Virus record (IMG/VR): IMGVR_UViG_3300006056_000001
Location: 1 to 64,000 of that record
Reading direction: 5' to 3' (one strand)
From: a virus
Lineage: Duplodnaviria > Caudoviricetes
DNA length: 64,000 nucleotides
Each line of letters opens with the position of its first letter. The stretch's first letter is position 1. The translations under genes were made by a program, and so were the position numbers. Shown here one piece after another: positions 1 through 64,000 of this stretch. The notes beneath the pieces were generated by a model. That model ran no database searches. It was given only the letters and a program-made list of their open reading frames with translations, and was not told the origin of the DNA.

Positions 1-479
1 GCAGGAACACTACTTATAATGGCGCCCTTGTCTATAAAATCTTGATTAATAAAATCATCGCCTGCTACTATTACATCTCCTCTAGTAAAGTTACTTAAAA
101 TATTTAAGTCCAATACCATAGAAGCTAATGCATCTGCTCTCTTCTTTATTTCTTCAATAGCTACTTGAGAGTAGTTAAATGCTTTGTTGTTTGCTTTAGA
201 TAGATTACTAAGCTCAATATAAAACCTATTAATATCACTAAATATCTTTTCTAAGTTACTATTATATATCTCTGAACTAGGGGTATCTCCTGTAATTAAT
301 TCTTTAGGAACAAATTTAGCTTTAGATAAAGAGTTATAAAAGTCATTAAATAAAGACAGGGCTTCTGACAAAAGTAAATTACTATCAGACGTAGTTCTAG
401 AAGATAATTGACTTAAAGCGTCTTTTAGCTTTATGATACTTGATTGACTTTCTGATATTAGCTGTACAGTATTAGACAT
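1..479 (-). CDS. Virion structural protein, truncated by the window edge; N-terminus paralogous to 479..3268
   Basis: Not in the ORF track. The ATG at 479 overlaps the upstream TAA (TAATG) and the frame stays open to the edge: MSNTVQLISESQSSIIKLKDALSQLSSRTTSDSNLLLSEALSLFNDFYNSLSKAKFVPKELITGDTPSSEIYNSNLEKIFSDINRFY... Confidence 0.8.
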   Translation of the reverse strand, partial: MSNTVQLISESQSSIIKLKDALSQLSSRTTSDSNLLLSEALSLFNDFYNSLSKAKFVPKELITGDTPSSEIYNSNLEKIFSDINRFYIELSNLSKANNKAFNYSQVAIEEIKKRADALASMVLDLNILSNFTRGDVIVAGDDFINQDFIDKGAIISSVP

Positions 480-3268
480 TAGATTATCAAGTTGTTCATC
501 AGAATTCTGATCTCATTTACTTTAGGGGTTAAACTAGGATTGACGGTGCTGTTGTATCTTAGTGTACCCATAAGTTTTATATAACTCGTTAGCCAGTTAT
601 AGCTTACTCTTATCTCTTGTCCATTAATTTTTTGATTAAAGTATAACTTGTTTCCAGCGTGAATATATTCTATTTCATTATCTTTGCTGCTGGATATACT
701 AAAAGCAGGATGCACAAGAGTCTCATAATTAGTAATATTTTTTGCTTCTTTAGATCCTACTGTAACAGTAATAGGAGTGTATGTAATATCTGACATAGTG
801 TATATCTGCCCATCTGTCTTAACACCTACTCCTATAGAATAGTCTACAGTAAGCTGCCCAGAGACCGGAGAGGATAGCTGGCCGCTGAAAACTTGTCCTG
901 TAGCATAAGAGTCCCATCTACGACATTGGTCCTCTGTGACCTCCAGGGGCTCTTTAAGGAGGAACGTTCTACCGTTAATAAATTGATCTATTTCACAATA
1001 GACATTGCTATCCATTGCTTTTAGATAATAACCAAAGTCTACTCCTTGTATTTCTCCAAAGTAACTTAAGCTTAAGTTAGGATTTCCACTAAGATTTGTA
1101 TAACTTACTCCAGATTGATTTCCCCAAATGCCTGTCAATAAAATACCTGTTAGGCTTCCTTCTTGTATAAGGTTACCAACGTTGTCATATATAGAGGGTA
1201 TAATTCTTAGTTGACCACTAACCACATTTTCTTGTGGAGAGATAAACTTCCAGGTGCTATCATCACTCTTAGTAAAGAACCCTGTCAAATTAATTACTTC
1301 ATAGTTTATGAATGGGTAGTTACTAAGAGTAACCTCATTATTAGAGCCAACTCCTGTAAAAACTTCTGGATTACTTACAGGTTCGCTGTTAAACTTGTCT
1401 AGTATATTTATGTTGTAGCTACTTATATCTACTGCGTAGTCTATAGTGTAGATGCTATTAGTGTCAAAATATTCTCTATTTAAAGTTACTTCTAGTTTAG
1501 GTATTGATCCTGTTACCCTGTAACATTCATAATAGGTTGTAGGGATTACTTCTCCATTCTTTTTTAACCTATATGGAGTACTATAGTAGCCGCCCAATCT
1601 GGTTTGGCCCTTGTAAGAAGACAGGTCAAAGTTTATCTTTTCATCTTTAGCACAAGGAATATTATCTATCTTGTCTACGATATTGGCTGGATGTACTGGT
1701 ATCTTTCTACCATCGCCAATGTCTAGCTCCCATTCTATACTAGTCTTTCTGTAGTCTTCTTGCCACGGAGTATTTGTTTCTACATGATGCGCATCTACTT
1801 CGATTTGTATTTCAGATACTGTAGCTTGTGGTAAGTATTTTTCTGACTCATAGAAAGAAGCAGGATAGTATAGCTGGTGATTTATCTGTACTTCTCTTAT
1901 ACCTAAAAGGTATTCATATTTAGAGACTGTTACGTTTCCTGAGTCTGGTTGCTGCAGCGGCTCATTTGAAGCTAACTGATTAGCTAATACATCTATGCTT
2001 TGTGATGTAAGATCTGAATAAGCCAACTGTAAGATCTCATTTAATTTATTATAGTATTCAATACTAGGCTGTACAGTAAGATCTAATCCATATTCATTAA
2101 ATAATGTTTCTAAATCTTTAACTACTTTTTGATAAGTAGTTCTGCTGTTAAGTACATATAAAGAAAAGTCAGAATCAAAAACATTGTTACTTATTGTTTT
2201 AAATGTTCTTTCTTTGAGTATTTGTTGGAATAGCTCTCTATTTGTTACTAAGTTTTTAGGAAGTAAGTAAGATACTTTCTTATAATTTTCTTGTGCTATT
2301 GTGATTCTTACTTCATTTGTTATAATAGGATTAAAATTATATTCTTCCCAATCTAAAGTTGTAGATTCTTTAAACCCATCTATTGGAATAAATATTTGAG
2401 AAGAGTTACTAGCTCTATAAGAGATGTCAACTATTCTAGTTGAGTACTCAGAAAAAGGCAATATTTTTATTGTGTTAATCTTTTCTGCATGAGAGAACTT
2501 AAAGTAGATCTCTACAACAGGGCCTTCTACAGAAACTTGATATTCATTATTACCTGTATTTTTTTGATAGACTTGAGATATAGGAGCATCTGCTAGAATA
2601 GATGTAGCCCAAAAAGTTTCTGCTTTTTGATCTACCATGTTCTCTAGAGGAAATAAAGAAGATAGATCTCCTTTTAATCCCGGGCTATATGTTTTAGTAT
2701 ATATCTTAGTATTTCTAGTTGTTCTATTTAAAAGATGTACTCTATTATTTATTAAAGGTTTTAATTCTAATACTCTTACTTCTGGACTAACTACTGCAAT
2801 AGGTTGCTTCTTAGATTGATTTGAAGATGAATTAAAGTCTATTAACTTAACTTCATTAAACTCAGGCCTCTTTCTTTTGAGAGCATATACTTTAACATCA
2901 TTTATCAATTTTTCAATAGCTGCTTTGGATTTATAGTAGTCACTATTTAAACTAATATTTTGATTAGTTATATCTTTAGCAAAAGAATCTATGGAATTAT
3001 ATAAAGCACTAAGATCTAAGAAGATCTCTTCCATGTTCTTGTTAATCATTTCAGAAGAAATCTTGCTGTCTCTAAGAGCATACGAAGGATTAAGACAAGG
3101 CTTTCTTAAATTACTTTTAATTCTATTAAATATAATATTAGCTTCTTGTTCTTTAGCTCTATTACTAAGTAGTTCTCCAGCAGATACCTTAGCTGCTATT
3201 AAAGATTTAATAGCTATCTTTTGATAGTCTGGTAAAACAGAAATTATTTTGTCTAAGAAATTAACCAT
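479..3268 (-). CDS. Large virion structural protein of the baseplate/fibre region (929 aa); helical N-terminus followed by beta-sandwich (discoidin-like) domains
   Basis: Long ORF in the structural operon. N-terminal SSEMINKNMEEIFLDL helix; LENMVDQKAETFW and IYFKFSHAEKINTIKILPF resemble an F5/8-type C (discoidin) pattern; ends in SLTPKVNEIRI. Confidence 0.6.
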   Translation of the reverse strand: MVNFLDKIISVLPDYQKIAIKSLIAAKVSAGELLSNRAKEQEANIIFNRIKSNLRKPCLNPSYALRDSKISSEMINKNMEEIFLDLSALYNSIDSFAKDITNQNISLNSDYYKSKAAIEKLINDVKVYALKRKRPEFNEVKLIDFNSSSNQSKKQPIAVVSPEVRVLELKPLINNRVHLLNRTTRNTKIYTKTYSPGLKGDLSSLFPLENMVDQKAETFWATSILADAPISQVYQKNTGNNEYQVSVEGPVVEIYFKFSHAEKINTIKILPFSEYSTRIVDISYRASNSSQIFIPIDGFKESTTLDWEEYNFNPIITNEVRITIAQENYKKVSYLLPKNLVTNRELFQQILKERTFKTISNNVFDSDFSLYVLNSRTTYQKVVKDLETLFNEYGLDLTVQPSIEYYNKLNEILQLAYSDLTSQSIDVLANQLASNEPLQQPDSGNVTVSKYEYLLGIREVQINHQLYYPASFYESEKYLPQATVSEIQIEVDAHHVETNTPWQEDYRKTSIEWELDIGDGRKIPVHPANIVDKIDNIPCAKDEKINFDLSSYKGQTRLGGYYSTPYRLKKNGEVIPTTYYECYRVTGSIPKLEVTLNREYFDTNSIYTIDYAVDISSYNINILDKFNSEPVSNPEVFTGVGSNNEVTLSNYPFINYEVINLTGFFTKSDDSTWKFISPQENVVSGQLRIIPSIYDNVGNLIQEGSLTGILLTGIWGNQSGVSYTNLSGNPNLSLSYFGEIQGVDFGYYLKAMDSNVYCEIDQFINGRTFLLKEPLEVTEDQCRRWDSYATGQVFSGQLSSPVSGQLTVDYSIGVGVKTDGQIYTMSDITYTPITVTVGSKEAKNITNYETLVHPAFSISSSKDNEIEYIHAGNKLYFNQKINGQEIRVSYNWLTSYIKLMGTLRYNSTVNPSLTPKVNEIRILMNNLII

Positions 3269-6200
3269 TTATGTCAAGCCGAGTTACAATGTTGTTTACT
3301 AAGGTTCCCCATCCTGTGAAGAAAGTATTATATTTCTTATAGTCTACTTCTCCACTTATTGTCCAAGCGGTGCCTGTAAGATAATTATTTGAATTCCAAG
3401 TGTTTATATATGTGTTTAAGCTTTGTTGTTCATAGTTTGTTAATATGGAGGGTACATAATAATTTGTTAAAGAGCTATTAGAAGTATTGTAGTAATTTAA
3501 ACTATTACTTACTTCCTCTATTACTTTAATTTTGTACTTGTCTTCTTCAGATTCTGCATCAAAAGACCAGTCCGCTATATCCTCTAATACATTAACGCTA
3601 GTATAAGAAGGCTTATAATTGTCTGGGTAGAAGTAGACATCTGTGAACTTTCTTCTAACACTTGCTTGTCCAGTAAGGGTTATGCCACTAGCTAAAGATA
3701 GTAGAGCATCTAATTGTCTTGGATTTCTAGTAGTATTGTCTGTATACAGAAGACCATAACTAGATCCACTGACAATTTGTAAGTTAGAGAATATGATGGG
3801 CAGTGATCTATTTTTTGATCTATTTGCAGCAAGTCCATAATCTCCAAACATACTATCTCCATAGTTGTTAAGTATTAATTTCTTTCCTGTATATGGAATA
3901 TAATCAATATACTTGTCAAATAAAGGATCTAAAGATATAGATAAGAAATCTATTCTAGGATTAGAAGTAATACTATTAGTGTTATACACATCAGAAGAAT
4001 ACTGAAGAACCGCTTCTGTTATATTTGGCAGAGGATCAGTTAGAACAGTGATTACTTTAAAGTCATTTTTATCTGGTTTGCTATAATGTACAGGGGCATT
4101 ATATATAATAGGAGTAGAAGTAAATATATCAATTAAATAAGCAATAGAGTTGTAGGTTATTTGAGAAGTAGCATAAGGAGCTGGACTTCTAACTATGTCC
4201 CAAGCAAGAAGTGCAGGATGAGAGTCATATCCTGATAATAGTTCCATTACATACCGTTCACCTGAGAAGGCACCAGACATGAAACTAGGTTCCATATATC
4301 CAGCATATGTGTAGTATCCACTTTCCATACTTGATACATATCCTGTTATATTTCCTGTAGCTACTTGTGTTCCACCATCTTCTAATAGAGACGGTATTAT
4401 TCTTATATTGTTTTCAAAACACGTTTCAAATAAATGATCTAAAGAATTAAATAAAGAGCTAGGACTGTGTTTCCAATACATGTAGTCAATAGGAAGTTGG
4501 ATAGTATTTATTCCATTATTTTTTAATAATTGTATAGAGCTTTCTACTTCTCCACTGTTATAGTTTTTGTAGAAAGATAAAGTAGACCCAGTTACATTTG
4601 GTCTAAAGAATGCGCCTCTTAAGTTAGATAATGAACTGTGTATTGGCTCCCACTCTTCTGTCTCTTCTTTAGTTAGCTCTAAGTATATCTTAGTTAGTCC
4701 ACCTAAGATATCAAGTTCTTTTCCATTTATTAAACTTTGCTTATAGGGATCGTTGTAATAAAGACCACCGGTGTAATATGTATTTGTTAAAGTTGTTATG
4801 TAACTTTCTGCAATTCCTTTCCAAGAGTTATTTAATCTGACCGCTTGAGAGATAGGATATAAAACTTTAACAGGTATGTTATCACCAAATGGACCCCTGT
4901 CATTATTTATAGTAGTTGTTTCATAGATATTGCCATCTTCTGTTATAGTATTTTTTACTAACTGTTTGGTTGCAAAATCAAATAAGGTTCTATACTTTTC
5001 TCTCTTGTCAGTACTATATGTTTTACTTATTAGATTATAGTTTTTATTCCAATTGTTTACATACCAACCATAAGCATATACAGAGAAGCAAACGTTCGGG
5101 TCTACTATGCCTCCTCTTAGTACACAGTTGTAAGTTAGATCATATCCTGCTTCTAAGCAATTCTCTATATCTAAGAACATGCTTCTTAAAGCAGAATAGT
5201 CTGTTCCACTATTTTGATTAATAGTATCTACGTAATCTAAATTGTTATTATACTTGTAGCAATATTCATAAGTATCAATTAAATTGAATAGATTAAATCC
5301 AAAGTAATTTCCAAGCCTGTTGTGGTTTATAAACCAATGAGTAGATATAGGAAGGCCTGATAAAGTTCTTTGTCCATTTAATCCAGTTTGTATATTATCT
5401 ATGACACTATTTTTTGCTATGTTATATATTTGAGAATATATAGAAGAAGTACATTCTCCTGTATAGCCTAAAAGACTTGAGTATACACTAGAAAGCCCGT
5501 TGGTGTAAAGGTAATCATAGTTGTATCCAGGAGATATTTCTGATAAAGAACCTCCTATAGAGATAGAATAAGGTACATATAGACCTGAGAAAGAATCATT
5601 TAATATTCCACTACTTAAGTTTTTAGGTATGTAATACCAAACAGGAGGCAAGCAAGGACCAAATGAACCATATAATCCAGAAGAATAAAATAGTTTATTT
5701 AGTAGTCCTGTTGTAGCAGTGAATCCAGTACCATCTAGTAAGGACCAGTCTTCTTTAGAATGTTCTAATATTTTAGATACCGACTTTATCTGAGACTCAA
5801 AATCAAAAGAAATCTTACCATAGTTGTCTCCTACCGCAAAGTAAGAATCACTATTATGTAAGTAGTATTTATAGTAGTGACCTGAAGTATATGTTCCTGA
5901 CAATATAGAACGGCCGACCTTTCTTATTTCTTCTTTTACTGAATCTATATTTGTGTCTAGTACATTAAACAAAGGACTATAGACATAAGGACTTAAAACA
6001 TAGTCTGCAACATCACTTGTTGTACTCTTGTCTACACTATTGTAGACACTATATATTTGATCGTTTGTTCCTTTTTGTTCAAATATTGTATTTACTATTT
6101 CAGTAATTTGATTCTTTATTTTACTAGTTAGGTCGCCCGTCTTGTAAGGACTATGTACTCTTATGTTTTTATATTCTTTAGTTACTCCAGGATTACTGAA

Positions 6201-8000
6201 AGACAATGTAGACTTTATAAGTTGGCCTGTTGGCGCTTCTTTAAAATCAAGATATGTCTTATCTGTCCATGCAGAATATATGCTTTCTGAAGAAACACCA
6301 GTAATTTCTAGTAGTGTTCTTTCTTCCCAAGAAACACCTGCTATCTCTGTGCTCTTTAAATAATCTACGTAGACCTGTTCTTCTGAATTTATTCTAAGAA
6401 TATTTTTATTTTCACTAACCTTAACAGGAATAAGATAGCTAAAATTACTCCAGTCTCCACTATAGGTTGTAGGTATAGGAGGAAGTTCTTTAGACCATCC
6501 TGCTCCAGAGACAATAGCTTCTATACTATTGGCTATAGTTCCTGTGGAACTATTTTCATTTACTTCTTCTAAATCAAGATTATAAGTACAAGAAATTTGC
6601 TCACTTGCTCCAGTGATGCCTGGTAGATCTCTTGAACTAAAATGTACAGAAGGATAAATACCAGCGGCAATAAATTTACTTGCTTTTTGTTTTATTTCCT
6701 TTATAGATAACAATTCTTGTAAATCTTCTGGAAGATCTACTGCTACTGCGGCGGCTCCAGGGTATGCTTCACCGTCCATGTTTCCTATATCCCAGAATCT
6801 ATAGCTCTCCTCATATAGTTTTTCTATTGGTGTTTCTTTAGATTCAATAGGACTTTCAAGAGTATGTATTGGACTCTTTGGACCAGAAGGACGGCGCAGG
6901 CCACCACCTTTAGCTCTAGTATCAAGAATAGATATCTTGTCTGTTGAGAATAGCTGTTGGATATTATAGGCCCCAATTATGGCTACTGGAGAAGAAGGAT
7001 CTTCTAGCTGTATAGATCCAATTGCTTGGTCTATAGAGTCTCCTACTGTATGGAATACTGTCTTCTTATTTGCTGTTAAAGAGCCTTCTGCAGGAATCAT
7101 ATAAAGTACAACGTACTTATCTATAATTAAAGGATTCTGACAGAAGTGTCCGTTAATGTTAATATTCTTATAAACAAAAGAATTTTCTAAATATGTGTAA
7201 TCTAAAGTAAGATCTTCTCCAGGATTAAAAGAGGGATCTAGATAAATTAGACCGTTATTAATATCTATGTCCTGTATTACTCCACTAGGAACTACAGTGT
7301 CCCCTCTGTAAAGAGTAATGTTTTCTCCATTCCAATATACAGGGAATCTAGGTAATTGGTAAATACCTACATCTACATAAGAGGGTTGTATTCCTTTTAG
7401 GTCTTTAAAAGGCTTACCAAATACAGGAGACCAAACTTGTTGATCAAATTCTTTAATATAAAAGTGATACAGTGTCCCATTGTACTTTTGTGAGAAGCTT
7501 CCATTAGAGACTCTTGGGTACCAAGGTAGCGATGGATCTTCTATATAAGGATTGAGTAATTTTATTTTACTATTGTTTTTATGTTTTACTATAATTTTTT
7601 TACATCTTAATACAATACCATTACTTGTAATTCTATCATTGACTGTAAATCCATTTGGTATTTCTACATACCCACTTGATGTACTAAGTATATCTCCTGT
7701 CTCAAGAATATCTATATTAGAAAGTAATTTAGCCTTTAAAGGAATATTTAAAGCATTTATTTCAGACACTACAGTCTCTGTAGATTTACCTACGAAAGAG
7801 ACACTGTAGTTGTTTATAATGCTTGCTATGTATCTAATAGCAATCACTGTAGCAGCCGGGGCTACTTGGACTAATAGCTTAGTATCCGAACTATTAGTTG
7901 GATATAAAGCAATGCAAGGAACAGGCCTTGTCATTTTGTTGACAAGTACCTGTCTTGCAAATTCAATATTTTGATTATTAAATGCTGCCACTGTAGCCAC
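3261..8000 (-). CDS. Baseplate-associated structural protein (1579 aa) with a C-terminal GH5-like (clan GH-A) TIM barrel
   Basis: N-terminal part has LPWYPRVSNGSF, DTRAKGGG and FWDIGNMDGEAYP. At ~3700-4625, LRGAFF...LLKNNGINTIQL...LDHLFETCFENNIRIIPSL...YDSHPALLAWDIVRSP...KKLILNNYG follows the GH5 strand order. Confidence 0.6.
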   Translation of the reverse strand: MATVAAFNNQNIEFARQVLVNKMTRPVPCIALYPTNSSDTKLLVQVAPAATVIAIRYIASIINNYSVSFVGKSTETVVSEINALNIPLKAKLLSNIDILETGDILSTSSGYVEIPNGFTVNDRITSNGIVLRCKKIIVKHKNNSKIKLLNPYIEDPSLPWYPRVSNGSFSQKYNGTLYHFYIKEFDQQVWSPVFGKPFKDLKGIQPSYVDVGIYQLPRFPVYWNGENITLYRGDTVVPSGVIQDIDINNGLIYLDPSFNPGEDLTLDYTYLENSFVYKNININGHFCQNPLIIDKYVVLYMIPAEGSLTANKKTVFHTVGDSIDQAIGSIQLEDPSSPVAIIGAYNIQQLFSTDKISILDTRAKGGGLRRPSGPKSPIHTLESPIESKETPIEKLYEESYRFWDIGNMDGEAYPGAAAVAVDLPEDLQELLSIKEIKQKASKFIAAGIYPSVHFSSRDLPGITGASEQISCTYNLDLEEVNENSSTGTIANSIEAIVSGAGWSKELPPIPTTYSGDWSNFSYLIPVKVSENKNILRINSEEQVYVDYLKSTEIAGVSWEERTLLEITGVSSESIYSAWTDKTYLDFKEAPTGQLIKSTLSFSNPGVTKEYKNIRVHSPYKTGDLTSKIKNQITEIVNTIFEQKGTNDQIYSVYNSVDKSTTSDVADYVLSPYVYSPLFNVLDTNIDSVKEEIRKVGRSILSGTYTSGHYYKYYLHNSDSYFAVGDNYGKISFDFESQIKSVSKILEHSKEDWSLLDGTGFTATTGLLNKLFYSSGLYGSFGPCLPPVWYYIPKNLSSGILNDSFSGLYVPYSISIGGSLSEISPGYNYDYLYTNGLSSVYSSLLGYTGECTSSIYSQIYNIAKNSVIDNIQTGLNGQRTLSGLPISTHWFINHNRLGNYFGFNLFNLIDTYEYCYKYNNNLDYVDTINQNSGTDYSALRSMFLDIENCLEAGYDLTYNCVLRGGIVDPNVCFSVYAYGWYVNNWNKNYNLISKTYSTDKREKYRTLFDFATKQLVKNTITEDGNIYETTTINNDRGPFGDNIPVKVLYPISQAVRLNNSWKGIAESYITTLTNTYYTGGLYYNDPYKQSLINGKELDILGGLTKIYLELTKEETEEWEPIHSSLSNLRGAFFRPNVTGSTLSFYKNYNSGEVESSIQLLKNNGINTIQLPIDYMYWKHSPSSLFNSLDHLFETCFENNIRIIPSLLEDGGTQVATGNITGYVSSMESGYYTYAGYMEPSFMSGAFSGERYVMELLSGYDSHPALLAWDIVRSPAPYATSQITYNSIAYLIDIFTSTPIIYNAPVHYSKPDKNDFKVITVLTDPLPNITEAVLQYSSDVYNTNSITSNPRIDFLSISLDPLFDKYIDYIPYTGKKLILNNYGDSMFGDYGLAANRSKNRSLPIIFSNLQIVSGSSYGLLYTDNTTRNPRQLDALLSLASGITLTGQASVRRKFTDVYFYPDNYKPSYTSVNVLEDIADWSFDAESEEDKYKIKVIEEVSNSLNYYNTSNSSLTNYYVPSILTNYEQQSLNTYINTWNSNNYLTGTAWTISGEVDYKKYNTFFTGWGTLVNNIVTRLDING

Positions 8001-11000
8001 TATTTATTCCATACAGACACAAATCAAAATAACTATTTGTGTTTAGATTCAAATCATAAACTCCAAGTTTAGGAGATTCACTATAATGTCTTTCTCTAAA
8101 TATAGGCATTGGATTTATAATTTCTTTATGTCCAGGAATTATATTATCATTAGAATCATATGCAGTATAGTGTACAAATAATGATTCTCCTTCTACTCTA
8201 TTTTTATTTAATAGAAGGACAACACTAAATACGCCGTCGGGTAATATGTATCCTGTGCTTGTTGTATTTTGATTATCTAAGTATAGAGAAGTAGAATTTT
8301 TGATAATGGTCTCTATAATATTTGAGTTATAAGGACTTATACTTATATCATATGGATATGTATTTTTATCTATAACTTCTCCTTTTCGATTCTTTATACT
8401 TATAGATTCTTTTATTCTCTCCAGATTTGCGATATACATTTCTGGAACGGTTCCTGTACTATATGTATTTAATTGCCCTGTGTAGTGCGGATATGCTCCT
8501 GGAATCTGTACATACTTATCTCCTCTGCCTATTAAATAATAGTAATAGGCCGGATAGCCTTCGTCCATATTAATGTCAGAAATAATACAATTAGTTATGT
8601 TAACATCTGCAGAAACTACTTGTCCAGATATTACTACATTAAACATTCCTGTGTATAGGCCTGAATTAGTTCCTGATAAAGTACTTAGTGTAAATACACC
8701 ATCTCCAATCAAATATTCTCCATCTTTATAGTTTATTAAATTATTGACATTGCTGTCTGAAAGATCTATGGTAGATACACTAGAAGGAACTGTATGGGAA
8801 GGACTACTATATCTTGCAATGTTTATAGCATTGTCAGGAACTTTATTACCAAGTCTAATAGGAGAGTCTGTTCTACCAAATAACTTGTCTACTTGTTCTG
8901 TATCATATGCTATTGAATATGTTGTTACTTCTTTAAAAGGAGTATTGTCATATGCAGTAATGCCTTGTAATCTAGGTATTAAATCATATGTATTATGGTA
9001 TGCTAAAGAGAAGTACCTATTTGAATTTCCTGTAGTAGGACCTAATATAAAGTACCCGTCTTTGTAGTTATCAAATACTTGTTCTCCACTTACAGGAAGT
9101 GAATCTTCTATTACTACTTGATATCTGCCTCCCTTGTCTCCTGTAGTCCAATAATCTCCAGTTGTAGGTTGGCTATTATATATATGTGGTATAGCAATAT
9201 TAAACAAGGACTGATCCATACCTACAAAATTAAAACTAGATCCAGTATTATATAAGACATATCCGGCTGTACCAGTTACAACTTTTGTATTGTATCCTGT
9301 TATGCTGCCTAGGTAGCTTGTGGTTACTCCTGTCGCTGTTAAAGATTTGACTCCAGTATGTATTAAATTTACATAGAAGTAGTTCCAATCACCGCTAGTT
9401 AATGTATGTCCTGTATGAGAATACTGTAAAGTATTACTGTTATTGTATTTGTTAGAAACCAGTTGGTATCCAGTATTTAATAATAGTTCTAATCTATTTA
9501 AATTACTATCATTGGTATACTTGAAGAACGTTCCTGTTGTTCTAGGATACATCCATCCAAGTATAGCAAAACTATTATCATTACATCCAGAGCAGTATTT
9601 TGCATCTGCATCTGCAGTTATAGTAAGACCTAATTCTTCATTACTTGTATTAATATAATTATAAGAACTAGAATAAGTGGCTATACCTAAAGTACCTGGA
9701 CTTAATCTGGTACTATAAAGATTTTCACCATAAGGAGTATTTAATTCGCTGTCTGAACTTCCACTTAATAGCAAGTGGTTCCTCATAGGTCCTCTGTCCC
9801 ATCCAGGATACCCTGGGGAAGAGAAGTTATAGTAAGACCCCATATGTAGGTCTTTTCCTGCTTTATTATCTTTTATTATACCAGACTCAAATATAGAATC
9901 TGGTCCAGATTTAAATAAGACATCTGGTATGAAGTAAGGAGGTAGTCTATTATTTTTAATAGCTACTTCTACTTCTGTTTCACTAACAGGATTACTTGTT
10001 ACTTTTACACCATCTACTCGGCCATACACCCCGGACATCAATGTTAGTTTAAATGGTTGAGAGCCGTTGGTAAGTATTCTACTATTTGGAGGACAGGCTT
10101 GTCCATAAAGGTTTCCAATAGTTGGCCATTCTAAAGGAGAGAAGTCTTTATTGCCTATTAATTTTCCATCTACACCTAACCACAATTTATTAGTTGAAGC
10201 ACAGTTCATGGCTTCCGGACTACCTCCTTGTGCTAATACAGACATGCCACTATAGTAGTGATTGTCATGGTATATTGAGAAATTGGTCCACTTACCTAAT
10301 GGGAAAGGAACAATAGATTTTACATACCCTGTAAATATAATATTTCCATAACTATCTAAAGAGTCACATACTAAATCTACATGTCCGCTTAGGTAGCCAT
10401 ACCTATCTATAGATATAGAAATACCATTATTGTTATCTAATAAGTTTAAAAGTAAACCAGTATCTTCTGGGTAAGAATCTAAATAAATACTACTAGATAT
10501 ACTAATAGAATTATTAGTCGAGGCTTGTGACCCAGACTGTTCACTTAGACCTACGTCATGATTATCTAAAACTACTCCGGTTGTGGTTATATAACAAGAT
10601 GTATAAGGACTTACTGTAAAGTTATCTACACTAAATTTATATTCTTCTGCAACATATCCAGAAGGAATGTATAAAGAAACATTTAACAAATTATTAGTAC
10701 TTGTAGTCTTTACACTTACTGGAGCAAAAGACCTATAGTAGTCACCTGGGATATAATATTCTTTTATATTACTTCCAGAGATTAATAAAGAAAGTCCTTT
10801 TCCTTTTTCCACCATTAGATCAAATGTGACATCTAGTTGTCCAGTAGCTATACCATCTGGTACTTCTAGTTGTAATCCAACTCTTCCTTGGTGTGTATTG
10901 ACAGAAGGATATACATAGACACTTTGTACATACTCTTCATTAGATGTACTTTGTTGTCCTAAGTATTGTTTTATTCGATTAGCTCTTGCTTGGTTTTCTG

Positions 11001-12807
11001 GCCTGAATACAGCTTCTTGTAAGTAGTCTACTTTAAAAGTTCCTGTATATTTATCAGGGATATAAACATATTCTGACAACTGTCCATTAACTAAACCTGT
11101 AATATAATTACTTTCTGTATTATTTATTTGTCTAAAAGGAAGACTAAAGAAAGGATTAGGATATATATTTTTAACAGACGTGTTACCAAATACAGCATAC
11201 GCATCTGTTCCTGAGTTGGCTACTAAAGTTGTATTAGTATAGTTTTGTAAACAATATTGATAAGGACCGTCTTGGAAAATTTCTCCAGTTCCTTGTACCA
11301 CCACCGGAAGATTTTGTGCTTCGTCGTAAAATCCAGTTCCATATACAACTCCTGTAGTACTTGGAGTATTTATTAAAACATTAGTCCACAGATCAGGAAG
11401 TGGATCTTCTAAACTAAAAGTACCTGTATCTAAACCTACTTTTACTTTAACTGTAGAATTAGAAGGCTTCCAGTCAGGAATTAGATCTATCTGATATCTT
11501 TCTTTATCTATTATTAGTTCTATAGAGTCCACAGCCGGAGGAAGTGAATCACCAGAATAAGATCTTTGTTCTACTTTAAATCTTATAGGATTAAATAAGT
11601 AATCTGTACCGCCATCTGTTCTAGGATAGTTGTAGATAGGTATCGTACTAAGATCTAAATTTGCAACTGCTGCAGAAGTAGAAAGAGTAGTATTTGTACT
11701 ATCTACCCATCCGCTAAATCCTGAGTATTGTGCAGTAACTTTTGTTACTCCTCCTTTATATGGTAGATAATTTATCTTTGCATTTAAGAATTTATCTATT
11801 GCCATACCTGGATTAAACTCAGAGGTATACATTGAGACAAAGCCAGTACTATAGCTTCTGTCTACAATATCTTCGTCATATATAGAAAGATCATGTAGTA
11901 GCTTAACGTTATCCCACATACTGCTGCCTACAGAAGCAGTTAGGCCGCTGAGTCCTCCTATTCCACTTAATATACTTAAGTCTTTAGAAGGTGCGCCTAT
12001 GAATATGGCAGATAGATTTGAATAGACCGATTGTGTATCAAATTTATTATAACCAATGACAGAACTGCCATCTTCAGAAGATAGATATAAATTGTTATTA
12101 TCTACTCCTATTCTTATTCTTTTAGGAGCATTTAAGTTTAAAGGCAGTGTAATATCAGGATGATTGTATGATCTTAAACCATATGGGCTTACTTCAATGA
12201 AGTCCCACGAAGTACCTAATGCAATAAATACCCCATGTCCAACAACTCCAGATAACGGCGGAAGACCTGTAATATTATTTTGACTTGTATTAAACCCACT
12301 AAATACATGTCCTGTATAAGACGAAGTGCACATTACATCAAACTGCAATGTTATCTTTTCTCCGCCTCCGGTTATATAAGAAGTCAATCCACTGCTAGGA
12401 GATCCACTACCAAGGTATAATCCATATACTCCTCTTCCTGTATATGTATTTAAAACTTGATTAGGATACTCTGTATATATACTTAATGCAGTAGTATCAC
12501 TATCTATTCCAATAAATCCTGAAACTGTGTTTACTAAAGGACTTGTAATATTCCCTGTGTAAACATTAAAGACTCCAGTCAGATTATTAATAGAAATTAA
12601 ATTGTTTTCTAAGTTCCAAGTTGTTACAGCTTTCCAGTTCTTTTCTATAGTTAGATAGCCTGTAGCTGTGCTTAGAAGAGTAATATACCCTCCTTGTATA
12701 CCTTGTAAGGTAGGAGAAGTAAAAATAGTGCCTTCCGCACTATTAAAATCATCTGTAGTTATTGTGCCCTTGGCTGGATAAAAACTCATGTTGTTATTGT
12801 AGACCAA
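7978..12807 (-). CDS. Large tail/baseplate fibre protein (1609 aa) with concanavalin-A/LamG-like domains; true start probably 12789 (MSFYP)
   Basis: Ser/Thr/Gly/Tyr-rich beta protein with LamG-like patterns PLGKWTNFSIYHD...KLWLGVDGKLIG and FAILGWMYP...LTSGDWNYFYV. The ATG at 12789 forms an ATGA overlap with the upstream stop. Confidence 0.6.
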   Translation of the reverse strand: MVYNNNMSFYPAKGTITTDDFNSAEGTIFTSPTLQGIQGGYITLLSTATGYLTIEKNWKAVTTWNLENNLISINNLTGVFNVYTGNITSPLVNTVSGFIGIDSDTTALSIYTEYPNQVLNTYTGRGVYGLYLGSGSPSSGLTSYITGGGEKITLQFDVMCTSSYTGHVFSGFNTSQNNITGLPPLSGVVGHGVFIALGTSWDFIEVSPYGLRSYNHPDITLPLNLNAPKRIRIGVDNNNLYLSSEDGSSVIGYNKFDTQSVYSNLSAIFIGAPSKDLSILSGIGGLSGLTASVGSSMWDNVKLLHDLSIYDEDIVDRSYSTGFVSMYTSEFNPGMAIDKFLNAKINYLPYKGGVTKVTAQYSGFSGWVDSTNTTLSTSAAVANLDLSTIPIYNYPRTDGGTDYLFNPIRFKVEQRSYSGDSLPPAVDSIELIIDKERYQIDLIPDWKPSNSTVKVKVGLDTGTFSLEDPLPDLWTNVLINTPSTTGVVYGTGFYDEAQNLPVVVQGTGEIFQDGPYQYCLQNYTNTTLVANSGTDAYAVFGNTSVKNIYPNPFFSLPFRQINNTESNYITGLVNGQLSEYVYIPDKYTGTFKVDYLQEAVFRPENQARANRIKQYLGQQSTSNEEYVQSVYVYPSVNTHQGRVGLQLEVPDGIATGQLDVTFDLMVEKGKGLSLLISGSNIKEYYIPGDYYRSFAPVSVKTTSTNNLLNVSLYIPSGYVAEEYKFSVDNFTVSPYTSCYITTTGVVLDNHDVGLSEQSGSQASTNNSISISSSIYLDSYPEDTGLLLNLLDNNNGISISIDRYGYLSGHVDLVCDSLDSYGNIIFTGYVKSIVPFPLGKWTNFSIYHDNHYYSGMSVLAQGGSPEAMNCASTNKLWLGVDGKLIGNKDFSPLEWPTIGNLYGQACPPNSRILTNGSQPFKLTLMSGVYGRVDGVKVTSNPVSETEVEVAIKNNRLPPYFIPDVLFKSGPDSIFESGIIKDNKAGKDLHMGSYYNFSSPGYPGWDRGPMRNHLLLSGSSDSELNTPYGENLYSTRLSPGTLGIATYSSSYNYINTSNEELGLTITADADAKYCSGCNDNSFAILGWMYPRTTGTFFKYTNDSNLNRLELLLNTGYQLVSNKYNNSNTLQYSHTGHTLTSGDWNYFYVNLIHTGVKSLTATGVTTSYLGSITGYNTKVVTGTAGYVLYNTGSSFNFVGMDQSLFNIAIPHIYNSQPTTGDYWTTGDKGGRYQVVIEDSLPVSGEQVFDNYKDGYFILGPTTGNSNRYFSLAYHNTYDLIPRLQGITAYDNTPFKEVTTYSIAYDTEQVDKLFGRTDSPIRLGNKVPDNAINIARYSSPSHTVPSSVSTIDLSDSNVNNLINYKDGEYLIGDGVFTLSTLSGTNSGLYTGMFNVVISGQVVSADVNITNCIISDINMDEGYPAYYYYLIGRGDKYVQIPGAYPHYTGQLNTYSTGTVPEMYIANLERIKESISIKNRKGEVIDKNTYPYDISISPYNSNIIETIIKNSTSLYLDNQNTTSTGYILPDGVFSVVLLLNKNRVEGESLFVHYTAYDSNDNIIPGHKEIINPMPIFRERHYSESPKLGVYDLNLNTNSYFDLCLYGINSGYSGSI

Positions 12808-13820
12808 TCAGATATTTTAGAAATATCTCCTAGCAATCCTTTAAATTTAATAGCATACCCATAGGTTTGTCCAGGAATAATTTCATAGTCAACAAAGTAA
12901 TTCCAATTAAACTTGGACCAATCTTTCCATACTTTTGCATTGTTCCTTGTACCTTCATACTTCCATATTTGATACATTACTTCTTTTTCTATATTACTTC
13001 CATTAACAGAAGTATTGAATATATTTATTTCTATTCTTTTTGGTTTGCTCCCTGAAGAAACAATAGGAGGAGTAGGAACTACATTAAATATACTTTGAAA
13101 ATTAATGACTGACTCATTACCAAGAGCATCTCTTAAATTGATTAATACTGTAAAAGGATCTGTAGAATCAGGATTTTGATATAAAGATACTTGCTGTGTT
13201 TCGCCTGGGCAGAACTGTATGTTATGACTTACTCCTTGTGGAGTTTTACATTCTATGTTACAACTACAGTTAGTGCTTCCTGCATAGTTAAAATAGACAA
13301 TTAACTTATCATTTTCATAACCTAAGGCTATTGGTTTTGGTAATATCCCCTTTTGCCAAATAAAGTTTGTATCAAAAGTTTGATTAACAAAACTAACTCC
13401 ATATGCTTGTGGTATACTACCTTCCATAGAAAGGTTAAATTCAATATTGTTACAAGTAGTATAGTTAGGTATTATTGTACCTACATCAAATACTAGCTGT
13501 CCGTGCCATACAGTGCAGTTTGTATTAATAGGTATTTCTGGATTTTTGTAATGCCCTAAAGCTAATGGACAAATAATGTTATTGTTACTATAGCTTACAT
13601 CTTCGTCTACACTAAGCACCTTAAGGGTAGGAGTAAAATAGAAAGCTCCAACTAATATAATATTAAATATAACTAAAGAAGGATTGTTAGAATCTTGACA
13701 TACACTTATAATAGAAACGCTTTCATCAATCTTTTCTAGCCACCTAGATGCTGTAATACAAGGATGCTCGTTAATTTCTTGAGGAGATGGGAAAACGTTG
13801 TCAGGAACTTTGGTGCTCAT
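12786..13820 (-). CDS. Cys-rich structural protein (344 aa) with a C-terminal fibronectin type III-like domain
   Basis: C-terminal YQIWK...YFVDYEIIPGQTYGYAIKFKGLLGDISKISDW matches the FN3 consensus. Confidence 0.6.
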   Translation of the reverse strand: MSTKVPDNVFPSPQEINEHPCITASRWLEKIDESVSIISVCQDSNNPSLVIFNIILVGAFYFTPTLKVLSVDEDVSYSNNNIICPLALGHYKNPEIPINTNCTVWHGQLVFDVGTIIPNYTTCNNIEFNLSMEGSIPQAYGVSFVNQTFDTNFIWQKGILPKPIALGYENDKLIVYFNYAGSTNCSCNIECKTPQGVSHNIQFCPGETQQVSLYQNPDSTDPFTVLINLRDALGNESVINFQSIFNVVPTPPIVSSGSKPKRIEINIFNTSVNGSNIEKEVMYQIWKYEGTRNNAKVWKDWSKFNWNYFVDYEIIPGQTYGYAIKFKGLLGDISKISDWSTITT

Positions 13821-15844
13821 TAGATTATTTCTTGTTTATGTACAGGTCTAGAAAATATATTAAAGACTCCATTCTTTTTGTTTATTAAAGAAAAGAACAT
13901 GCCTTTAGATATAGTCAAATTGTTCCAAGTAATAGTTCCTATATTGTTTGACTTCTTTATTATAGGAGATGTTTCTATACTATCTGGATTATATCCATGA
14001 ATTATTAATCCATACTCTTCATTAATATAAGGTACTTTTACTGTTATTGAGTTACTCGTATTTGTGGCAGTTATAGGTCTTATGTAAAAATTATTAGAAG
14101 TGTATAGTTTACCAGAAGTATTTCCTTGTGTATTATTAATATCAGGAGATATCTCTATTACTACTAGTTTAGTATCATCAAGTTCTTGTTCATTTACACC
14201 TACGTTATGACTAGAAGTAAATAACTCTTCTCCGCCAACACTAAACCTTTTGTCAGAGTACCCTTCTTCTGGAAGAGAGAAAGTAGTAGTATTTTGTAAT
14301 ACATCAAATTCTTGACTAATTGAGAAGCCGAGGTTTGGATTATAGATTGTAATTGAATACTTATCTTGGTTTCCAAAGTCTGTGCTTAATAAAGCAGACA
14401 GCTTATCTTGTGTACTATCTGATATTAATATTACATACTTGTTCTCATCTGTAGGCAGATCTATCTCTATAGGATTTGGATTAATAGGTGACTCAGGTAT
14501 ATTTACTATGATAGTAGGTATTTCGCCTGCCTGATTATTATTTTGATTCTCTCCTTCGTTTACGACAGGAGTTGTAATAACAAGCACAGAGTTTGTTTTT
14601 ATACAAACATCTTGTATATTAAATACTTGAGCTATAATAACTAAAGGACCTTGTTGAAATAAACTACTAAAAGTAGTTGTTCCAAAAGTCAAAGCAGAGC
14701 TTGGCGAACATTGTATTATATCTGTTTCTAGTAATACTAAGGAGGTAGAATTATCTGTTATAGATATTCTTGCATAACAGTGTTGTTCTGTAGTAGGTAG
14801 ATAGTAGCAAGAAATTGCTATAGGTTCTCCATAAACAATCTCTGTTGTATTTACTTCTACAGATAGAGTACTATTTGTATCTTCTAAAGAAATAGGAATA
14901 GATGTATTATTATTTGTATTATTATTTGGAGGAACGATAACAGTATTACCTAAATTACCTGGAATATCTCCTTGTGTTCCTTGGTCTATTGTATTAAGAT
15001 CTGGTATACTATTTGAATTAGAAGGTACAGGAGTCGCAATAGAAGGATTTCTTATTGGATTAAATATCAAGTTTCTATTGTTTGTTTCTCCTATTTTACT
15101 TCCAGAAGGTCTTACTACTTCTATAAGTCTTTCTTTATATATCTCTTGTAAATCTCTAGGAGGAAGTCCTGTAACAGGAACAGGTATACTTCCTACTTCT
15201 CCTGGCAATATGTCTATTGGTATAGGATAAGGATTTGGTGAACCGGGAGGATTTGTATCTCCTGGTACTTGTATTGGGATTCCTCCATGACCTCCTGGCC
15301 CAGGTGGTGGCGGTGGAGGAGGAGGTGGAGGGGGAGGAGGCGGTGGGGGCGGGGGTGGTGGAGGAGTTATAGGCCCTGTAGATCCACCAGGACCGGGACT
15401 TGGCGGAGTTCCACCACCAGAACCTGGCTCCTCTTCTCCAGGAGAACCTGTTATTATAATAGGCTCTCTTTCATCTATCGGGATTCCAGTATTTATATCT
15501 ATTGGATTACCTGTATTAAAACAAGAATAATTAAAGATGCCTATCTGTACAAGATAAGAATGTTGATCATCAAAATTTTCTGCTAATATTCCAGGGATTC
15601 CTCCATAGTTCCAGGCAAACGTACAGCTTGCACTGATATCTCCTACGGTTATAGGGAAGTCAGAGTGTCTAGGATGTTGGTGATTTGGATACATTAATGT
15701 CCAATTAGTATCACACACGTTCCTATATGCTGTTGCAGACTGTTGTAAATACCAAGTACCAGAACACACTATGTTATAATGTATTAGAAGGGTAGATTCA
15801 TTAGCTATGTTTTCTACACTATTTATAGATATGCAGTAGGACAT
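13820..15844 (-). CDS. Pro/Asn-rich virion accessory protein (674 aa) with a 21-proline linker
   Basis: Coupled to both neighbours (TGATG upstream, TAATG downstream). Cys-containing N-terminal domain, poly-Pro run, then beta-rich Ig-like domains. Confidence 0.65.
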   Translation of the reverse strand: MSYCISINSVENIANESTLLIHYNIVCSGTWYLQQSATAYRNVCDTNWTLMYPNHQHPRHSDFPITVGDISASCTFAWNYGGIPGILAENFDDQHSYLVQIGIFNYSCFNTGNPIDINTGIPIDEREPIIITGSPGEEEPGSGGGTPPSPGPGGSTGPITPPPPPPPPPPPPPPPPPPPPPGPGGHGGIPIQVPGDTNPPGSPNPYPIPIDILPGEVGSIPVPVTGLPPRDLQEIYKERLIEVVRPSGSKIGETNNRNLIFNPIRNPSIATPVPSNSNSIPDLNTIDQGTQGDIPGNLGNTVIVPPNNNTNNNTSIPISLEDTNSTLSVEVNTTEIVYGEPIAISCYYLPTTEQHCYARISITDNSTSLVLLETDIIQCSPSSALTFGTTTFSSLFQQGPLVIIAQVFNIQDVCIKTNSVLVITTPVVNEGENQNNNQAGEIPTIIVNIPESPINPNPIEIDLPTDENKYVILISDSTQDKLSALLSTDFGNQDKYSITIYNPNLGFSISQEFDVLQNTTTFSLPEEGYSDKRFSVGGEELFTSSHNVGVNEQELDDTKLVVIEISPDINNTQGNTSGKLYTSNNFYIRPITATNTSNSITVKVPYINEEYGLIIHGYNPDSIETSPIIKKSNNIGTITWNNLTISKGMFFSLINKKNGVFNIFSRPVHKQEII
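15302..15364 (-). repeat. (CCN)21 poly-proline codon tract
   Basis: The plus strand reads 21 consecutive NGG triplets; all four Pro codons are used. Confidence 0.95.
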
Positions 15845-18800
15845 CAGAATTCCAAAGAGATTGTATTTATACTATTGTACTTGGTAGAAAGTTGATTTTG
15901 TACAACCATGTCAAATTCTTGAGTCAGGGTTGTATTTCTTGAATAGTCAAATGCTAACACATTCAACTTGACTGTAAAATCATAGCCTACTGTTATAAGA
16001 CCTGTATTACTATTAAATACTTTATTGTGATAGATCATTATTTTGTAAGGATCTACTTCACTTATATAGATGTAACTTGGTATATACTCTACATCAATAT
16101 TTGTAACTCTACCTTTTACACTTACTATAGAGTTTTCGTAATCTACAAAGAATTCATTAGAGTTTAGTATATTAATTTGATTTTCTGTAAACTTTACACC
16201 TTCTACAAATATTTTGACTGATCCCGGCTTGACAGGATATTTTAATTTAATATTAGATCTATCTTCAGAATACGTTGGAGTATACTTATTCTTTATTAGA
16301 TTATTAGAGAATGTATTTAATAGATTACCACTTGAATCAAAAATAGTTACATTTCCTAGACCTTCTAGATTAACAGGATACTCTGTATTAATTACAGAAA
16401 TTTGATCTCCGCTAGAACTTACTAGGGTTGGAGCTGGTATAGAACCTCTATAGACACCTACATCCTTAGGAGGGATCCAATATAGACTTAGGTTTCCAGA
16501 AGAGTCTGTTATGTCATATATAGAGGCCGCTAATTGGTATTTAAGCCCATATTTCTTCTTGTGTAATAGTCCTGCATACTTACCATTATAGTCTGTTAGA
16601 AAGGCTTTAACCTTAGTTAAGCAGGAAGGATTAGAATCAAAATCTGTTATTTTAATAGTGAATCCAACTCCATTCTCATCGTCAGAAAATGTAGTAGGTA
16701 TACTAGGAATTAGTTCTATCTCTTTAATAGAAGTGCAGTAGTTAACAACAGATATAATTTCTGGCTTTTGTTGTGGTATTAAATGGTACTTATTTTTTAC
16801 TCTTTTTCTAAGCTTGTCTTTTCCTTTAGTTCTAGACCAAGGCATAACTTGCTTTCTTCCTTCTGGCCATCTCCATTCATGTAATGTAGTTACGGCAATG
16901 TCTTCTGGTCCACCATAAGTTCTAGCTGGAATTTCTGGGATAAATATAAATCCATCAGACATTAGGTTTGTTATAGGACTCATGGATAGTCTAGTATCTA
17001 AGAAGTAATCTTCTTTACTACTTTCGTATTCTATAGTTAGCTCATTAAATAATTGCTTTCTATGATAAAGAGAAGGAACATCTGCAAACTCAAATTGAAT
17101 TGCATCCAGTAACATTTTGCCTGTGTAGCCAGGATTTTCAATATGGTTTATTCTGATACTAAAGTTAGATGCTTCAGAAGGAACCTCTATGTTCTTTATA
17201 TTAGTGCAAGGATAAGGTAGTTGAGGAACTATAAAATCATTGGTTAGATCTGCATTAAATCCTATATCATATCTATGCCATATGTTCTTTAGTTCTATCT
17301 CTCCACTTACTACTTTACCTATTGGATCATACATGTGGTTATAGAACTCAATGTCCCAAGAAAGAACACCACTACCATAACTCATTGTATGGAAACTAAA
17401 TACTGAAGGGCCTTGCTTGTTTAAAGGTAGTACATTTTTTATGTATCCTTTGTCAGATACTTGACATACGTATTGTCCTGCTACAGAAGAAGAATGAACA
17501 GAAGAGGCGACACAAGTACTGCCTGAAGACATCCAGTACTTAGGGCTATAGTCTTGTTCTAAGTAATCGAACTGGCCATTAAGTAAAATATTTGAATTAT
17601 TAGAAAACTCTATTGTGTTTTCAGTATCAAAAAAAACAGAGTATTCTCTATTACTTATTACATCATGATCAGAAAAGAAAGCCAAGTCATCTGTGATTAC
17701 AACTGGACCATCTGCTATATAATCTTCAGGAAGTTTATATAAAGTTACTCCTTCTTTAATCTTTAATCTATATAGTACTTTGTTATATACAAAAGAATCA
17801 TTGTTCCAGTTAGAAATCCAACCTTCTATTTCTATTTCTTCTTCCCCTGTTTCAACAGGTAGGTCTTTGTGATAAAGTAGTACGTTTGTAGAATAGATAT
17901 CGTAATAGCTGCTATCTACTGCTTGTCCAGCTACTCTTATTTTGATCTCTTTATTACTTGCTAGTTTAGCTGGTAAAGAAAAAGTAGTATGTGAGATTTC
18001 TCCTAAAGTTCTTGTTTGTTTTTTACTATATAAATAGAACTCTCTTTCGTTAGAATAGAAGTAGCCTTTTTTAAATTTAGGGTACCATAATTCTAAACTT
18101 TTAAAAAGAACATCAGAAAAAGGAGATATACCACAAGTCTTAGAAAGACCTAAATCTAAAGGATTACTAAAAACATCTTGTCCAAAGAATCCAGAAGAAG
18201 ACGGTTTATCATTAGCTCCAATTGCAGTATTAGATTGATTTCTATTTTGATTTAATATATCTTTTAGTAAAAGGTTTGTATCAAAATAAACAGGCAAGTA
18301 TGTACTGACGTAAGTAGTATCATATGCAAAGCTAGGCACTGTACCTAGAACAGGAGAAACAGGCAAGATGTTTAGATCTAATGCGTATCCATTTCTATCT
18401 TTTCTTATTTTAACAGGAGATATAAATTTAGGATCTTCAGACTTACTGTTTAAGTCTAATCCAGTATTTTTCCAATCATTTAGTGTTTTAAATGTTTTTC
18501 TTGGTCTAGATTCTGGACCTCTATAAAAAGCATTATCTTCCAGCGCTATAAAATCATCAGTAGACTTTACCCAGTCATTATAATTACAAATTACTCTTCC
18601 TTCTTCTACATCACTTATAAATAATGTAAGAACTCTACCTGTTGTATTCCATCCTATGTTTCCTATTAAGTGAAGGAGTCCTGTATCTGTAACTCCTGCT
18701 CCGTAGTCATTAGCAAGTTCTGCCCAGATACATGCATTAGAAGTACCTACATTTGTGCTGATGGCTCCATTCATAAACACAGTATTGTGTACTATGGCAG

Positions 18801-19299
18801 ATGATTTACATAACCTAGAAACAATACCATAGTCTCCGTTAATAACTATATTTTGTACAGCCTGTGCTTCTTTACATTGTTCAAAAAATATACCAACGTT
18901 TCTGTTGTTATTAACAATACAATTATTGATTAAAGGATAGTGAGAGTTCAGGGTAGCTCTAATACCTACAGCAAAATATTGAACTCTAAGCCCACTTATT
19001 GTAACGTTTGGATTTCCTGATCCAATATCAATTCCTACTATTTGGTTTTCATTTGAGTGGTTAAAGTCAATTATAGGAAAGCTTCCAGGAACGCTTTTGA
19101 TTATTAATCTATAAGCGGTACCAAATAAAGGATATAAAGCTCCGTCTGGAATACTAAATCCAGCATACGTACCTTTATCAATAGTAACTTCTATGTCTCT
19201 TTCTATTATTGGATTAGTAGAAAGTTCTTCTTTAATTCTATTAATTACATTTTGTATATTAGAATTAGAAGAGTTTATATTGTATGTATAAGTTACCAT
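15844..19299 (-). CDS. Baseplate/tailspike-like protein (1151 aa): N-terminal right-handed beta-helix, CBM-like and Ig-like domains
   Basis: Beta-helix repeats NVTISGLRV, INNCIVNNNRNVGIFFEQC, VQNIVINGDYGI, IVHNTVFMN and SKSEDPKFIS; CBM4/9-like NILLNGQFD...YW; WYPKFKKGYF motif. Confidence 0.65.
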   Translation of the reverse strand: MVTYTYNINSSNSNIQNVINRIKEELSTNPIIERDIEVTIDKGTYAGFSIPDGALYPLFGTAYRLIIKSVPGSFPIIDFNHSNENQIVGIDIGSGNPNVTISGLRVQYFAVGIRATLNSHYPLINNCIVNNNRNVGIFFEQCKEAQAVQNIVINGDYGIVSRLCKSSAIVHNTVFMNGAISTNVGTSNACIWAELANDYGAGVTDTGLLHLIGNIGWNTTGRVLTLFISDVEEGRVICNYNDWVKSTDDFIALEDNAFYRGPESRPRKTFKTLNDWKNTGLDLNSKSEDPKFISPVKIRKDRNGYALDLNILPVSPVLGTVPSFAYDTTYVSTYLPVYFDTNLLLKDILNQNRNQSNTAIGANDKPSSSGFFGQDVFSNPLDLGLSKTCGISPFSDVLFKSLELWYPKFKKGYFYSNEREFYLYSKKQTRTLGEISHTTFSLPAKLASNKEIKIRVAGQAVDSSYYDIYSTNVLLYHKDLPVETGEEEIEIEGWISNWNNDSFVYNKVLYRLKIKEGVTLYKLPEDYIADGPVVITDDLAFFSDHDVISNREYSVFFDTENTIEFSNNSNILLNGQFDYLEQDYSPKYWMSSGSTCVASSVHSSSVAGQYVCQVSDKGYIKNVLPLNKQGPSVFSFHTMSYGSGVLSWDIEFYNHMYDPIGKVVSGEIELKNIWHRYDIGFNADLTNDFIVPQLPYPCTNIKNIEVPSEASNFSIRINHIENPGYTGKMLLDAIQFEFADVPSLYHRKQLFNELTIEYESSKEDYFLDTRLSMSPITNLMSDGFIFIPEIPARTYGGPEDIAVTTLHEWRWPEGRKQVMPWSRTKGKDKLRKRVKNKYHLIPQQKPEIISVVNYCTSIKEIELIPSIPTTFSDDENGVGFTIKITDFDSNPSCLTKVKAFLTDYNGKYAGLLHKKKYGLKYQLAASIYDITDSSGNLSLYWIPPKDVGVYRGSIPAPTLVSSSGDQISVINTEYPVNLEGLGNVTIFDSSGNLLNTFSNNLIKNKYTPTYSEDRSNIKLKYPVKPGSVKIFVEGVKFTENQINILNSNEFFVDYENSIVSVKGRVTNIDVEYIPSYIYISEVDPYKIMIYHNKVFNSNTGLITVGYDFTVKLNVLAFDYSRNTTLTQEFDMVVQNQLSTKYNSINTISLEF

Positions 19300-21827
19300 T
19301 ATTTTTGACCTGAGAACAGTACGTAATTGTTGTTATTTTTTAAAGGACCTACGCTGTCTGAGAGACTTGTGTTTGCCTCTATATATGTATTTGTAATGTA
19401 AATATCTGGTTCTAGATGATCACCGTGACCTATTCCTGGTTGGAAATAATAATTTGATAATCCTTGATTTACTAATAGATTTCCTTCCCTTGTTGTATAA
19501 TTTTTTGACCAGGCATCTGTTGGATCTATAGATCCTGTAATACCCACTCCTATTATTTTTGTTAAAGGAGGATCAAATAAAGTAGGAATAGAATCCATAG
19601 AAAGAGATTTACTATCTGCCGCATCCCATCTATCTCGGTCTGCTTCTACTGCTCCCCAAAATACTTTAGTATTGTTCTTTAATTCTTTTACATATTCATA
19701 AAAATTACTTTGTTTTAATGTTATGTTTTCTGTAATAAAATAGTTTTTATATCCTTTGTCAGATATCTTTTTCAAGTATACAGGAGACCAAGGAACACTT
19801 ATCTTATTTTTACCTTGTATTGTAGAAGAAGTAATAAATAGACCTAAGCAACTCTCATTACCAGCCAGCTTTCCAGATATCTGTATATCTACAATCTTTA
19901 TTCCAGAAGGATCTTTAAGGTTAGAAATTGCTTTAAAAATAGAATATAGATCTGAGTAATCCTTGAATAAATACTCAACATAGTAGTTATATTTTAGTTC
20001 TACTATATCATTTTTATGATATTCTCCTTCTATCTTGATTCTATATTTAGAAGGATCTATAGAATCTATATCTACTTTCTTTTTATTAAAGTCTATCTTA
20101 ACGTTATTTATACTACTAAAAACAGGAATGTCTGTAGGAAGATAAGTTAAATCAACAGTATTATATACTGGATCAATTAATTTCTTTTCTGTTATTACAA
20201 AAGTAGGACATGTTATTCTTAAAGAATATGCAGTTACTTCAACAGATGCTTCACTAACCACAGGCTGATTGTATTGATTTTTTGATATAGAGATTGAAAT
20301 ACCGTCAGGAATCTTTGTAAGACTTAGCTCTCTTAGTGCGCCATTGACAATTCCAGCAAATCCAGGTCCACCCTTGTTTAGATGTACGTCTTTTATTCTT
20401 TGTGCATATTGATAGTTAGACTCATTAGGGAGTCTAATAATATCATTTGCTAGTCCGTGCTCATCAAAAACATTCCACAAAGCCAGCTCATTTTGTGAAA
20501 ATAAAGCGTTGTTAAGCTCTATAGTTCTTATGTAAGTAGTAGCACCGCCTGGTTCTTTTCCTTGAAATGTAACTTTTAACTTAGCATCTGTTAAATAAAA
20601 AGTTGCTTTCCATGTGGTAGCATTAGGATATTCTAGATTAGAATAGTTTTCTTTACCATCTACTAATATAGACATTGTAGATGATTTTTTACCAGAGACT
20701 ATTTTAATTGTAGATAGTGCGTCTTCGCTAATATTATCTACACTAAAACTATTGTTTATAGAATTACCTAAGAAAGTAAATTTCTGAGGAAACCCTCCTG
20801 CTTGAATAACACCGTTTGTAGATACTGCTAAAGCTCTCCACAAATACTTATTAAAAGTACTAGTAGTACTGTTGTAAAAATCAGACTCATCAATACTAGC
20901 TGTAACACTATTATCTAAGTTGTCAGAAAGATTTCCTCTGTCTATAGTAAAAGGGCCTAGTGTTTTTAAATGAGGATTCCCTAAGGAATCACTGCTATTA
21001 AACATAGACAACATGTCGTGCCAGCCTAGATCTGGAGTCATTTGTATTACATATCCAGTAGGAGTTATGTAATCAATAAAAGCATTTTTCTTAAAATAGG
21101 CATCTACATGTACATCATCTATAGTAACAACTGTTCCAGTTGACACATTTGATATGTATATATCAAAATGATCAGGAGTAGCGGAAGGGAAAGAAGAGCA
21201 CTCAAATTCATACTTAAGTGTATTAATTTTGTTATCTACTTTATATCTACCTGTAGGCTCTGTAGATATCCATGTATTGTTTACATAATCATAATAACTG
21301 ACTATACTTCCTACACTCCAGCCTCTTACAAAAGCTTTTAGACTAGCTTCAGAACCGCTGTTTAATTTACTAAGTAAATAAAGTTGATGCTTGCTCCCTA
21401 TAACAAAAGGACCTTCTTGTCCAGTAGCAATAAGAGTACTTCTTATAATAGGTGGGTTAGAAGCTCCAGAACAGTATAAAGCAATAGATACATCGCCTGC
21501 CAAAGGATGTGCAGAAAAATTACCCGTAATTCCATTTGTTCCTACATATATGGTACTATTTCCTGTTAATATCCATCCTGGGAACTTCCCGGTTTCTTGT
21601 CCTGTAGTTGTTATGTAAGAAAGATTACTTGTTCCTGTAAAGGTATTTGTTTCAAAAGAGCCATTGCTTGTAGCTTCATTTGTTTGATAAACACTCTTTA
21701 CAGATACTTCTTCCCATCTAAATGATCTATTATCTATTCCTCTAGTAGGAATATTATCTACATAGTCATAGTTATTTACAGCAGGAAAGCCGTTAGACTC
21801 ACAACCTTTAAAACGATCTGTATTCAT
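19299..21827 (-). CDS. Baseplate wedge-type protein (842 aa) with an N-terminal CBM-like domain
   Basis: WNVFDEHGLANDIIRLPNESNYQYAQRIKD matches the (L/F)D-x-x-G...R...E-x-(D/N)-x-x-Y-x-x-R-I wedge motif (P2 gpI/gp7 type). NGSFE...PGW...IDDVHV is CBM-like. Confidence 0.65.
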   Translation of the reverse strand: MNTDRFKGCESNGFPAVNNYDYVDNIPTRGIDNRSFRWEEVSVKSVYQTNEATSNGSFETNTFTGTSNLSYITTTGQETGKFPGWILTGNSTIYVGTNGITGNFSAHPLAGDVSIALYCSGASNPPIIRSTLIATGQEGPFVIGSKHQLYLLSKLNSGSEASLKAFVRGWSVGSIVSYYDYVNNTWISTEPTGRYKVDNKINTLKYEFECSSFPSATPDHFDIYISNVSTGTVVTIDDVHVDAYFKKNAFIDYITPTGYVIQMTPDLGWHDMLSMFNSSDSLGNPHLKTLGPFTIDRGNLSDNLDNSVTASIDESDFYNSTTSTFNKYLWRALAVSTNGVIQAGGFPQKFTFLGNSINNSFSVDNISEDALSTIKIVSGKKSSTMSILVDGKENYSNLEYPNATTWKATFYLTDAKLKVTFQGKEPGGATTYIRTIELNNALFSQNELALWNVFDEHGLANDIIRLPNESNYQYAQRIKDVHLNKGGPGFAGIVNGALRELSLTKIPDGISISISKNQYNQPVVSEASVEVTAYSLRITCPTFVITEKKLIDPVYNTVDLTYLPTDIPVFSSINNVKIDFNKKKVDIDSIDPSKYRIKIEGEYHKNDIVELKYNYYVEYLFKDYSDLYSIFKAISNLKDPSGIKIVDIQISGKLAGNESCLGLFITSSTIQGKNKISVPWSPVYLKKISDKGYKNYFITENITLKQSNFYEYVKELKNNTKVFWGAVEADRDRWDAADSKSLSMDSIPTLFDPPLTKIIGVGITGSIDPTDAWSKNYTTREGNLLVNQGLSNYYFQPGIGHGDHLEPDIYITNTYIEANTSLSDSVGPLKNNNNYVLFSGQK

Positions 21828-24283
21828 TAGTTCAATTTATTGATTACAAGTCTTAAATAAGATGGGGCAGAGACTGTACTACTTCCGCTAATTGGTAATG
21901 CAGCAAGAAGTCCAGGGTTTATATCTACTCCTATTAAAGAACTATCTATGTAGAAGATAGCAGCATCTCTTCCTGCTGTAGCACTAGAAGTTCTTTGAAC
22001 ACCTAAAGGAACACTCATTAGTGTACCAGATAGGCCATGTTCAGCTCTTATGTCTTGGCCAAACATGCTATATAATGGAACGTGTGTTTTATTCCAAGAT
22101 AAGGTAGTCGTGCTAGCAGGATTGCCTAAGTATAATGTAGCAGAAATATTGGATATGTCTACGTCTGCTCCTAGATAGTGATTAAAATATAGTCTTCTTG
22201 GAGTAGTTGTTGAAGAAGTCATTCCAGGAGTTACTCTTCCAGAAGTATCTACAATATTTGTATTAGGGTAGATAGGTATCCATGCAGAGTCATATTTACC
22301 ACCTGGTCTATAAGAAATTGTATCTACTATAGTCCAACTGCTTCCGCTATAATATGCTACAACTTCACCTACTGCCGTTTGTCCAGGCATTCTCATAGGC
22401 ACTGCTTTTGCTTTAAATATAGGAGGGTCTTCTGGATCTGTATAGTTGGCATCTGCATAAATATATGCAATACCTGTTGTTACGCTTCCTGCAAGACCAC
22501 TGACTGAATTTGTTAGAGCACTAGATAAAGAATAAGAAGAAGTAGTATTACTTAGTACTCTTACTTCGTTTTCAAAAGAAACTGCAAAAGGTTCATTTGT
22601 AGTACCCTTTACTGTAAAGGTAGGAGAAGCACCACCTGCGGCTTCTATAGTGTTATATCTAATACTGTGTGGATTGTAAAGAAGGTAATAGTCATTGGTT
22701 TGTGGAGAAGAGTCGAATGGATCAGGTAAGAAAACATTAAGTCTGTTAATATAATGTCCTGTCACATTTTCTACAGTGTATCCATATATCGGTGCTTTGC
22801 TATTTTGAGCAGGCCCAGATAACATCTTTACCCACATAGTTCCCGGCTCCATCATTCCAGGAGACCAAAGTCCTGCTGTAGTGCCTGAAGCATTATATGT
22901 TCCACTGACCATTTGTTCATTTAGTAATAGTTGTAATATATTTGGATGTGCTCCAGATATAGATGCTGCAGCATTTAATTGACCTGTTAAAGCAAATACA
23001 TCTCCTACTAAATTTCTAGCAGGTATAACTTTCCATGGACGTGTTACTTCATAGATAGGAGCAGAATAGTTTGTTTTTATAGGAGCAGAAATAATACTAT
23101 TGCCGTGCTTGCTTTGTGTAACATATCTATAAGACAGGGCAATTTCAGAACAGTCTAGTCCATCTACTAAAGACTGTCCTTCACCACCAGAACCATTTGT
23201 ATCAAGCGCTATAATATCTTTGTTAATAAATATACTATCTGCAGCTTCTAGTATATTAGTGTTAGTCTTACCAATAAGATGTGACTCACCATTGACAAAT
23301 AATTCATCTCTTACTGTAAAATCTCCCATTACAGTAGATGTGGTTCCTGTAGTATTTACTATTGTAATATTACCTACAGCTTTAATATTGCCCATTACGG
23401 AAACATCGCCGTGTACTCTCAGCATGGAACCGGAGTAATAACTTCCTGTAAGACCTGTAGACAGTACCTGACCGGAGTATCCAGCCCATGCAGGACCTCC
23501 AATAGTCATCTGTCCTTCTCCGCTTAGAGAGCCTTTATAAGTAATTACATCTCCTGTCTTAGTACCTAATACTATTCTTGATGTCTTCGTACCGTCTGAC
23601 TGAGTTATAGTAAATCCAGTAGCATCTACAATAACATTGTCTGTTGCCCTACCTACTTGTATAGTATGAGAACTTCCTCTTATTGCTTTTAGCCCGGCGT
23701 CATCAGAAGAAGCTATTACAATATTTTGATTAAGATGGGATAGCTGGACGGCGTTCTGCAATACTCCGCTTACTACACTGTCTCCAGGATTATCAAAGGT
23801 AGCTATCTTTAAAGTTCTTAATCCGGCATACCCTGTATCTGTTGTAGGTCCTACAAATTGCTGTAGCTCCATAACAGAATCTTGTAGTACGTTAATGTTC
23901 CATGTTACATCACAGTCTGGTACTGCAACATATGTTACAGTAAAGTCTGCAGAAGGCAGGGAAGAGAATACTACATATCCTTGCTTAGCATTAGTAAAAC
24001 TAGTGTCTAAAGTACCATCAGAAACTGTTATACTAGTTACTGTTCCATTACTTCCTATTAATGGTCTGTGATGTAAGTATAGTCTACTACCTAACAGATC
24101 TGTTACTTTTCTAGATTCAGTTACAGATTGGGATCCATCTGAATCAGAAATTAATCTAGTGTACAAATCAAGATTACTAGGAAATCCTATTTCTCTTCCT
24201 TTGTTATAATAAGGATTAGAAGAGACTACTGTTGTAGAACTCTCTCCTGTTGGAGCATGTGTGGAGTAAATGTTGTAAGACAT
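21827..24283 (-). CDS. Tail fibre-like protein (818 aa)
   Basis: Short coiled coil NVLQDSVMELQ, then triple-beta-helix-like strands (VHGDVSVMGNIKAVGNITIV, VMGDFTVRDELFVNGESHL); Ser/Thr/Gly-rich. Confidence 0.55.
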   Translation of the reverse strand: MSYNIYSTHAPTGESSTTVVSSNPYYNKGREIGFPSNLDLYTRLISDSDGSQSVTESRKVTDLLGSRLYLHHRPLIGSNGTVTSITVSDGTLDTSFTNAKQGYVVFSSLPSADFTVTYVAVPDCDVTWNINVLQDSVMELQQFVGPTTDTGYAGLRTLKIATFDNPGDSVVSGVLQNAVQLSHLNQNIVIASSDDAGLKAIRGSSHTIQVGRATDNVIVDATGFTITQSDGTKTSRIVLGTKTGDVITYKGSLSGEGQMTIGGPAWAGYSGQVLSTGLTGSYYSGSMLRVHGDVSVMGNIKAVGNITIVNTTGTTSTVMGDFTVRDELFVNGESHLIGKTNTNILEAADSIFINKDIIALDTNGSGGEGQSLVDGLDCSEIALSYRYVTQSKHGNSIISAPIKTNYSAPIYEVTRPWKVIPARNLVGDVFALTGQLNAAASISGAHPNILQLLLNEQMVSGTYNASGTTAGLWSPGMMEPGTMWVKMLSGPAQNSKAPIYGYTVENVTGHYINRLNVFLPDPFDSSPQTNDYYLLYNPHSIRYNTIEAAGGASPTFTVKGTTNEPFAVSFENEVRVLSNTTSSYSLSSALTNSVSGLAGSVTTGIAYIYADANYTDPEDPPIFKAKAVPMRMPGQTAVGEVVAYYSGSSWTIVDTISYRPGGKYDSAWIPIYPNTNIVDTSGRVTPGMTSSTTTPRRLYFNHYLGADVDISNISATLYLGNPASTTTLSWNKTHVPLYSMFGQDIRAEHGLSGTLMSVPLGVQRTSSATAGRDAAIFYIDSSLIGVDINPGLLAALPISGSSTVSAPSYLRLVINKLN

Positions 24284-27200
24284 TAGATTATGTTTATTTT
24301 TTGGTTAGGGTATTCCTCTATAGTATAGAGTCTGTTATTAAGTGTATTAAAGTAATAGTAGTCAAAATAAAGTTTGTAATATTTTTTGACATTATTTGTG
24401 GTACTTATTACTAAACAAGAAGGGTCTATTTCAGATAGGTAAATTTCTGATATCTCTTCTTGTATTTGATTTAATCCATATATAGAATCAAAATTTAGAT
24501 TTAAATTGAAATCACAGACAGACTCTAAATATGTTTCTCCATTAGGAGTAATTATAGGCTTTACTATCTTTAGCGTACGGATTGTATTATTTTTTATTGT
24601 TTCTTTACATGCAACAAATAACCAATCTTTTCTTACCGCTAAAGCCAAAGGAATTATTGTGTTTTCAGAAACCTCTTTTGTTCCATAACTAAATTCTTCA
24701 TAATACCTTAGGTCTCTTATACCATAAGAAGCATATACATCCCATTCATTTAGTGCAGATCTTTCTTTAATCTTTCCTTCTTGAACAACATATTCTGTAC
24801 TTATAATTTCATTATGGAAAGAAACCCTTCTTCCTGTTTTCTTATTAACATATAGATTTAAATTTTTAACAGGTTTACTGGTTTTTTCAACTCTAGTAGG
24901 TACATCAGCTTTCAAGAACTCTTGTTCATTTCCTATATATACAAGATTAATTTTATTGCTATGATACTCTTCTCCAACTGTAAACACAGAGTTAAAAGGA
25001 GAGGAATAAGGAAGGTATGGACGAACATCTTTATTAGAAGATGTCCAGTTAGTTAAACTACCTATCTCAAGTTGTGGTGCAGCTATACATACGTCTCCGT
25101 CGCAATCTGTTTTTACTATAAAGTTTACTTTGTAAATCTGTGCATATATTTGTATAGGAAGTACTAGCCTTATCCATTCTGTGGAACGATTAGATAGTAC
25201 TGCCTGTTGTATAATAGAAGTTCCATCTATTTTTTCTATTGCTATAATTAATTTTGCAGATACATTATTGGCATTTGATTTAAAATAAATAGATCCTGTA
25301 AGAGTATTTACAGAAGTGTTGTTAAAAAATATAGTTTGACTTATTCTTGTTTTTCCAGTAGATCTAATACAAGTAGAATTTATTCCACTTTCTTTATTGT
25401 TTAGTACTAGAGGACTCTCTAAAGAATTTTGCCATCCAGCCGGGGATCCTTTTATAGAAATATCTTTTATTTCAAATCCAGAATTAAATAACACATTTCT
25501 CTTTTTATTTTCAAGTAATTCTTTTTTGTTAACATCTATATAAGATAATTTATTTAATAAGCTTGAATCAGATGTAATCAAATAATTATTTTGAACATTT
25601 GTAGAAACGGTATTTATTACTTCTTCAAAAGAAATTCCCCAAGAGTTAGCCAGCTTCCATCCATTAGAATCACGATCTTGTCTTACTCTGGTCCATTGAG
25701 GCAGATTGTTTAGTATCTGTTGTGTTGCTGGTGCAAGTCTTCCTATCATAGGATCCTCTAAATTAGATATATTTAAAGGAGAATATGAATATACAAAAGA
25801 GTATTCATGACTAGTAACAGGTGTTTGACTATAACTATATCTTACATTAGCATAATCAGAAACCAGATCAGAGAATACCGACTTGTCTAATATAGTGTTG
25901 TTTGCTTCTATTTCATATATAACAAAATCATATTTATCTAAACTTAGACTTATTTCTTTTGTTTCTAATGGATTTTTTATATCAATTAATGTTTTTGTAC
26001 CATGTTCGGCACTTGTTAAATCTAGTGAATACACTTGATATCCGTTATCTAACCCATACTTTTCTGGATCAAAAACACCAGAGAAGCTACTGGTTCCAGA
26101 ATACCAATTGTATATTCCTATTAAATAGTTTCCATTTCTATTTTTTCTAACAAAATGTGGAGTAGTTTCTATTCCAGGATTTCCAGAATAAGGATTTAAA
26201 CAACTAGACAATGCACTCTTTAAAAGAATATATTGGTCAACTAATTGACCAGACATATAATTTTCTGATGTCCACTCTTCTAGTGGATGTTGTATAGAAC
26301 CATGATAAATAAAATCAGGACAATATGCTTGTAGCCTTAGTTGAACTTTGTTGAAGTTATTAAATAAACCACTCCATTTTATACTAGAGTGTACTATTGA
26401 AGCGTCATCTTGTATTCCTGTAAGTGTAGGCGCTACAAAATCAATTTGACTATCTACATGCCACATAGACATTCTATTAGAGTATGGCCACATTGTAGCT
26501 GAGAAAGCAGCCCAAGCAGCTTCTTGTTCAGAATTAGTTTGAGGTCTTGTTAAATTTTGATTATATGCGCCTATTCCAGTAATAACATTACTATTAAAAT
26601 AGTAATCAAAAACATTTGTTGAATAGACACCTGCCCACTCATAAGCAATAGATCTATCACTATATGCTATTTGAAAAGAAGGACATCTTTGTATCCAATT
26701 AGGTTGCTTAATGTAACATCGCCAGTATTCCATCCAAGGATACGTGCTTAATAAAGTACTAATGTCCCCATCAGATAATCCATCTACAGTCGGTCCCAAG
26801 ACACTTAAATTTAATATTGCATCCTCTCTAGGATTAGAAAAACTATTTACAAAGTAGTTTAATATAGGGCCTAAAGGCTCATAAAAAGGAGCTAAAGGAC
26901 TAAATTGTAAAAGAACATCATTAGGAAATTCTGGCGCCGATGCAAACTGCCAATCATTAATGGAGATACCTGTAAATCCATTTTCTATATATGCTTGTTC
27001 CATTAAATTTTTCTGATCTTTAATCCAATTTAACTGTGCATCATTATAGTATTTACTATATCCTGCTCTTGGATGTGTTGCATACATAGTTGTATCCGAA
27101 TCTGGATCATAGTATTTATGATTTTTAGCAAAGCAGCCGCGACCAAAATTACCTAAGGTATCATTATATGTTCCCATTTTACTGCTATATAGTTCTTTTT

Positions 27201-28944
27201 TATATTGCTTATTTTTGTCTCTACATATTTCCGTAGATACACAAGATTGCCAAGAGTCAAAATTAAATATAGTAGGTAGTGTACCAGATTTTGCATATAT
27301 ACTATAATCATCATTTGTAAACGTTTTATCTTCATTATAAATTGATTTTGTTCCAAGATCTATTCCACTATGAGTTGTAGTCCAAATAGATCCTGTAGAA
27401 ACTATAAAGGAAAAAAGATCATAAGAATATAAGATACCATTAGAGTCAAAAATACCTGAATAAATTGTTTTGTGTTTTTCATTTACTGCATAATCTGGGG
27501 ATTTAAATATATCTGGACCCATTAAGGCATATCCGGATCCAGCCCATGTTTGCCACCCATTGTATGTTGATCCTGGATTTCCAGAAATACTAATAGAAGA
27601 AGGAGTGGCGTTCAAGGTGACGGTTTGATAATGCATAGGAATGTATGGATCTTCTAGATTAGGATTTACACATTCTTTGTATACTTGTTTATAGTAATTT
27701 AAAGAGCTTAACATACTGTTTAAATTACCCGTTGTATACCCATACACATTTAGTACAAGAGGTATCTCTGCTGCTTTTTTAGAAATTTCTCCGCTTAATT
27801 GTCTTTCATAAAGTGATTTGGGCATCCAACCATATGCCTCTTGTTCTTTTACGGCTTCCTCTCTAAATACATCAAATCCTTTCCAATCTACCCATGTAGT
27901 TTCACTCTTAAACGGGCGGATTCTTAGGCTCCAACTAGGACTATTATAAATACTATATGGTGTCTCTTCGTCATTATATCCTCCTATGCCGTAAGGATCT
28001 ACTTGATGATCTGAATTGTGATAAGTATGTATTAATAAATTTTCTCCATCGCTATACCACTGGAACCCTTTAGGATTAGATCCTTCTTGGTCCATGCCAT
28101 AAATTAAAGTTCCATTTTTAGTTCTTTTATTTCCTATAACAAGAGCAGGCATAGACAGTCCACCTGGAGAACCAAAATTATATTTGTGTCTACTAGACAA
28201 AGGAAAGCCTATAAAACTACCTGCATAGCATCTTGTTTTTTTATCAGAATATTGAAATGATTCTTCATCAAATCTTGGACTTCTAAGATACTTAAATGGA
28301 TTGTAATATGTATATCCTACTGCTATAGGGGCAGACAATACAAAATCATCATTTACTGTTTCGTCTTCATCTTTACTTATAACTATAGAAGGGAAGTGTA
28401 TAGCTGCTACTACAGAAGACTTACTTAATTTTAAATCCTCTGTATTATAGCTTTGTGTGCTGTAGGTTGTTAATTTTATATCTAAACTAAAAGAGTCGTT
28501 TTCTAAGGAAACATCTAATAATACTATAGCTCCAAATTCTGGTCTTTTTATATCATACTTAACATCTGTCCAAACAAAATTAAATGCTTTTTTGTTTTCT
28601 GATTGTATAGGTACTTGAGAAGGAACTTGAAATTTCTTATGAGAAGGATATACAGACACATGAGTTGTGTGGAATGCGCCATTTAAAGAATCTGATCCAT
28701 AAGAAATTATAGTATTAATTTGCCATAGATTTCTTGATTTATTATATGTATACTCCCCATCATTAGTTTTCCAACTATCTAGTCTGACTCCAGTTACCGG
28801 ATCTTCTATAAAATTAAAAGTTACATGGTCATTTATTAATGACCACTTCTTTAAACTAGAGTTGTCTGGTGTAGTAATTAATCTTTTACTATTTAAAAAA
28901 GGCCCTATTTTTCTAGAGCCGACTAGATTTTTAGGAGTTATCAT
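24283..28944 (-). CDS. Baseplate wedge-associated protein (1553 aa): glycosidase-like N-terminal region, wedge-like segment and CBM-like domain
   Basis: ATQQILNNLPQWTRVRQDRDSNGWKLANSWG resembles baseplate wedge N-termini; NVLFNSGFE...PAGW...EWIRLVL...IAAPQLE is CBM4/9-like; the first ~1000 aa look like a beta-sandwich plus TIM-barrel glycoside hydrolase. Confidence 0.5.
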   Translation of the reverse strand: MITPKNLVGSRKIGPFLNSKRLITTPDNSSLKKWSLINDHVTFNFIEDPVTGVRLDSWKTNDGEYTYNKSRNLWQINTIISYGSDSLNGAFHTTHVSVYPSHKKFQVPSQVPIQSENKKAFNFVWTDVKYDIKRPEFGAIVLLDVSLENDSFSLDIKLTTYSTQSYNTEDLKLSKSSVVAAIHFPSIVISKDEDETVNDDFVLSAPIAVGYTYYNPFKYLRSPRFDEESFQYSDKKTRCYAGSFIGFPLSSRHKYNFGSPGGLSMPALVIGNKRTKNGTLIYGMDQEGSNPKGFQWYSDGENLLIHTYHNSDHQVDPYGIGGYNDEETPYSIYNSPSWSLRIRPFKSETTWVDWKGFDVFREEAVKEQEAYGWMPKSLYERQLSGEISKKAAEIPLVLNVYGYTTGNLNSMLSSLNYYKQVYKECVNPNLEDPYIPMHYQTVTLNATPSSISISGNPGSTYNGWQTWAGSGYALMGPDIFKSPDYAVNEKHKTIYSGIFDSNGILYSYDLFSFIVSTGSIWTTTHSGIDLGTKSIYNEDKTFTNDDYSIYAKSGTLPTIFNFDSWQSCVSTEICRDKNKQYKKELYSSKMGTYNDTLGNFGRGCFAKNHKYYDPDSDTTMYATHPRAGYSKYYNDAQLNWIKDQKNLMEQAYIENGFTGISINDWQFASAPEFPNDVLLQFSPLAPFYEPLGPILNYFVNSFSNPREDAILNLSVLGPTVDGLSDGDISTLLSTYPWMEYWRCYIKQPNWIQRCPSFQIAYSDRSIAYEWAGVYSTNVFDYYFNSNVITGIGAYNQNLTRPQTNSEQEAAWAAFSATMWPYSNRMSMWHVDSQIDFVAPTLTGIQDDASIVHSSIKWSGLFNNFNKVQLRLQAYCPDFIYHGSIQHPLEEWTSENYMSGQLVDQYILLKSALSSCLNPYSGNPGIETTPHFVRKNRNGNYLIGIYNWYSGTSSFSGVFDPEKYGLDNGYQVYSLDLTSAEHGTKTLIDIKNPLETKEISLSLDKYDFVIYEIEANNTILDKSVFSDLVSDYANVRYSYSQTPVTSHEYSFVYSYSPLNISNLEDPMIGRLAPATQQILNNLPQWTRVRQDRDSNGWKLANSWGISFEEVINTVSTNVQNNYLITSDSSLLNKLSYIDVNKKELLENKKRNVLFNSGFEIKDISIKGSPAGWQNSLESPLVLNNKESGINSTCIRSTGKTRISQTIFFNNTSVNTLTGSIYFKSNANNVSAKLIIAIEKIDGTSIIQQAVLSNRSTEWIRLVLPIQIYAQIYKVNFIVKTDCDGDVCIAAPQLEIGSLTNWTSSNKDVRPYLPYSSPFNSVFTVGEEYHSNKINLVYIGNEQEFLKADVPTRVEKTSKPVKNLNLYVNKKTGRRVSFHNEIISTEYVVQEGKIKERSALNEWDVYASYGIRDLRYYEEFSYGTKEVSENTIIPLALAVRKDWLFVACKETIKNNTIRTLKIVKPIITPNGETYLESVCDFNLNLNFDSIYGLNQIQEEISEIYLSEIDPSCLVISTTNNVKKYYKLYFDYYYFNTLNNRLYTIEEYPNQKINII

Positions 28945-30530
28945 ACAGCGGGTTGTACTGGAATAATGTTTATGTTCTTTATTTTGTTTAGTCCGTATCT
29001 TACTTCTGATTCAAATTTTATAGTTTGTGCAGTAGTAAAAGCTGAATTTGAAGTAAATACTGCTACTCCATTATCAAAATACATTCCTTTGTATTTTTCT
29101 CCAATGTCAGTATCTTGAGTAGAATACATTCCAGTATGTAAAGATCTTACAGGATTTGCAGGATCTCCTTGATACAGACTACCACTAATTAAAAGAGATG
29201 GATTTCCAACACCATCTGTAATAATTTGACCATTAGATAGAGATATGGGACCTGCCATAAAATGGCTTGTTTCGGATACAAGATTATATGTACTTTCCTG
29301 TTCATTAGCCGTAAATTCGAAACTTTTTATTTCTGGGGTTTCTATAGTAGATATCCAACTTCCTGACGTGTCTATTGATTTTGCAATAGTTGTATAAGTT
29401 TCTCCAAACTTAGGTATAGTTTCTAATTTAGAAATATTAGATCTATATATTGTATAGGTAGATCCTGTGCTAGCTGCATTAGCAGGCCAATACTGTATAA
29501 AGAAATCACCTTGAGCAGCATTGGCATGAGGGCCGGTGTACAAAATAACTCCTGTATATGTTGAAGAAGGGCTAGAAGCAGGATTATAAAAAACTAGATC
29601 TCCTCTTTGAATTTCTCTCATGTACAGATCATTTTTTAGTGCTACTGTACTTACGGTATAAAAAGGTAATCCGGCTAAAAGAGTGTTTGGATAATCAACT
29701 AGTGCAGATCCACTGTAATACCCACTTGTATAAGACATAGATCCTATTTTACCTGGAATTGGTTCATTTAAACCAAATCTTGCTTTAAGCCCGTTCTCTC
29801 CCAAGTTGGATCCAGATCCATTATAAGAAAGACCAGAATAAGAAGTTACTATTCGATATGGTTTAAATTTTACTATTTGTCCAGATAGTCCATAACAATT
29901 TTTGTCTATAGAAAGTATATTAAGATTTTGATTTGTTACAGTATATATTTGCCCTGAAGCACTACCACTAATAACCTCCATAAATGTGTTTTTTAAATTA
30001 TATCCTGTATAGCTTGCTAAAGACTTATCCACTGTAATTGTAACTTTGTTTTTGTCTGTTACTGTATTAATAGCCCCTTGAAACACACTGTCTCCTCTTT
30101 CTATAATAATAGGAGTATCAATGTACATGTTATTTCTAGAATCAAGCACATTAAAATCAGTAGTTGTATATTCAACTTCTATTGCTCTTGTAAAACTTTG
30201 TAAGAATCCCACTTCTGCTTGCATCTCCCACATTGTGTGTGGATTAGAAATATATACTCCTGATAAATCTGTTCTATAAATAGATGTATCATACCCACCT
30301 TCATATATAGATAGGTCTAATTCCATTTTTGAAGAGCCTGTATAGCTAGTAAAAGAAGTATATCCGCTTCCTTTATGTAATGTAAAATATTTTATTAATA
30401 CCCCATCGGTATCTATTATTCTATATTCTACAGGATTTACAATACCAGTATATACTGATGAAGTTGATAAACAAGCTGTGATTGTTTTATTTGTATAGTC
30501 TAAAGAAGTGTTTAAATTAAATTCAGTCAT
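28941..30530 (-). CDS. Virion structural protein (529 aa), beta-rich
   Basis: ATGA-coupled on both sides; VISGSASGQIYTV fibre-type motif; Ser/Thr/Gly/Tyr-rich. Confidence 0.5.
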   Translation of the reverse strand: MTEFNLNTSLDYTNKTITACLSTSSVYTGIVNPVEYRIIDTDGVLIKYFTLHKGSGYTSFTSYTGSSKMELDLSIYEGGYDTSIYRTDLSGVYISNPHTMWEMQAEVGFLQSFTRAIEVEYTTTDFNVLDSRNNMYIDTPIIIERGDSVFQGAINTVTDKNKVTITVDKSLASYTGYNLKNTFMEVISGSASGQIYTVTNQNLNILSIDKNCYGLSGQIVKFKPYRIVTSYSGLSYNGSGSNLGENGLKARFGLNEPIPGKIGSMSYTSGYYSGSALVDYPNTLLAGLPFYTVSTVALKNDLYMREIQRGDLVFYNPASSPSSTYTGVILYTGPHANAAQGDFFIQYWPANAASTGSTYTIYRSNISKLETIPKFGETYTTIAKSIDTSGSWISTIETPEIKSFEFTANEQESTYNLVSETSHFMAGPISLSNGQIITDGVGNPSLLISGSLYQGDPANPVRSLHTGMYSTQDTDIGEKYKGMYFDNGVAVFTSNSAFTTAQTIKFESEVRYGLNKIKNINIIPVQPAV

Positions 30531-30997
30531 GCTACTATGCCACCTATCCTAAGTCTAAAAGTTGCGTATGGATCTGGATTTGTTATTCCAGATAAGTATT
30601 GTTGAATCCAGAATCCTGTGTAAGAATTTGGAGTTAACGTTCCTATATTTAACCCTTCTGTGTAATCAGAAGGCGTAGCCCATCCAGAAACTCCAGACGG
30701 AGGTGTTATAGGTGAAGTTGTACTATCTACTAGTCCTGTACAATTAGCAATATAAATTTGATCTTCATGCTCAATTGCTTCTATCCAGACTCTAGTATAT
30801 GTGCTAGTACTAGAATAAGTATTTTTTACAAATACTTTTCTATACTGTATTGAACTTGTTGGTACTCCTGAAGCAGGAGCATCTACATGGTAGAAAAGTT
30901 CATTTAAATATCCGCTTACTGGATAAGAAGATATATCTCCTCCTACTGCTCCAGTAAGATTTGAAGGATTGTGTTCTGGTTTGTAAACTATAAACAT
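30527..30997 (-). CDS. Small baseplate/fibre-associated structural protein (156 aa)
   Basis: Follows baseplate J; LNELF...QYRKVFVKN...GFWIQ pattern typical of small phage structural proteins. Confidence 0.55.
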   Translation of the reverse strand: MFIVYKPEHNPSNLTGAVGGDISSYPVSGYLNELFYHVDAPASGVPTSSIQYRKVFVKNTYSSTSTYTRVWIEAIEHEDQIYIANCTGLVDSTTSPITPPSGVSGWATPSDYTEGLNIGTLTPNSYTGFWIQQYLSGITNPDPYATFRLRIGGIVA

Positions 30998-32145
30998 TAA
31001 ACAATTTCTATTGCTTTTGGCACATCTGTGTCAGGAACAAAAAGCTCATCTTCCGATAACTGGAAGTTTCTTAATGTTCTTGGTTTACAATCAATAAATA
31101 ATTCTATTATTTTTACATCTTTCACTTTTGGATTGATTAAGCTTGCTGCCCTTAGTTGGTTAATAATCAATTCTCCTCCTAAAGGAATTTGTGCTAGATA
31201 GTTTAAAATAGAAGACTCTACTTGTGTAGATAGATTTATTTTTTCTGCTTCTGTAACTTCTTTTGAATAAGAAAGCTGTAAAGTTATTTTAATAGGTACA
31301 TATTCTGGTTCTCTTACTTCAAAAGAAATACCATATGCAGCTACTTGTTCTAAAGCTCTTCTAGTATTTTCTTTGGTACTAGTTGTAACTTTATTACCTT
31401 GTGGTATTAATAGTACGTCGAAAGTGCCAGCTCCTCTAGCATACTGTAATATTTCTGCTCTAGAGACTCCAGGATTTAGAATAGCAGCTACTTCTATTGC
31501 AGCTAAGTTACTTCCGTATCTGGAAGTCATAGCTCTGCTTAATCTATATCTATACTCTTCGTCACTCTCGACGTCTCTTCCTGTAGTAATAGCTATATCA
31601 TTTGTTACTTTAACTTCGCTATTATTTAAATTATGTACTACAAGTTGGTTTACACCTACGTTAGCCCCAACTCCGGTTCCAGATGCACTAACTGAAACAT
31701 ATATTGATTTGGAGTTTACGGGAAAACTGACATCTTCTGTAGTTACGTAGTTTACAGAGTCTGTCAAATTACTAACAATAGTCCCTACCGGAATAAGGCC
31801 TAGACCTGGATTGCTAGGATGTGGTAGTTTTGATCCTAAAGTTCCGTTTAATATATAGAATCTTACAGCTCCGTCTTCAATAAGAGCGGTCGCTCTTCTT
31901 TCTTTAAGTCGGGGCAACCCTAGAGTTTCACCCCACATGTCTAAGTAGACACCGGTAGCAGAGCTTAAGAATGCATTTTGAAATGAGGTAGTTACGTAAT
32001 CTTGTAACCTGCTTATTTCTAAGCAATTCGTTTCGACAAGAGCCTTAGCTATAGACCCGTCAGAAAAGTAAGTAACAGGTGTATTTTTAGACAGGTATTT
32101 TAACCCATCTTGTACCATGTCAAAAAAAGATTTCTTAGTGACCAT
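30997..32145 (-). CDS. Baseplate J-like wedge protein (382 aa)
   Basis: FLSSATGVYLDMWGETLGLPR, GRDVESDEEYRYRL, RGAGTFDVLL and YLAQIPLGGELII are classic Baseplate_J/gp6 motifs. Confidence 0.92.
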   Translation of the reverse strand: MVTKKSFFDMVQDGLKYLSKNTPVTYFSDGSIAKALVETNCLEISRLQDYVTTSFQNAFLSSATGVYLDMWGETLGLPRLKERRATALIEDGAVRFYILNGTLGSKLPHPSNPGLGLIPVGTIVSNLTDSVNYVTTEDVSFPVNSKSIYVSVSASGTGVGANVGVNQLVVHNLNNSEVKVTNDIAITTGRDVESDEEYRYRLSRAMTSRYGSNLAAIEVAAILNPGVSRAEILQYARGAGTFDVLLIPQGNKVTTSTKENTRRALEQVAAYGISFEVREPEYVPIKITLQLSYSKEVTEAEKINLSTQVESSILNYLAQIPLGGELIINQLRAASLINPKVKDVKIIELFIDCKPRTLRNFQLSEDELFVPDTDVPKAIEIV

Positions 32146-32588
32146 TAGTCTATTTCCAAAGGTTTGACAAAAGAACCTTCTATAAAGGGAAAGGTAAACA
32201 CTACTCTTTCACCATATAGATTTTTAATTACCCCATCTATTAGATAAGACCCGCCTATTTCTACTAGGCAGAGAACTTCATTTATGTCAAAAGGTACAAC
32301 TGTAGCATTTACATCTATAGGATTAAATATTTTATTCTTAAGAGTATTATCTACAATAGACTCCATATAACCTCTAACAGACGGTGTATTAGTAGATCCA
32401 ATAAAACTACCTAGATTACATCCCACAGATTTATCTGGAGCATAATCACCAAAATCAGTTCTTAATAAGAATATAGTTGCGGACTTGGTAGTCTCTAAAG
32501 GATTTGCTAATTTTAGATCCCCTTTGCTGTCTAATACTATATCTCCATTAATATCCGTTTTTATGTCACTATTATAGTAAATACTCAT
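32145..32588 (-). CDS. gp25-like baseplate wedge/sheath initiator (147 aa)
   Basis: GDIVLDSKGDL...LRTDFGDYAPDKSVGCNLGSFIG; lies immediately upstream of baseplate J. Confidence 0.8.
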   Translation of the reverse strand: MSIYYNSDIKTDINGDIVLDSKGDLKLANPLETTKSATIFLLRTDFGDYAPDKSVGCNLGSFIGSTNTPSVRGYMESIVDNTLKNKIFNPIDVNATVVPFDINEVLCLVEIGGSYLIDGVIKNLYGERVVFTFPFIEGSFVKPLEID

Positions 32589-33247
32589 GATATACTCCTA
32601 AAGATTTCTTCTTCAATATTTTGATTATCTACTATAATCAATGCCATATCAACATCTTGTTTGCTCTCAGTAGTTTCTGAATCGGTTTTTATATTTTTGT
32701 CCAGTAGTTTAAGTAACGTCACTTGTACTATTTCTAGAATAGCTATTGACATTAAATTTTGATTTGATAGAGAAGGGAATAATTTTCTGACCCAAGGCTT
32801 AGTAGGAGAATAGTTAGTACTTGGATTTACAGGAGATAGAGGGTTTAATTCATATCCATCTACTGTATCTATTTTTAGAGTACCAAGAGTAGTGTTCGCC
32901 AGGCTAGAGTAAAAATTTGATCCTTGTTGATCTACTGAAAAAGCCATTCGATTAGCTTCATTAGTATTGGAGGCAAATACAAATTTACCTATTCTAGGTA
33001 ATAAGCTTAAGCTTCCTGATCCATAATAGCTAATACCAGGCTCTATAGCAAACTTAGTTGACCTGTTTGGATCTGTAATAGTAGACAAGTGCCATTCAGC
33101 AGATCTATTTATTTGTTCTGTTACAGCAGATAGGCTCTTGGTATTGTCTATTTCAAAGCTTATTTTTGACTCAATCTCAGAAACAGATTGTGTTCCTGGT
33201 TGAGTTCCTCCGATAGCTGTAGGATCTTTAGGATCTGGGTATGTCAT
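32585..33247 (-). CDS. Hypothetical baseplate-region protein (220 aa)
   Basis: Coupled ORF in the spike/gp5 position; no motif recognised. Confidence 0.45.
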   Translation of the reverse strand: MTYPDPKDPTAIGGTQPGTQSVSEIESKISFEIDNTKSLSAVTEQINRSAEWHLSTITDPNRSTKFAIEPGISYYGSGSLSLLPRIGKFVFASNTNEANRMAFSVDQQGSNFYSSLANTTLGTLKIDTVDGYELNPLSPVNPSTNYSPTKPWVRKLFPSLSNQNLMSIAILEIVQVTLLKLLDKNIKTDSETTESKQDVDMALIIVDNQNIEEEIFRSIS

Positions 33248-33249
33248 TT

Positions 33250-33759
33250 TTATTCTCTCAGTGTTTTGTTTCTTTGTATACTGTTGTTTGTAGTAAGAAT
33301 ATAGTTTCCTTCTACAGCTTGGTTTACATCTAAGCTATCAATTATTATATCATATACGGTAGGATCTGGCCCGGCTTCTTCATTATTTGGTATATGTCCA
33401 GATACAGTAACTATTATTACCGACTGTTTTATTACAGAAGTTATCTGTTCTTCTTGATTACTTATATTTCTTACGACTTCTATTTCATCTTCAGAAATTT
33501 TACTACTATCTTCTGGAGTTTGAAGCCTACTTTGTTTAGCTGAATTTACTAACTGTCTGTATTTATTAACAGGTATAACTGCTACTTTTCTAGAAATAGG
33601 GTCTAGTCCTGTCTTATTAATAAAGATACCGCTTGGGATAACTCCTTTTTGATATAAGAAATCTAGTAAAGGTCCATAGATTATTTTACATACTATTCCT
33701 TTACCAAACCTTCTAGAGTCTATTTTTGACTCTAACCTTAATTTTTTATTTAAACTCAT
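33250..33759 (-). CDS. Hypothetical baseplate-region protein (169 aa)
   Basis: ATGA-coupled to the hub gene; no motif recognised. Confidence 0.45.
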   Translation of the reverse strand: MSLNKKLRLESKIDSRRFGKGIVCKIIYGPLLDFLYQKGVIPSGIFINKTGLDPISRKVAVIPVNKYRQLVNSAKQSRLQTPEDSSKISEDEIEVVRNISNQEEQITSVIKQSVIIVTVSGHIPNNEEAGPDPTVYDIIIDSLDVNQAVEGNYILTTNNSIQRNKTLRE

Positions 33760-36700
33760 TCGTTACCCCAGAAATCATCTAATATTTTTCTAGCTCCTTC
33801 TTGTAATTTTCTGCTAGAGTAGTATGCACCAAAAGCAGATAGTCCCCAGATAGAGTCCTCAGATTCAAGACCGGCTATGAAAGGAGTACCATTAAATATT
33901 AATGGAGAAAGAATAACAGGTAATTGATCTACGTCATTACTACTTTCTATAAAGGCAGGTATGACTGTAGATTTATAAGACATGTGCGTACCCCACTGTG
34001 CTCCTGCAATTAAAGCTTGATTTACAAAATAAGACTTAGCAGGGCCTCCTATTGTCTTTACAATACTTGTAACTAGCTGCATTGGATTTTTAGAGGCAGT
34101 AATCATTTCAGGTATCTTATTCTTTAATGTATCTTTTGCTACATTTTTATATATGTTCCAAGTTTCATTTATACCTCCTTTTATTCCTCCTTTACCAAAT
34201 CTAGTTAGTAATCCCTTTAAGCCTTGTTTTACAGAAAATTGACCTAGAGCTAAAGGAGCAGCGCCACCTACCGTGGATACTATTAAAGCTAAAGTCAATG
34301 CGTCGCTTACAGCATCAATGGTATTATATACAAACTGATAAGTAGTCTCCATGATAGCAGTATGTAAAATGCCTGCTCCTGGATTTGCATCACACACAGC
34401 TTGAGGAATTATGTTAGTAATCCATCCTTGATCTGAGTTCCAATGGTGTACTAAGCTTTCAACTTCTATTGGCCCGGACATCTTAGTATAGGCGTCTGAT
34501 ATAATAATTCTATCATATGGTTTCATATTCTTACCTATTAAGGTAAGCGTACCTCTATACATTTTCTTAACACCTTCTGCTAAGTGGTGGCATGCTAGCT
34601 TAGCTGCTAGATCAGGATTCTGACAATTAAGCTCTGTAAAGACTTGTATCTTTTTATTTGATAGAGTTAATCCAGGATGAAACTGTAGTCCTATAACTCC
34701 AGTAACCTCATTTCTAGGATAATAAACCCATTCAATACCAGCACCAATTCTACCTTCTCTATAGACCTGTTCTTCAGACTCTACTTGGGATTCTGCTGAA
34801 CCAGGCTTAGGATGTTCTATTACTACTGTATTCCACATTTCTCTTGTAGTAGCTACAATACTATTTTTTATAATACTATGGTCGCTGTCTACAAAGTGAT
34901 GCATTCTAAACACTTTCATATTAGGAGCAAGCTGTTTAGAATTATCTAGTGACTTAACCTTCTTTGAAGCTTCTGTATCATTTAACAAATATTGACTAAA
35001 GAAATAAACAAACCCTTTAAACAAGATTAATGTATCATCTATGCTTTCGTTGTTTATTCTATAAGACACATAATTATTCTTGTCTACTTCTTTAAGTTTA
35101 TTAATAACAAGATCCCACACATATGTAAATATTTTTCTTACATCTTTTTGATTGCGGTTATACTCTTTATATTTCCTTAAGCTTGTTGCATGCTCTGGTA
35201 TTAATTTGATTAATTCATCTAGTATATAATCTAATCTGCTTGGTCTTCTTACGTTGGTTGCATATTCTAGCTTTATATAATCTTTAATAGCTTCTAATTC
35301 TGCTCTCTTAGAAGCATTACTTTTTAGACTACTAAGTCTATTAATTAATTCTAGATTTTTTACTGTAACATCATTACTTAATATTTGATCTACATCTTGT
35401 ACAACACTAGGCCAAAATTGATATATCTTGGAATCTTCTATTCCAAAAAACACACCCGCCAGATTAACAGAAATATTTGAATCTCCTATTGAAGATTTTA
35501 CTCTATCTAAATACACAGCAGGAATACTAGAAGATAATAACTTCTTATATATGTTCTCTGTTAGTATTGATTTACCAAAAACAGAGTCTAATAGTTTTTT
35601 AGAGTCTTGTATATAATTTCTTAATTCTTCATAGGACATGAAAGAATAGAAGTCATTAAATGTTGTTTTTACAAAGTTAGCAATCTCTTCTTCTATTTTA
35701 TTACTACCTGGGGTAGGTGTAAAATTAATAAGTAGTTCTAGATTAGAAGGTCCATAAGACTTGTAAAAAGAAGTACTTTCAAAAGATTTAAGCAAAGAGC
35801 CTATTATTTCTTTTGTGTTGGCTAATTTTTGCTTTTGATTGTCTTTGTATTTTTTATTAGTATATGCGTTTCCTCTTGTATAGAAATAAGGCTGGTCAGG
35901 ATGTCCCATGAAGATGGTAGCTTCTCCATCATAAGGAACTACATCTACAATACAATTCCAAGCATGCCTGCTAGCCTCTTTTAAAACGTCCCAGGCTGGC
36001 TGTAGAGGTACTATCCAACTGTCGTTATGCCATGCAGGCATGACACCAAAGACGCTTCTTAAGCCAAATGGGTTGCTATAAAGAGCAGTATCAGGATACC
36101 ATATATTTTTTAATCTGGTGTCAAATCCTTTATCATCTTTGTCTATGCTTCTTCGTCCAATAGATCTAGCTAACCAATTATTTGCATCTCCTAGTAAAGA
36201 TCTTTCCCCTACGTTTTCTAAGTCTATATTTTGATTGTTTTCTATAGATCTATTAAGTACTTCATCTACCGCTTCTGGATTAAGATTCTTTAGGATATAG
36301 GCGGCGTCATGTTCAGGAAAGAACTCTCCAAAGCCTTCTGGATTAGCATATGTTATAGCTTGAATAGCTAAATCTCTAGCTCCCCAGTTCTTTGGATCGT
36401 CACAGTTAAAGCTTACTTGTCTATTAATTAATTCTGCTTTCCATCCTTGAGCTACAATAGTCAGCTCATCACCAGGAACAATTTCTGTGATTCTTCCCGT
36501 AAAAGTAATAGGAAGATTGTAAGCCATAGAAGAGTAGCCCATCCTTATTTGAATAGCTCTTCCTTGTATAAGCTTATATCTCTTTATATAACTGTCTTTA
36601 TCTGGTCCTCTTAGACTACCTAATACTCTTGTTTCATTTTCTGTTTTGTAAGTGTTTTTGTTTTCAAAGTAAGAGCTTTGTAAATGGTAAAGAGGATCTG

Positions 36701-39700
36701 CTAGTTTTATAACAGCTAATGGAGCATCTTCTTTGTCCATTGTAATGTCTATAGAAAGGATAGAAGATACTGAAAAGATAGAGTCATCTGCAATTAAATC
36801 GTTACCACGCTTGTCAATTAAATATACTTTGACAGCAGGGAACATTCTTTCTGGTCCATAGATGTCATCAGTTATTTGATCTATAGCTGAAGTAATACAC
36901 TTTTGTGTAGAGCTGTCTAAGTGACGATGAAATTCTATTTCTTTGTCTATAGGTGTTTTAAATACAGAGTCTGCATCTAGTCTTGGTAATATATCTGTTG
37001 TAAGTAATTTTGCTTTGCTTATTACTCTATATATCTCTCCACCTAATCCTGGAACAGTTACTTCTCTAGGTATAGAATAGTTTCCTTGGTGGTGTAGATA
37101 AAGCTTAATATTATCTTTACCTCCATAATACTTATCTTCAAACTTACTGGCCAACTTTACATAGTCTTCTCTAAATCCAGAAGGATTGCTTTTACTAAAT
37201 TTCTCTAAAGAATTAGTAATCAATTCAGAAAGAGTACTATCAGCTATTTGATAGCTTTTACTACCAGGAACAGACGTTTTCTTTTCTCTTATAAGTCTTT
37301 TTATGTCTTCTATTTCTTCTGTGTTGAAAGGAATAGACAAAGACATCTGTTCACTTACTTTGTTTGTGCTTTCTACAGATTCTTTTGCTATTTTTCTTAG
37401 TTGATCTTTTGTTCTTGTTTTATAAAACCATGCGGCTGGAGAAACAAGGTCTTCTCTATTTACACAAGGTTTACTTCTGTCTTCTACATATTCTAAACCT
37501 AAATCATCAAAAGAAGGAGCAAACTGTTCCCACTGATCTTCAAATAACTGATAGTAAGTAGGAAGAAGCAGATCAGGATAGAGACCTTGTATGTCTTTAC
37601 TAAAATTAGAGATTTCTTTTCTGTATTCTTGTTCCACGGGTTGCTTCTCTAAACTATATTTTGTTATCAGTTTATAGAAGGCTGTGTAGATTCCGTCTGT
37701 AGAGTATATGTAAGGAAGCTGTATGTCCTTTGGTTTTCTTTCTATAATTACATTAAAAAGTGCATCTTTAAAAGAATTTGAAAACCTAATATTGGATTTA
37801 GATAGTTTATCAAAAATTATACTTGTATAAGTATTACCTATTAGTCCAGAAGTTCTATTTCCTAAATAAGAGCCAGTAATATACTGTGCCATTTCTACAT
37901 AGAATTTTTCTGAATCAGATCCTGTGTACTCAAAACAGTTTTTCACTATATTTAATATTGCATTATATATGTCAAAATACTGTTCTTCTTTTCCAGATAC
38001 ACCACTTATTATACTGAATAAGATAGGTAGATTTTTTAATTGATCTGTAATGTTTATCTTTCTATTAGCTACATACTTGCCTACTGCTAAAGGCTCTTTT
38101 AATAGAGCTTCTTTTATACTATTAGTTGAATCTACTTTTCTATGTATTAGAGCTGCTCGTAGAGTATCTGCATTTAATATACCAAACTTAGAGTCTTTCT
38201 TTATATCAGTTAAGCTTTTTTCTACAGGCCAGAAAGCAATGTAGGCTTGATACAACTCATCATTATTCATAACAGAATCAAGAAGAGCTGACGTACCTCC
38301 TTTAGCACGGAACTGTATTTCTTTATCTGTAATATTGTCATAAAACTTACGTAATTCCTTTAACTCAGTTCCACCTGATATTAAAGTCATTTCAGAAGTT
38401 TCAGCTATTCTTATATTATTTTCTAAGAAGTCTACTTTAACATTTATTACATTTGGTAGATCTGTAGTTTCACTATCAATACTAAGAGGAACAAATATAG
38501 TTTCTCCCGGAGCAACAAGGGGCTTCTTATATGTCGTTGAATATAAAAGCTTTGTTACAGGGCTTTTAATGTTCCATCCATATATTCTATCGAACCTCTC
38601 TAAACTTTTATTTATAACATCAGATGTTTCTTTGAATTTACAGAAGTTTAAGAACTCTCTATTACTAGATTGATTATTAAATACAATGTCAAAAGACAGG
38701 CTCTTTCCTGACACACCCATGTGTGTTGCAAAAGAGTAGATCTTTCCTTGTAGTTTATTAAATGCAAACTTGTGGGCAAAAGAGCAACTTTCTGATAGAA
38801 GTATTCCTTGACTTTGTTTGTTGGTTGTTATATCCAACGTAACTTGTTCTTGTGGGCCGGCTATAGGGTTCCCTACTGTGTCTTTTCCATACCAACTAAT
38901 AGTTGTCTTTTGAAAGTCTTCTTCAGAAAGGAATGGAACTTGAGAGTTATCTAAAACCTGATTAATCCATTTAGTAAGCCAATGTGCTCCTCTTGGATAT
39001 TCTACAGGCTCTCCATTTTCTCCTAAGTAAAATAGACCTTCAGATTCTGATATAGGACTTATATCTATTCTAGATATAGTAAGAGTTGCTTGTAAAGTAT
39101 TAACTAGATCTGGAACATTTTCTATGTCTATTCGTTCTAAGGCAACAGGTACATAATTACTATAGTATTTGTTTTGTTTTAAATCTTGTGGACTTAAAGG
39201 TTCTACCATAGAACCAAAACTATAAGGCAGGGTAGAATCATTAAATCCTTTTAAAACAGGAGCTACATTGTTACTAGACAGGTTTTTATTAAGATTTTGA
39301 ATTAAGTATTCATTGTATGTAGCAAAAGAGTTGTCTAGTAAACTAGTTACAGTTGTGCCTCCTACTGTAGCTGCTTGTACAGCCTTATTTAATTTACTGT
39401 TATCTGCAATAAGTTGCTTTACTTTTTCATAGTTTTCTTTATCATTTAGGACATCTTGGTTTTTCCATGCAGAAGTCAAAAATTCATTCTCTAAAGAAAC
39501 TATAGGACAGCTTTTAAACAAAGCTATTAGTGCTCTTAAGCCACTTTGTCCATCGGAATTAACTCCTGCATTTATCTCTTCTAGCCCTGTGAAGATAAAT
39601 CTTATTTGAGCCCTATGTAAAGAATCTCCAGAGTCTACTACAAAGAAGTTGCTAGACCTAGTAGTCTCTAAAATTTTGACACCCTTTCTTTCTTGAAGTG

Positions 39701-39770
39701 CTATTTTTTGAACAGCATGTGTATACTTTAAGGGGCCTATGTAAAGCTCAGAGCTATTTCTTAAGTTCAT
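33756..39770 (-). CDS. Giant baseplate hub protein (gp27/gpD/VgrG-N-like), 2004 aa
   Basis: GRAIQIRMGYSS...PITFTGRITEIVPGDELTIVAQG and MYRGTLTLIGKNMKPYDRIII...GPIEVESLVHHWNSDQGWITNI match the two hub beta-barrels. Position between tape measure and gp25 fits. Confidence 0.72.
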   Translation of the reverse strand: MNLRNSSELYIGPLKYTHAVQKIALQERKGVKILETTRSSNFFVVDSGDSLHRAQIRFIFTGLEEINAGVNSDGQSGLRALIALFKSCPIVSLENEFLTSAWKNQDVLNDKENYEKVKQLIADNSKLNKAVQAATVGGTTVTSLLDNSFATYNEYLIQNLNKNLSSNNVAPVLKGFNDSTLPYSFGSMVEPLSPQDLKQNKYYSNYVPVALERIDIENVPDLVNTLQATLTISRIDISPISESEGLFYLGENGEPVEYPRGAHWLTKWINQVLDNSQVPFLSEEDFQKTTISWYGKDTVGNPIAGPQEQVTLDITTNKQSQGILLSESCSFAHKFAFNKLQGKIYSFATHMGVSGKSLSFDIVFNNQSSNREFLNFCKFKETSDVINKSLERFDRIYGWNIKSPVTKLLYSTTYKKPLVAPGETIFVPLSIDSETTDLPNVINVKVDFLENNIRIAETSEMTLISGGTELKELRKFYDNITDKEIQFRAKGGTSALLDSVMNNDELYQAYIAFWPVEKSLTDIKKDSKFGILNADTLRAALIHRKVDSTNSIKEALLKEPLAVGKYVANRKINITDQLKNLPILFSIISGVSGKEEQYFDIYNAILNIVKNCFEYTGSDSEKFYVEMAQYITGSYLGNRTSGLIGNTYTSIIFDKLSKSNIRFSNSFKDALFNVIIERKPKDIQLPYIYSTDGIYTAFYKLITKYSLEKQPVEQEYRKEISNFSKDIQGLYPDLLLPTYYQLFEDQWEQFAPSFDDLGLEYVEDRSKPCVNREDLVSPAAWFYKTRTKDQLRKIAKESVESTNKVSEQMSLSIPFNTEEIEDIKRLIREKKTSVPGSKSYQIADSTLSELITNSLEKFSKSNPSGFREDYVKLASKFEDKYYGGKDNIKLYLHHQGNYSIPREVTVPGLGGEIYRVISKAKLLTTDILPRLDADSVFKTPIDKEIEFHRHLDSSTQKCITSAIDQITDDIYGPERMFPAVKVYLIDKRGNDLIADDSIFSVSSILSIDITMDKEDAPLAVIKLADPLYHLQSSYFENKNTYKTENETRVLGSLRGPDKDSYIKRYKLIQGRAIQIRMGYSSMAYNLPITFTGRITEIVPGDELTIVAQGWKAELINRQVSFNCDDPKNWGARDLAIQAITYANPEGFGEFFPEHDAAYILKNLNPEAVDEVLNRSIENNQNIDLENVGERSLLGDANNWLARSIGRRSIDKDDKGFDTRLKNIWYPDTALYSNPFGLRSVFGVMPAWHNDSWIVPLQPAWDVLKEASRHAWNCIVDVVPYDGEATIFMGHPDQPYFYTRGNAYTNKKYKDNQKQKLANTKEIIGSLLKSFESTSFYKSYGPSNLELLINFTPTPGSNKIEEEIANFVKTTFNDFYSFMSYEELRNYIQDSKKLLDSVFGKSILTENIYKKLLSSSIPAVYLDRVKSSIGDSNISVNLAGVFFGIEDSKIYQFWPSVVQDVDQILSNDVTVKNLELINRLSSLKSNASKRAELEAIKDYIKLEYATNVRRPSRLDYILDELIKLIPEHATSLRKYKEYNRNQKDVRKIFTYVWDLVINKLKEVDKNNYVSYRINNESIDDTLILFKGFVYFFSQYLLNDTEASKKVKSLDNSKQLAPNMKVFRMHHFVDSDHSIIKNSIVATTREMWNTVVIEHPKPGSAESQVESEEQVYREGRIGAGIEWVYYPRNEVTGVIGLQFHPGLTLSNKKIQVFTELNCQNPDLAAKLACHHLAEGVKKMYRGTLTLIGKNMKPYDRIIISDAYTKMSGPIEVESLVHHWNSDQGWITNIIPQAVCDANPGAGILHTAIMETTYQFVYNTIDAVSDALTLALIVSTVGGAAPLALGQFSVKQGLKGLLTRFGKGGIKGGINETWNIYKNVAKDTLKNKIPEMITASKNPMQLVTSIVKTIGGPAKSYFVNQALIAGAQWGTHMSYKSTVIPAFIESSNDVDQLPVILSPLIFNGTPFIAGLESEDSIWGLSAFGAYYSSRKLQEGARKILDDFWGNE

Positions 39771-42700
39771 TTATTTTTCAACGTCTTAGAGGCTATATCT
39801 TTTTTGATCTTATTTAGATCTTTGTAATTACTTGTCATTAAATTAATGACGTTTTTACTAAACTGTACATTGCGTATGTTTTCTATAATATTTTGCGACC
39901 AGAATTGTTTGTCTAGAGATGGAAGAGATACAAGATCTTGATTAATATTAGCCAGTTGTTTCATTATTCTGACTGTCTCATCTTCTTCTATTTCAGGCTC
40001 TTCTTCATTACTAAAGAAGAACTGATTAGGAGGGAATGACTTATCTCCTTCATTAAAGTCTAAATCAGGTACTTCTGGAGCAGGATTATTAAAGTAAGTT
40101 ACTCCTACATCACTACCGGATATAGAAAGGCTAAAACTATTTATATTAACTATAATTGGAATAACAGTAGAAACTGTTACATCTGCTGCTGTTATACTTT
40201 GTACATGTACTTGGTCTAATCCAAATAAAATATATACAGAAGTAGTATTTCCATTAGAGCCTGCGGAAGAAACAGTAAGTACGTTTACATCTGGTGAAGA
40301 AACAGAAGTTTTAGTACTTAAACTAATAGCAGGAATTATACTACTATTTTCTAGTGCATTTTTTGATATAGTTACTTTATATGTACTCGCAGGTAATATA
40401 CTGTTAGAAACTAATGTAGAAAATTCTACTTGACTAAAATAAGTAGTTATAGGAGGTAATACTGATGTAGAATACAATACTCCTATTGTTGGTTTTATTA
40501 CTACTGTGCTTGGCGGAAGTACAGAAGAACAGGATAGTTGTCCTAAAGCAATTTGTATATTTTTTGATATACTAGGTATTACAGAATTAGATGTAGAAGA
40601 AGAAACAGATATTCTTTCTTTATATGTAGCCGGTGGTATTACAGACGAACTATATATTTCATTTACATCTTTTCTTACTCTTATGGTATGGCTAGGAATT
40701 ACAGAAGTACTTGTAGAAACAGCACCTGTATATATTACGTTACCACTAGTACCTCCACCTGTCGTTTCTGTGAACGACCAATCGGCTAAGGATACGTTTA
40801 GCCATGGACCCTTACTATTTTCATACCATGGAGTAGGTCTATCCCAAAATGTAGATGCTGTTCCATATGCCGTGCTGGTAGCACTTACTGTAGCATCTGT
40901 ACTTAAAGCTGGAGTCGTACTAGAGAAGTATCTGCCAGAACTTGCATGCCCTCCTATTAATAGGCTGCCTGTAAAGTGGTTATATTGTGTGTTTACTTGG
41001 CCTGTATAAGAAGACATAGTGCCTTCTGAAGCACTTAGTAATCCAAATACAGAGTCAAGAATTTCACTGTTTTCTATTAAGTCAGTAGAGCTTACTTCTA
41101 ATCTAGAGATGTAAGAGTCTCTTATTAATATATTTTTTGTTATATTACTAGAGGAGGCATAATAAAATGATCTAGGGCCGTCATTTATTCCTCCGTCATA
41201 ATAATTGACAAATGCAATTCCTGACATGTTGCTTGTAGATCCAAATATACCTTGTGTTTCCCAAGCAGGAAAAACTGCAAAGTTACTTATAATAAAGTTT
41301 TGTACAGGATATGATTCAGTTTGTATGAACTGGAAAATATCTGAGTGAGGTCCCCAAGTGTTATAGTTAGTTGTAGTATTTCCTACTCTTAAGTTACCAT
41401 TAGTAACTGTAGCACTAGCATCACTTTCTGGGGTTAAGTTGTTAGCTGATCCTGTAGTAATAACATCTACCCAAGGTAAACTTCCTGAGTAACCACCACT
41501 GAGAAATCCTACTGCCATATTGTTATTAGTACTAGTAGTAAAGTTTTCTAATCTAATACCAAGAACAGGGCTACCACTAAGGTAGGCTAAAGCAGGTACA
41601 AAGTCTTGTCCCGCGTAACCTGCGTTAGCTTGAATTCGATATCTAGAAGTACCAATATTTTCTATTCTAAAACTACCTTGTGCTTCAAACCTTCCACTAA
41701 CACCTACTTCTTGATAGATGTCAGTAACTAAAATATTGACTAAGGCGCTATTTCTATATTGTGGTTGGAAGACCTGTCCTGCAAATTTGTCTATCCAACA
41801 TCCTCTTACAATATCTCCCCATTGACCGCCACCGAAAGTACATCTTCTAATAGACCCTGAAACAAAGATTCGGTCTATCATGTCTTTTTTATTAGGTATA
41901 TCTACTGATCCAGCTACTGTTTCTATAGATCTAATGTGAAGTCCAGTACCTAGTACTGCTTGATCAAAAGGAGCAGGAGGAGCGCTTATACAGTGATCTA
42001 TCCATATATGCATTTCTCCATATGACCATGGACCTACTTTAAACCCAGGGTTTACAATAGTTATGTCAGAAAATCTAACTCTTGCTTGTCTTAGACCTGG
42101 AGAGTCAGTTCCTTTAAAGTACATCCAGTTATTACTAAGATCTTCATTACTAGCTAAGCTAATTAATTTTACATCATCTCTAGATAAGCCTGCTTTGGGC
42201 AGAACTGTAAGCCAATGATGTCCACTAGTATATAATTCTTGATTTTGTCCGAAATTAGTGCCTGTAACTTTATGTGATCCGGCCGCATTAACATAGATAG
42301 TTGCTCCACCACAATCGTTAGATGTAGATGCAAGCTGAGCAGCTTTCTCAAAGCTTTTAACAGGAAGAGAAGTAGTTAATCCACTATTACTATCACTTCC
42401 TCCATTCCAGTCCCAATAGATAGTTTTTGGACTTGGTCTTCTATCTGTACCGTCTTTATCATTATAAATTCTGACTGTACTTAGTGTTACAGATTCTCCA
42501 CTACCGCCGTAGACCGTAGGTATTACATCTATGTATCCTGCAGCATAACTGGCCATTTCTATCTTAATTCCAAAGCACCAAATAGGTGATGGACCTCCTC
42601 CCCAGCTTCCAGGGAGAGGATCATCATACTCAGAGTCATTTGGATACCACATTGCTCTACTAGTAACACTTGTTGTAGAGCTGCCTCCTCCGTTTGAAGA

Positions 42701-42835
42701 TATAGCAAAATCTACTCTGTCTATGTCACCTAAAGCAATAGGGTGATATGCTTCTACAAGAACATTGTAGAACTCTGAAGAAGAAGTCCTTCTAATTCCT
42801 GTTTGACTTATAACGCTACAAATTGGTAGTGGCAT
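39767..42835 (-). CDS. Beta-helix (pectate-lyase-like) putative depolymerase with C-terminal 20-aa repeats (1022 aa)
   Basis: TIYWDWNGGSDSNSGLTTSLPVKSFEKAAQ is the typical N-cap of PL9/DUF1565-type beta-helices; PHSDIFQF and NFIISNF/NILIRDS strands follow. Confidence 0.6.
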   Translation of the reverse strand: MPLPICSVISQTGIRRTSSSEFYNVLVEAYHPIALGDIDRVDFAISSNGGGSSTTSVTSRAMWYPNDSEYDDPLPGSWGGGPSPIWCFGIKIEMASYAAGYIDVIPTVYGGSGESVTLSTVRIYNDKDGTDRRPSPKTIYWDWNGGSDSNSGLTTSLPVKSFEKAAQLASTSNDCGGATIYVNAAGSHKVTGTNFGQNQELYTSGHHWLTVLPKAGLSRDDVKLISLASNEDLSNNWMYFKGTDSPGLRQARVRFSDITIVNPGFKVGPWSYGEMHIWIDHCISAPPAPFDQAVLGTGLHIRSIETVAGSVDIPNKKDMIDRIFVSGSIRRCTFGGGQWGDIVRGCWIDKFAGQVFQPQYRNSALVNILVTDIYQEVGVSGRFEAQGSFRIENIGTSRYRIQANAGYAGQDFVPALAYLSGSPVLGIRLENFTTSTNNNMAVGFLSGGYSGSLPWVDVITTGSANNLTPESDASATVTNGNLRVGNTTTNYNTWGPHSDIFQFIQTESYPVQNFIISNFAVFPAWETQGIFGSTSNMSGIAFVNYYDGGINDGPRSFYYASSSNITKNILIRDSYISRLEVSSTDLIENSEILDSVFGLLSASEGTMSSYTGQVNTQYNHFTGSLLIGGHASSGRYFSSTTPALSTDATVSATSTAYGTASTFWDRPTPWYENSKGPWLNVSLADWSFTETTGGGTSGNVIYTGAVSTSTSVIPSHTIRVRKDVNEIYSSSVIPPATYKERISVSSSTSNSVIPSISKNIQIALGQLSCSSVLPPSTVVIKPTIGVLYSTSVLPPITTYFSQVEFSTLVSNSILPASTYKVTISKNALENSSIIPAISLSTKTSVSSPDVNVLTVSSAGSNGNTTSVYILFGLDQVHVQSITAADVTVSTVIPIIVNINSFSLSISGSDVGVTYFNNPAPEVPDLDFNEGDKSFPPNQFFFSNEEEPEIEEDETVRIMKQLANINQDLVSLPSLDKQFWSQNIIENIRNVQFSKNVINLMTSNYKDLNKIKKDIASKTLKNK
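40310..40730 (-). repeat. Seven tandem ~20-aa protein repeats ending S-(V/I)-(I/L)-P
   Basis: TSTSVIP, YSSSVIP, TSNSVIP, SCSSVLP, YSTSVLP, VSNSILP, ENSSIIP with Pro-to-Pro spacing of 20, 20, 20, 20, 21 and 20 aa. Confidence 0.9.
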
Positions 42836-45800
42836 TAGTATGTATAATCACTGTTAGATATTTCCCTCATTTGTCTTTCAAGTAAATAAGGGTTATTTGA
42901 TGCAGATCTTTCTCTTATGGTAATATTAGAACTACCCGAGTTAGAAATTCTATAAGGACCAACAGAAGAAGGAGATAGATTTTCTCTTCTTCTAGATGCT
43001 GTAAAACTTTGATTAGTACCATAAACTTTAGCCGGCCTAGATGGGTATATAGGATCTGGAGCCAAATCTTCTGGCTGTCGGACATCTATATCTCTAGGCA
43101 TAGAAGGACCTGACATAAGAGAGACTAGTGCTCCTCCCATGACCGCTCCTGCTCCTAAGCCTGCTAAAAATTTATTGTTTGTTGCAAACTTCTTAGCTGC
43201 TAAATATTTTGATCCAGTCTTAGCTGCTTGTTTCTTTTCTTCATGTTCTAGAATAGTTTCAGCAAATTTGTTTTGTGCTATAGATTCTGGAGCACCTATT
43301 ACACCTCTCATTAGTCCTAGAAGCTCTTCGTCTTCTGTTCCTTCTTTTATAGTCTTTTGTAAAACACTTCTTATTGTACTAGGTTGTTTAGTAACAGAAG
43401 CACTAAGTACAGCTCCAACACCTACATAGGATCCTAGGAGTCTTGCAGTCTTTGAAATAACATTTGCTTCTGCTCTAGCCAGCTCTTCTTTAGAAGCTCT
43501 GGTTAGATCTCCTAGTAAAAGATCTGTAGTTTGTTTATCTAACATGCCTTTATTGGCCATCCAATCTAAGGCCATAAAAGCTCTTCCTTTTTCATTCTTT
43601 AAGAAGTCTTCAAACAGAGCAGATGCTTCTGTCTCTACTGTTTCTAAATCAAAAGAAGTTCTTCTATACTTTTGTCCAAGATTTATAAGTCCTTCGCCTA
43701 ATCCAGTTAGGCCCGCTTTTGTATGTCCCTTCTGAACTGCACCTTGGTACATGCTTTGCATTAACTGCTGTATTACAGATACTTTTTCTGGATCATTAAA
43801 TTTACTAACTATATTATCTATAATAGATGAAGGAATGCCTCTATCTAAAACACCCATTTTCTTGGCGCCTTCGGCACCATAAGCAGTTATGTTAGCCATG
43901 ATCTCATCAGAAGATCTTACCATACTGTATCCTAAAGATTTAGGCACACCAATAAAATCTTCTATATAATCTACTGCTTTAACAAAAGGTTTGGTAACTA
44001 AGTGGTTTACTAATTTTGACAATCTTCCTGCAGAAGTAGCAGAACTTGCTACTTCTAACTGTCTATTATAATACTTAACGAATGGACTAATTTTGCTAGT
44101 TTGTCTTGCAAATCTATCTTCTAAAGCTGTAGGATCTGCAAGCCCTTCCATAGAGATTAAGTTTACTACGTCACGGTCTATATCTCTTTCTACAGATCTA
44201 TGAAACAGTGGGTTTAACGTAATATTTAATTGACCAAAGAAAGAAGGAACACCAGATTTCTTGATGTGTATTTTTTGTAACATCATGTGTTCTGCTCTTT
44301 GAGCAGGATCCACACCTACTACTCCATAGAAATACCCTCGTTTCTTTACAGCATCTAATGTAGCTTTTCTATTTTCTGTGTTAGCAGGCCCTGATTTTCT
44401 TAGATACCAGTCTTTAAATCCTTCTTCACTTATATAAGAAGTATAAAATTTCTTAGGATCTAGTAAGTCTGACTTATTAAAGCCGCCTAATGTATCTGGT
44501 GAAATTCTTGCTCTAGTTCCAAATTTAATATGTAAGGTATTTGTTTTAGCAAAGATACCATCTCTTCCAGCTAAAGATTTTACAATACTACTATATTGTA
44601 AAGGACTAGATGAATCAAAACTTCTACCAGATTCTAGTTCTATTAATGACTTTAAGAACTCATGTCCGGTGTGTGACTTACCTACTGTGGTGTATCCGTG
44701 TGCTCCAGGAGTAGCTCTTAAGTACTGTAAGGGTATAGGTAAATATCTCATTTGTCTTTCTTCACCTAATACACTAATTTTTCTGGCGCTTCCTAAATCT
44801 AAGTAAGCCAGATCAGTATTTAATCCAAGAGCCGTATCTTTAAGTAAGTCTTTGTGTACTCCGCCTGTAGAATGAGCAAAAGCAGATATAGAAGGAAGTC
44901 TAGCTAATGGACTACCATTCAACTCTAGCCCACCCTTACCTAAGGTTAATATAGTAGATGAAGCATCTAAGCCAGGTGTTCCTAACAAAGCAGAGGCAAA
45001 TCTATGTAATGTGTGGTTTCTAGAGAGTGTTAATTGGTTAGATCCTTGTCTAATTCTTATTAAACCTTTTGACCAAACATCATGTTTAGAAGTTAATCCG
45101 GCAAACACAGGATCATCATATGAAGAAGAATAGCCAAGTAGTCTAGATGAATTAGCAAGAATTTGCATCTTAGATAGAGTCATTCTTACTCCTTTCATCA
45201 TATTTATATCACCCATGAAGTCCGATCTACGTCCTCCACGCATACCAAATATTTTGATTCCTTTGACTCCTTGTATTGGCAATGAGGCTTCTTCTCCATA
45301 TTCTACTCTGTTAGCAAGTAACTTTAAGGATAGATTATCACTTTTCTTCCATTCATTAAGCTTAGCAGTTGCTTGTAGGAATGCAGTGTTTGCATCTGTT
45401 ATTTCTGGAACATATGTTGATTTAGATCTTTGTACTTTTTCAACAAGATTGTTTCCAAAAGTATCTCTAAGTAATGCTTCTCCTTGAGGGTGTTGTCTTA
45501 ACTGATGTATGAAGTTTGTAGTTAGTACGTCTTGCCCGTGGGTCTTAGCAAACTCATCTGCTGCAATAACGTAGTCTACGCCTAGTCTAGATGCTAGATC
45601 TTTTAAATGACTTCTTCCTATTCTACCACCTGTAAATCTTCTTCCACCTACAACTGTTTCTATAGTCTCAGGTATGACTTTTTGTCCAGACAAGAAGCTT
45701 AATTCTATCTTATCTGGTGTCATTCTTATTTGATTTAATGTAGCTTGATTATTTGCTATTTGTAGTAGCAATCCTCTATTGTATCCTTTAGGTCCTAGTA

Positions 45801-47193
45801 TTTTTCTTATCAGTTTTTGTCTATCTGTTAAATCTCCACCAGATAGTGCTGCTCTAACATCTGCCTTTGTAAAGGCACTTGATGCATCTACTAATTGATC
45901 TCCTTTTGCAAGGTTCACTCCAAACAATTCTTCTATTGCAGATGTAACAGATGTATTAGGAGAAGAGATTTTCATCGTTCCTACGGGTGCTCGGAAAGCC
46001 AGTTTATTGGCTCCAGAAGCAGTCATGTAGGCGCCACCTTCTCCAAAGAGTAATCTAGAGTACTGTTCGTTTTCTAAGTCTACTACAGCTACTCTTAACA
46101 TCTGTTCATCAGCCATCTTAGACAACTGATGCAATCCTTTCTTAGCTGTGTGTTCTTCTATTAAAGTACCATATTTAGTAGCATATTCTTTTCCTGCTAC
46201 TAAGAACTTTTTCTTATTACCTAGGAAATCAGCCTTCCCATAGATGTAAGACTCGTCTAAACCTAAATGTTTTAAAAAGGTAGGTAAGGACTGGCTGAAA
46301 TACTCTTTTCTATATTGCTGTATAAGCTCTAGAGCTTCTGGTGTGTTAAGATCTTTATTTCTAGAAACTCTCTTAAGATCATTATACACAGATCTTCCAA
46401 CTGTCTTAGACATCATAGAGAATGCAGAGGTTGCTATTCTATATTTTGACAGTTTATCTGCGAACAGAAGGCCTTCGTCTGAATAACCTACAACCGCATT
46501 TAGGCTAGAGGCATATCCTTGTTCAAAAGGACTTTGTAGTCCTCTAGATGTTGTGCCTGATAGTGTTATAGAGCCTAATCTTAGATTATTAATATTAGGC
46601 ATGTCTTTAACAGACAGGCGGTAGTCTCTTATCTTATTTAAGGCTCCAGAAAGAGCTAAATGAGGATAGTCTCCTCGATAAGAATCTATAGACTGTGCTA
46701 TTAATTTTTCTGCACTAGAGTAATAAGTACTTAAATAACTTTTCCTTTCAAAAGAAGATTCTCCAGCATAGCCTACTAAAAGACTATTTACTTTTCTACT
46801 TCTGCCTCCTATATCAATTCCACCAAATGTATTAGCTGTTGGAAGGAACGCGGACCTTCCACTTGAGTATAAAAACAGAGCATTAGTCTTTTCGTTAAAA
46901 CCAACTTGCCCACCTACAGACTTTATTCTTTCAAATACATTTCTTGCTTCTTCTGGTACTAATCCTGACTTATGTAGTTTTTCAAACATAAAGTCAATAT
47001 TTTTACCAAAAGCTAGCTGACTTCCTTCTTCTAAATTATATGTATCTCCTTTTCTTAAGACATCCCTGTAAGAGCTAGTCTTACCCGCGCTTAGGATCTC
47101 TATAGCGGAAGCTTTCTCTTTAAACGTACTAGGCGGTCTTCCTAAGCCTAAAACATCTGTAATTGTTCTGTAGATAGGGTTATCTTGTGACAT
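42835..47193 (-). CDS. Putative single-chain two-barrel (DPBB) RNA polymerase-like virion protein (1452 aa)
   Basis: Beta-like motifs MLRVAVV...FGEGGAYMT (aa 365-391) and ETVVGGRRFT...GVDYVI (aa 512-543). Beta'-like motifs SLAGRDG...FGTRARISPD (aa 873-900) and ITLNPLFHRSVERDIDRD (aa 991-1008). Gly-rich hydrophobic C-terminal helix. Confidence 0.65.
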   Translation of the reverse strand: MSQDNPIYRTITDVLGLGRPPSTFKEKASAIEILSAGKTSSYRDVLRKGDTYNLEEGSQLAFGKNIDFMFEKLHKSGLVPEEARNVFERIKSVGGQVGFNEKTNALFLYSSGRSAFLPTANTFGGIDIGGRSRKVNSLLVGYAGESSFERKSYLSTYYSSAEKLIAQSIDSYRGDYPHLALSGALNKIRDYRLSVKDMPNINNLRLGSITLSGTTSRGLQSPFEQGYASSLNAVVGYSDEGLLFADKLSKYRIATSAFSMMSKTVGRSVYNDLKRVSRNKDLNTPEALELIQQYRKEYFSQSLPTFLKHLGLDESYIYGKADFLGNKKKFLVAGKEYATKYGTLIEEHTAKKGLHQLSKMADEQMLRVAVVDLENEQYSRLLFGEGGAYMTASGANKLAFRAPVGTMKISSPNTSVTSAIEELFGVNLAKGDQLVDASSAFTKADVRAALSGGDLTDRQKLIRKILGPKGYNRGLLLQIANNQATLNQIRMTPDKIELSFLSGQKVIPETIETVVGGRRFTGGRIGRSHLKDLASRLGVDYVIAADEFAKTHGQDVLTTNFIHQLRQHPQGEALLRDTFGNNLVEKVQRSKSTYVPEITDANTAFLQATAKLNEWKKSDNLSLKLLANRVEYGEEASLPIQGVKGIKIFGMRGGRRSDFMGDINMMKGVRMTLSKMQILANSSRLLGYSSSYDDPVFAGLTSKHDVWSKGLIRIRQGSNQLTLSRNHTLHRFASALLGTPGLDASSTILTLGKGGLELNGSPLARLPSISAFAHSTGGVHKDLLKDTALGLNTDLAYLDLGSARKISVLGEERQMRYLPIPLQYLRATPGAHGYTTVGKSHTGHEFLKSLIELESGRSFDSSSPLQYSSIVKSLAGRDGIFAKTNTLHIKFGTRARISPDTLGGFNKSDLLDPKKFYTSYISEEGFKDWYLRKSGPANTENRKATLDAVKKRGYFYGVVGVDPAQRAEHMMLQKIHIKKSGVPSFFGQLNITLNPLFHRSVERDIDRDVVNLISMEGLADPTALEDRFARQTSKISPFVKYYNRQLEVASSATSAGRLSKLVNHLVTKPFVKAVDYIEDFIGVPKSLGYSMVRSSDEIMANITAYGAEGAKKMGVLDRGIPSSIIDNIVSKFNDPEKVSVIQQLMQSMYQGAVQKGHTKAGLTGLGEGLINLGQKYRRTSFDLETVETEASALFEDFLKNEKGRAFMALDWMANKGMLDKQTTDLLLGDLTRASKEELARAEANVISKTARLLGSYVGVGAVLSASVTKQPSTIRSVLQKTIKEGTEDEELLGLMRGVIGAPESIAQNKFAETILEHEEKKQAAKTGSKYLAAKKFATNNKFLAGLGAGAVMGGALVSLMSGPSMPRDIDVRQPEDLAPDPIYPSRPAKVYGTNQSFTASRRRENLSPSSVGPYRISNSGSSNITIRERSASNNPYLLERQMREISNSDYTY

Positions 47194-50100
47194 TATCTTA
47201 GCCTGTCTTTAATTTCTCTAGTCTTGTCTAAAGTATATTCGCCTTCTAAGTATCTATTAGATCTATTAGGTGTAGAGAATCTTTTTATCTTAAAATTACC
47301 TTTAGATACTTTATAGTTTTGTTCCATGATAAAAGAGTCAAAATTTGAATACAAAGGAGACTGAACAAAGTTTATTTGTTGATTACCAAACTCTTTTAAT
47401 CTAGTTTTTAAATCTACTTCATGAGATTCATAGAAACCATATCTATGTATGTTATCAGAAACACCATTTATACCATGTTCTATAAATCTTAATCTAGTTG
47501 CTGCATTAGATATTTCAGGAGTCCATCCTAACCAAGAACTATCAGGAATCTGATTTTGATTGATAAAATCAAGTGCTATTTGGTCAGATTGATCTCTATC
47601 ATTAAAGTTACCTGCCCATGTTTGAGTTAATCCTCTAGTCATGAACTCAGGTAAACCTCTTAGTATTTGCGCTCGAATCTCTGGGTCTTCTTGAGACACA
47701 AAGTAGTCAAAATACTTACGGTCTGCAGATCTAGGTAGTGAAGCTCTATATCCTATAGTATTTTTTGCTCCAACCATTGTTCTATCTGCAAACTGTGGTC
47801 CTCCTCCTGCTTCTTGTATCATTCTGCCTTTTATATACCCTATGGTATCCATATACTCTATAGCATCATTTTCTTGACGTATATGATAAGGAAGAGAGTC
47901 TTCTCCTCCCATACCTACCATTCTTGCAGTGCTAAGGCCTGCTCCTAGGACAGCTCCTCCTTTAATAGCTCCTATGTTCACCATAGCGCCTCCAGTAGGG
48001 CCTACAATCGACTTAATAGGAGTGAACCACCTCATGGGTCCAGATAATAAGAACCCGAATGTAGCGCCTTTACCGGCTGCTGTAAGTGGGTCTTCTAAAG
48101 CAGTATCATAAAGGGCCGGTCGAATAACGTCTTCCCAAGGAGTATTCCAGGAAGCATATTCTGATCCTTCTACGTACATTTTTCTATACTGTTCGTATGG
48201 ACTTCTAAATGGAAAAAATTTACTACCTAAGTAAGGAATTTCTGCTAGGACATCATGTGTCAAGAAATCATATGCTTTTCTTACAGGAGCATAAATACTT
48301 TTTGCAATAGTATTCATGTTTAAAGCTATTAGGTCTTCTTCGTACCTTTTATATCTTGTGTCAACTCCAATAACTTCACTTCTATTCTCTATAGCTCTAT
48401 CTACTTTTTCTTTCCATTCATCTTCTAGCCCCATATTTAATACTATCTTTTCATATTTTTTATATGCCGCACTATAAGGAGCTACATCAGATAGTATCAA
48501 AAATTTATCAACATCGCTATAGACACCTGATCTTCCAGAGTGTAGTTTATTTAAGGCCTCGTATCCAACACCTGGTAATCTTGCTTCTCCATCCGCTATC
48601 TTAATAAATGGATCTCCCATATGGAAGTCAACAAAATAATCTCTATCTCTACCTCCTGTAGAATTAGATCCAGGAAGCCAACCAGGCATATTATTAAGTA
48701 TTGGATTGACCATTGCAGATCTTCTATACTCAGCACTATAATCAGAAAGCATATATCTTCTGATAAGCTCTGTTTGTCCAAACATTCCGTTTATAGCAGA
48801 GTCATATAGTAATCTACCGGGATCTTTCATTATGGCGCTTGTGGCATACTGTGTACCTATATCAGGACCAAAAGTAACACCAAAGAAGCTCATTGCAAAT
48901 TTATAAATACCTAGTGGCTCAGTAGCAATATTTGCTTGCTTAGCCATTGTATTTAAAAGACTCATTGGATCTTCTGCTTCGTAGGATGTAGCTGCCATAG
49001 CAGGCATACCGTACAACCTAGCTGTATTGGCAGTTAATCCTCTTTGTGCTAATCCTGCTTCTAGTAAAGGAAGTCTATCCGGCTCTCTATATCTAGTAGG
49101 CTTCATTAATTGACCAACTGTTGCACTTAATATTGGGCCAAATTCAGGGAACCTACTTAGATCAGATTCTGTGCTAATATAAGGTCTATCATTATAGTGT
49201 CTTTCTTCTAGCCTATATGGGTTGAGTATATTAAGTACTCCAAACAAGTTAGAAGGAGTAGGGAAAGGTATTCCAAAGACGTTCGCATGATAAGACCAAT
49301 ATTCTGACTTATCTCCATACATAGATTTTGTTCTATAATCAGAAGTCAGTTTATTATACCAACTAGATTCATATCTATCTGGTTTACCTCCAAAGAAAGG
49401 AAGGTAGCCTAATCCCCAAAGTCTACCTTTTCTGACAGGTACTTTTCTATCTCCACTATACTCTTCCATCAATTCTGATGGACTTTGGCCAGGATCTGGA
49501 CCTCCGATTGCTGCATATGTTCCTGCGCCAGCTAGTAATCCTTTTAAGAAACCTCCTCTTTTAAATACAGCATTTGCTGCAGCTATTGGAGCCCCAAGGC
49601 TTCTTAACACATAAGAACCATCTGAGTTAACAGATCCCGGGAAATAAGTGTCTAGGAAATTGCTAGCTGCGCCTATACCTGTTATTTGACGTGCATATTG
49701 TTGTGCAACTCTAGCTCCTGCATACAAAGAAGCAACTGCTTTTATAGGAGAGATTCCTGTGAACTTCTCTGTTAAATAATCTGCATATAAACCTGCTTGT
49801 TTAGCTGTTTCATATGCAACAGGTACTAAAGAAGACCGAATTAAGTTTTTTACAAAGCTATGATCTGGCTTCATTCCTATGCCTAATAAAGACTCTGACA
49901 TAAGACTATTCAAGCGATATAGTCCATACGTACTAACATCTCTTATACCATTCGCTGCCCTCTTTAATCTACTTCCGCCTTCTATGTCATAATAAGCATA
50001 TCTATTAGACACAGTAGGGAATCCTACTGCTGTTAGGTCTCCTTTGTCTATATCCGACATTAAGTTAACCATACTATTAGTCGTAATAGTTTTACCTGTG

Positions 50101-51560
50101 ACTTCATAACTTCCTTTCTTTACAGGTATGACTAAGTCTTGAGAAATTAAAGCTCCTCTTATATTTCTAGAATATTCCTGATAACTTCTTTTCTTGACTA
50201 TACTAACATCATCTACTATGTCAAATAGTACTCCTACTCTATTTGGGATTAACTTTGTAGAACCAGAAAGGTCTTGGAGTCTTGTTACTCTTCCTCCTCC
50301 CGGTACTTTAATATATCCTCCGCCTACTTTAGCTAGTTCTGGTAAGTCTCCTCCTAGAACGCTATCTAATACTTTAGATACAGCAAAATTATGCTTATAT
50401 GGATTATGCATAATAATACCTGTACCTTCTCTAAGAGACTTCAATCTCTTATAAGGGTTAATAGCAAGCTTTTCTATTAAAGTAGGTCTAGTAGAGAATG
50501 CAGGACCTATGCCTAAATTCTGCTCCATCCACCCTATTATTTTACCAAAAAATCCAGTTCTATTTGGTAAAGATATTTCTAATCTTCCTTGTCTAGATGC
50601 ATCTATTACTTCAAAAGGATTTCCGGTCTTTCTTAAAGACCTTTGTGTTCCTAGTAATGTTTCTTTATATTTTCCTGTAGAGGGGTTAAGACTATATCCA
50701 TAAACATTGCCTCCAATAAATACTCTGCTTCCGTTATAATTGTCTCCTGGTCCTAAGACTGCAATATTTCTAGGAGATCTAAATAAAGAACCAAGAACTT
50801 GGCCTTGACCAAACATATCAAATCTAGCAGATCTTTGATAAATAGTTTTTCCATTAATTTCTATAGGGGATACTGTACTTAATATGTTTCTAAGTCTGAC
50901 ATCTAGTACTTCTTTTCTTCCTTGATGTAAGAATATTTTAGAATCTAATATTTGATTAGATTGAACTAATCCAAGCTTATGTGCTTTTTCTACAATTCCA
51001 TATTGCTCTCCCCCTAATACACGAGACCAGTTCTTTTGATCAGAAAGAACGTCTCCAAAGGTAACCCTTTGTAAGGACTGAGGGAAGAAGCCGGTGTTGT
51101 TTCCATAATTAGCTAAAGCTCTATTTGTATACTCTACAGTCCTTTTTCCAATAGCGTCTGATATAGTCTGTCTATTATTTGATGCATTAAGGCCCATCAA
51201 CTCAATAGAGTTTCTTAAGTCATCTATAATATCTATAGGACCAAGATTGACTTGTTTCTTGTTAAAGTCATAATTAAAATCTAATAAAGATCTTAGTCCT
51301 GTAGTATTACCTTTTATAGCAGACTTTCCTGTATTAGCTGCTACATCTCCTTCTAAGTTTATTCCTTTTACCATTCCTAAGAAGTTAAATAGATTGTCAC
51401 TTAAACGTCCCCCATGGGCCAATCTACTTCTTAGTAATAACGCTCCAAGACCAATAGTACCTATACCTGCAACGAGAGGATTAATCCAATTGCGATTCTG
51501 TTGAATTGCATTAGTTCTTTCTACCTCTTTTTGCTGATTAATATAGTTACTATTATCCAT
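47193..51560 (-). CDS. Tape-measure-like protein (1455 aa)
   Basis: Follows the tube and chaperone genes; helical and Ala/Gly-rich, with several Gly-rich hydrophobic segments (LVAGIGTIGLGALLL, GLLAGAGTYAAIGG, GGAVLGAGLSTA). Confidence 0.65.
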   Translation of the reverse strand: MDNSNYINQQKEVERTNAIQQNRNWINPLVAGIGTIGLGALLLRSRLAHGGRLSDNLFNFLGMVKGINLEGDVAANTGKSAIKGNTTGLRSLLDFNYDFNKKQVNLGPIDIIDDLRNSIELMGLNASNNRQTISDAIGKRTVEYTNRALANYGNNTGFFPQSLQRVTFGDVLSDQKNWSRVLGGEQYGIVEKAHKLGLVQSNQILDSKIFLHQGRKEVLDVRLRNILSTVSPIEINGKTIYQRSARFDMFGQGQVLGSLFRSPRNIAVLGPGDNYNGSRVFIGGNVYGYSLNPSTGKYKETLLGTQRSLRKTGNPFEVIDASRQGRLEISLPNRTGFFGKIIGWMEQNLGIGPAFSTRPTLIEKLAINPYKRLKSLREGTGIIMHNPYKHNFAVSKVLDSVLGGDLPELAKVGGGYIKVPGGGRVTRLQDLSGSTKLIPNRVGVLFDIVDDVSIVKKRSYQEYSRNIRGALISQDLVIPVKKGSYEVTGKTITTNSMVNLMSDIDKGDLTAVGFPTVSNRYAYYDIEGGSRLKRAANGIRDVSTYGLYRLNSLMSESLLGIGMKPDHSFVKNLIRSSLVPVAYETAKQAGLYADYLTEKFTGISPIKAVASLYAGARVAQQYARQITGIGAASNFLDTYFPGSVNSDGSYVLRSLGAPIAAANAVFKRGGFLKGLLAGAGTYAAIGGPDPGQSPSELMEEYSGDRKVPVRKGRLWGLGYLPFFGGKPDRYESSWYNKLTSDYRTKSMYGDKSEYWSYHANVFGIPFPTPSNLFGVLNILNPYRLEERHYNDRPYISTESDLSRFPEFGPILSATVGQLMKPTRYREPDRLPLLEAGLAQRGLTANTARLYGMPAMAATSYEAEDPMSLLNTMAKQANIATEPLGIYKFAMSFFGVTFGPDIGTQYATSAIMKDPGRLLYDSAINGMFGQTELIRRYMLSDYSAEYRRSAMVNPILNNMPGWLPGSNSTGGRDRDYFVDFHMGDPFIKIADGEARLPGVGYEALNKLHSGRSGVYSDVDKFLILSDVAPYSAAYKKYEKIVLNMGLEDEWKEKVDRAIENRSEVIGVDTRYKRYEEDLIALNMNTIAKSIYAPVRKAYDFLTHDVLAEIPYLGSKFFPFRSPYEQYRKMYVEGSEYASWNTPWEDVIRPALYDTALEDPLTAAGKGATFGFLLSGPMRWFTPIKSIVGPTGGAMVNIGAIKGGAVLGAGLSTARMVGMGGEDSLPYHIRQENDAIEYMDTIGYIKGRMIQEAGGGPQFADRTMVGAKNTIGYRASLPRSADRKYFDYFVSQEDPEIRAQILRGLPEFMTRGLTQTWAGNFNDRDQSDQIALDFINQNQIPDSSWLGWTPEISNAATRLRFIEHGINGVSDNIHRYGFYESHEVDLKTRLKEFGNQQINFVQSPLYSNFDSFIMEQNYKVSKGNFKIKRFSTPNRSNRYLEGEYTLDKTREIKDRLR

Positions 51561-52164
51561 TATTAAATTCTGGTAAGTCTCCTGCTCCAGGATCAGTTAT
51601 ATTCCCGCCTATAACTGTTGCTCCTCTAAGTGATTTTAAAGCTTCATTGGCATTATTTTTATTGCCTAAATCAAGCATTTCCTTGGCTATCTTTTCTGAT
51701 TTTCCAAGTAAATCTATTTGTTTAAATTGTGTTAAATTTTCTATCTCTGATGGCTTCATGCCAGGGTAGGCTTTAGCTATCAGTATCTCTATAACACTTT
51801 GCGCAGTAGAAGCTGTATTTCTACTGTCAATTATCTTGGATTTAAAGTCTTTCTCTTCCTGTAAGACAGAAAGACTAGATATTTTTTCTGCTACACTCTT
51901 AATAAAGAAACATGGAGTCTTTGTTATCAAAAATTGTTTGTCTTTATTAGAAGTTATATAAGTCAAAGAACATATTAAATTTTCAAGCATTATCTCATTT
52001 ATAAAAGGAGATAGCTCTATTATGTACTTTGTTTCTTGTACTGTAAGAGATCTAAATATTACTACTAGATCTTTGTTTTTAAACAAGAAAAGCTGTCCAT
52101 GCTTTACTTTTGCATGAAACAGCTCTTCTATTTTAGATAGATCAAAAATATGCTTTAAGTTCAC
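51553..52164 (-). CDS. Tail assembly chaperone-like protein 2 (203 aa, GTG start)
   Basis: Lies between tube and tape measure genes; VIFRSLTVQE and PSEIENLT patterns; similar to the upstream 137-aa ORF. Confidence 0.6.
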   Translation of the reverse strand: MNLKHIFDLSKIEELFHAKVKHGQLFLFKNKDLVVIFRSLTVQETKYIIELSPFINEIMLENLICSLTYITSNKDKQFLITKTPCFFIKSVAEKISSLSVLQEEKDFKSKIIDSRNTASTAQSVIEILIAKAYPGMKPSEIENLTQFKQIDLLGKSEKIAKEMLDLGNKNNANEALKSLRGATVIGGNITDPGAGDLPEFNNG

Positions 52165-52165
52165 A

Positions 52166-52579
52166 TTATAATTGTTCAGGTTCTTCTTCTACACCATAGC
52201 CAGAAGCCTGCATTATTCTATCTGCTAAGGTTGCTATGACACCTGCTGGTGTATTAGGGTTTATAGGAGGATGTAGTAATCCTTTAAGTACTAGTCTCTC
52301 TTCTCCTGAATCTCTCATTCTTATAGTTTCTTTTTCTATCCAAGAGTCTAGTTCTCTTATCTTAGGGTCTTCGGGCTTTAGATTCTTACGTGCTTCGTCA
52401 GATTCAGCCTTTATTTTCTCTGTTTCCTTTATAAGAATTTCTTGAAGTTCTTGGAACTCCTTTCTATTTATAGATCTGTAGTAGTACGGAATACCAGAGA
52501 TCTTTAAAGAAAACACGCTATGTCCTTGTTCTTTTGCAGTCTTTACTAAGACGTCTACAGATGTGTCATTATGGCTCAT
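52166..52579 (-). CDS. Tail assembly chaperone-like protein 1 (137 aa)
   Basis: YYYRSINRKEF...PAGVIATLADRIMQASGY; acidic; canonical chaperone position. Confidence 0.68.
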   Translation of the reverse strand: MSHNDTSVDVLVKTAKEQGHSVFSLKISGIPYYYRSINRKEFQELQEILIKETEKIKAESDEARKNLKPEDPKIRELDSWIEKETIRMRDSGEERLVLKGLLHPPINPNTPAGVIATLADRIMQASGYGVEEEPEQL

Positions 52580-53273
52580 ATGTTACTAATTTGATTATTT
52601 TTTTAGAAGAAATAAAGCTATAAACCTCATAAAGAGGATCTGAGCTTCCTTCTGCTCCTGCTTGGGATATAGATTGACTAAGTTCATTAAAATGAACATT
52701 TTCAAATCTAATAAACCATGTTTGATAAGCAGGATCTTGATAATATACGTCCATTATAGTATTTTCTTTAAGTAGTACTATAGGGCTATCTATACTATCT
52801 ATTCTAGAACCTAGTTGAGCAGGCGTAAATAGATTTTCTAATGCTTTTTTAGTAGCCTCTTTTGTATCTTTTTTTGATATCAAGCTGGCTATATATTCTG
52901 CTCTGGCTGCTCTTTCTTCTGGTGTTCCATTAGGAGGCAGCTCAGTGCTTAATTCTTTTTGTACATTATTTGTTAAAATATTATCTTGTTTTCTATCGTA
53001 AGAATAATTATACAGTCTAGGAATAAAAGTATTTTGTTTTTCGTAAGATTCGTCCAAAACTGTGTTAAGATATCCTGGAAAGGTAAAGTTTAAAGTTAAT
53101 AATCCTTGTACTATTACTCTTCCATAAGCTACTTTAGAAAAGAAAGGATCATTATATCCATATATAGGCACTTTTGATGCCCCTTCTTTGAACTGTAGTT
53201 GATATGCTTGGTCAATATGTATTCCATTAAGGAATACTGCAACAGTACTAGATGTTGGATATAAATGTGTCAT
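52569..53273 (-). CDS. Tail tube-like paralogue 3 (234 aa), possible tube initiator
   Basis: LQFKEGASKVPIYGYNDPFFSKVAYGRVIVQGLLTLNF aligns with the N-terminal motif of the two upstream tube genes. Confidence 0.7.
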   Translation of the reverse strand: MTHLYPTSSTVAVFLNGIHIDQAYQLQFKEGASKVPIYGYNDPFFSKVAYGRVIVQGLLTLNFTFPGYLNTVLDESYEKQNTFIPRLYNYSYDRKQDNILTNNVQKELSTELPPNGTPEERAARAEYIASLISKKDTKEATKKALENLFTPAQLGSRIDSIDSPIVLLKENTIMDVYYQDPAYQTWFIRFENVHFNELSQSISQAGAEGSSDPLYEVYSFISSKKIIKLVTYEP

Positions 53274-54031
53274 TAAATTATACCATACTTACCTAAGTAA
53301 GAGTCTGGACCAGCACCAGGTCGTCTAAATTTCTTTCTAATAGCTTGTACTTTTTCTTCTACAGAGCCGTACTGCTTAGACATTGTTTCTTGTATTAGCT
53401 GACTTAGGTTTCTATATCCTTCCAACGTAAATCCTTCTGTCTCCTCTCTTGCTATAGATACATTTGAAGCAGAGAGTGGGATAACATCGGTCGCAACATA
53501 GCTGTATGTTACTTCAGTGTATAAGTCATCTACGCTATAAGTAGTACCGTAGTTTACTAAAGTAATGCCGTGTATTACTTGTATAGCAGCAGCTCCTTTT
53601 TCATTGGCCGCTGTTATTACTATTGAGAAGGGAGGAAGCTGATCTGAAGTCAGAGATGTAGAAGAGGCCATCATACTAGAGGCAATATCTTGATCATATA
53701 TCTCTTTAAATACATCTTGATTAACAGATGCAAAAACTAAGGTTCCTGCGAATGTTCTAGCTCCTCGGGTATAAGCTACTGGACTTTCTCTTCCTAAAAC
53801 TCTAACAGGAGAGATAGATCTTGTAGAAGATATAGAAATTGTTTGTATTTCGGCTAATAGCTTAGACTTTGGATTTTTTGTATTAAGTAAAGCACTATTC
53901 CTTGTAGCTAAAGGAAGATATACATAAGCGCTTATATCACTTCCTGAGAAGGATTGAAAATCTGCCTGCTTACCTAAACTAGGTCTAAGAAGCCGAGCTA
54001 CCTCATCATTAACATAAACAGTTTTACGCAT
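53273..54031 (-). CDS. Tail tube-like paralogue 2 (252 aa)
   Basis: SFSGSD...EIQTISISSTRSISPVRVLG...RGARTFAGTLVF...DQLPPFSIVITAANEKG; clearly similar to 54093..54779. Confidence 0.78.
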   Translation of the reverse strand: MRKTVYVNDEVARLLRPSLGKQADFQSFSGSDISAYVYLPLATRNSALLNTKNPKSKLLAEIQTISISSTRSISPVRVLGRESPVAYTRGARTFAGTLVFASVNQDVFKEIYDQDIASSMMASSTSLTSDQLPPFSIVITAANEKGAAAIQVIHGITLVNYGTTYSVDDLYTEVTYSYVATDVIPLSASNVSIAREETEGFTLEGYRNLSQLIQETMSKQYGSVEEKVQAIRKKFRRPGAGPDSYLGKYGII

Positions 54032-54071
54032 ATATAAAATATGGGCTAATTAGATTGCTCTAATTAACCCA
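54032..54071 (-). terminator. Intrinsic terminator after the major tube gene
   Basis: Minus-strand UGGGUUAAUUAGA-GCAA-UCUAAUUAGCCCA (13-bp stem with one G-U, GNRA loop), followed by UAUUUUAUAU. Confidence 0.85.
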
Positions 54072-54092
54072 ATATCCTTTAGTAATCAAAAA

Positions 54093-54779
54093 TTAGCCAC
54101 CTATGAAGGAAGCAGATCTACCATCATTATTAATTCTGATAAATCCTTGATCTCTCCATGGAGTTACTGCAGTAGAGATATAAGTACAAGCTTCGTCTGT
54201 AGTAATGTCATTAGTAGAAAGAGAAGAACCTACGTTCATAATTTCTACTCCGTGAATCATCATTCTAGCAACGGCGCCATACTCATTAGATGCTGTAATA
54301 ACAACATCAAAAGGTAGTACTTGGTCTAAGTAGTTAGGGGCTGCTATTACCTTATCTAGAGCTATTCTAGATACAGTAGGGGAGGCAGATCCAACCGCAG
54401 GACCAATGACTCCAGGAACGATTTCTATGCTGCTAACGTTAACGTCAGCAATTTCAAACCCTTCTGGAATAGAGTACCTGTTTGCTACATAAGGTCTATC
54501 TCTCATAGCCTCTAATAGAGCGGATCTATCAAAAACTACAAATACTATAGAGCCTGCTATACCTCTCTTTCCACGAGAGAAGGATCTAGGATCTGCTTCT
54601 CCCATAGAATAGACAGGCGCCTTTTCTCTCTGTATTGTATAAGAGATGCCTTGTAGCTCGCCTAAAATCTTACTGCCGAAAGTAACTACCATGTCAACTC
54701 CAGAGAAGGAGTTGTATGTCTTCTGGAAGCTATTTCCGTTCTTTCCTGCTCCTGCTGGAGCTAGTCCTTTATTTGTCAT
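54093..54779 (-). CDS. Major tail tube protein (228 aa)
   Basis: Directly after the sheath, with a strong AGGAG Shine-Dalgarno (SD) site and a downstream terminator; SFSGVD...ELQGISYTIQREKAPVYSMG...RGKRGIAGSIVF. Confidence 0.82.
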   Translation of the reverse strand: MTNKGLAPAGAGKNGNSFQKTYNSFSGVDMVVTFGSKILGELQGISYTIQREKAPVYSMGEADPRSFSRGKRGIAGSIVFVVFDRSALLEAMRDRPYVANRYSIPEGFEIADVNVSSIEIVPGVIGPAVGSASPTVSRIALDKVIAAPNYLDQVLPFDVVITASNEYGAVARMMIHGVEIMNVGSSLSTNDITTDEACTYISTAVTPWRDQGFIRINNDGRSASFIGG

Positions 54780-54789
54780 ATTTTACTCC

Positions 54790-56457
54790 TTATTCTCCTT
54801 TACTTAAGGATACAACTAGGTTAATAGATGTAATTTCAAAAGCAGGGACGAGGGTAAGGTTAATATCTAATTCACCTAACACTCTTTGATCTGGAGTAGA
54901 GGCTATAGAGAAACTATAGCTTCTGAGAGCACCAGAGCCCTTCATAGCTAATAGTATCTGGTCTATCTCTGCATCCAAAGCATTCATCTGAGGAGCGTTG
55001 TTAGGCTCTCCTAGATATTTGTTAGCAGCAGATCTAATGAGATCTAAAGTACTGTGTACAATTCTTACTGTACTTAATCTAGTGTAGTCAGAACGTATGT
55101 ATCGAGATACGTTATGGGCTCCTGTAACACCGGAGGCTACAGTTAGACCATTAGTTCTACTATACATAGTAACATGTCTCATTCCAGTTAAGCTGTTTGC
55201 CTGTTTTGTAGACAGTAGTTTTAACTGTACAACTCCATTTACCTGCTTATTTGTAGGAGCAGATTGAGGAGCTAGACTTGTTATTAAGCCTGCATATGCA
55301 GCAGAACCGTCTGTGTTTCTAGATGTATTGGACAAGGACGCGCCTACGGCCAATGCTCTACTAGACACTTGAGTACCGACTGATCTTAGAGGCACACTAA
55401 ATACACTGATGTACTGTCCTGCGTCTACCTTTCCATTTCTAGAGTCAACAGCATTTAGACCGTCAGAATCTTTAGCCTGCCAACCCGCGAAATATCTAGA
55501 ATCTACAGATGTAGCTTCAGAGACAGAAATATCATTTAAGGTATTTCCATCTTGGTCTGCAGCTCCTGCCAGCCAATTGATATAAGTTTGATTATAAAAT
55601 TGACCAGTGTAGATAGTAGACTTGAACATGGAAGGATCATTCTGATAAGAATGATAAGCATGCCATTCGTTAACTAGTCTAGAAGATGGCGTACCATATT
55701 CTGTAGCAGCTATAGCAGCTCTTTGAGAAGTTGCTGCAGTAGCCGTACCACTGTTAACCCAAGCAGTACCAAACAAGGATGTCATCTCAGACAATAGAGT
55801 AGAGTCTGAGGTTAATCCTACAGGACTACCTGTATACTCTGCAAAGTAACCTGTATTTGTTACGTTAGGAGCATGTCTCATCGCCCAGCTAAGAACAGGA
55901 CGAGTAGAAATAACACCTATGCAAGAGTTTTCTTCTGTAGTTGCTTGGAAGCAGAAATCTGCTAACTGCTTACCAAAGTTCCAAGAAAGAGCAGCGCCAG
56001 TAGCAGTCTGATAGATCTTGTCGTCCATGTAAGCATTTACAGGAACCACAACATCTAATGTTCTGTTTCTTAAAACTTCATATGCAGACTCAAGGTCTAC
56101 ATATCTTCCAGAAAGTAGGGCATTAGGCTTAGTATAGTCTACTAAATTCTGGCCATTATAGTGGCCAATAATCATAATTTCAATATTTGGTGCGCCTGCG
56201 GATACAGCCTCTTCTATTGCTAGAGAAAGCTCGCCTGGGACGTTAGTCGTTGGCCATCCACCTGCAGCTCCAGAGAAATTGAAATAAAGGGAATTCATAG
56301 CCTTCTCAACAGAGCCTACTGTAAAGGGTTCTAATAGAGGTAGTCCTGTGTTAGAGGTTACGCCTAATAGTGTTACTTTCGGACCCGCTGGAGGAGGAGC
56401 TATCTTAAGTCCTTGATCGTTTAAAATCGTGTTTACACGAGGAAGGAAATTTGTCAT
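54790..56457 (-). CDS. Contractile tail sheath protein (555 aa)
   Basis: C-terminal SAPTNKQV...SDYTRLSTVRIV...KYLGEPNN...GELDINLTLVPAFEITSINLVV is the sheath signature; GGAG SD upstream. Confidence 0.92.
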   Translation of the reverse strand: MTNFLPRVNTILNDQGLKIAPPPAGPKVTLLGVTSNTGLPLLEPFTVGSVEKAMNSLYFNFSGAAGGWPTTNVPGELSLAIEEAVSAGAPNIEIMIIGHYNGQNLVDYTKPNALLSGRYVDLESAYEVLRNRTLDVVVPVNAYMDDKIYQTATGAALSWNFGKQLADFCFQATTEENSCIGVISTRPVLSWAMRHAPNVTNTGYFAEYTGSPVGLTSDSTLLSEMTSLFGTAWVNSGTATAATSQRAAIAATEYGTPSSRLVNEWHAYHSYQNDPSMFKSTIYTGQFYNQTYINWLAGAADQDGNTLNDISVSEATSVDSRYFAGWQAKDSDGLNAVDSRNGKVDAGQYISVFSVPLRSVGTQVSSRALAVGASLSNTSRNTDGSAAYAGLITSLAPQSAPTNKQVNGVVQLKLLSTKQANSLTGMRHVTMYSRTNGLTVASGVTGAHNVSRYIRSDYTRLSTVRIVHSTLDLIRSAANKYLGEPNNAPQMNALDAEIDQILLAMKGSGALRSYSFSIASTPDQRVLGELDINLTLVPAFEITSINLVVSLSKGE

Positions 56458-56473
56458 TTATTTTATCTCCAAT

Positions 56474-57529
56474 TTATTGAAGGATATCTATATTACCAAA
56501 TAGATATTCTCCTGATCTATAGAAACAACTTCGATAATCTTCTGCAGTATAGTTTCCAGTAAGCAATTGATCTGCAACGTAAGTCACTTTATTGCTATAT
56601 GGAACATATGTATCAGAAGTACCTAACGTTATATCTATTTTTAGTATATCTCTTTGATATACCGCTTCTAACTCTTCGGTTCGAAAGTAAAACTGAGTAG
56701 TCTTAGATGGAAGTTGTTGTCTCCAAGCGGATTTTTGACTATCTTCATTTCTTCTCCAGAAGAAGACGTGTTCAAGTCCACTTTTTCTAAGATATCCAGA
56801 ATACAATTTTATAAAGGTTTCAATCCAGTTTATTAGTCTTTCACAGGCTCGAAATGTGTTAGACCATGCACCAAATTCAATAATATTATCAAAATACTGA
56901 CCTCTAATTTCTACTGTGTATCCGGGTATTAAAGGGTCTTTAACTGACTCCCTTAATCGGCTCTTAAGCTCTTTCCGGCTACCAAAAGGTTCCCCGTAAG
57001 CACCAGGTTCGACTCTAGTAAGCTTCCAGGTAATAGTAGGTACAATATTAGGAATATTCTCTAGAATACCCTCCGGATTTGCGCTAATAATATTTAATAG
57101 AGCATCAGGATATTCATGGTCAAAATTTATATATCTATCGTGATCTTGAAATTCTAAAGACTCTCTTTTTTCTATATTGGGTGGAACTTTTACATTTTTT
57201 AATTTAACAAGTCCTTCCCAAGAGTTAGTCTTTGGATTCTTTATTATTTGATCAACAACATACACTTCTTTTGTTGATTTGTTAATTATTTTATCATTAG
57301 GCTTTAATTCAAGAATAGCGTAAGGAAAAAGTATTAAATTTTTATCTGTTCTATTTGGTACAAAAGAACACTGATGTTTCTTTAGTAAAATACTTATCAA
57401 ATCCATAGATTCGCTTATACTTAAGTTACCTTCTGCGGTACTCTTACGTCTAAGCTCAAATTGTTGCTTAAAAGAATTAAAGCACTGTAAGTATTTGTCT
57501 CCAAATTCAGGAAGGTCTTCAGGAATCAT
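56474..57529 (-). CDS. Tail completion/terminator-like protein (351 aa)
   Basis: Immediately upstream of the sheath; PTITWKL...LKSRLRE...FDNIIEFGAWS...ERLINWIETFI. Confidence 0.6.
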   Translation of the reverse strand: MIPEDLPEFGDKYLQCFNSFKQQFELRRKSTAEGNLSISESMDLISILLKKHQCSFVPNRTDKNLILFPYAILELKPNDKIINKSTKEVYVVDQIIKNPKTNSWEGLVKLKNVKVPPNIEKRESLEFQDHDRYINFDHEYPDALLNIISANPEGILENIPNIVPTITWKLTRVEPGAYGEPFGSRKELKSRLRESVKDPLIPGYTVEIRGQYFDNIIEFGAWSNTFRACERLINWIETFIKLYSGYLRKSGLEHVFFWRRNEDSQKSAWRQQLPSKTTQFYFRTEELEAVYQRDILKIDITLGTSDTYVPYSNKVTYVADQLLTGNYTAEDYRSCFYRSGEYLFGNIDILQ

Positions 57530-58073
57530 TTATCCTCCCATTAGAATTATAGTTACTTTGACTACCCGGTTCAGAAAGCCTGCCGCTTTCGATCTGTCTT
57601 TCTTCTACAATTCCTTTCCAAAACTCAACTCTTCCTGAATCGCCTTTTATAGGAAGAGCATCTTGTATTCTATTATATTTTAATATAACAAAAGGCTGAC
57701 TTACTTTTCCAGTATTTATGTCTTGTGCTAGTTCTAGTATATAGTCAAATTTGTTTATTACTCGATCATACTTTACTACAACATTCTTTTGTTGTGTAGA
57801 AAGTATTCCAGGAGGAGTTCCAAATTCTGCTCCTAATACTCCCATCCATAAGTAGCCTTTTACTAAGTAATCTGTAAATAAATAACCACTTAACATACAT
57901 CTCTTACATCCAGGAGGAGAATCTTTCGAAGCCTTATCCCAACAGGAGCACTTTTTAGAATAATCAGTTTTTCTTAATCCAAGCCATTGGAATCCAATTA
58001 TTTGCTTAGATGGAATAAAGCTATTCTGCTCGCCGGTTAAAGACTTAAGGACTTCTCTTAGATCAGGAATCAT
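57519..58073 (-). CDS. Neck/head-closure protein with a CxC...CxxC zinc motif (184 aa)
   Basis: KCSCWD...GCKRCMLSGY and KGDSGRVEFW; position in the head-tail joining block. Confidence 0.6.
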   Translation of the reverse strand: MIPDLREVLKSLTGEQNSFIPSKQIIGFQWLGLRKTDYSKKCSCWDKASKDSPPGCKRCMLSGYLFTDYLVKGYLWMGVLGAEFGTPPGILSTQQKNVVVKYDRVINKFDYILELAQDINTGKVSQPFVILKYNRIQDALPIKGDSGRVEFWKGIVEERQIESGRLSEPGSQSNYNSNGRINDS

Positions 58074-58074
58074 A

Positions 58075-58494
58075 TTATGTCAACTTGACAATACCTTCAG
58101 AATTCCAAGTAATAGAGAAGTCAGCATTAGTTATTGTTTGACTTCCTAAATCTCTGGCTTGTATTAGATAGTTTGTTGCAACAGTTGCACCAGAAACATA
58201 AACAACCATCCATGCTGGGCTACAAGTTATACCTGTAAAAGTAACAGAATGTCCAGTAAGAACACCTTCATTATCTACTGTATCCATGAAAACGCTTGTT
58301 GCATGTACTTTGACTCCCCCTTTAGGGTGTCCTGCAACTACTACGTCTGCACTTATATGCCCTGTATTAGCATGTGTGTCTGCGTTAGGAGTGTATGCAC
58401 CACTAACTAGCATACACATAATGTTAGCTGTTCCTAAATTAATGTTTCCGCTCATTAAGTTAGTTTTAAAATGATTATATACTAAATCTGCCAT
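58075..58494 (-). CDS. Small virion fibre/decoration-type protein (139 aa), paralogue B
   Basis: MADLVYNHFK...MLVSGAYTPN...FSITWNSEGIVKL. Confidence 0.6.
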   Translation of the reverse strand: MADLVYNHFKTNLMSGNINLGTANIMCMLVSGAYTPNADTHANTGHISADVVVAGHPKGGVKVHATSVFMDTVDNEGVLTGHSVTFTGITCSPAWMVVYVSGATVATNYLIQARDLGSQTITNADFSITWNSEGIVKLT

Positions 58495-58925
58495 TATGCA
58501 TCTCCTATCTTCATAATACCATCGGTATTATTCCATGTAATCTGAAGAGTACCGTTTGTAGTACTTACAATACCCATAGAGTTCCAACAAATTAAGTATC
58601 TAGTAGCAGGGGTTGCTCCTGAATACCATAAAACTATGCCTGAGGCTTGATTTATAGTAGTGTTGCTCCAGCTCAAGTCGGCTGCATCAAAAATACTATA
58701 ATTATTAGCTATAGTTAATGTCTTACTACTAAGTAGTTGGCCTCCTGGAGTATATCCTGCTAGGGGGTCAGTTACTTGATATGCACTTACATCGCCTACT
58801 ACAGCGTGTCCTGTGTTTGGAGTATAGCTACCTGACAGCAACATGCCATAGATAGGATCGTTCACCAAGTCAATGGTGCCGCTTAAAAGTAGCTTTTTAA
58901 AGTTATCGTAAACTAAATGTGCCAT
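58494..58925 (-). CDS. Small virion fibre/decoration-type protein (143 aa), paralogue A
   Basis: MAHLVYDNFK...MLLSGSYTPN...FDAADLSW...LQITWNNTDGIMKI. Confidence 0.6.
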   Translation of the reverse strand: MAHLVYDNFKKLLLSGTIDLVNDPIYGMLLSGSYTPNTGHAVVGDVSAYQVTDPLAGYTPGGQLLSSKTLTIANNYSIFDAADLSWSNTTINQASGIVLWYSGATPATRYLICWNSMGIVSTTNGTLQITWNNTDGIMKIGDA

Positions 58926-58926
58926 A

Positions 58927-60315
58927 TTACCAGAAAGGTGCTCTGTTTATACCAACCACTCTTGTAAGTGGGTTCGTTTCCCTTGCTCTTCTATTTAGCA
59001 AGGAGTTAGCAGCCGGAACATCATTTTGATGATAGCTGAATCTAATATCTGTGTATCTTCCGTTGACGTCATACCAAAGTCGGTTTACCATCTGTGCTGT
59101 TTCAAGGTAACCCATAGTAGTGACACCAATTCTAAATTGCCATCCTTTTAAGATAGAATCTAGCGCGACTTCTTTTAGTCTTTGATACTTAGCTACTTTC
59201 ATAGCTATTTTACCAATGAAATTGTCTACAGAAACTCCTAAATCTCCAAGCTGACGTCTAGTGCCAGCTATTAGATATTTAGAGTATTCTGCATCTTCCA
59301 TTAGATCTAAAATTGTACTGTATACTATATATTGTCTTGCAGGATAGGGGATATTATCTATCATAAAAACCCTACCTACTCTTTCCCAAGTCCATATAGT
59401 ATTTTTAAATAGTAGCGCACCTATATAATCTTCATTATAGGTGTCTGCTATGTCTTTTACTTCTCTCTTTATAGTTTCTATTCCATATATCTCTGGAAAA
59501 AGAGCTGTGTTTACGGAGTAAATCATCTTTCCTCCATAAGGCTCATTATCTTCAGAAAGAATTGTGTCTTTTAATTCTATATGTATTCCTAGATTTTTAG
59601 GAAGTTCTGAAGCAAAAGTTACTACTAAATCTTTACCAGTAGTGGTTACTGCGTATCCTGGAATAGGGAAGCTTCCCATTTCTTGACCAGAAGCCAAATA
59701 AGAAGCTGTATTTAATAAAGGAAATAAGTTGACGTCTACCCAATCTGAGACATCACTGTCTCCTGTGTATAAATTTTTACTAAATGTAAATTTTATAGTA
59801 TTATCACCAGTCAATGTTTGAGCAAGGCCGTGCTTATTGTTTTTAGGTCTAACTTTAGTTATTGTAAAATCGTAACCTAAAGCTTTTACGTTAGTTGGTA
59901 AAAAAAGATCCCCTTCTAATGAAAGGGATGCGGCTTCTTTCTCTAAAACAGAGTCTACTTTATAGACTCCTTCTCCAGTAGAAAACTCTATGTAAATAGT
60001 TGTAGTAAGAGTATCTGCATCATTTGCCACTAAGCTATACCCAAGACCTGAATCAGTACCTATTACAATAATTCTATATTGTGTGTTCTCTTTTAGAGAC
60101 TGACTAGGAAGAAGTATAATTCTAGAAGAGGTGTCAAATCTTGGACTTACTGTTAAAGGAAAAGCTTGTCCTGAATCTATATCTATTAAACTGAATACAT
60201 TTTCAGTTATAGAGCTAGATGCAATAGTCTTATTGAAAACTAATTCAATAGACTTATTTATTTGAACATCTGTGGCTCCTTGAGAAGGAGTACTAGAAAG
60301 TAGGGATATAGCCAT
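58927..60315 (-). CDS. Head-tail adaptor-like protein with N-terminal bacterial Ig-like (Big_5/SbsA) domains (462 aa)
   Basis: STPSQGATDVQINKSIELVFNKTI...LLPSQSLKENTQYRIIV fits the Big_5 consensus; second Ig-like domain; C-terminal helical region with RRQLGDLGVS. Confidence 0.65.
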   Translation of the reverse strand: MAISLLSSTPSQGATDVQINKSIELVFNKTIASSSITENVFSLIDIDSGQAFPLTVSPRFDTSSRIILLPSQSLKENTQYRIIVIGTDSGLGYSLVANDADTLTTTIYIEFSTGEGVYKVDSVLEKEAASLSLEGDLFLPTNVKALGYDFTITKVRPKNNKHGLAQTLTGDNTIKFTFSKNLYTGDSDVSDWVDVNLFPLLNTASYLASGQEMGSFPIPGYAVTTTGKDLVVTFASELPKNLGIHIELKDTILSEDNEPYGGKMIYSVNTALFPEIYGIETIKREVKDIADTYNEDYIGALLFKNTIWTWERVGRVFMIDNIPYPARQYIVYSTILDLMEDAEYSKYLIAGTRRQLGDLGVSVDNFIGKIAMKVAKYQRLKEVALDSILKGWQFRIGVTTMGYLETAQMVNRLWYDVNGRYTDIRFSYHQNDVPAANSLLNRRARETNPLTRVVGINRAPFW

Positions 60316-60319
60316 TTAT

Positions 60320-60886
60320 TTAGTTGTCTAATAATGTATCTGGCGCAGTAGAGTTAAAAAGTGCATTTTTTAATGTTTTTATTACTTTTTCTCTATTTTT
60401 ATTTTTTGTTTCTTGTTCAATACAATATCTTAATATTTCTTTTGCACTCCAGTTTCTGTCTATAGATAGTCTTATCAAATTCTTGAATTTTACAATAGAT
60501 GGAGATTTTTGATTAGCTGGATCTAAACCATATTGCTTAATAAAATCAAAGTACTCTTTTAGTACTTCATCTGATCTAGTAAAAGGAGGAATATACTCTT
60601 TTGTATTTAAAACAAGTTCTCCAGTGTCAATAAGGTTTCTTACCATTATTTCTTCTTCATTACTTAAATCAGAAGGAATGACACATGTGAAATTTTTAGG
60701 TCCTAATCTCATTTTACCGCTAGGCAGACCAAAAAAAGTTCTCTTTTCTAGATTAATACTTACGTTTAAATTAGCTATAGGTTTGCTTTCTGTTTTTAAA
60801 CTACCTACTGTAGTAGATACATCTACTGAGTCAATTAACTGATCTACTGTTACTTCTTCAATTTTTTGATTTGTTTTCTTTGGCAT
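60320..60886 (-). CDS. Hypothetical head-associated protein (188 aa)
   Basis: First gene after the structured RNA element; C-terminal EQETKNKNREKVIKTLK motif. Confidence 0.5.
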   Translation of the reverse strand: MPKKTNQKIEEVTVDQLIDSVDVSTTVGSLKTESKPIANLNVSINLEKRTFFGLPSGKMRLGPKNFTCVIPSDLSNEEEIMVRNLIDTGELVLNTKEYIPPFTRSDEVLKEYFDFIKQYGLDPANQKSPSIVKFKNLIRLSIDRNWSAKEILRYCIEQETKNKNREKVIKTLKNALFNSTAPDTLLDN

Positions 60887-60896
60887 ACTATTCTGA

Positions 60897-60933
60897 AATT
60901 AAAATAGAGCCGGTAGGACGACCCCACCGGCCC
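60897..60933 (-). terminator. Intrinsic terminator at the 3' end of the structured RNA element
   Basis: GGGCCGGUGGG-GUCGU-CCUACCGGCUC (11 bp; two G-U pairs set the strand), followed by UAUUUUAAUU. Confidence 0.8.
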
Positions 60934-61040
60934 TGTGATACTGTCAAAGGTAGCGATTCAAAGAACAGTATCGACTTTGCTAGAAGGCTGTTGTCAGCAC
61001 ACTCTAGCACGGTCCACTCAGGGCACGACCTGAGTTTTGT
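60900..61040 (-). ncRNA. Candidate structured RNA or attenuator with four consecutive hairpins; family unknown
   Basis: GC-rich island in the only long intergenic gap. Stems: 61016-61022/61029-61035; 60978-60984/61003-61009 with inner 60987-60990/60995-60998; 60937-60944/60965-60972; 60907-60917/60923-60933. Confidence 0.6.
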
Positions 61041-61043
61041 CTC

Positions 61044-61066
61044 AATATAATTGCGATTCATTTATA
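61044..61066 (-). promoter_or_regulatory. Possible promoter elements upstream of the structured RNA (TATAAAT 61066-61060; TATATT 61049-61044)
   Basis: TATATT lies 8 nt upstream of the first hairpin. No clear -35 box, and the AT-rich background weakens the call. Confidence 0.3.
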
Positions 61067-61076
61067 CTTCGTTTTT

Positions 61077-63974
61077 TTACAAAAAAGTGACAATCACATT
61101 TGTGACAGTTTCTGTCAAATACGAAGTAGCAAAAGCTTGTGAAATTTCTGAATGTACTAGAGCAACAGGTACATTTTCCATTTGTTTATTGCTTCCTGCA
61201 GAAACAGATACGTCTTTTCTAGTCATCCTTACTGGTACAGCAGGTACACTAACACTAGCAGAAATACTAGAAGTAGCAGTAGTTGTGAATGTTGAGGGTC
61301 TTAATATTAAAGAGGAAGATTCTACAGAAGCTTGAGCATTTATACTATTTACAACAATACTTGTAGTAATAGGAGGAATTACAAATGTAGAATGTAAAGG
61401 AGCCAAGTTAAAATAATAAACACTTGTGTCTAATAGATTTTGAACTAAGTAACCTGAGAAACTAAGCAGTATTTCTTCATAGTCTCCGTTGTCTACATTA
61501 TACACATTATGAAAGTAAGTAATAAGATCATTTGCTTTTTGTATAATAGCAGAATTATTAGAATAGAGTCCCAATAGAGCTGCCTCTCTTGCTATTACAG
61601 CATACTGTATTTCAATAGTATTGTAAACGTACCACATTCGGTGGTACTTTAAGTAGTTATATGGATAGTAAGGAGCAGTATAAGTTGTATCTTCCGCGCC
61701 ACTTCTAACATCTCTTTCTTCTTCTGTTAAATGATATCCATTTCCTGCAGAAGGAGAAGCTACTGCACAGGACACGTCTGCTTCAAAATCATACGCTCTT
61801 GTAATTACTACTTCAGATCCAGTTCTAAATCTTACTACATTGCCTACAAAGAACCCTCCTGTTGCATTTTTTAGATGTATTTTAACTGCTCTTAGGTTAT
61901 TGGCGGGAGAGTCTATATATGATAAATATATTTGACCAGATCCGCCTGTTGTTAAATTTGTTACAGTTTGTAAAGCAGGAGTGCCTATAGCAGAAAGAAA
62001 AGATTGTGCTTCTGATTCAGTATTAAAATTTATACTAAAGAACCTTCTATTAGAAGTAGTCCGGCCGTCGTTATAAGCATTCATTGTGCCGTTAGCTGCT
62101 ATATCTCTAGCTATTTCTAGCATTTTTAATCCCTGTGTATCGGAAGGGGATTCATTTAATATAGCTTTAGCGGCAAAATAGAAGCCTAAGCATGTAGCTG
62201 CTTCTTCCCAAGGCCTATAGTGTGTTAATGTATTTAAGCAACCAGGAAGCTCACATGGAGTAAGTCTAGTCATAGCTCTTACTCTTTCTATTCCTCCTGG
62301 ATAAATAGTTTTGTTTAAATATTCTGATCTACTTAAATTTAAGTTATATGTTAGGGCCGTTTTCATCCATGTTTTTAATGGAGCGTATCCGGTAGACTCA
62401 TAAATGAAAGAGCCCCATTCTTGTACACGTCCTGCCGCTCTAGCAGCAAAAGTATAACTATTTACATCAGAAGGGAACCCGCCGTAGTTATCTGATCTGT
62501 TAGCATATATCCAATATCTACTGTACATTTTTAGGAACTCTAGACTAAAATAGTCCATTGTAACTAAAGCTTGTATAACAAATAATTTATTAGTATAGTG
62601 TTCTTTATCAGGACCAAATATTTTCTGATTATTTGGAACTGCTCTTGGAAGGTCATTGTCAGAATCTAGACCTCTATTGAAACCTCTATACTTCTCACCG
62701 TTGTTGGTAAACCACAAGGTACCGTTCCATATCTTACAGCCGGCATTAAAGAATGTATCCGGATCAATTGGTTGTCCTGTAGAGTCTATATACCAATTAT
62801 GACGTGTAGCTTGTTGTCTAGTGCAGAATTCTAAATAAGGTATCCAGTTATAGTTACATGTAGATAAGAAAGGCCATCCTTTCATACCATAGGCATAGTC
62901 TCTATATCCGTGGCTTCCAGCAGAAGCTGTGTCTGGGTTATTACAGTTAGTGGGCCAGTTATAAGGGTCTCTAAGGCCCTTCATAGGCCCTTCTAGGAGG
63001 TTTAATAATGTGTTGCTCCTGGACAGTGCATCTGCATCAGAGGTGATGTAGGAAGGTCTGGGAGGCATTATACCAGTAATTGGGAAGTAGGTCTTCCAAT
63101 TTTCTGACATAGCTAGTATAGGACCGTCTTGCTCTGCTAATGAAGTTGAAGAGCTATTAAAAGTTATAATTCCCTTATAGGCATGTGACATTCCAGCAGC
63201 AAATCTATTTCTTGTGGATATAAAAGGGTTTATAAGAGTATAAGTTCTATCTGTAGCAGAGTTCTCTGTTATAGAAGGTATTTTATACTCTTCCCAGTAA
63301 ATCTTTGACTTACCTCCTAATATTCTAAGGGTTACAGGACTATTTAAATTTACAAAAGGAGAGACGCCTTGGTTATTTTCAAGAGTCGGCTCAAATCTAT
63401 AATAGCCAAATCTAAAATTAAAATGTATAAAGTCTAAATTAGAATATCCATCTAAGACTAGTTCTACCCAAAAATATCTTATTTGTGGATCTAAAGAATT
63501 TGGAAAATACTTGAATAATCTAAGTCTAATAAAATGATCTTCTGGTCCAGATCCTTCTATCACATTACTGACCATTTCATTTAATGGTAAATTATACTGA
63601 ACTCCTTGTATTGTCATTTGCACAAGAAGACTACTAAAATTAGTTACTAACGCATTTGAAAGAACAAAAGGAATAGCCGTGTAAGTAGGACTTTTTGAAA
63701 TATTAACTGTTTTTTCTTCATTCCCTGCTAAATCTACTTTAAAACTTGCTTTTGCATATTTTATACCGCCGTTATCCCATCTAGCTCCTACAGGAGACCA
63801 TTGTATTTTTTGATTACTATTACCAGATAATGCTCCTGAAACAACGAGGTTATCTGTAGTTTGTAAATTTTCTGCTCTAGAAAAAGGTATTCCTAGGGTT
63901 ACTACTCCTGTTCTGGAGTTGGATGAGTTATTTTTTATTTTAGCAGTAGACATAAATGAAATAGGGCCGTCCAT
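61077..63974 (-). CDS. Putative virion polysaccharide-lyase-like protein (RIFT-barrel, PcRGLX/YetA-like N-terminus); true start probably 63953 (MSTAKIK)
   Basis: VTLGIPFSRA...IQWSPVGARWDNGGIKYAKASF matches the VTxGxPF...Q...RWxDGSxKW RIFT-barrel pattern; helical catalytic-type middle region; Ser/Thr/Val-rich C-terminus. The ATG at 63974 lies inside a hairpin stem. Confidence 0.6.
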   Translation of the reverse strand: MDGPISFMSTAKIKNNSSNSRTGVVTLGIPFSRAENLQTTDNLVVSGALSGNSNQKIQWSPVGARWDNGGIKYAKASFKVDLAGNEEKTVNISKSPTYTAIPFVLSNALVTNFSSLLVQMTIQGVQYNLPLNEMVSNVIEGSGPEDHFIRLRLFKYFPNSLDPQIRYFWVELVLDGYSNLDFIHFNFRFGYYRFEPTLENNQGVSPFVNLNSPVTLRILGGKSKIYWEEYKIPSITENSATDRTYTLINPFISTRNRFAAGMSHAYKGIITFNSSSTSLAEQDGPILAMSENWKTYFPITGIMPPRPSYITSDADALSRSNTLLNLLEGPMKGLRDPYNWPTNCNNPDTASAGSHGYRDYAYGMKGWPFLSTCNYNWIPYLEFCTRQQATRHNWYIDSTGQPIDPDTFFNAGCKIWNGTLWFTNNGEKYRGFNRGLDSDNDLPRAVPNNQKIFGPDKEHYTNKLFVIQALVTMDYFSLEFLKMYSRYWIYANRSDNYGGFPSDVNSYTFAARAAGRVQEWGSFIYESTGYAPLKTWMKTALTYNLNLSRSEYLNKTIYPGGIERVRAMTRLTPCELPGCLNTLTHYRPWEEAATCLGFYFAAKAILNESPSDTQGLKMLEIARDIAANGTMNAYNDGRTTSNRRFFSINFNTESEAQSFLSAIGTPALQTVTNLTTGGSGQIYLSYIDSPANNLRAVKIHLKNATGGFFVGNVVRFRTGSEVVITRAYDFEADVSCAVASPSAGNGYHLTEEERDVRSGAEDTTYTAPYYPYNYLKYHRMWYVYNTIEIQYAVIAREAALLGLYSNNSAIIQKANDLITYFHNVYNVDNGDYEEILLSFSGYLVQNLLDTSVYYFNLAPLHSTFVIPPITTSIVVNSINAQASVESSSLILRPSTFTTTATSSISASVSVPAVPVRMTRKDVSVSAGSNKQMENVPVALVHSEISQAFATSYLTETVTNVIVTFL

Positions 63975-63991
63975 AATTAAATGGACGACCC
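63954..63991 (-). terminator. Intrinsic terminator of the gene upstream of the window edge
   Basis: GGGUCGUCCAU-UUAAUU-AUGGACGGCCC (11 bp, one G-U), followed by UAUUUCAUUU. A TAA at 64000-63998 may be the upstream stop. Confidence 0.8.
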
Positions 63992-64000
63992 CGTTAGTTA

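Follow-up and report, generated by a model that had tools for sequence, protein, structure and literature searches.

Two-barrel RNA polymerases that are delivered by the virion have so far been described from crAss-like podoviruses (gp66), from one group of Thermus siphoviruses, where the enzyme is fused to the tape measure, and from the phiKZ/AR9 jumbo phages, where it is multisubunit. The crAss-like enzyme phi14:2 gp66 is a single-chain two-barrel RNA polymerase (RNAP) that is packaged in the virion and transcribes the early genes, and its gene adjoins the tail genes. In the Thermus siphovirus P23-45 the virion polymerase gp96 forms the N-terminal part of a 5002-aa tape measure, has a paralogue (gp64, or P74-26 gp62), and is proposed to enter the cell with or through the tail and then to transcribe the pre-early genes (PMC10770324). 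The jumbo myoviruses phiKZ and AR9 also carry two-barrel RNAPs in their virions for early transcription; these consist of four or five subunits, lie near the bacterial beta and beta' chains and are visible to Pfam. They are reportedly packaged in the head. The phage relatives of QDE-1, a cellular single-chain enzyme of Neurospora, namely YonO, gp66, gp96 and gp64, have been described as DNA-dependent RNAPs, while QDE-1 itself uses both DNA and RNA templates. A preliminary description of the locus reported here referred to SPbeta YonO, phi14:2 gp66 and the tape-measure-fused RNAP of P23-45, and its statements on all three agree with the literature.

We analysed a window of 64,000 nucleotides (positions 1 to 64,000 of IMG/VR record IMGVR_UViG_3300006056_000001) from a contractile-tailed wastewater phage of about 190 kb (complete genome 189.7 kb). 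The open reading frame list and translation place a gene of 1452 aa with an ATG start at 42835-47193 on the minus strand, exactly where the preliminary description had it. The gene and the parts of its product, P0001, are as follows.

42835..47193, minus strand: whole gene, coding for a single-chain two-barrel RNA-polymerase-like protein (family of about 54 clusters, AlphaFold2 model and fold searches)
46177..47193, minus strand: N-terminal region, aa 1-339, with a conserved start and no family match
45214..46176, minus strand: beta-like barrel module (DPBB-B plus insertion), aa 340-660, from beta/Rpb2-type chain alignments; K352, E384, R518/R519, R656, D662
45637..45642, minus strand: basic pair R518-R519 of the beta-like barrel, R519 invariant
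44527..45213, minus strand: connector or clamp-like segment joining the two barrels, aa 661-889, from the secondary structure of the model
44104..44526, minus strand: beta'-like barrel (DPBB-A), aa 890-1030, from alignments of stand-alone double-psi barrels; R896, P963 and the Asp triad invariant
44170..44184, minus strand: DxDxD triad D1004, D1006 and D1008, invariant and putatively metal-binding, in a loop preceding a strand in the model, as in beta'
43858..43935, minus strand: bridge-helix-like long helix, aa 1087-1112 (model helices 748-773), assigned from order and conservation
43669..43776, minus strand: putative counterpart of the trigger loop, aa 1140-1175 (helix-loop-helix of the model at 1135-1175); Q1150 and K1155 invariant
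43114..43170, minus strand: Gly-rich hydrophobic helix, aa 1342-1360, a candidate membrane anchor by Kyte-Doolittle hydropathy, kept across the family
42838..43113, minus strand: conserved Pro-rich C-terminal tail, aa 1361-1452, ending in S-D-(Y/F)

Searches with P0001 against Pfam, PHROGs and the sequences of the PDB gave no match, nor did tblastn against 50,697 phage records, and none of the sequence methods that we applied recognised any polymerase family. A profile search nevertheless gathers a family of approximately 54 metagenomic clusters, the longest member of which has 1966 aa when length limits are removed. To describe conservation we aligned 49 members that share 17–72% identity with a mean column identity of 20%. 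Only 14 columns are invariant in this alignment (K352, G353, R519, G633, R656, D662, R896, P963, R1003, D1004, D1006, D1008, Q1150 and K1155), and the three aspartates, whose conservation in homologues the preliminary description had made a point of, show no variation in 49–57 sequences, even at 17% identity. The same description had picked out five RNAP motifs from the single sequence, all of which are present. In the first, position 384 is acidic, with Glu or Asp in all rows displayed; in the second, R519 is invariant and R518 is mostly Arg; in the third (aa 873-900, 44494-44577), R896 is invariant and G879 nearly so; the fourth (aa 991-1008, 44170-44223) ends in the Asp triad and is preceded by a DPxQRxEH motif approximately 35 residues upstream of the triad; and in the fifth, Q1150 and K1155 are invariant while G1088, Y1089 and R1093 are nearly so. 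Because these motifs are the most conserved positions of the whole family, they are not chance resemblances. Both ends of the protein are conserved as well. N5, P6 and I7 are invariant in close homologues, with P6 nearly invariant across the 49 sequences, and P1366, P1374, D1376, P1379, S1448 and D1449 are nearly invariant in the C-terminal tail, which follows the hydrophobic helix (mean Kyte-Doolittle value of 1.82 over 19 residues).

The family is also distinct from the YonO-type enzymes, which Pfam recognises and which lie in a different gene context from the tail module that holds P0001. The YonO/RdRP family PF05183 does not match P0001 at E<=0.1 and matches 0/49 of the C-terminal halves of the aligned members, while the positive control, the YonO-like RNAP gp99 of phage 0305phi8-36, was found at 1.2e-18. 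When the P0001 family was compared with gp99 by hhalign, the DxDxD stretch alone was aligned (E 0.12). The acidic and basic residues E384, R518/R519 and K352 are conserved within or just ahead of the first barrel, where the classical beta-barrel Lys pair is replaced in this family by Arg or other residues. There is a precedent for such an exchange in QDE-1, which is active with an Arg (R738) in its first barrel (PMC9508822).

The structure of aa 340-1270 was predicted with AlphaFold2 from a 57-sequence alignment without templates, residue 1 of the model being aa 340. The model has a pLDDT of 87.6 and a pTM of 0.86, and contains the two double-psi barrels that the preliminary description had anticipated. 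That description had also likened the ORF to a second tape measure, which does not fit the modelled part, a globular alpha/beta enzyme with no extended helix. Foldseek against the PDB returned RNAP beta' chains for 50/50 of the top 50 matches, led by the AR9 nvRNAP (E 1.2e-4) and including the beta' fragments of AR9 and phiKZ at the top. An exhaustive search over 48,161 PDB representatives with VIA-align, which is independent of Foldseek, gave two-barrel RNAPs for all of its top 18. QDE-1 ranks first, with Z 13.0–13.4 over 331–359 residues (346 at 4.3 A for Z 13.3) and both barrels covered, and the alignments of the QDE-1/RDR2 type also take in the putative bridge helix and trigger loop. QDE-1 is followed by P74 gp62 (8f5m_A, Z 10.2) and P23-45 gp96 (8h2m_A, Z 10.0, model 1..860); plant RDR2 scores Z 10–12, and crAss phi14:2 gp66 is far less similar (Z 6.3, 397 residues aligned) than either QDE-1 or gp96. 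Each of these single-chain phage enzymes, like QDE-1, aligns over the two barrels, whose arrangement in the model is that of QDE-1 and P23-45 gp96/gp64. The separate chains of multisubunit enzymes divide the model between them: beta/Rpb2 chains cover model 1..320, or aa 340-660 (4c2m_B Z 7.9, 6j9e_C Z 7.5, 8qma_A Z 8.5), and beta'/Rpb1 chains cover model ~384..931, or aa 723-1270, through the model end. Stand-alone double-psi barrels (VAT-N, CDC48-N and a designed DPBB) align at model 552..690, and the closest models in the ESM Atlas are fused Rpb2_6+Rpb1_2 phage RNAPs (TM 0.44–0.48). The fold of a single-chain two-barrel RNAP in a myovirus tail module, with a beta-like and then a beta'-like barrel predicted to face each other, is well supported by the model and by four fold searches, all of which return RNAPs, in agreement with the preliminary description. 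From the order of elements and their conservation, the second barrel is probably succeeded by bridge-helix-like and trigger-loop-like segments.

The gene lies in the tail module, among the following features.

54790-56457, minus strand: tail sheath, PHROG match
54093-54779 and 53273-54031, minus strand: two tube-type proteins, PHROG matches
47193..51560, minus strand: upstream neighbour (1455 aa), homologous by tblastn and blastp to gp145 of 0305phi8-36, candidate tape measure, with an N-terminal hydrophobic helix
39767..42835, minus strand: downstream neighbour, 1022 aa, Ser/Thr-rich, without family match
33756..39770, minus strand: baseplate-hub-like protein, 2004 aa, phrog_20474, containing a lysin-like segment and, at the C-terminal end, a hydrophobic helix

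That the tail is contractile, as previously described, is borne out by the sheath matches and by a Baseplate_J in a syntenic relative. The order of genes is sheath, tubes, chaperone-sized ORFs, gp145-like protein, RNAP-like gene and baseplate hub, and the order around the RNAP-like gene is kept in relatives with 29% and 17% identity, although the slot of the 1022-aa ORF holds 190 aa or is empty in relatives. Sheath and tubes stand in the same order in ME3, 0305phi8-36 and MTATph1, and the 2004-aa protein matches MTATph1 CDS0032 (tblastn) as well as two proteins with a hub annotation, 0305phi8-36 gp147 and ME3_37 (blastp). Hydropathy shows one hydrophobic helix in P0001 and one in each of its giant neighbours. 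The gene overlaps both neighbours at a TAATG, the first joining the stop of the upstream ORF to its own start and the second joining its stop to the start of the 1022-aa ORF. Of the coupling to the tape measure that was originally proposed, the part that stands is this pair of overlaps; the upstream ORF is a homologue of gp145, a virion protein of 0305phi8-36 by mass spectrometry, and a candidate for the tape measure. In 0305phi8-36 it is gp146, in the slot of the RNAP-like gene, that is annotated as the ‘hypothetical tape measure’. The RNAP-like gene was itself considered as the tape measure and rejected, since it comes second and not first after the chaperone-sized ORFs and its aa 340-1270 are predicted to be globular. 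Its hydrophobic helix and the ends outside the model (339 N-terminal and 182 C-terminal residues) might nonetheless contact the tape measure or lengthen it.

P23-45 gp96 is among the closest described counterparts, being a single-chain two-barrel RNAP of a tailed phage, in tape-measure position and with the same proposed role. The differences are that P23-45 is a siphovirus while this phage has a contractile tail, that gp96 is fused to the tape measure while P0001 is a separate gene, and that P0001 carries its own hydrophobic helix near the C-terminus. Sequence searches detect no similarity to gp96 or gp64, the motif is RDxDRD in place of DFDGD, and the complete 189.7-kb genome holds no paralogue, so that the second, non-virion enzyme of P23-45 has no equivalent. 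The gp66 of phi14:2, from a podovirus, has 2180 aa and a DFDxD motif, again without sequence similarity. The phiKZ/AR9 enzymes share with P0001 a myovirus background, but P0001 is one chain, is invisible to Pfam and is encoded in the tail module.

We consider it probable that P0001 is a single-subunit two-barrel RNAP that is carried in the virion and injected to start early transcription. In this mechanism D1004, D1006 and D1008 would coordinate the Mg2+ ions of catalysis, and RNA would be made on a DNA template. The position of the gene between the gp145-like protein and the hub, together with the one-base overlaps, points to late expression along with the tail proteins, from which it would follow that P0001 is built into the virion, perhaps together with the tape-measure/hub complex and within or beside the lumen of the tail. 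On infection it would enter the cell, where the C-terminal helix may keep it at the entry channel in the membrane, and would transcribe the first phage genes ahead of any phage protein synthesis, later handing over to the host polymerase and a sigma-like factor of the phage. We infer packaging and injection from the synteny, the TAATG overlaps, the hydrophobic helix and the lack of another RNAP gene. For the last of these, Rpb1_2 and Rpb2_6 found no match in the complete 189.7-kb genome; PF00940 (T7-type RNAP) matched neither this genome nor any of the control genomes and is uninformative. Sigma-70 region 2 has a weak match in the phage genome. When 63 intergenic regions ahead of plus-strand genes were searched for shared 12-mers with mismatches allowed, AT-rich words alone emerged and no conserved non-sigma-70 promoter motif. 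Counting against injection, a folded protein of approximately 160 kDa would need to be unfolded or extended to pass a myovirus tail tube, and the model of P0001 is globular.

The alternative that survives best, though we regard it as unlikely, is an active two-barrel polymerase that is never injected, serving instead in late or very late transcription, in the making of primer or regulatory RNA, or in DNA uptake from the membrane side after synthesis in the previous cycle, with its tail position a historical accident. Neither the fold nor the invariance of the active site bears on location. A fold relative in Microcystis phage MaMV-DC (ORF65, annotated as a hypothetical protein) lies outside the tail module, and gp99 of 0305phi8-36 is encoded in the early region, with no note of it as a virion protein. 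Set against this, the slot between two homologues of virion proteins is kept in ME3 and in relatives as distant as 17% identity, the overlaps tie the gene to both neighbours, and its product is reminiscent of ejected tail proteins in its hydrophobic helix and conserved ends. A polymerase made solely with the late structural genes would also have little to transcribe unless it were carried onward.

We think it improbable that P0001 serves the tail as a structural or ejection protein, tape-measure-like or forming part of a channel, which derives from a polymerase but has lost RNA synthesis, its barrels serving as a scaffold or DNA clamp. The same slot in 0305phi8-36 is filled by gp146, annotated as a ‘hypothetical tape measure’, the classical lysines are replaced, and a hydrophobic helix is shared with the giant neighbours. 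However, the three aspartates, R1003 and the trigger-loop-like Gln and Lys are among just 14 invariant columns, a pattern that usually marks an active site still in use, QDE-1 offers the precedent of Arg for Lys, and the modelled part is globular rather than an extended helix. To a similarly low degree we would credit a two-barrel enzyme with another chemistry or template, either an RNA-dependent RNA polymerase like QDE-1 and the RDRs or a DNA polymerase like archaeal PolD, acting in counter-defence or replication priming. The fold itself does not distinguish a DNA from an RNA template, and the best matches of the model are QDE-1 (Z 13.3), which uses both, and plant RDR2, both single chains; PolD is found too (Z 5.3). 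Its score is far lower, however, a family A DNA polymerase and a primase-helicase are already encoded by the phage, and the phage relatives that have been studied are DNA-dependent RNAPs. An artefact of chance motifs and over-confident structure prediction could be suspected in a family hidden from every sequence method and poorly modelled earlier from 8 sequences (pLDDT 56), but is very hard to reconcile with five template-free deep-alignment models at 82.9–87.6, with searches by two aligners that return RNAPs from the PDB, from BFVD and from the ESM Atlas alike, with two halves that fit different subunits, and with motifs that are the invariant positions of the family.

What is new here is an RNAP-like sequence family of about 54 clusters that is hidden from Pfam, PHROGs and PDB sequence searches, and a separate RNAP-like gene with its own candidate hydrophobic anchor in the slot between tape measure and hub. 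Where they were examined, the contigs of the family have the sheath, tube and baseplate neighbours of large contractile-tailed phages. If the enzyme is active and injected, it would explain how infection starts in these phages, enzymes of transcription delivered with the tail would have evolved repeatedly, across each of the three tail types, and a new member would be added to the branch of the RNAP superfamily that has diverged furthest, with a bearing on ideas about its origin. More tentatively, there may be a widespread, hitherto unrecognised class of stand-alone single-subunit RNAPs in the tape-measure/hub complex of contractile tails of the 0305phi8-36/ME3 lineage, ejected before the DNA, tethered to the entry channel by the C-terminal helix, and there transcribing and perhaps helping to draw in the genome, as an unfused and independent counterpart of the P23-45 fusion.

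The search of BFVD found a fold relative in Acinetobacter phage vB_AbaM_ME3 (A0A172Q021_2, E 1e-7, 783 columns), which we equated by protein length with ME3_36, a hypothetical protein of 1603 aa. ME3_36 does not match the profile of the P0001 family, and we found no description of it as a polymerase in the searchable literature. It occupies the same slot, between the gp145-like ME3_35 and the hub ME3_37, and has one DxDxD with an EPAQ motif approximately 45 residues upstream and, by eye, a short hydrophobic stretch near the C-terminus; unlike P0001 it has an extra N-terminal hydrophobic helix. The terminase and gp145-like protein of ME3 are also related to those of the wastewater phage. ME3 is a cultured phage whose fold relative occupies the corresponding slot, that of MaMV-DC lying elsewhere in its genome, and it offers a tractable model.

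Translation of the minus-strand ORF at 42835-47193 (P0001, 1452 aa) places the RNA polymerase (RNAP)-like segments of the preliminary description exactly at the coordinates it gave. Sequence searches link the protein to no known polymerase. Pfam and PHROGs gave no polymerase family for P0001 or its three large neighbours, phmmer and three different family profiles returned only noise from all PDB sequences, and RNAP Pfam models matched none of the C-terminal halves of 49 family members. A tblastn search of 50,697 phage records found no relative, nor did a scan of bacterial and archaeal genomes, which therefore provides no prophage or host clue. The IMG/VR scan returned one relative, and a word-indexed search with a 49-sequence profile added nothing to the seven close homologues, which are 29-96% identical to P0001. 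The phage genome contains no paralogue of P0001 and no match to the Rpb1_2 or Rpb2_6 profiles; the T7-type RNAP profile PF00940 matched neither here nor in any control genome and is uninformative.

The wider family comprises 54 representatives of 50%-identity clusters, which, like the seven close homologues, are all metagenomic. Its members range from 390 to 1966 aa in length, so fusion with a giant tape measure does not occur. In a full-length alignment of 49 sequences with a mean column identity of 20%, 14 columns are invariant: K352, G353, R519, G633, R656, D662, R896, P963, R1003, D1004, D1006, D1008, Q1150 and K1155. This alignment upholds the five segments that had been likened to RNAP cores. 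The Asp triad of the beta'-side DxDxD motif (D1004/D1006/D1008) is invariant, as are R896 of the other beta'-side motif, where G879 is nearly so, and R519 of the second beta-like motif. In the first beta-like motif, position 384 is E or D in every row and the most distant members read FEDS or FEDA there, while the bridge-helix/trigger-loop-like motif holds the invariant Q1150/K1155 and the nearly invariant G1088/Y1089/R1093. The family signature is DPxQRxEH followed about 35 residues on by hNPh....ERDxDRD. The beta' pattern is NRAPTLH ... NADFDGD, and the apparent parallel between these strings may serve as a lead only.

AlphaFold2 given 8 sequences produced an unusable first model (pLDDT 56), and a run on aa 340-1270 with 57 sequences gave a confident model (pLDDT 87.6, pTM 0.86, 5/5 models at 82.9 or above). 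The reading of P0001 as a polymerase was borne out when this model was compared with known structures using Foldseek, as the top 50 PDB matches were all RNAP beta' chains, led by the AR9 nvRNAP (E 1.2e-4) and followed by bacterial enzymes and the phiKZ nvRNAP. VIA-align, which is independent of Foldseek, was run against 48,161 PDB representatives and its top 18 matches were two-barrel RNAPs without exception.

VIA-align matches to the model of P0001 (for protein numbering, add 339 to the model residue)
QDE-1: Z 13.3, 346 residues at 4.3 A, model 2..922
P74 gp62: Z 10.2
Pol I A190: Z 10.2
P23-45 gp96: Z 10.0, model 1..860
RDR2: Z 10.0
Next: vaccinia, Pol II/III, ASFV, archaeal, AR9 and phiKZ enzymes
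crAss gp66: Z 6.3, 397 aligned residues

The two halves of the model match distinct subunits, with residues 1..320 resembling beta/Rpb2-type and 384..931 beta'/Rpb1-type chains, and lone double-psi barrels (VAT-N, CDC48-N and a designed DPBB) align to residues 552..690. Among ESM Atlas models, fused Rpb2_6+Rpb1_2 polymerases from phages come closest (TM 0.44-0.48). As in beta', the loop that bears the Asp triad joins a short helix to a strand; the first-barrel residues are presumed to lie close to the triad, and the assignments of bridge helix and trigger loop are likewise putative. We regard it as almost certain that P0001 is a homologue of the two-barrel polymerases.

The first-barrel residues of P0001 are non-canonical, but have a precedent. 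QDE-1 keeps just one of the two classical lysines of the first barrel; an arginine, R738, contacts the product, and a fourth aspartate, D709, lies in the first barrel and helps to bind metal B (PMC9508822). The Arg pair and conserved acidic residue of P0001 fit this variant and are therefore no argument for a dead enzyme, and there is a high probability that P0001 is catalytically active.

The window spans the first 64 kb of its record, which is complete (189,716 bp, with terminal repeats). All large ORFs in the window lie on the minus strand, the same strand as P0001, and together make up one structural block; the genes for terminase, portal and the major head protein lie beyond the limits of the window. 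The block is ordered as follows.

54790-56457, minus strand, tail sheath, inside the window
then two tube-type proteins and three small chaperone-size ORFs
then the 1455-aa ORF
42835-47193, minus strand, P0001, 1452 aa
39767-42835, 1022-aa Ser/Thr-rich ORF
then the 2004-aa ORF (hub-like), which includes a lysin-like segment, and baseplate-sized genes

P0001 overlaps its neighbours by one base on either side, the sequence TAATG joining the stop of the 1455-aa ORF to the start of P0001 and the stop of P0001 to the start of the 1022-aa ORF. The proposed coupling to a tape measure holds as far as the overlap with the upstream ORF is concerned, but the identity of that ORF is a matter of positional candidacy: the 1455-aa ORF is a candidate for the tape measure of this phage by its location. 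A language-model search with the 1455-aa protein was uninformative, and comparison ruled out that the 1455-aa ORF and P0001, both of about 1450 aa, are paralogues. In P0001 a single Gly-rich hydrophobic helix spans aa 1342-1360, and the conserved Pro-rich tail behind it ends S-D-aromatic; a hydrophobic helix is N-terminal in the 1455-aa ORF and near the C-terminus in the hub. A sequencing-run look-up placed the stretch in wastewater and sludge samples; rows with a small share were left out of the evidence.

The position of the P0001 gene in a myovirus tail module is conserved. Relatives at 29% and ~17% identity keep the order of sheath, tubes, small ORFs, an ORF of ~1414-1448 aa and the RNAP-like gene, followed by an ORF of ~2000-2300 aa and baseplate genes including Baseplate_J. 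In two relatives, homing-endonuclease genes of the HNH and LAGLIDADG types have inserted among tail tube and chaperone genes (DNA pieces L009:4061-4669 and L010:292-2441). The terminase is closest to those of Moorella phage MTATph1, Bacillus phage 0305phi8-36 and its relatives, and Acinetobacter phage ME3. A MoxR-type AAA ATPase adjoins a vWA-like protein (whole-record coordinates G000:C1:133703-136896; L004:9703-12896), and the annotation of 0305phi8-36 shows this pair too (gp63/gp66), in favour of kinship with that group.

Homologues of the 1455-aa ORF are 0305phi8-36 gp145, which mass spectrometry identified in the virion, ME3_35 and MTATph1 CDS0026. The 2004-aa ORF is weakly homologous to gp147 and ME3_37, both hub proteins, and to MTATph1 CDS0032. 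This puts the RNAP-like gene in a slot bounded by a gp145-like protein and the hub, and the occupant of that slot differs between phages. For 0305phi8-36 the occupant is gp146, annotated 'hypothetical tape measure', and this phage has a YonO-like RNAP, gp99 (Pfam RdRP), in the early region; an unrelated 1309-aa protein takes the place in MTATph1, and the 1603-aa ME3_36 in ME3. The family profile found no match in the 0305phi8-36 or MTATph1 records, hhalign was negative against MTATph1 CDS0027 and gp145, and DxDxD is absent from these two proteins and from gp146. Against gp99, hhalign aligned the DxDxD stretch alone (E 0.12, not significant). A 1221-aa ORF near the right end, considered as a homologue of gp99, proved not to be homologous on comparison. 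The 1022-aa ORF is lineage-specific, corresponding to a 190-aa ORF in the 29% relative and to nothing in the most distant one, so the slot accepts extra cargo.

In a fold comparison with BFVD, the top match is annotated 'minor tail protein'. The comparison also lists an ME3 protein whose fold is related to that of the model (E 1e-7, 783 columns) and which is identified by its length as ME3_36. In the cultured Acinetobacter phage vB_AbaM_ME3 it is a 'hypothetical protein' (L016:24173-28984) flanked by the gp145-like protein and the hub, with a single DxDxD (GGDHDQDQ), an EPAQ motif ~45 residues upstream and hydrophobic stretches near both ends, N- and C-terminal. Comparisons of ME3_36 with the family by hhalign and hmmsearch were negative, so the link rests solely on fold, motif and position; ME3_36 is probably an unannotated two-barrel RNAP. 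A second BFVD fold relative (E 2.2e-5) is ORF65L of Microcystis phage MaMV-DC, a 1677-aa hypothetical protein (L018:225-5258, minus strand) with a very canonical signature of QRTPMG followed by NPLL....EGDADGDQ. Encoded not in the tail module but ~33 kb away from the sheath gene, it is likely to be an unannotated single-chain RNAP of Ma-LMM01-type cyanophages.

Virion two-barrel RNAPs have been described in crAss-like podoviruses, P23-45-type siphoviruses and, as multisubunit enzymes, phiKZ/AR9 myoviruses. A comparative study of 224 jumbo phages recorded two-barrel RNAPs in group 1 and a pair of phages from group 3 only, with ME3 assigned to group 2.2 and not among the carriers, and the literature searched did not link ME3 to such an enzyme. 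We rate P0001 as new in its sequence family, its tail type, its unfused state and its own hydrophobic anchor. P0001 would be a DNA-dependent RNAP that is produced late, assembled into the virion along with the internal proteins of the tail and delivered at infection, where it would make the first transcripts. Its hydrophobic helix may tether the enzyme at the entry channel, as has already been proposed for the fused enzyme of P23-45. Two points count against this reading: a tail tube is narrow for a folded protein of 160 kDa, and no dedicated promoter motif was found, a search for shared early promoter words returning only AT-rich words and tRNA T-loops. On balance we favour a virion-borne enzyme used for early transcription; a location within the tail lumen is less likely than not.

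Elsewhere the genome encodes a family A DNA polymerase, a primase-helicase and a class II ribonucleotide reductase. A 205-aa ORF (G000:C1:155685-156302) has a weak match to sigma-70 region 2 at 155847-156044 (E 0.003, below the Pfam cut-off) and, judging by this match, may be a phage sigma factor for middle/late transcription that depends on host RNAP. ARAGORN predicts ~24 tRNA genes on the plus strand at G000:C1:97600-126000, among small early/middle ORFs; an extra 'tRNA-Pyl' call at 62937-63010 of the window, inside a 965-aa ORF, is probably spurious. The tRNA-rich region also contains a 529-aa protein (G000:C1:100233-101822; L002:16233-17822) with TROVE and Ro60-type vWA domains, which is therefore a phage-encoded Ro60-like protein.

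What the first reader, a model, noticed from the sequence alone, without database searches (positions are those of the whole stretch)
60897..61066. Four-hairpin GC-rich RNA element between head and neck genes with a terminator/antiterminator alternative fold
The only long intergenic gap (190 nt) is almost fully base-paired: ACUCAGG-UCGUGC-CCUGAGU; UGCUAGA..GCUG-ACAA-CAGC..UCUAGCA; GAUACUGU-(20-nt loop)-ACAGUAUC; then an 11-bp terminator. GCCCUG in hairpin 1 (61024-61019) is complementary to CAGGGC (60935-60930), which overlaps the terminator 5' arm. An alternative three-way-junction fold could therefore disable termination. I recognise no known family (not tRNA, SRP, 6S or hammerhead). It could be a novel phage sRNA or a switch gating the whole neck-tail operon. 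The rightmost hairpin is followed by TTTT on the plus strand, so a plus-strand RNA is also possible.
Basis: partly seen in the sequence, partly recalled or inferred. Interest (0 to 1): 0.72.

Follow-up and report, generated by a model that had tools for sequence, protein, structure and literature searches.

The report
Translated structured leader RNA with terminator
The gap after the capsid region of this uncultivated 190-kb wastewater phage holds a previously uncatalogued, strongly conserved four-hairpin RNA that a tiny reading frame runs through.

Summary
The 190-nt gap (window 60887-61076, minus strand) folds into four hairpins (z = -5.3). The same element occurs in 15 distinct sequences from related uncultivated phages. 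It always lies directly upstream of orthologues of the 188-aa gene, whose proteins are only 32-43% identical. Covariation is strong: 96.6% of cells are paired and 31 of 40 pairs show compensatory changes. G-U pairs place the RNA on the gene-sense strand. Rfam 15 has no match.

The last hairpin (P4) is a canonical intrinsic terminator.

New here: a short upstream reading frame (uORF; window 61061-60888) is conserved in position in all 14 lineages. Its reading frame relative to the invariant RNA motifs differs, so the peptide is not conserved. It ends 5-12 nt before P4 or runs through it.

Best reading (about 0.45): a cis-acting leader or attenuator in which a ribosome translating the uORF suppresses P4, with hairpins P1-P3 as an unidentified control module. 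A stand-alone small RNA is the main rival. This is a new RNA family of a known general kind, and its function is untested. Other agents of this scan noted similar terminator-gated leaders on other phages' DNA, but not this family.

The parts
61050..61055 (-). Conserved upstream DNA/RNA motif. Its core is C(G/A)CAAT, followed by an A/T-rich TATA(A/T)-like stretch. It is present in the 11 closer lineages. In five relatives (L002, L060, L005, L141, L146) it overlaps the end of the upstream gene (AII-stop; ...ERPAII in four, ...ESAII in L005). In the others it is non-coding. Its role is unknown; a promoter or the uORF initiation region are possible.
   Evidence: it is not repeated elsewhere in the 190-kb genome and is absent in the distant subgroup L164-L166
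60888..61061 (-). Upstream ORF (uORF; 57 codons here, ATG at 61061, TAG at 60890-60888). It runs through P1-P4 and ends 1 nt before the ATG of the 188-aa gene. Its position is conserved but its peptide is not.
61016..61035 (-). P1 hairpin (7 bp here, variable loop)
   Evidence: 5 of 6 modelled pairs with compensatory changes
61010..61015 (-). Invariant single-stranded junction GGACCG between P1 and P2
   Evidence: invariant in all 15 sequences
60978..61009 (-). P2 hairpin with an internal loop. Its tip GCUG-ACAA-CAGC is conserved only in the closer subgroup.
   Evidence: 7 of 13 pairs compensatory; the tip is replaced by GAAA or other loops, or absent, in L138, L141, L143
60937..60972 (-). P3 hairpin (9 bp) with an 18-nt loop. 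The 3' half of the loop is the invariant motif (AUC)GCUACCUU (60954-60947).
   Evidence: (8 of 9 pairs compensatory)
60906..60934 (-). P4, a G+C-rich 12-13-bp hairpin followed by a U-rich tract (60905-60896). It is intrinsic-terminator-like.
   Evidence: 11 of 12 pairs compensatory; hairpin energies of -17 to -22 kcal/mol across the family
60320..60886 (-). The 188-aa gene that always follows the element. Its function is unknown. The family has 113 representative clusters.
   Evidence: confident AF2 model (pLDDT 90) with no informative fold match
63963..63992 (-). T1, the terminator after the major capsid gene. It serves for comparison: it lies 22-36 nt after the capsid stop codon and directly abuts the start of the next gene.

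Best explanation
The element is the cis-acting leader of the operon that begins with the 188-aa gene and runs on through the following structural genes. It is a translated attenuator.

Proposed mechanism:
- Transcripts arrive from upstream, or possibly start at the conserved motif, and enter about 140 nt of RNA that folds into P1-P3 and then the intrinsic terminator P4.
- A short uORF starts 20-30 nt before P1 and is translated through P1-P3.
- Its stop codon lies 5-12 nt before the P4 stem, or beyond P4.
- A ribosome that keeps up with the polymerase therefore sits on or against the 5' arm of P4, prevents the hairpin, and lets transcription continue.
- Untranslated or uncoupled transcripts end at P4.
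- The invariant single-stranded GGACCG and GCUACCUU in the P1-P3 fold are most likely a binding or pausing module that sets how readily the ribosome gets through.

What is shown and what is inferred:
- Shown: the fold, its conservation, its strand, its linkage to the gene, the terminator anatomy, the conserved uORF and its geometry.
- Inferred: that P4 terminates, that the uORF is translated, that translation suppresses P4, and what the invariant motifs bind.
For: Structure:
- 12-sequence model alignment: 96.6% of cells paired, 31 of 40 pairs with compensatory change, 0 of 500 shuffles as good, and only 35-50% paired when partners are slid (7-sequence version).

Linkage to the downstream gene:
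- Every true hit of searches made with RNA patterns alone lies 5-28 nt (closer members) upstream of the ATG of an orthologue of the 188-aa gene.
- Every locus fetched through the protein carries the RNA, including a distant 214-255-aa subgroup.
- The upstream neighbour varies: a 965-aa gene, a 1221-1415-aa gene, or the capsid gene directly.
- The RNA is single-copy in the 190-kb genome.

Terminator:
- P4 fits the terminator consensus, as does T1.
- P4 is kept by 11 of 12 covarying pairs plus a U-tract.

uORF:
- In 12 of 14 lineages exactly one ATG lies just 5' of P1: the only ATG between the upstream motif and P1 in the closer lineages, and the only one within 45 nt of the element in L165 and L166, which lack the motif.
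- That ATG is always in the frame that is open through P1-P3. This is the only open frame in 10 lineages.
- The other two lineages have GTG at the same position.
- The frame relative to GGACCG and GCUACCUU takes at least 5 combinations.
- The chance of frame agreement is about (1/3)^10 x (2/3)^2 if lineages are independent, and no more than about 0.004 counting only five independent frame classes (my calculation).

Geometry:
- The distance from the first base of the stop codon to the P4 stem is 8-15 nt in 8 lineages (spacer 5-12 nt). L166 also stops in the P3 region but was not measured. The frame passes through P4 in 5 lineages.
- The capsid terminator T1 lies 22-36 nt after its stop codon.
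- Published measurements in E. coli show an intrinsic terminator is almost fully repressed when a few bp behind a translated stop codon, and reaches full efficiency only beyond about 27-30 nt (PMC4824070, read).

Weak hint:
- Contigs of three RNA-labelled wastewater libraries run unbroken across P4 into the 188-aa gene. DNA carry-over is not excluded.
Against: - No transcript data with ends are available. The RNA-labelled runs are contigs and may contain DNA.
- No conserved mutually exclusive antiterminator was found. Truncated folds pair the P4 5' arm with different partners in different members.
- The one recurrent option is the invariant C/U-rich loop pairing with the G-rich P4 5' arm. It is weak (-3 to -11 against -17 to -22 kcal/mol) and cannot be tested by covariation.
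- The attenuation model does not by itself explain why P1-P3 and two invariant motifs are so conserved.
- No conserved regulatory codons occur in the uORF.
- Spacers of 10-12 nt are at the edge of a ribosome's reach. The published distance rule comes from E. coli, whereas this host is unknown and its genes mostly lack Shine-Dalgarno sequences (6 of 32).
- The phage encodes its own RNA polymerase-like proteins (earlier notes). Their response to hairpin terminators and to ribosome coupling is unknown.
- A promoter in the gap is not shown: there is no sigma-70-like match, and the motif is unique in the genome.
Confidence: 0.45

Rival explanations
1. A stand-alone small non-coding RNA gene with its own promoter near the CGCAAT motif, about 150-190 nt long and ended by P4. 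It would act in trans. The invariant loop GCUACCUU could be a seed for mRNAs carrying AAGGUAGC, or the fold could bind a protein, in the extreme case as a virion or packaging RNA. The downstream genes would be expressed by leak-through.
For: - The layout is a conserved upstream motif, a compact fold and a strong terminator.
- There is an invariant 8-nt single-stranded loop motif.
- In L006, L143 and L164 the unit sits right after the capsid terminator, as a separate cassette.
- Attenuator-derived RNAs can act in trans (abstract of PMC6614838, listed).
- Depth in RNA-labelled contigs is higher from the element onward than in the 965-aa gene (weak).
Against: - There is no room for a promoter between P4 and the next start codon (5-28 nt), so the operon must be read through P4.
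- The conserved in-frame uORF is unexplained by a pure non-coding RNA.
- The loop motif or its complement is not enriched in the phage genome (5 hits against 8 for the reversed control).
- It is not enriched in 401 genomes sampled from the phylum of a MAG titled Ignavibacteriae.
- No conserved partner lies within 300 nt.
- The upstream motif is missing in the distant subgroup.
Confidence: 0.22
2. A ligand- or protein-sensing riboswitch-like leader. P1-P3 would form an aptamer or operator through the invariant junction and loop nucleotides, and binding would decide whether P4 forms. The binder could be a structural protein such as the 188-aa product, giving autoregulation.
For: - The invariant nucleotides sit in a junction and a loop, while the stems vary by compensation. 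This is the pattern typical of binding pockets or operators.
- A terminator follows immediately.
- The element is strictly linked to one gene family.
- Precedent exists for protein-mediated attenuation (abstract of PMC4538822, listed).
Against: - No conserved alternative pairing links P1-P3 to P4.
- No stem closes the three hairpins into a junction. Only 1-2 weak pairs between the junctions were seen.
- The whole putative aptamer is inside a translated frame, which is unusual for riboswitches.
- The 188-aa protein has no recognisable RNA-binding fold.
Confidence: 0.15
3. A passive module. P4 would be simply a second step-down terminator after the capsid region. P1-P3 would be stabilising or processing hairpins (3'-end protection of the upstream message, an RNase site) without regulated switching. 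The uORF would be only a device that carries ribosomes across the structure.
For: - T1 and P4 share the same design: a hairpin abutting the next start codon.
- They are the two strongest G+C-rich terminator-like sites on the gene strand of the window.
Against: - Stabiliser hairpins do not need an invariant 6-nt junction and 8-11-nt loop motif kept across phages whose flanking proteins are 32-43% identical.
- The element travels with the downstream gene, not the upstream one.
Confidence: 0.12
4. A processive-antitermination RNA of the HK022 put or lambda/rrn nut type. It would modify the polymerase so that it reads through P4 and any signals in the 60-kb operon.
For: - It sits at the head of a very long co-directional operon, just before a terminator.
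- In the closer subgroup the P2 tip reads CUGACAA, which resembles my recollection of the P22 boxB loop.
- In this phage the P3 loop start resembles boxA (9 of 11 to GYTCTTTAANA from PMC5725501).
Against: - Both resemblances fail across the family. The P2 tip is replaced or absent in L138, L141, L143 and L164-L166, and the boxA-like stretch is not conserved.
- The invariant motifs match neither box.
- Translation through the element would strip it from the polymerase.
Confidence: 0.04
5. An ordinary small protein gene (57 aa here) whose mRNA happens to be structured.
For: An ATG-started frame fills the gap exactly.
Against: - The invariant nucleotides are read in all three frames in different members.
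- Peptide lengths range from 30 to 57 aa or more.
- No peptide conservation exists beyond what shared nucleotides give.
- There is no Pfam or PHROG hit.
- Stem changes are compensatory rather than synonymous.
Confidence: 0.02

Closest known systems
Translation-coupled attenuators of E. coli pyrBI and pyrE (leader or upstream ORF ending at or inside an intrinsic terminator). The general stop-codon-to-terminator distance effect was measured by Li et al. (PMC4824070).
   Same: - A short translated frame ends a few nucleotides before, or runs through, an intrinsic terminator that precedes the regulated genes.
- The leader peptide's sequence does not appear to matter.
   Different: - Here the frame runs through three strongly conserved hairpins with invariant junction and loop motifs, which are not a recognised feature of the pyr leaders as I recall them.
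- No U-rich pause logic is conserved.
- The context is a phage structural operon.
- Nothing has been tested experimentally.
Leader-peptide attenuators with antiterminator switches
   Same: The order is uORF, structured leader, intrinsic terminator, operon.
   Different: - No conserved mutually exclusive 2:3-type antiterminator was found.
- No conserved regulatory codons occur.
Lambda late control region (PR' promoter, 194-nt 6S transcript, tR' terminator, Q) and HK022 put RNAs. This comparison is from my own knowledge and from earlier notes of this scan.
   Same: A short terminated leader transcript sits in front of a very long late structural operon, and read-through of the terminator gates that operon.
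   Different: - No Q-like or put-like features were identified.
- This element lies inside the structural module, after the capsid gene, not at its head.
- It is translated.
Candidate cis-regulatory structured RNAs upstream of phage structural genes (GP20 and GP32 motifs, and the 10,006 candidates of PMC10690425)
   Same: A covarying RNA found consistently directly upstream of one phage gene family in IMG/VR contigs.
   Different: - There is no Rfam match.
- Whether this motif is among the 10,006 unpublished-in-Rfam candidates could not be checked, because no supplement is held.

Membership tests
Any Rfam 15 family | Covariance-model score at or near the family threshold | tested here: not met
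   No hit overlaps the element at E <= 10 in the window. There was no hit at all at E <= 1 in six homologous loci.
Intrinsic (Rho-independent) terminator (P4) | G+C-rich stem, short loop, then a U-tract | tested here: met
   13 pairs with 8 G-C, a 3-5-nt loop, and the tail ATTTTAATTT. The hairpin and U-rich tail are kept in all members, with 11 of 12 pairs covarying.
Intrinsic (Rho-independent) terminator (P4) | RNA 3' ends form there in vivo | not testable with these tools
   Only assembled contigs of RNA-labelled runs were available.
Leader-peptide / translation-coupled transcription attenuator | Short ORF in the leader, positioned so that a ribosome can reach the terminator | tested here: met
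   A uORF is present in 14 of 14 lineages (12 with ATG, 2 with GTG). Where measured (8 lineages), its stop lies 5-12 nt before the P4 stem; it runs through P4 in 5.
Leader-peptide / translation-coupled transcription attenuator | Mutually exclusive antiterminator structure (trp/his type) | tested here: inconclusive
   Alternative partners of the P4 5' arm differ between members. Pairing of the invariant loop with P4 is weak and cannot covary.
Leader-peptide / translation-coupled transcription attenuator | Conserved regulatory codons or peptide | tested here: not met
   The frames differ relative to the conserved RNA, and the peptides are unrelated.
Riboswitch | Conserved aptamer closed by a stem, plus an expression platform with alternative pairing | tested here: inconclusive
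   Invariant junction and loop nucleotides exist. No closing stem or conserved switch was found.
nut/put-type processive antitermination RNA | boxA (GYTCTTTAANA-like) and a boxB hairpin, or the put two-stem fold, conserved across members | tested here: not met
   The boxB-like tip and boxA-like stretch are confined to a subgroup or to this phage alone.
Small protein-coding gene | Amino-acid conservation and one conserved frame | tested here: not met
   There are no family hits.
phi29-type packaging RNA | Intermolecular loop-loop complementarity, portal binding, presence in proheads | not tested
   No complementary loop pair was noticed among the invariant loops. The phage has direct terminal repeats. 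There are no virion data.

The most novel reading that the evidence does not exclude
A family of large uncultivated phages would gate the switch from capsid-protein synthesis to the remaining structural genes with a new kind of attenuator. In it, a conserved three-hairpin RNA domain lies inside a translated leader frame, so one stretch is read by ribosomes and also folds into a sensor or operator with invariant GGACCG and GCUACCUU. The terminated leader may in addition act as a small RNA.
Probability: 0.3. Interest if true: 0.7.

Novelty: new variant of a known kind. Interest (0 to 1): 0.56.

Why it matters
Control of late, structural gene dosage in large uncultivated phages is almost unknown. 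Most described leader-peptide attenuators belong to bacterial biosynthetic or resistance operons.

This element offers three things:
- a well-supported new RNA family with a ready covariance model;
- a simple, testable geometry of uORF stop codon against terminator;
- two invariant single-stranded motifs that point to an unidentified binding partner.

If translation-coupled read-through is confirmed, it would show a phage using the host's transcription-translation coupling to set the ratio of capsid to later structural proteins. It would also give a compact regulatory part for hosts that do not use Shine-Dalgarno sequences.

Tried and rejected
The contigs of the Logan-derived homologues P0002-P0005 and of most of the 113 protein representatives could not be fetched.
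- BLAST of the region against GenBank phages found no match.
- The pattern GGACCGTGC..CTGACAAC gave 44 IMG/VR hits. 39 of them were unrelated coding sequence, including one clonal family with 24-nt spacing.
- The pattern GGACCGYGC..TYGCTACCTT gave 10 extra contigs. All were chance hits in G+C-rich coding DNA, and the model found nothing in them.
- The genome-contig scan returned only chance hits, including CPR-bacterium MAGs.
- The upstream motif as a repeated phage promoter: only 3 matches in 190 kb against about 1 for the control.
- The P3 loop motif as a mimic or complement of a conserved host sequence: no enrichment over the reversed control in 401 genomes sampled from the phylum of a MAG titled Ignavibacteriae, nor in the phage itself.
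- From memory, GCUACCUU is complementary to AAGGUAGC near the 3' end of many 16S rRNAs. This was not tested. An 8-mer match in rRNA is not improbable by chance.
- A closing helix between the 5' flank and the 3' tail: duplex energies are no better than shuffles, except weakly in this phage.
- A conserved long-range partner of the loop motif within +/-300 nt: none.
- Resemblances to P22 boxB, boxA, the tRNA T-loop and ops are confined to a subgroup or lie on the wrong strand.
- Function of the 188-aa protein: a 4-sequence AF2 model was poor. The 58-sequence model is confident. Foldseek against PDB and BFVD and VIA-align wide gave only generic helical matches with Z <= 6.5. There was no Pfam or PHROG hit.
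- Sequencing runs: three RNA-labelled wastewater runs hold the stretch only as contigs. Contig ends (61017, 61144, 60943) do not coincide, and depth cannot be ranked. They therefore give no transcript starts or ends.

Full report
**Setting**

The window is the first 64 kb of a 189,716-bp virus record with direct terminal repeats. It is A+T-rich, and nearly all genes lie on the minus strand in one uninterrupted array. The finding lies in the gap 60887-61076. This gap separates a 965-aa gene of unknown family (61077-63953; the conserved start is the second ATG) from a 188-aa gene (60320-60886). The major capsid gene lies just upstream of the 965-aa gene. Its orthologue in related loci matches major-head-protein PHROGs. 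It is followed by a terminator, T1 (63992-63963), that abuts the next start codon.

Yes. The minus-strand RNA folds into four hairpins at -66.6 kcal/mol, with z = -5.3 against dinucleotide shuffles. The plus strand folds less well (z = -4.2). The gap reaches about 49% G+C against about 30% around it. Rfam 15 gives nothing on the element even at E <= 10.

**Homologues**

No GenBank phage matches. A distant relative in IMG/VR (L002) was found through the 965-aa protein, which is 38-49% identical. It carries the same element between the orthologous genes. Scans with conserved RNA patterns, and searches through the 188-aa protein, gave 15 distinct sequences:
- the window;
- L059, a near-identical relative;
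- L002, L060, L005, L006, L008;
- L138, L141, L143, L145, L146;
- L164, L165, L166.

Many other pattern hits were chance matches in coding DNA and were discarded. The genome holds one copy.

**Structure**

A covariance model (R1) was used to align 12 sequences.
- 96.6% of cells form standard pairs.
- 31 of 40 pairs have compensatory double changes.
- No shuffle out of 500 reaches any of these measures.
- Pairing falls to 35-50% when partners are slid by 1-3 columns.
- Every helix is supported: P1 5 of 6 pairs, P2 7 of 13, P3 8 of 9, P4 11 of 12.
- This alignment was fitted to the model. A MAFFT alignment made without the model already gave 20 of 42 pairs with compensatory change.
- 53 G-U cells make the gene-sense strand the folded one: 96.6% paired against 86.9% on the opposite strand.

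Invariant in all members:
- the junction GGACCG;
- the P3 loop motif GCUACCU(U), usually AUCGCUACCUU.

A conserved G-C pair lies near the base of P2, and two adenines follow P2 in the 12 aligned sequences.

The P2 tip GCUG-ACAA-CAGC is invariant only in the closer subgroup. It is replaced or missing elsewhere.

**Linkage**

The element always lies directly upstream of the ATG of an orthologue of the 188-aa gene (5-28 nt in the closer members).
- Every true RNA-pattern hit has the gene.
- Every locus fetched by the protein has the RNA.
- The upstream neighbour differs. It is a 965-993-aa gene, a 1221-1415-aa version, or the capsid gene and its terminator directly, as in L006 and L143.

The element therefore belongs to the downstream gene or operon. 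The large upstream gene is a variable insert.

The 188-aa family has 113 representative clusters. A confident model (pLDDT 90) finds no informative fold match, so the gene's role is unknown.

**The terminator and the proposed switch**

P4 fits the intrinsic-terminator consensus, like T1. Together with one A+T-rich hairpin at 54071-54042, these are the only strong terminator-like sites on the gene strand of the window.

However, it appears only in the window and its near-identical relative, with a broadly similar P1 5'-arm pairing in L008. Elsewhere the P4 5' arm pairs with the junction, with P3 or with nothing.

If the P3 5' arm is masked, the invariant C/U-rich loop can pair with the G-rich base of P4 in most members. 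This pairing is worth only -3 to -11 kcal/mol, against -17 to -22 for P4. Because the motif never varies, covariation cannot test it. A conserved RNA switch is therefore not shown.

**A conserved upstream reading frame**

The gap is also an ATG-started frame of 57 codons (61061-60888), ending 1 nt before the next ATG.

Across the family:
- Exactly one ATG lies just 5' of P1 in 12 of 14 lineages: the only ATG between the upstream motif and P1 in the closer lineages, and the only one within 45 nt of the element in L165 and L166, which lack the motif.
- That ATG always opens the frame that is free of stops through P1, P2 and the P3 loop.
- In the 11 closer lineages the other frames carry 1-4 stops each (0 in one frame of L138).
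- The two remaining lineages have GTG at the same position.
- The frame relative to GGACCG and to GCUACCUU takes at least five combinations, so the peptide is not conserved while the RNA is.
- Agreement of the ATG with the open frame by chance is about 7e-6 if lineages are independent. It is no more than about 0.004 if only five frame classes are counted (my calculation).

The frame ends in or just after the P3 loop in nine lineages. In the eight that were measured, 5-12 nt separate the stop codon from the P4 stem. It runs through P4 towards the next start codon in five. By contrast T1 lies 22-36 nt after the capsid stop codon.

Li et al. measured in E. coli that an intrinsic terminator is nearly silent when a few bp behind a translated stop codon. 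It reaches full strength only beyond about 27-30 nt (PMC4824070).

**Interpretation**

The best-supported reading is a translated leader or attenuator. P4 stops transcripts that are not closely followed by a ribosome on the uORF. The P1-P3 domain, with its invariant motifs, modulates this through a partner not yet known.

This reading accounts for the linkage to the downstream gene, the absence of promoter space after P4, the uORF and its geometry. It does not explain the invariant motifs. It rests on inference for every functional step.

The main rival is a stand-alone small RNA, possibly a by-product of attenuation that also acts in trans. Riboswitch-like, passive, nut/put-like and protein-gene readings are weaker, for the reasons listed under the rival explanations.

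RNA-labelled wastewater libraries hold the region only as contigs. These bridge P4 and are deeper downstream than in the 965-aa gene, which is at most a weak hint.

**Novelty**

- No Rfam family matches, in the window or in six homologous loci.
- A 2023 survey predicted about 10,000 candidate structured RNAs in IMG/VR phages, including some upstream of structural genes (PMC10690425). Its lists are not held, so prior cataloguing cannot be excluded.
- Other agents of this scan noted terminator-gated structured leaders before capsid operons, and leader-peptide attenuators before phage tRNA arrays, on other DNA. None concerns this family.

I rate it a new RNA family and a new variant of a known regulatory kind.

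Noticed in passing
window 63953-63992 (-): The capsid terminator T1 overlaps the first ATG of the listed 965-aa ORF (63974). Conservation in five homologues starts at the second ATG (63953, MSTAKIKN), so the real start lies 10-15 nt after the terminator's U-tract. This is the same hairpin-then-start design as P4 and the 188-aa gene.
   Followed up: partly
window 61077-63953 (-); L006, L143: The large gene between the capsid terminator and the RNA element is variable. It is 965-993 aa, or 1221-1415 aa with an extra C-terminal part ending ...ERPAII, or absent altogether (L006, L143). It behaves like an accessory insert. It has no Pfam or PHROG family.
   Followed up: partly
window 61050-61055 (-) and homologous loci: The motif CGCAAT(A/T/C)AT.TA upstream of the element is conserved both where it encodes the last residues and stop of the upstream gene and where it is non-coding. 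It is either a functional signal (promoter or uORF initiation region) or a retained remnant of the lost gene end.
   Followed up: partly
window 60916-60925 and 63983-63992: The 10-mer GGGGUCGUCC is shared by T1 and P4, as another first-reader note says. The P4 tip G(G/A)GUCGU(C/U)C with a GUCGU loop recurs in L002, L005, L008 and L138, but not in the rest of the family.
   Followed up: partly
window 54042-54071 (-): A 13-bp A+T-rich terminator-like hairpin with a U-tract lies in the 62-nt gap between the 228-aa and 252-aa genes. It is the only other strong terminator-like site on the gene strand downstream of P4.
   Followed up: no
window, 32 gene starts: Only 6 of 32 genes have a Shine-Dalgarno-like sequence. 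Most starts follow A-rich, unstructured sequence (..AAUAA/UA AUG). This would fit a host that does not rely on Shine-Dalgarno pairing (Bacteroidota-like), but that is inference only.
   Followed up: partly
window 58075-58925 (-): Two adjacent paralogous genes (139 and 143 aa) both match phrog_644, of unknown function. The same pair is present in L002, L005 and L008.
   Followed up: no
window 60376-60411: In the RNA-labelled runs, many very short contigs with poly-T loose ends pile up on an A/T-rich stretch inside the 188-aa gene. This is probably low-complexity cross-mapping.
   Followed up: no
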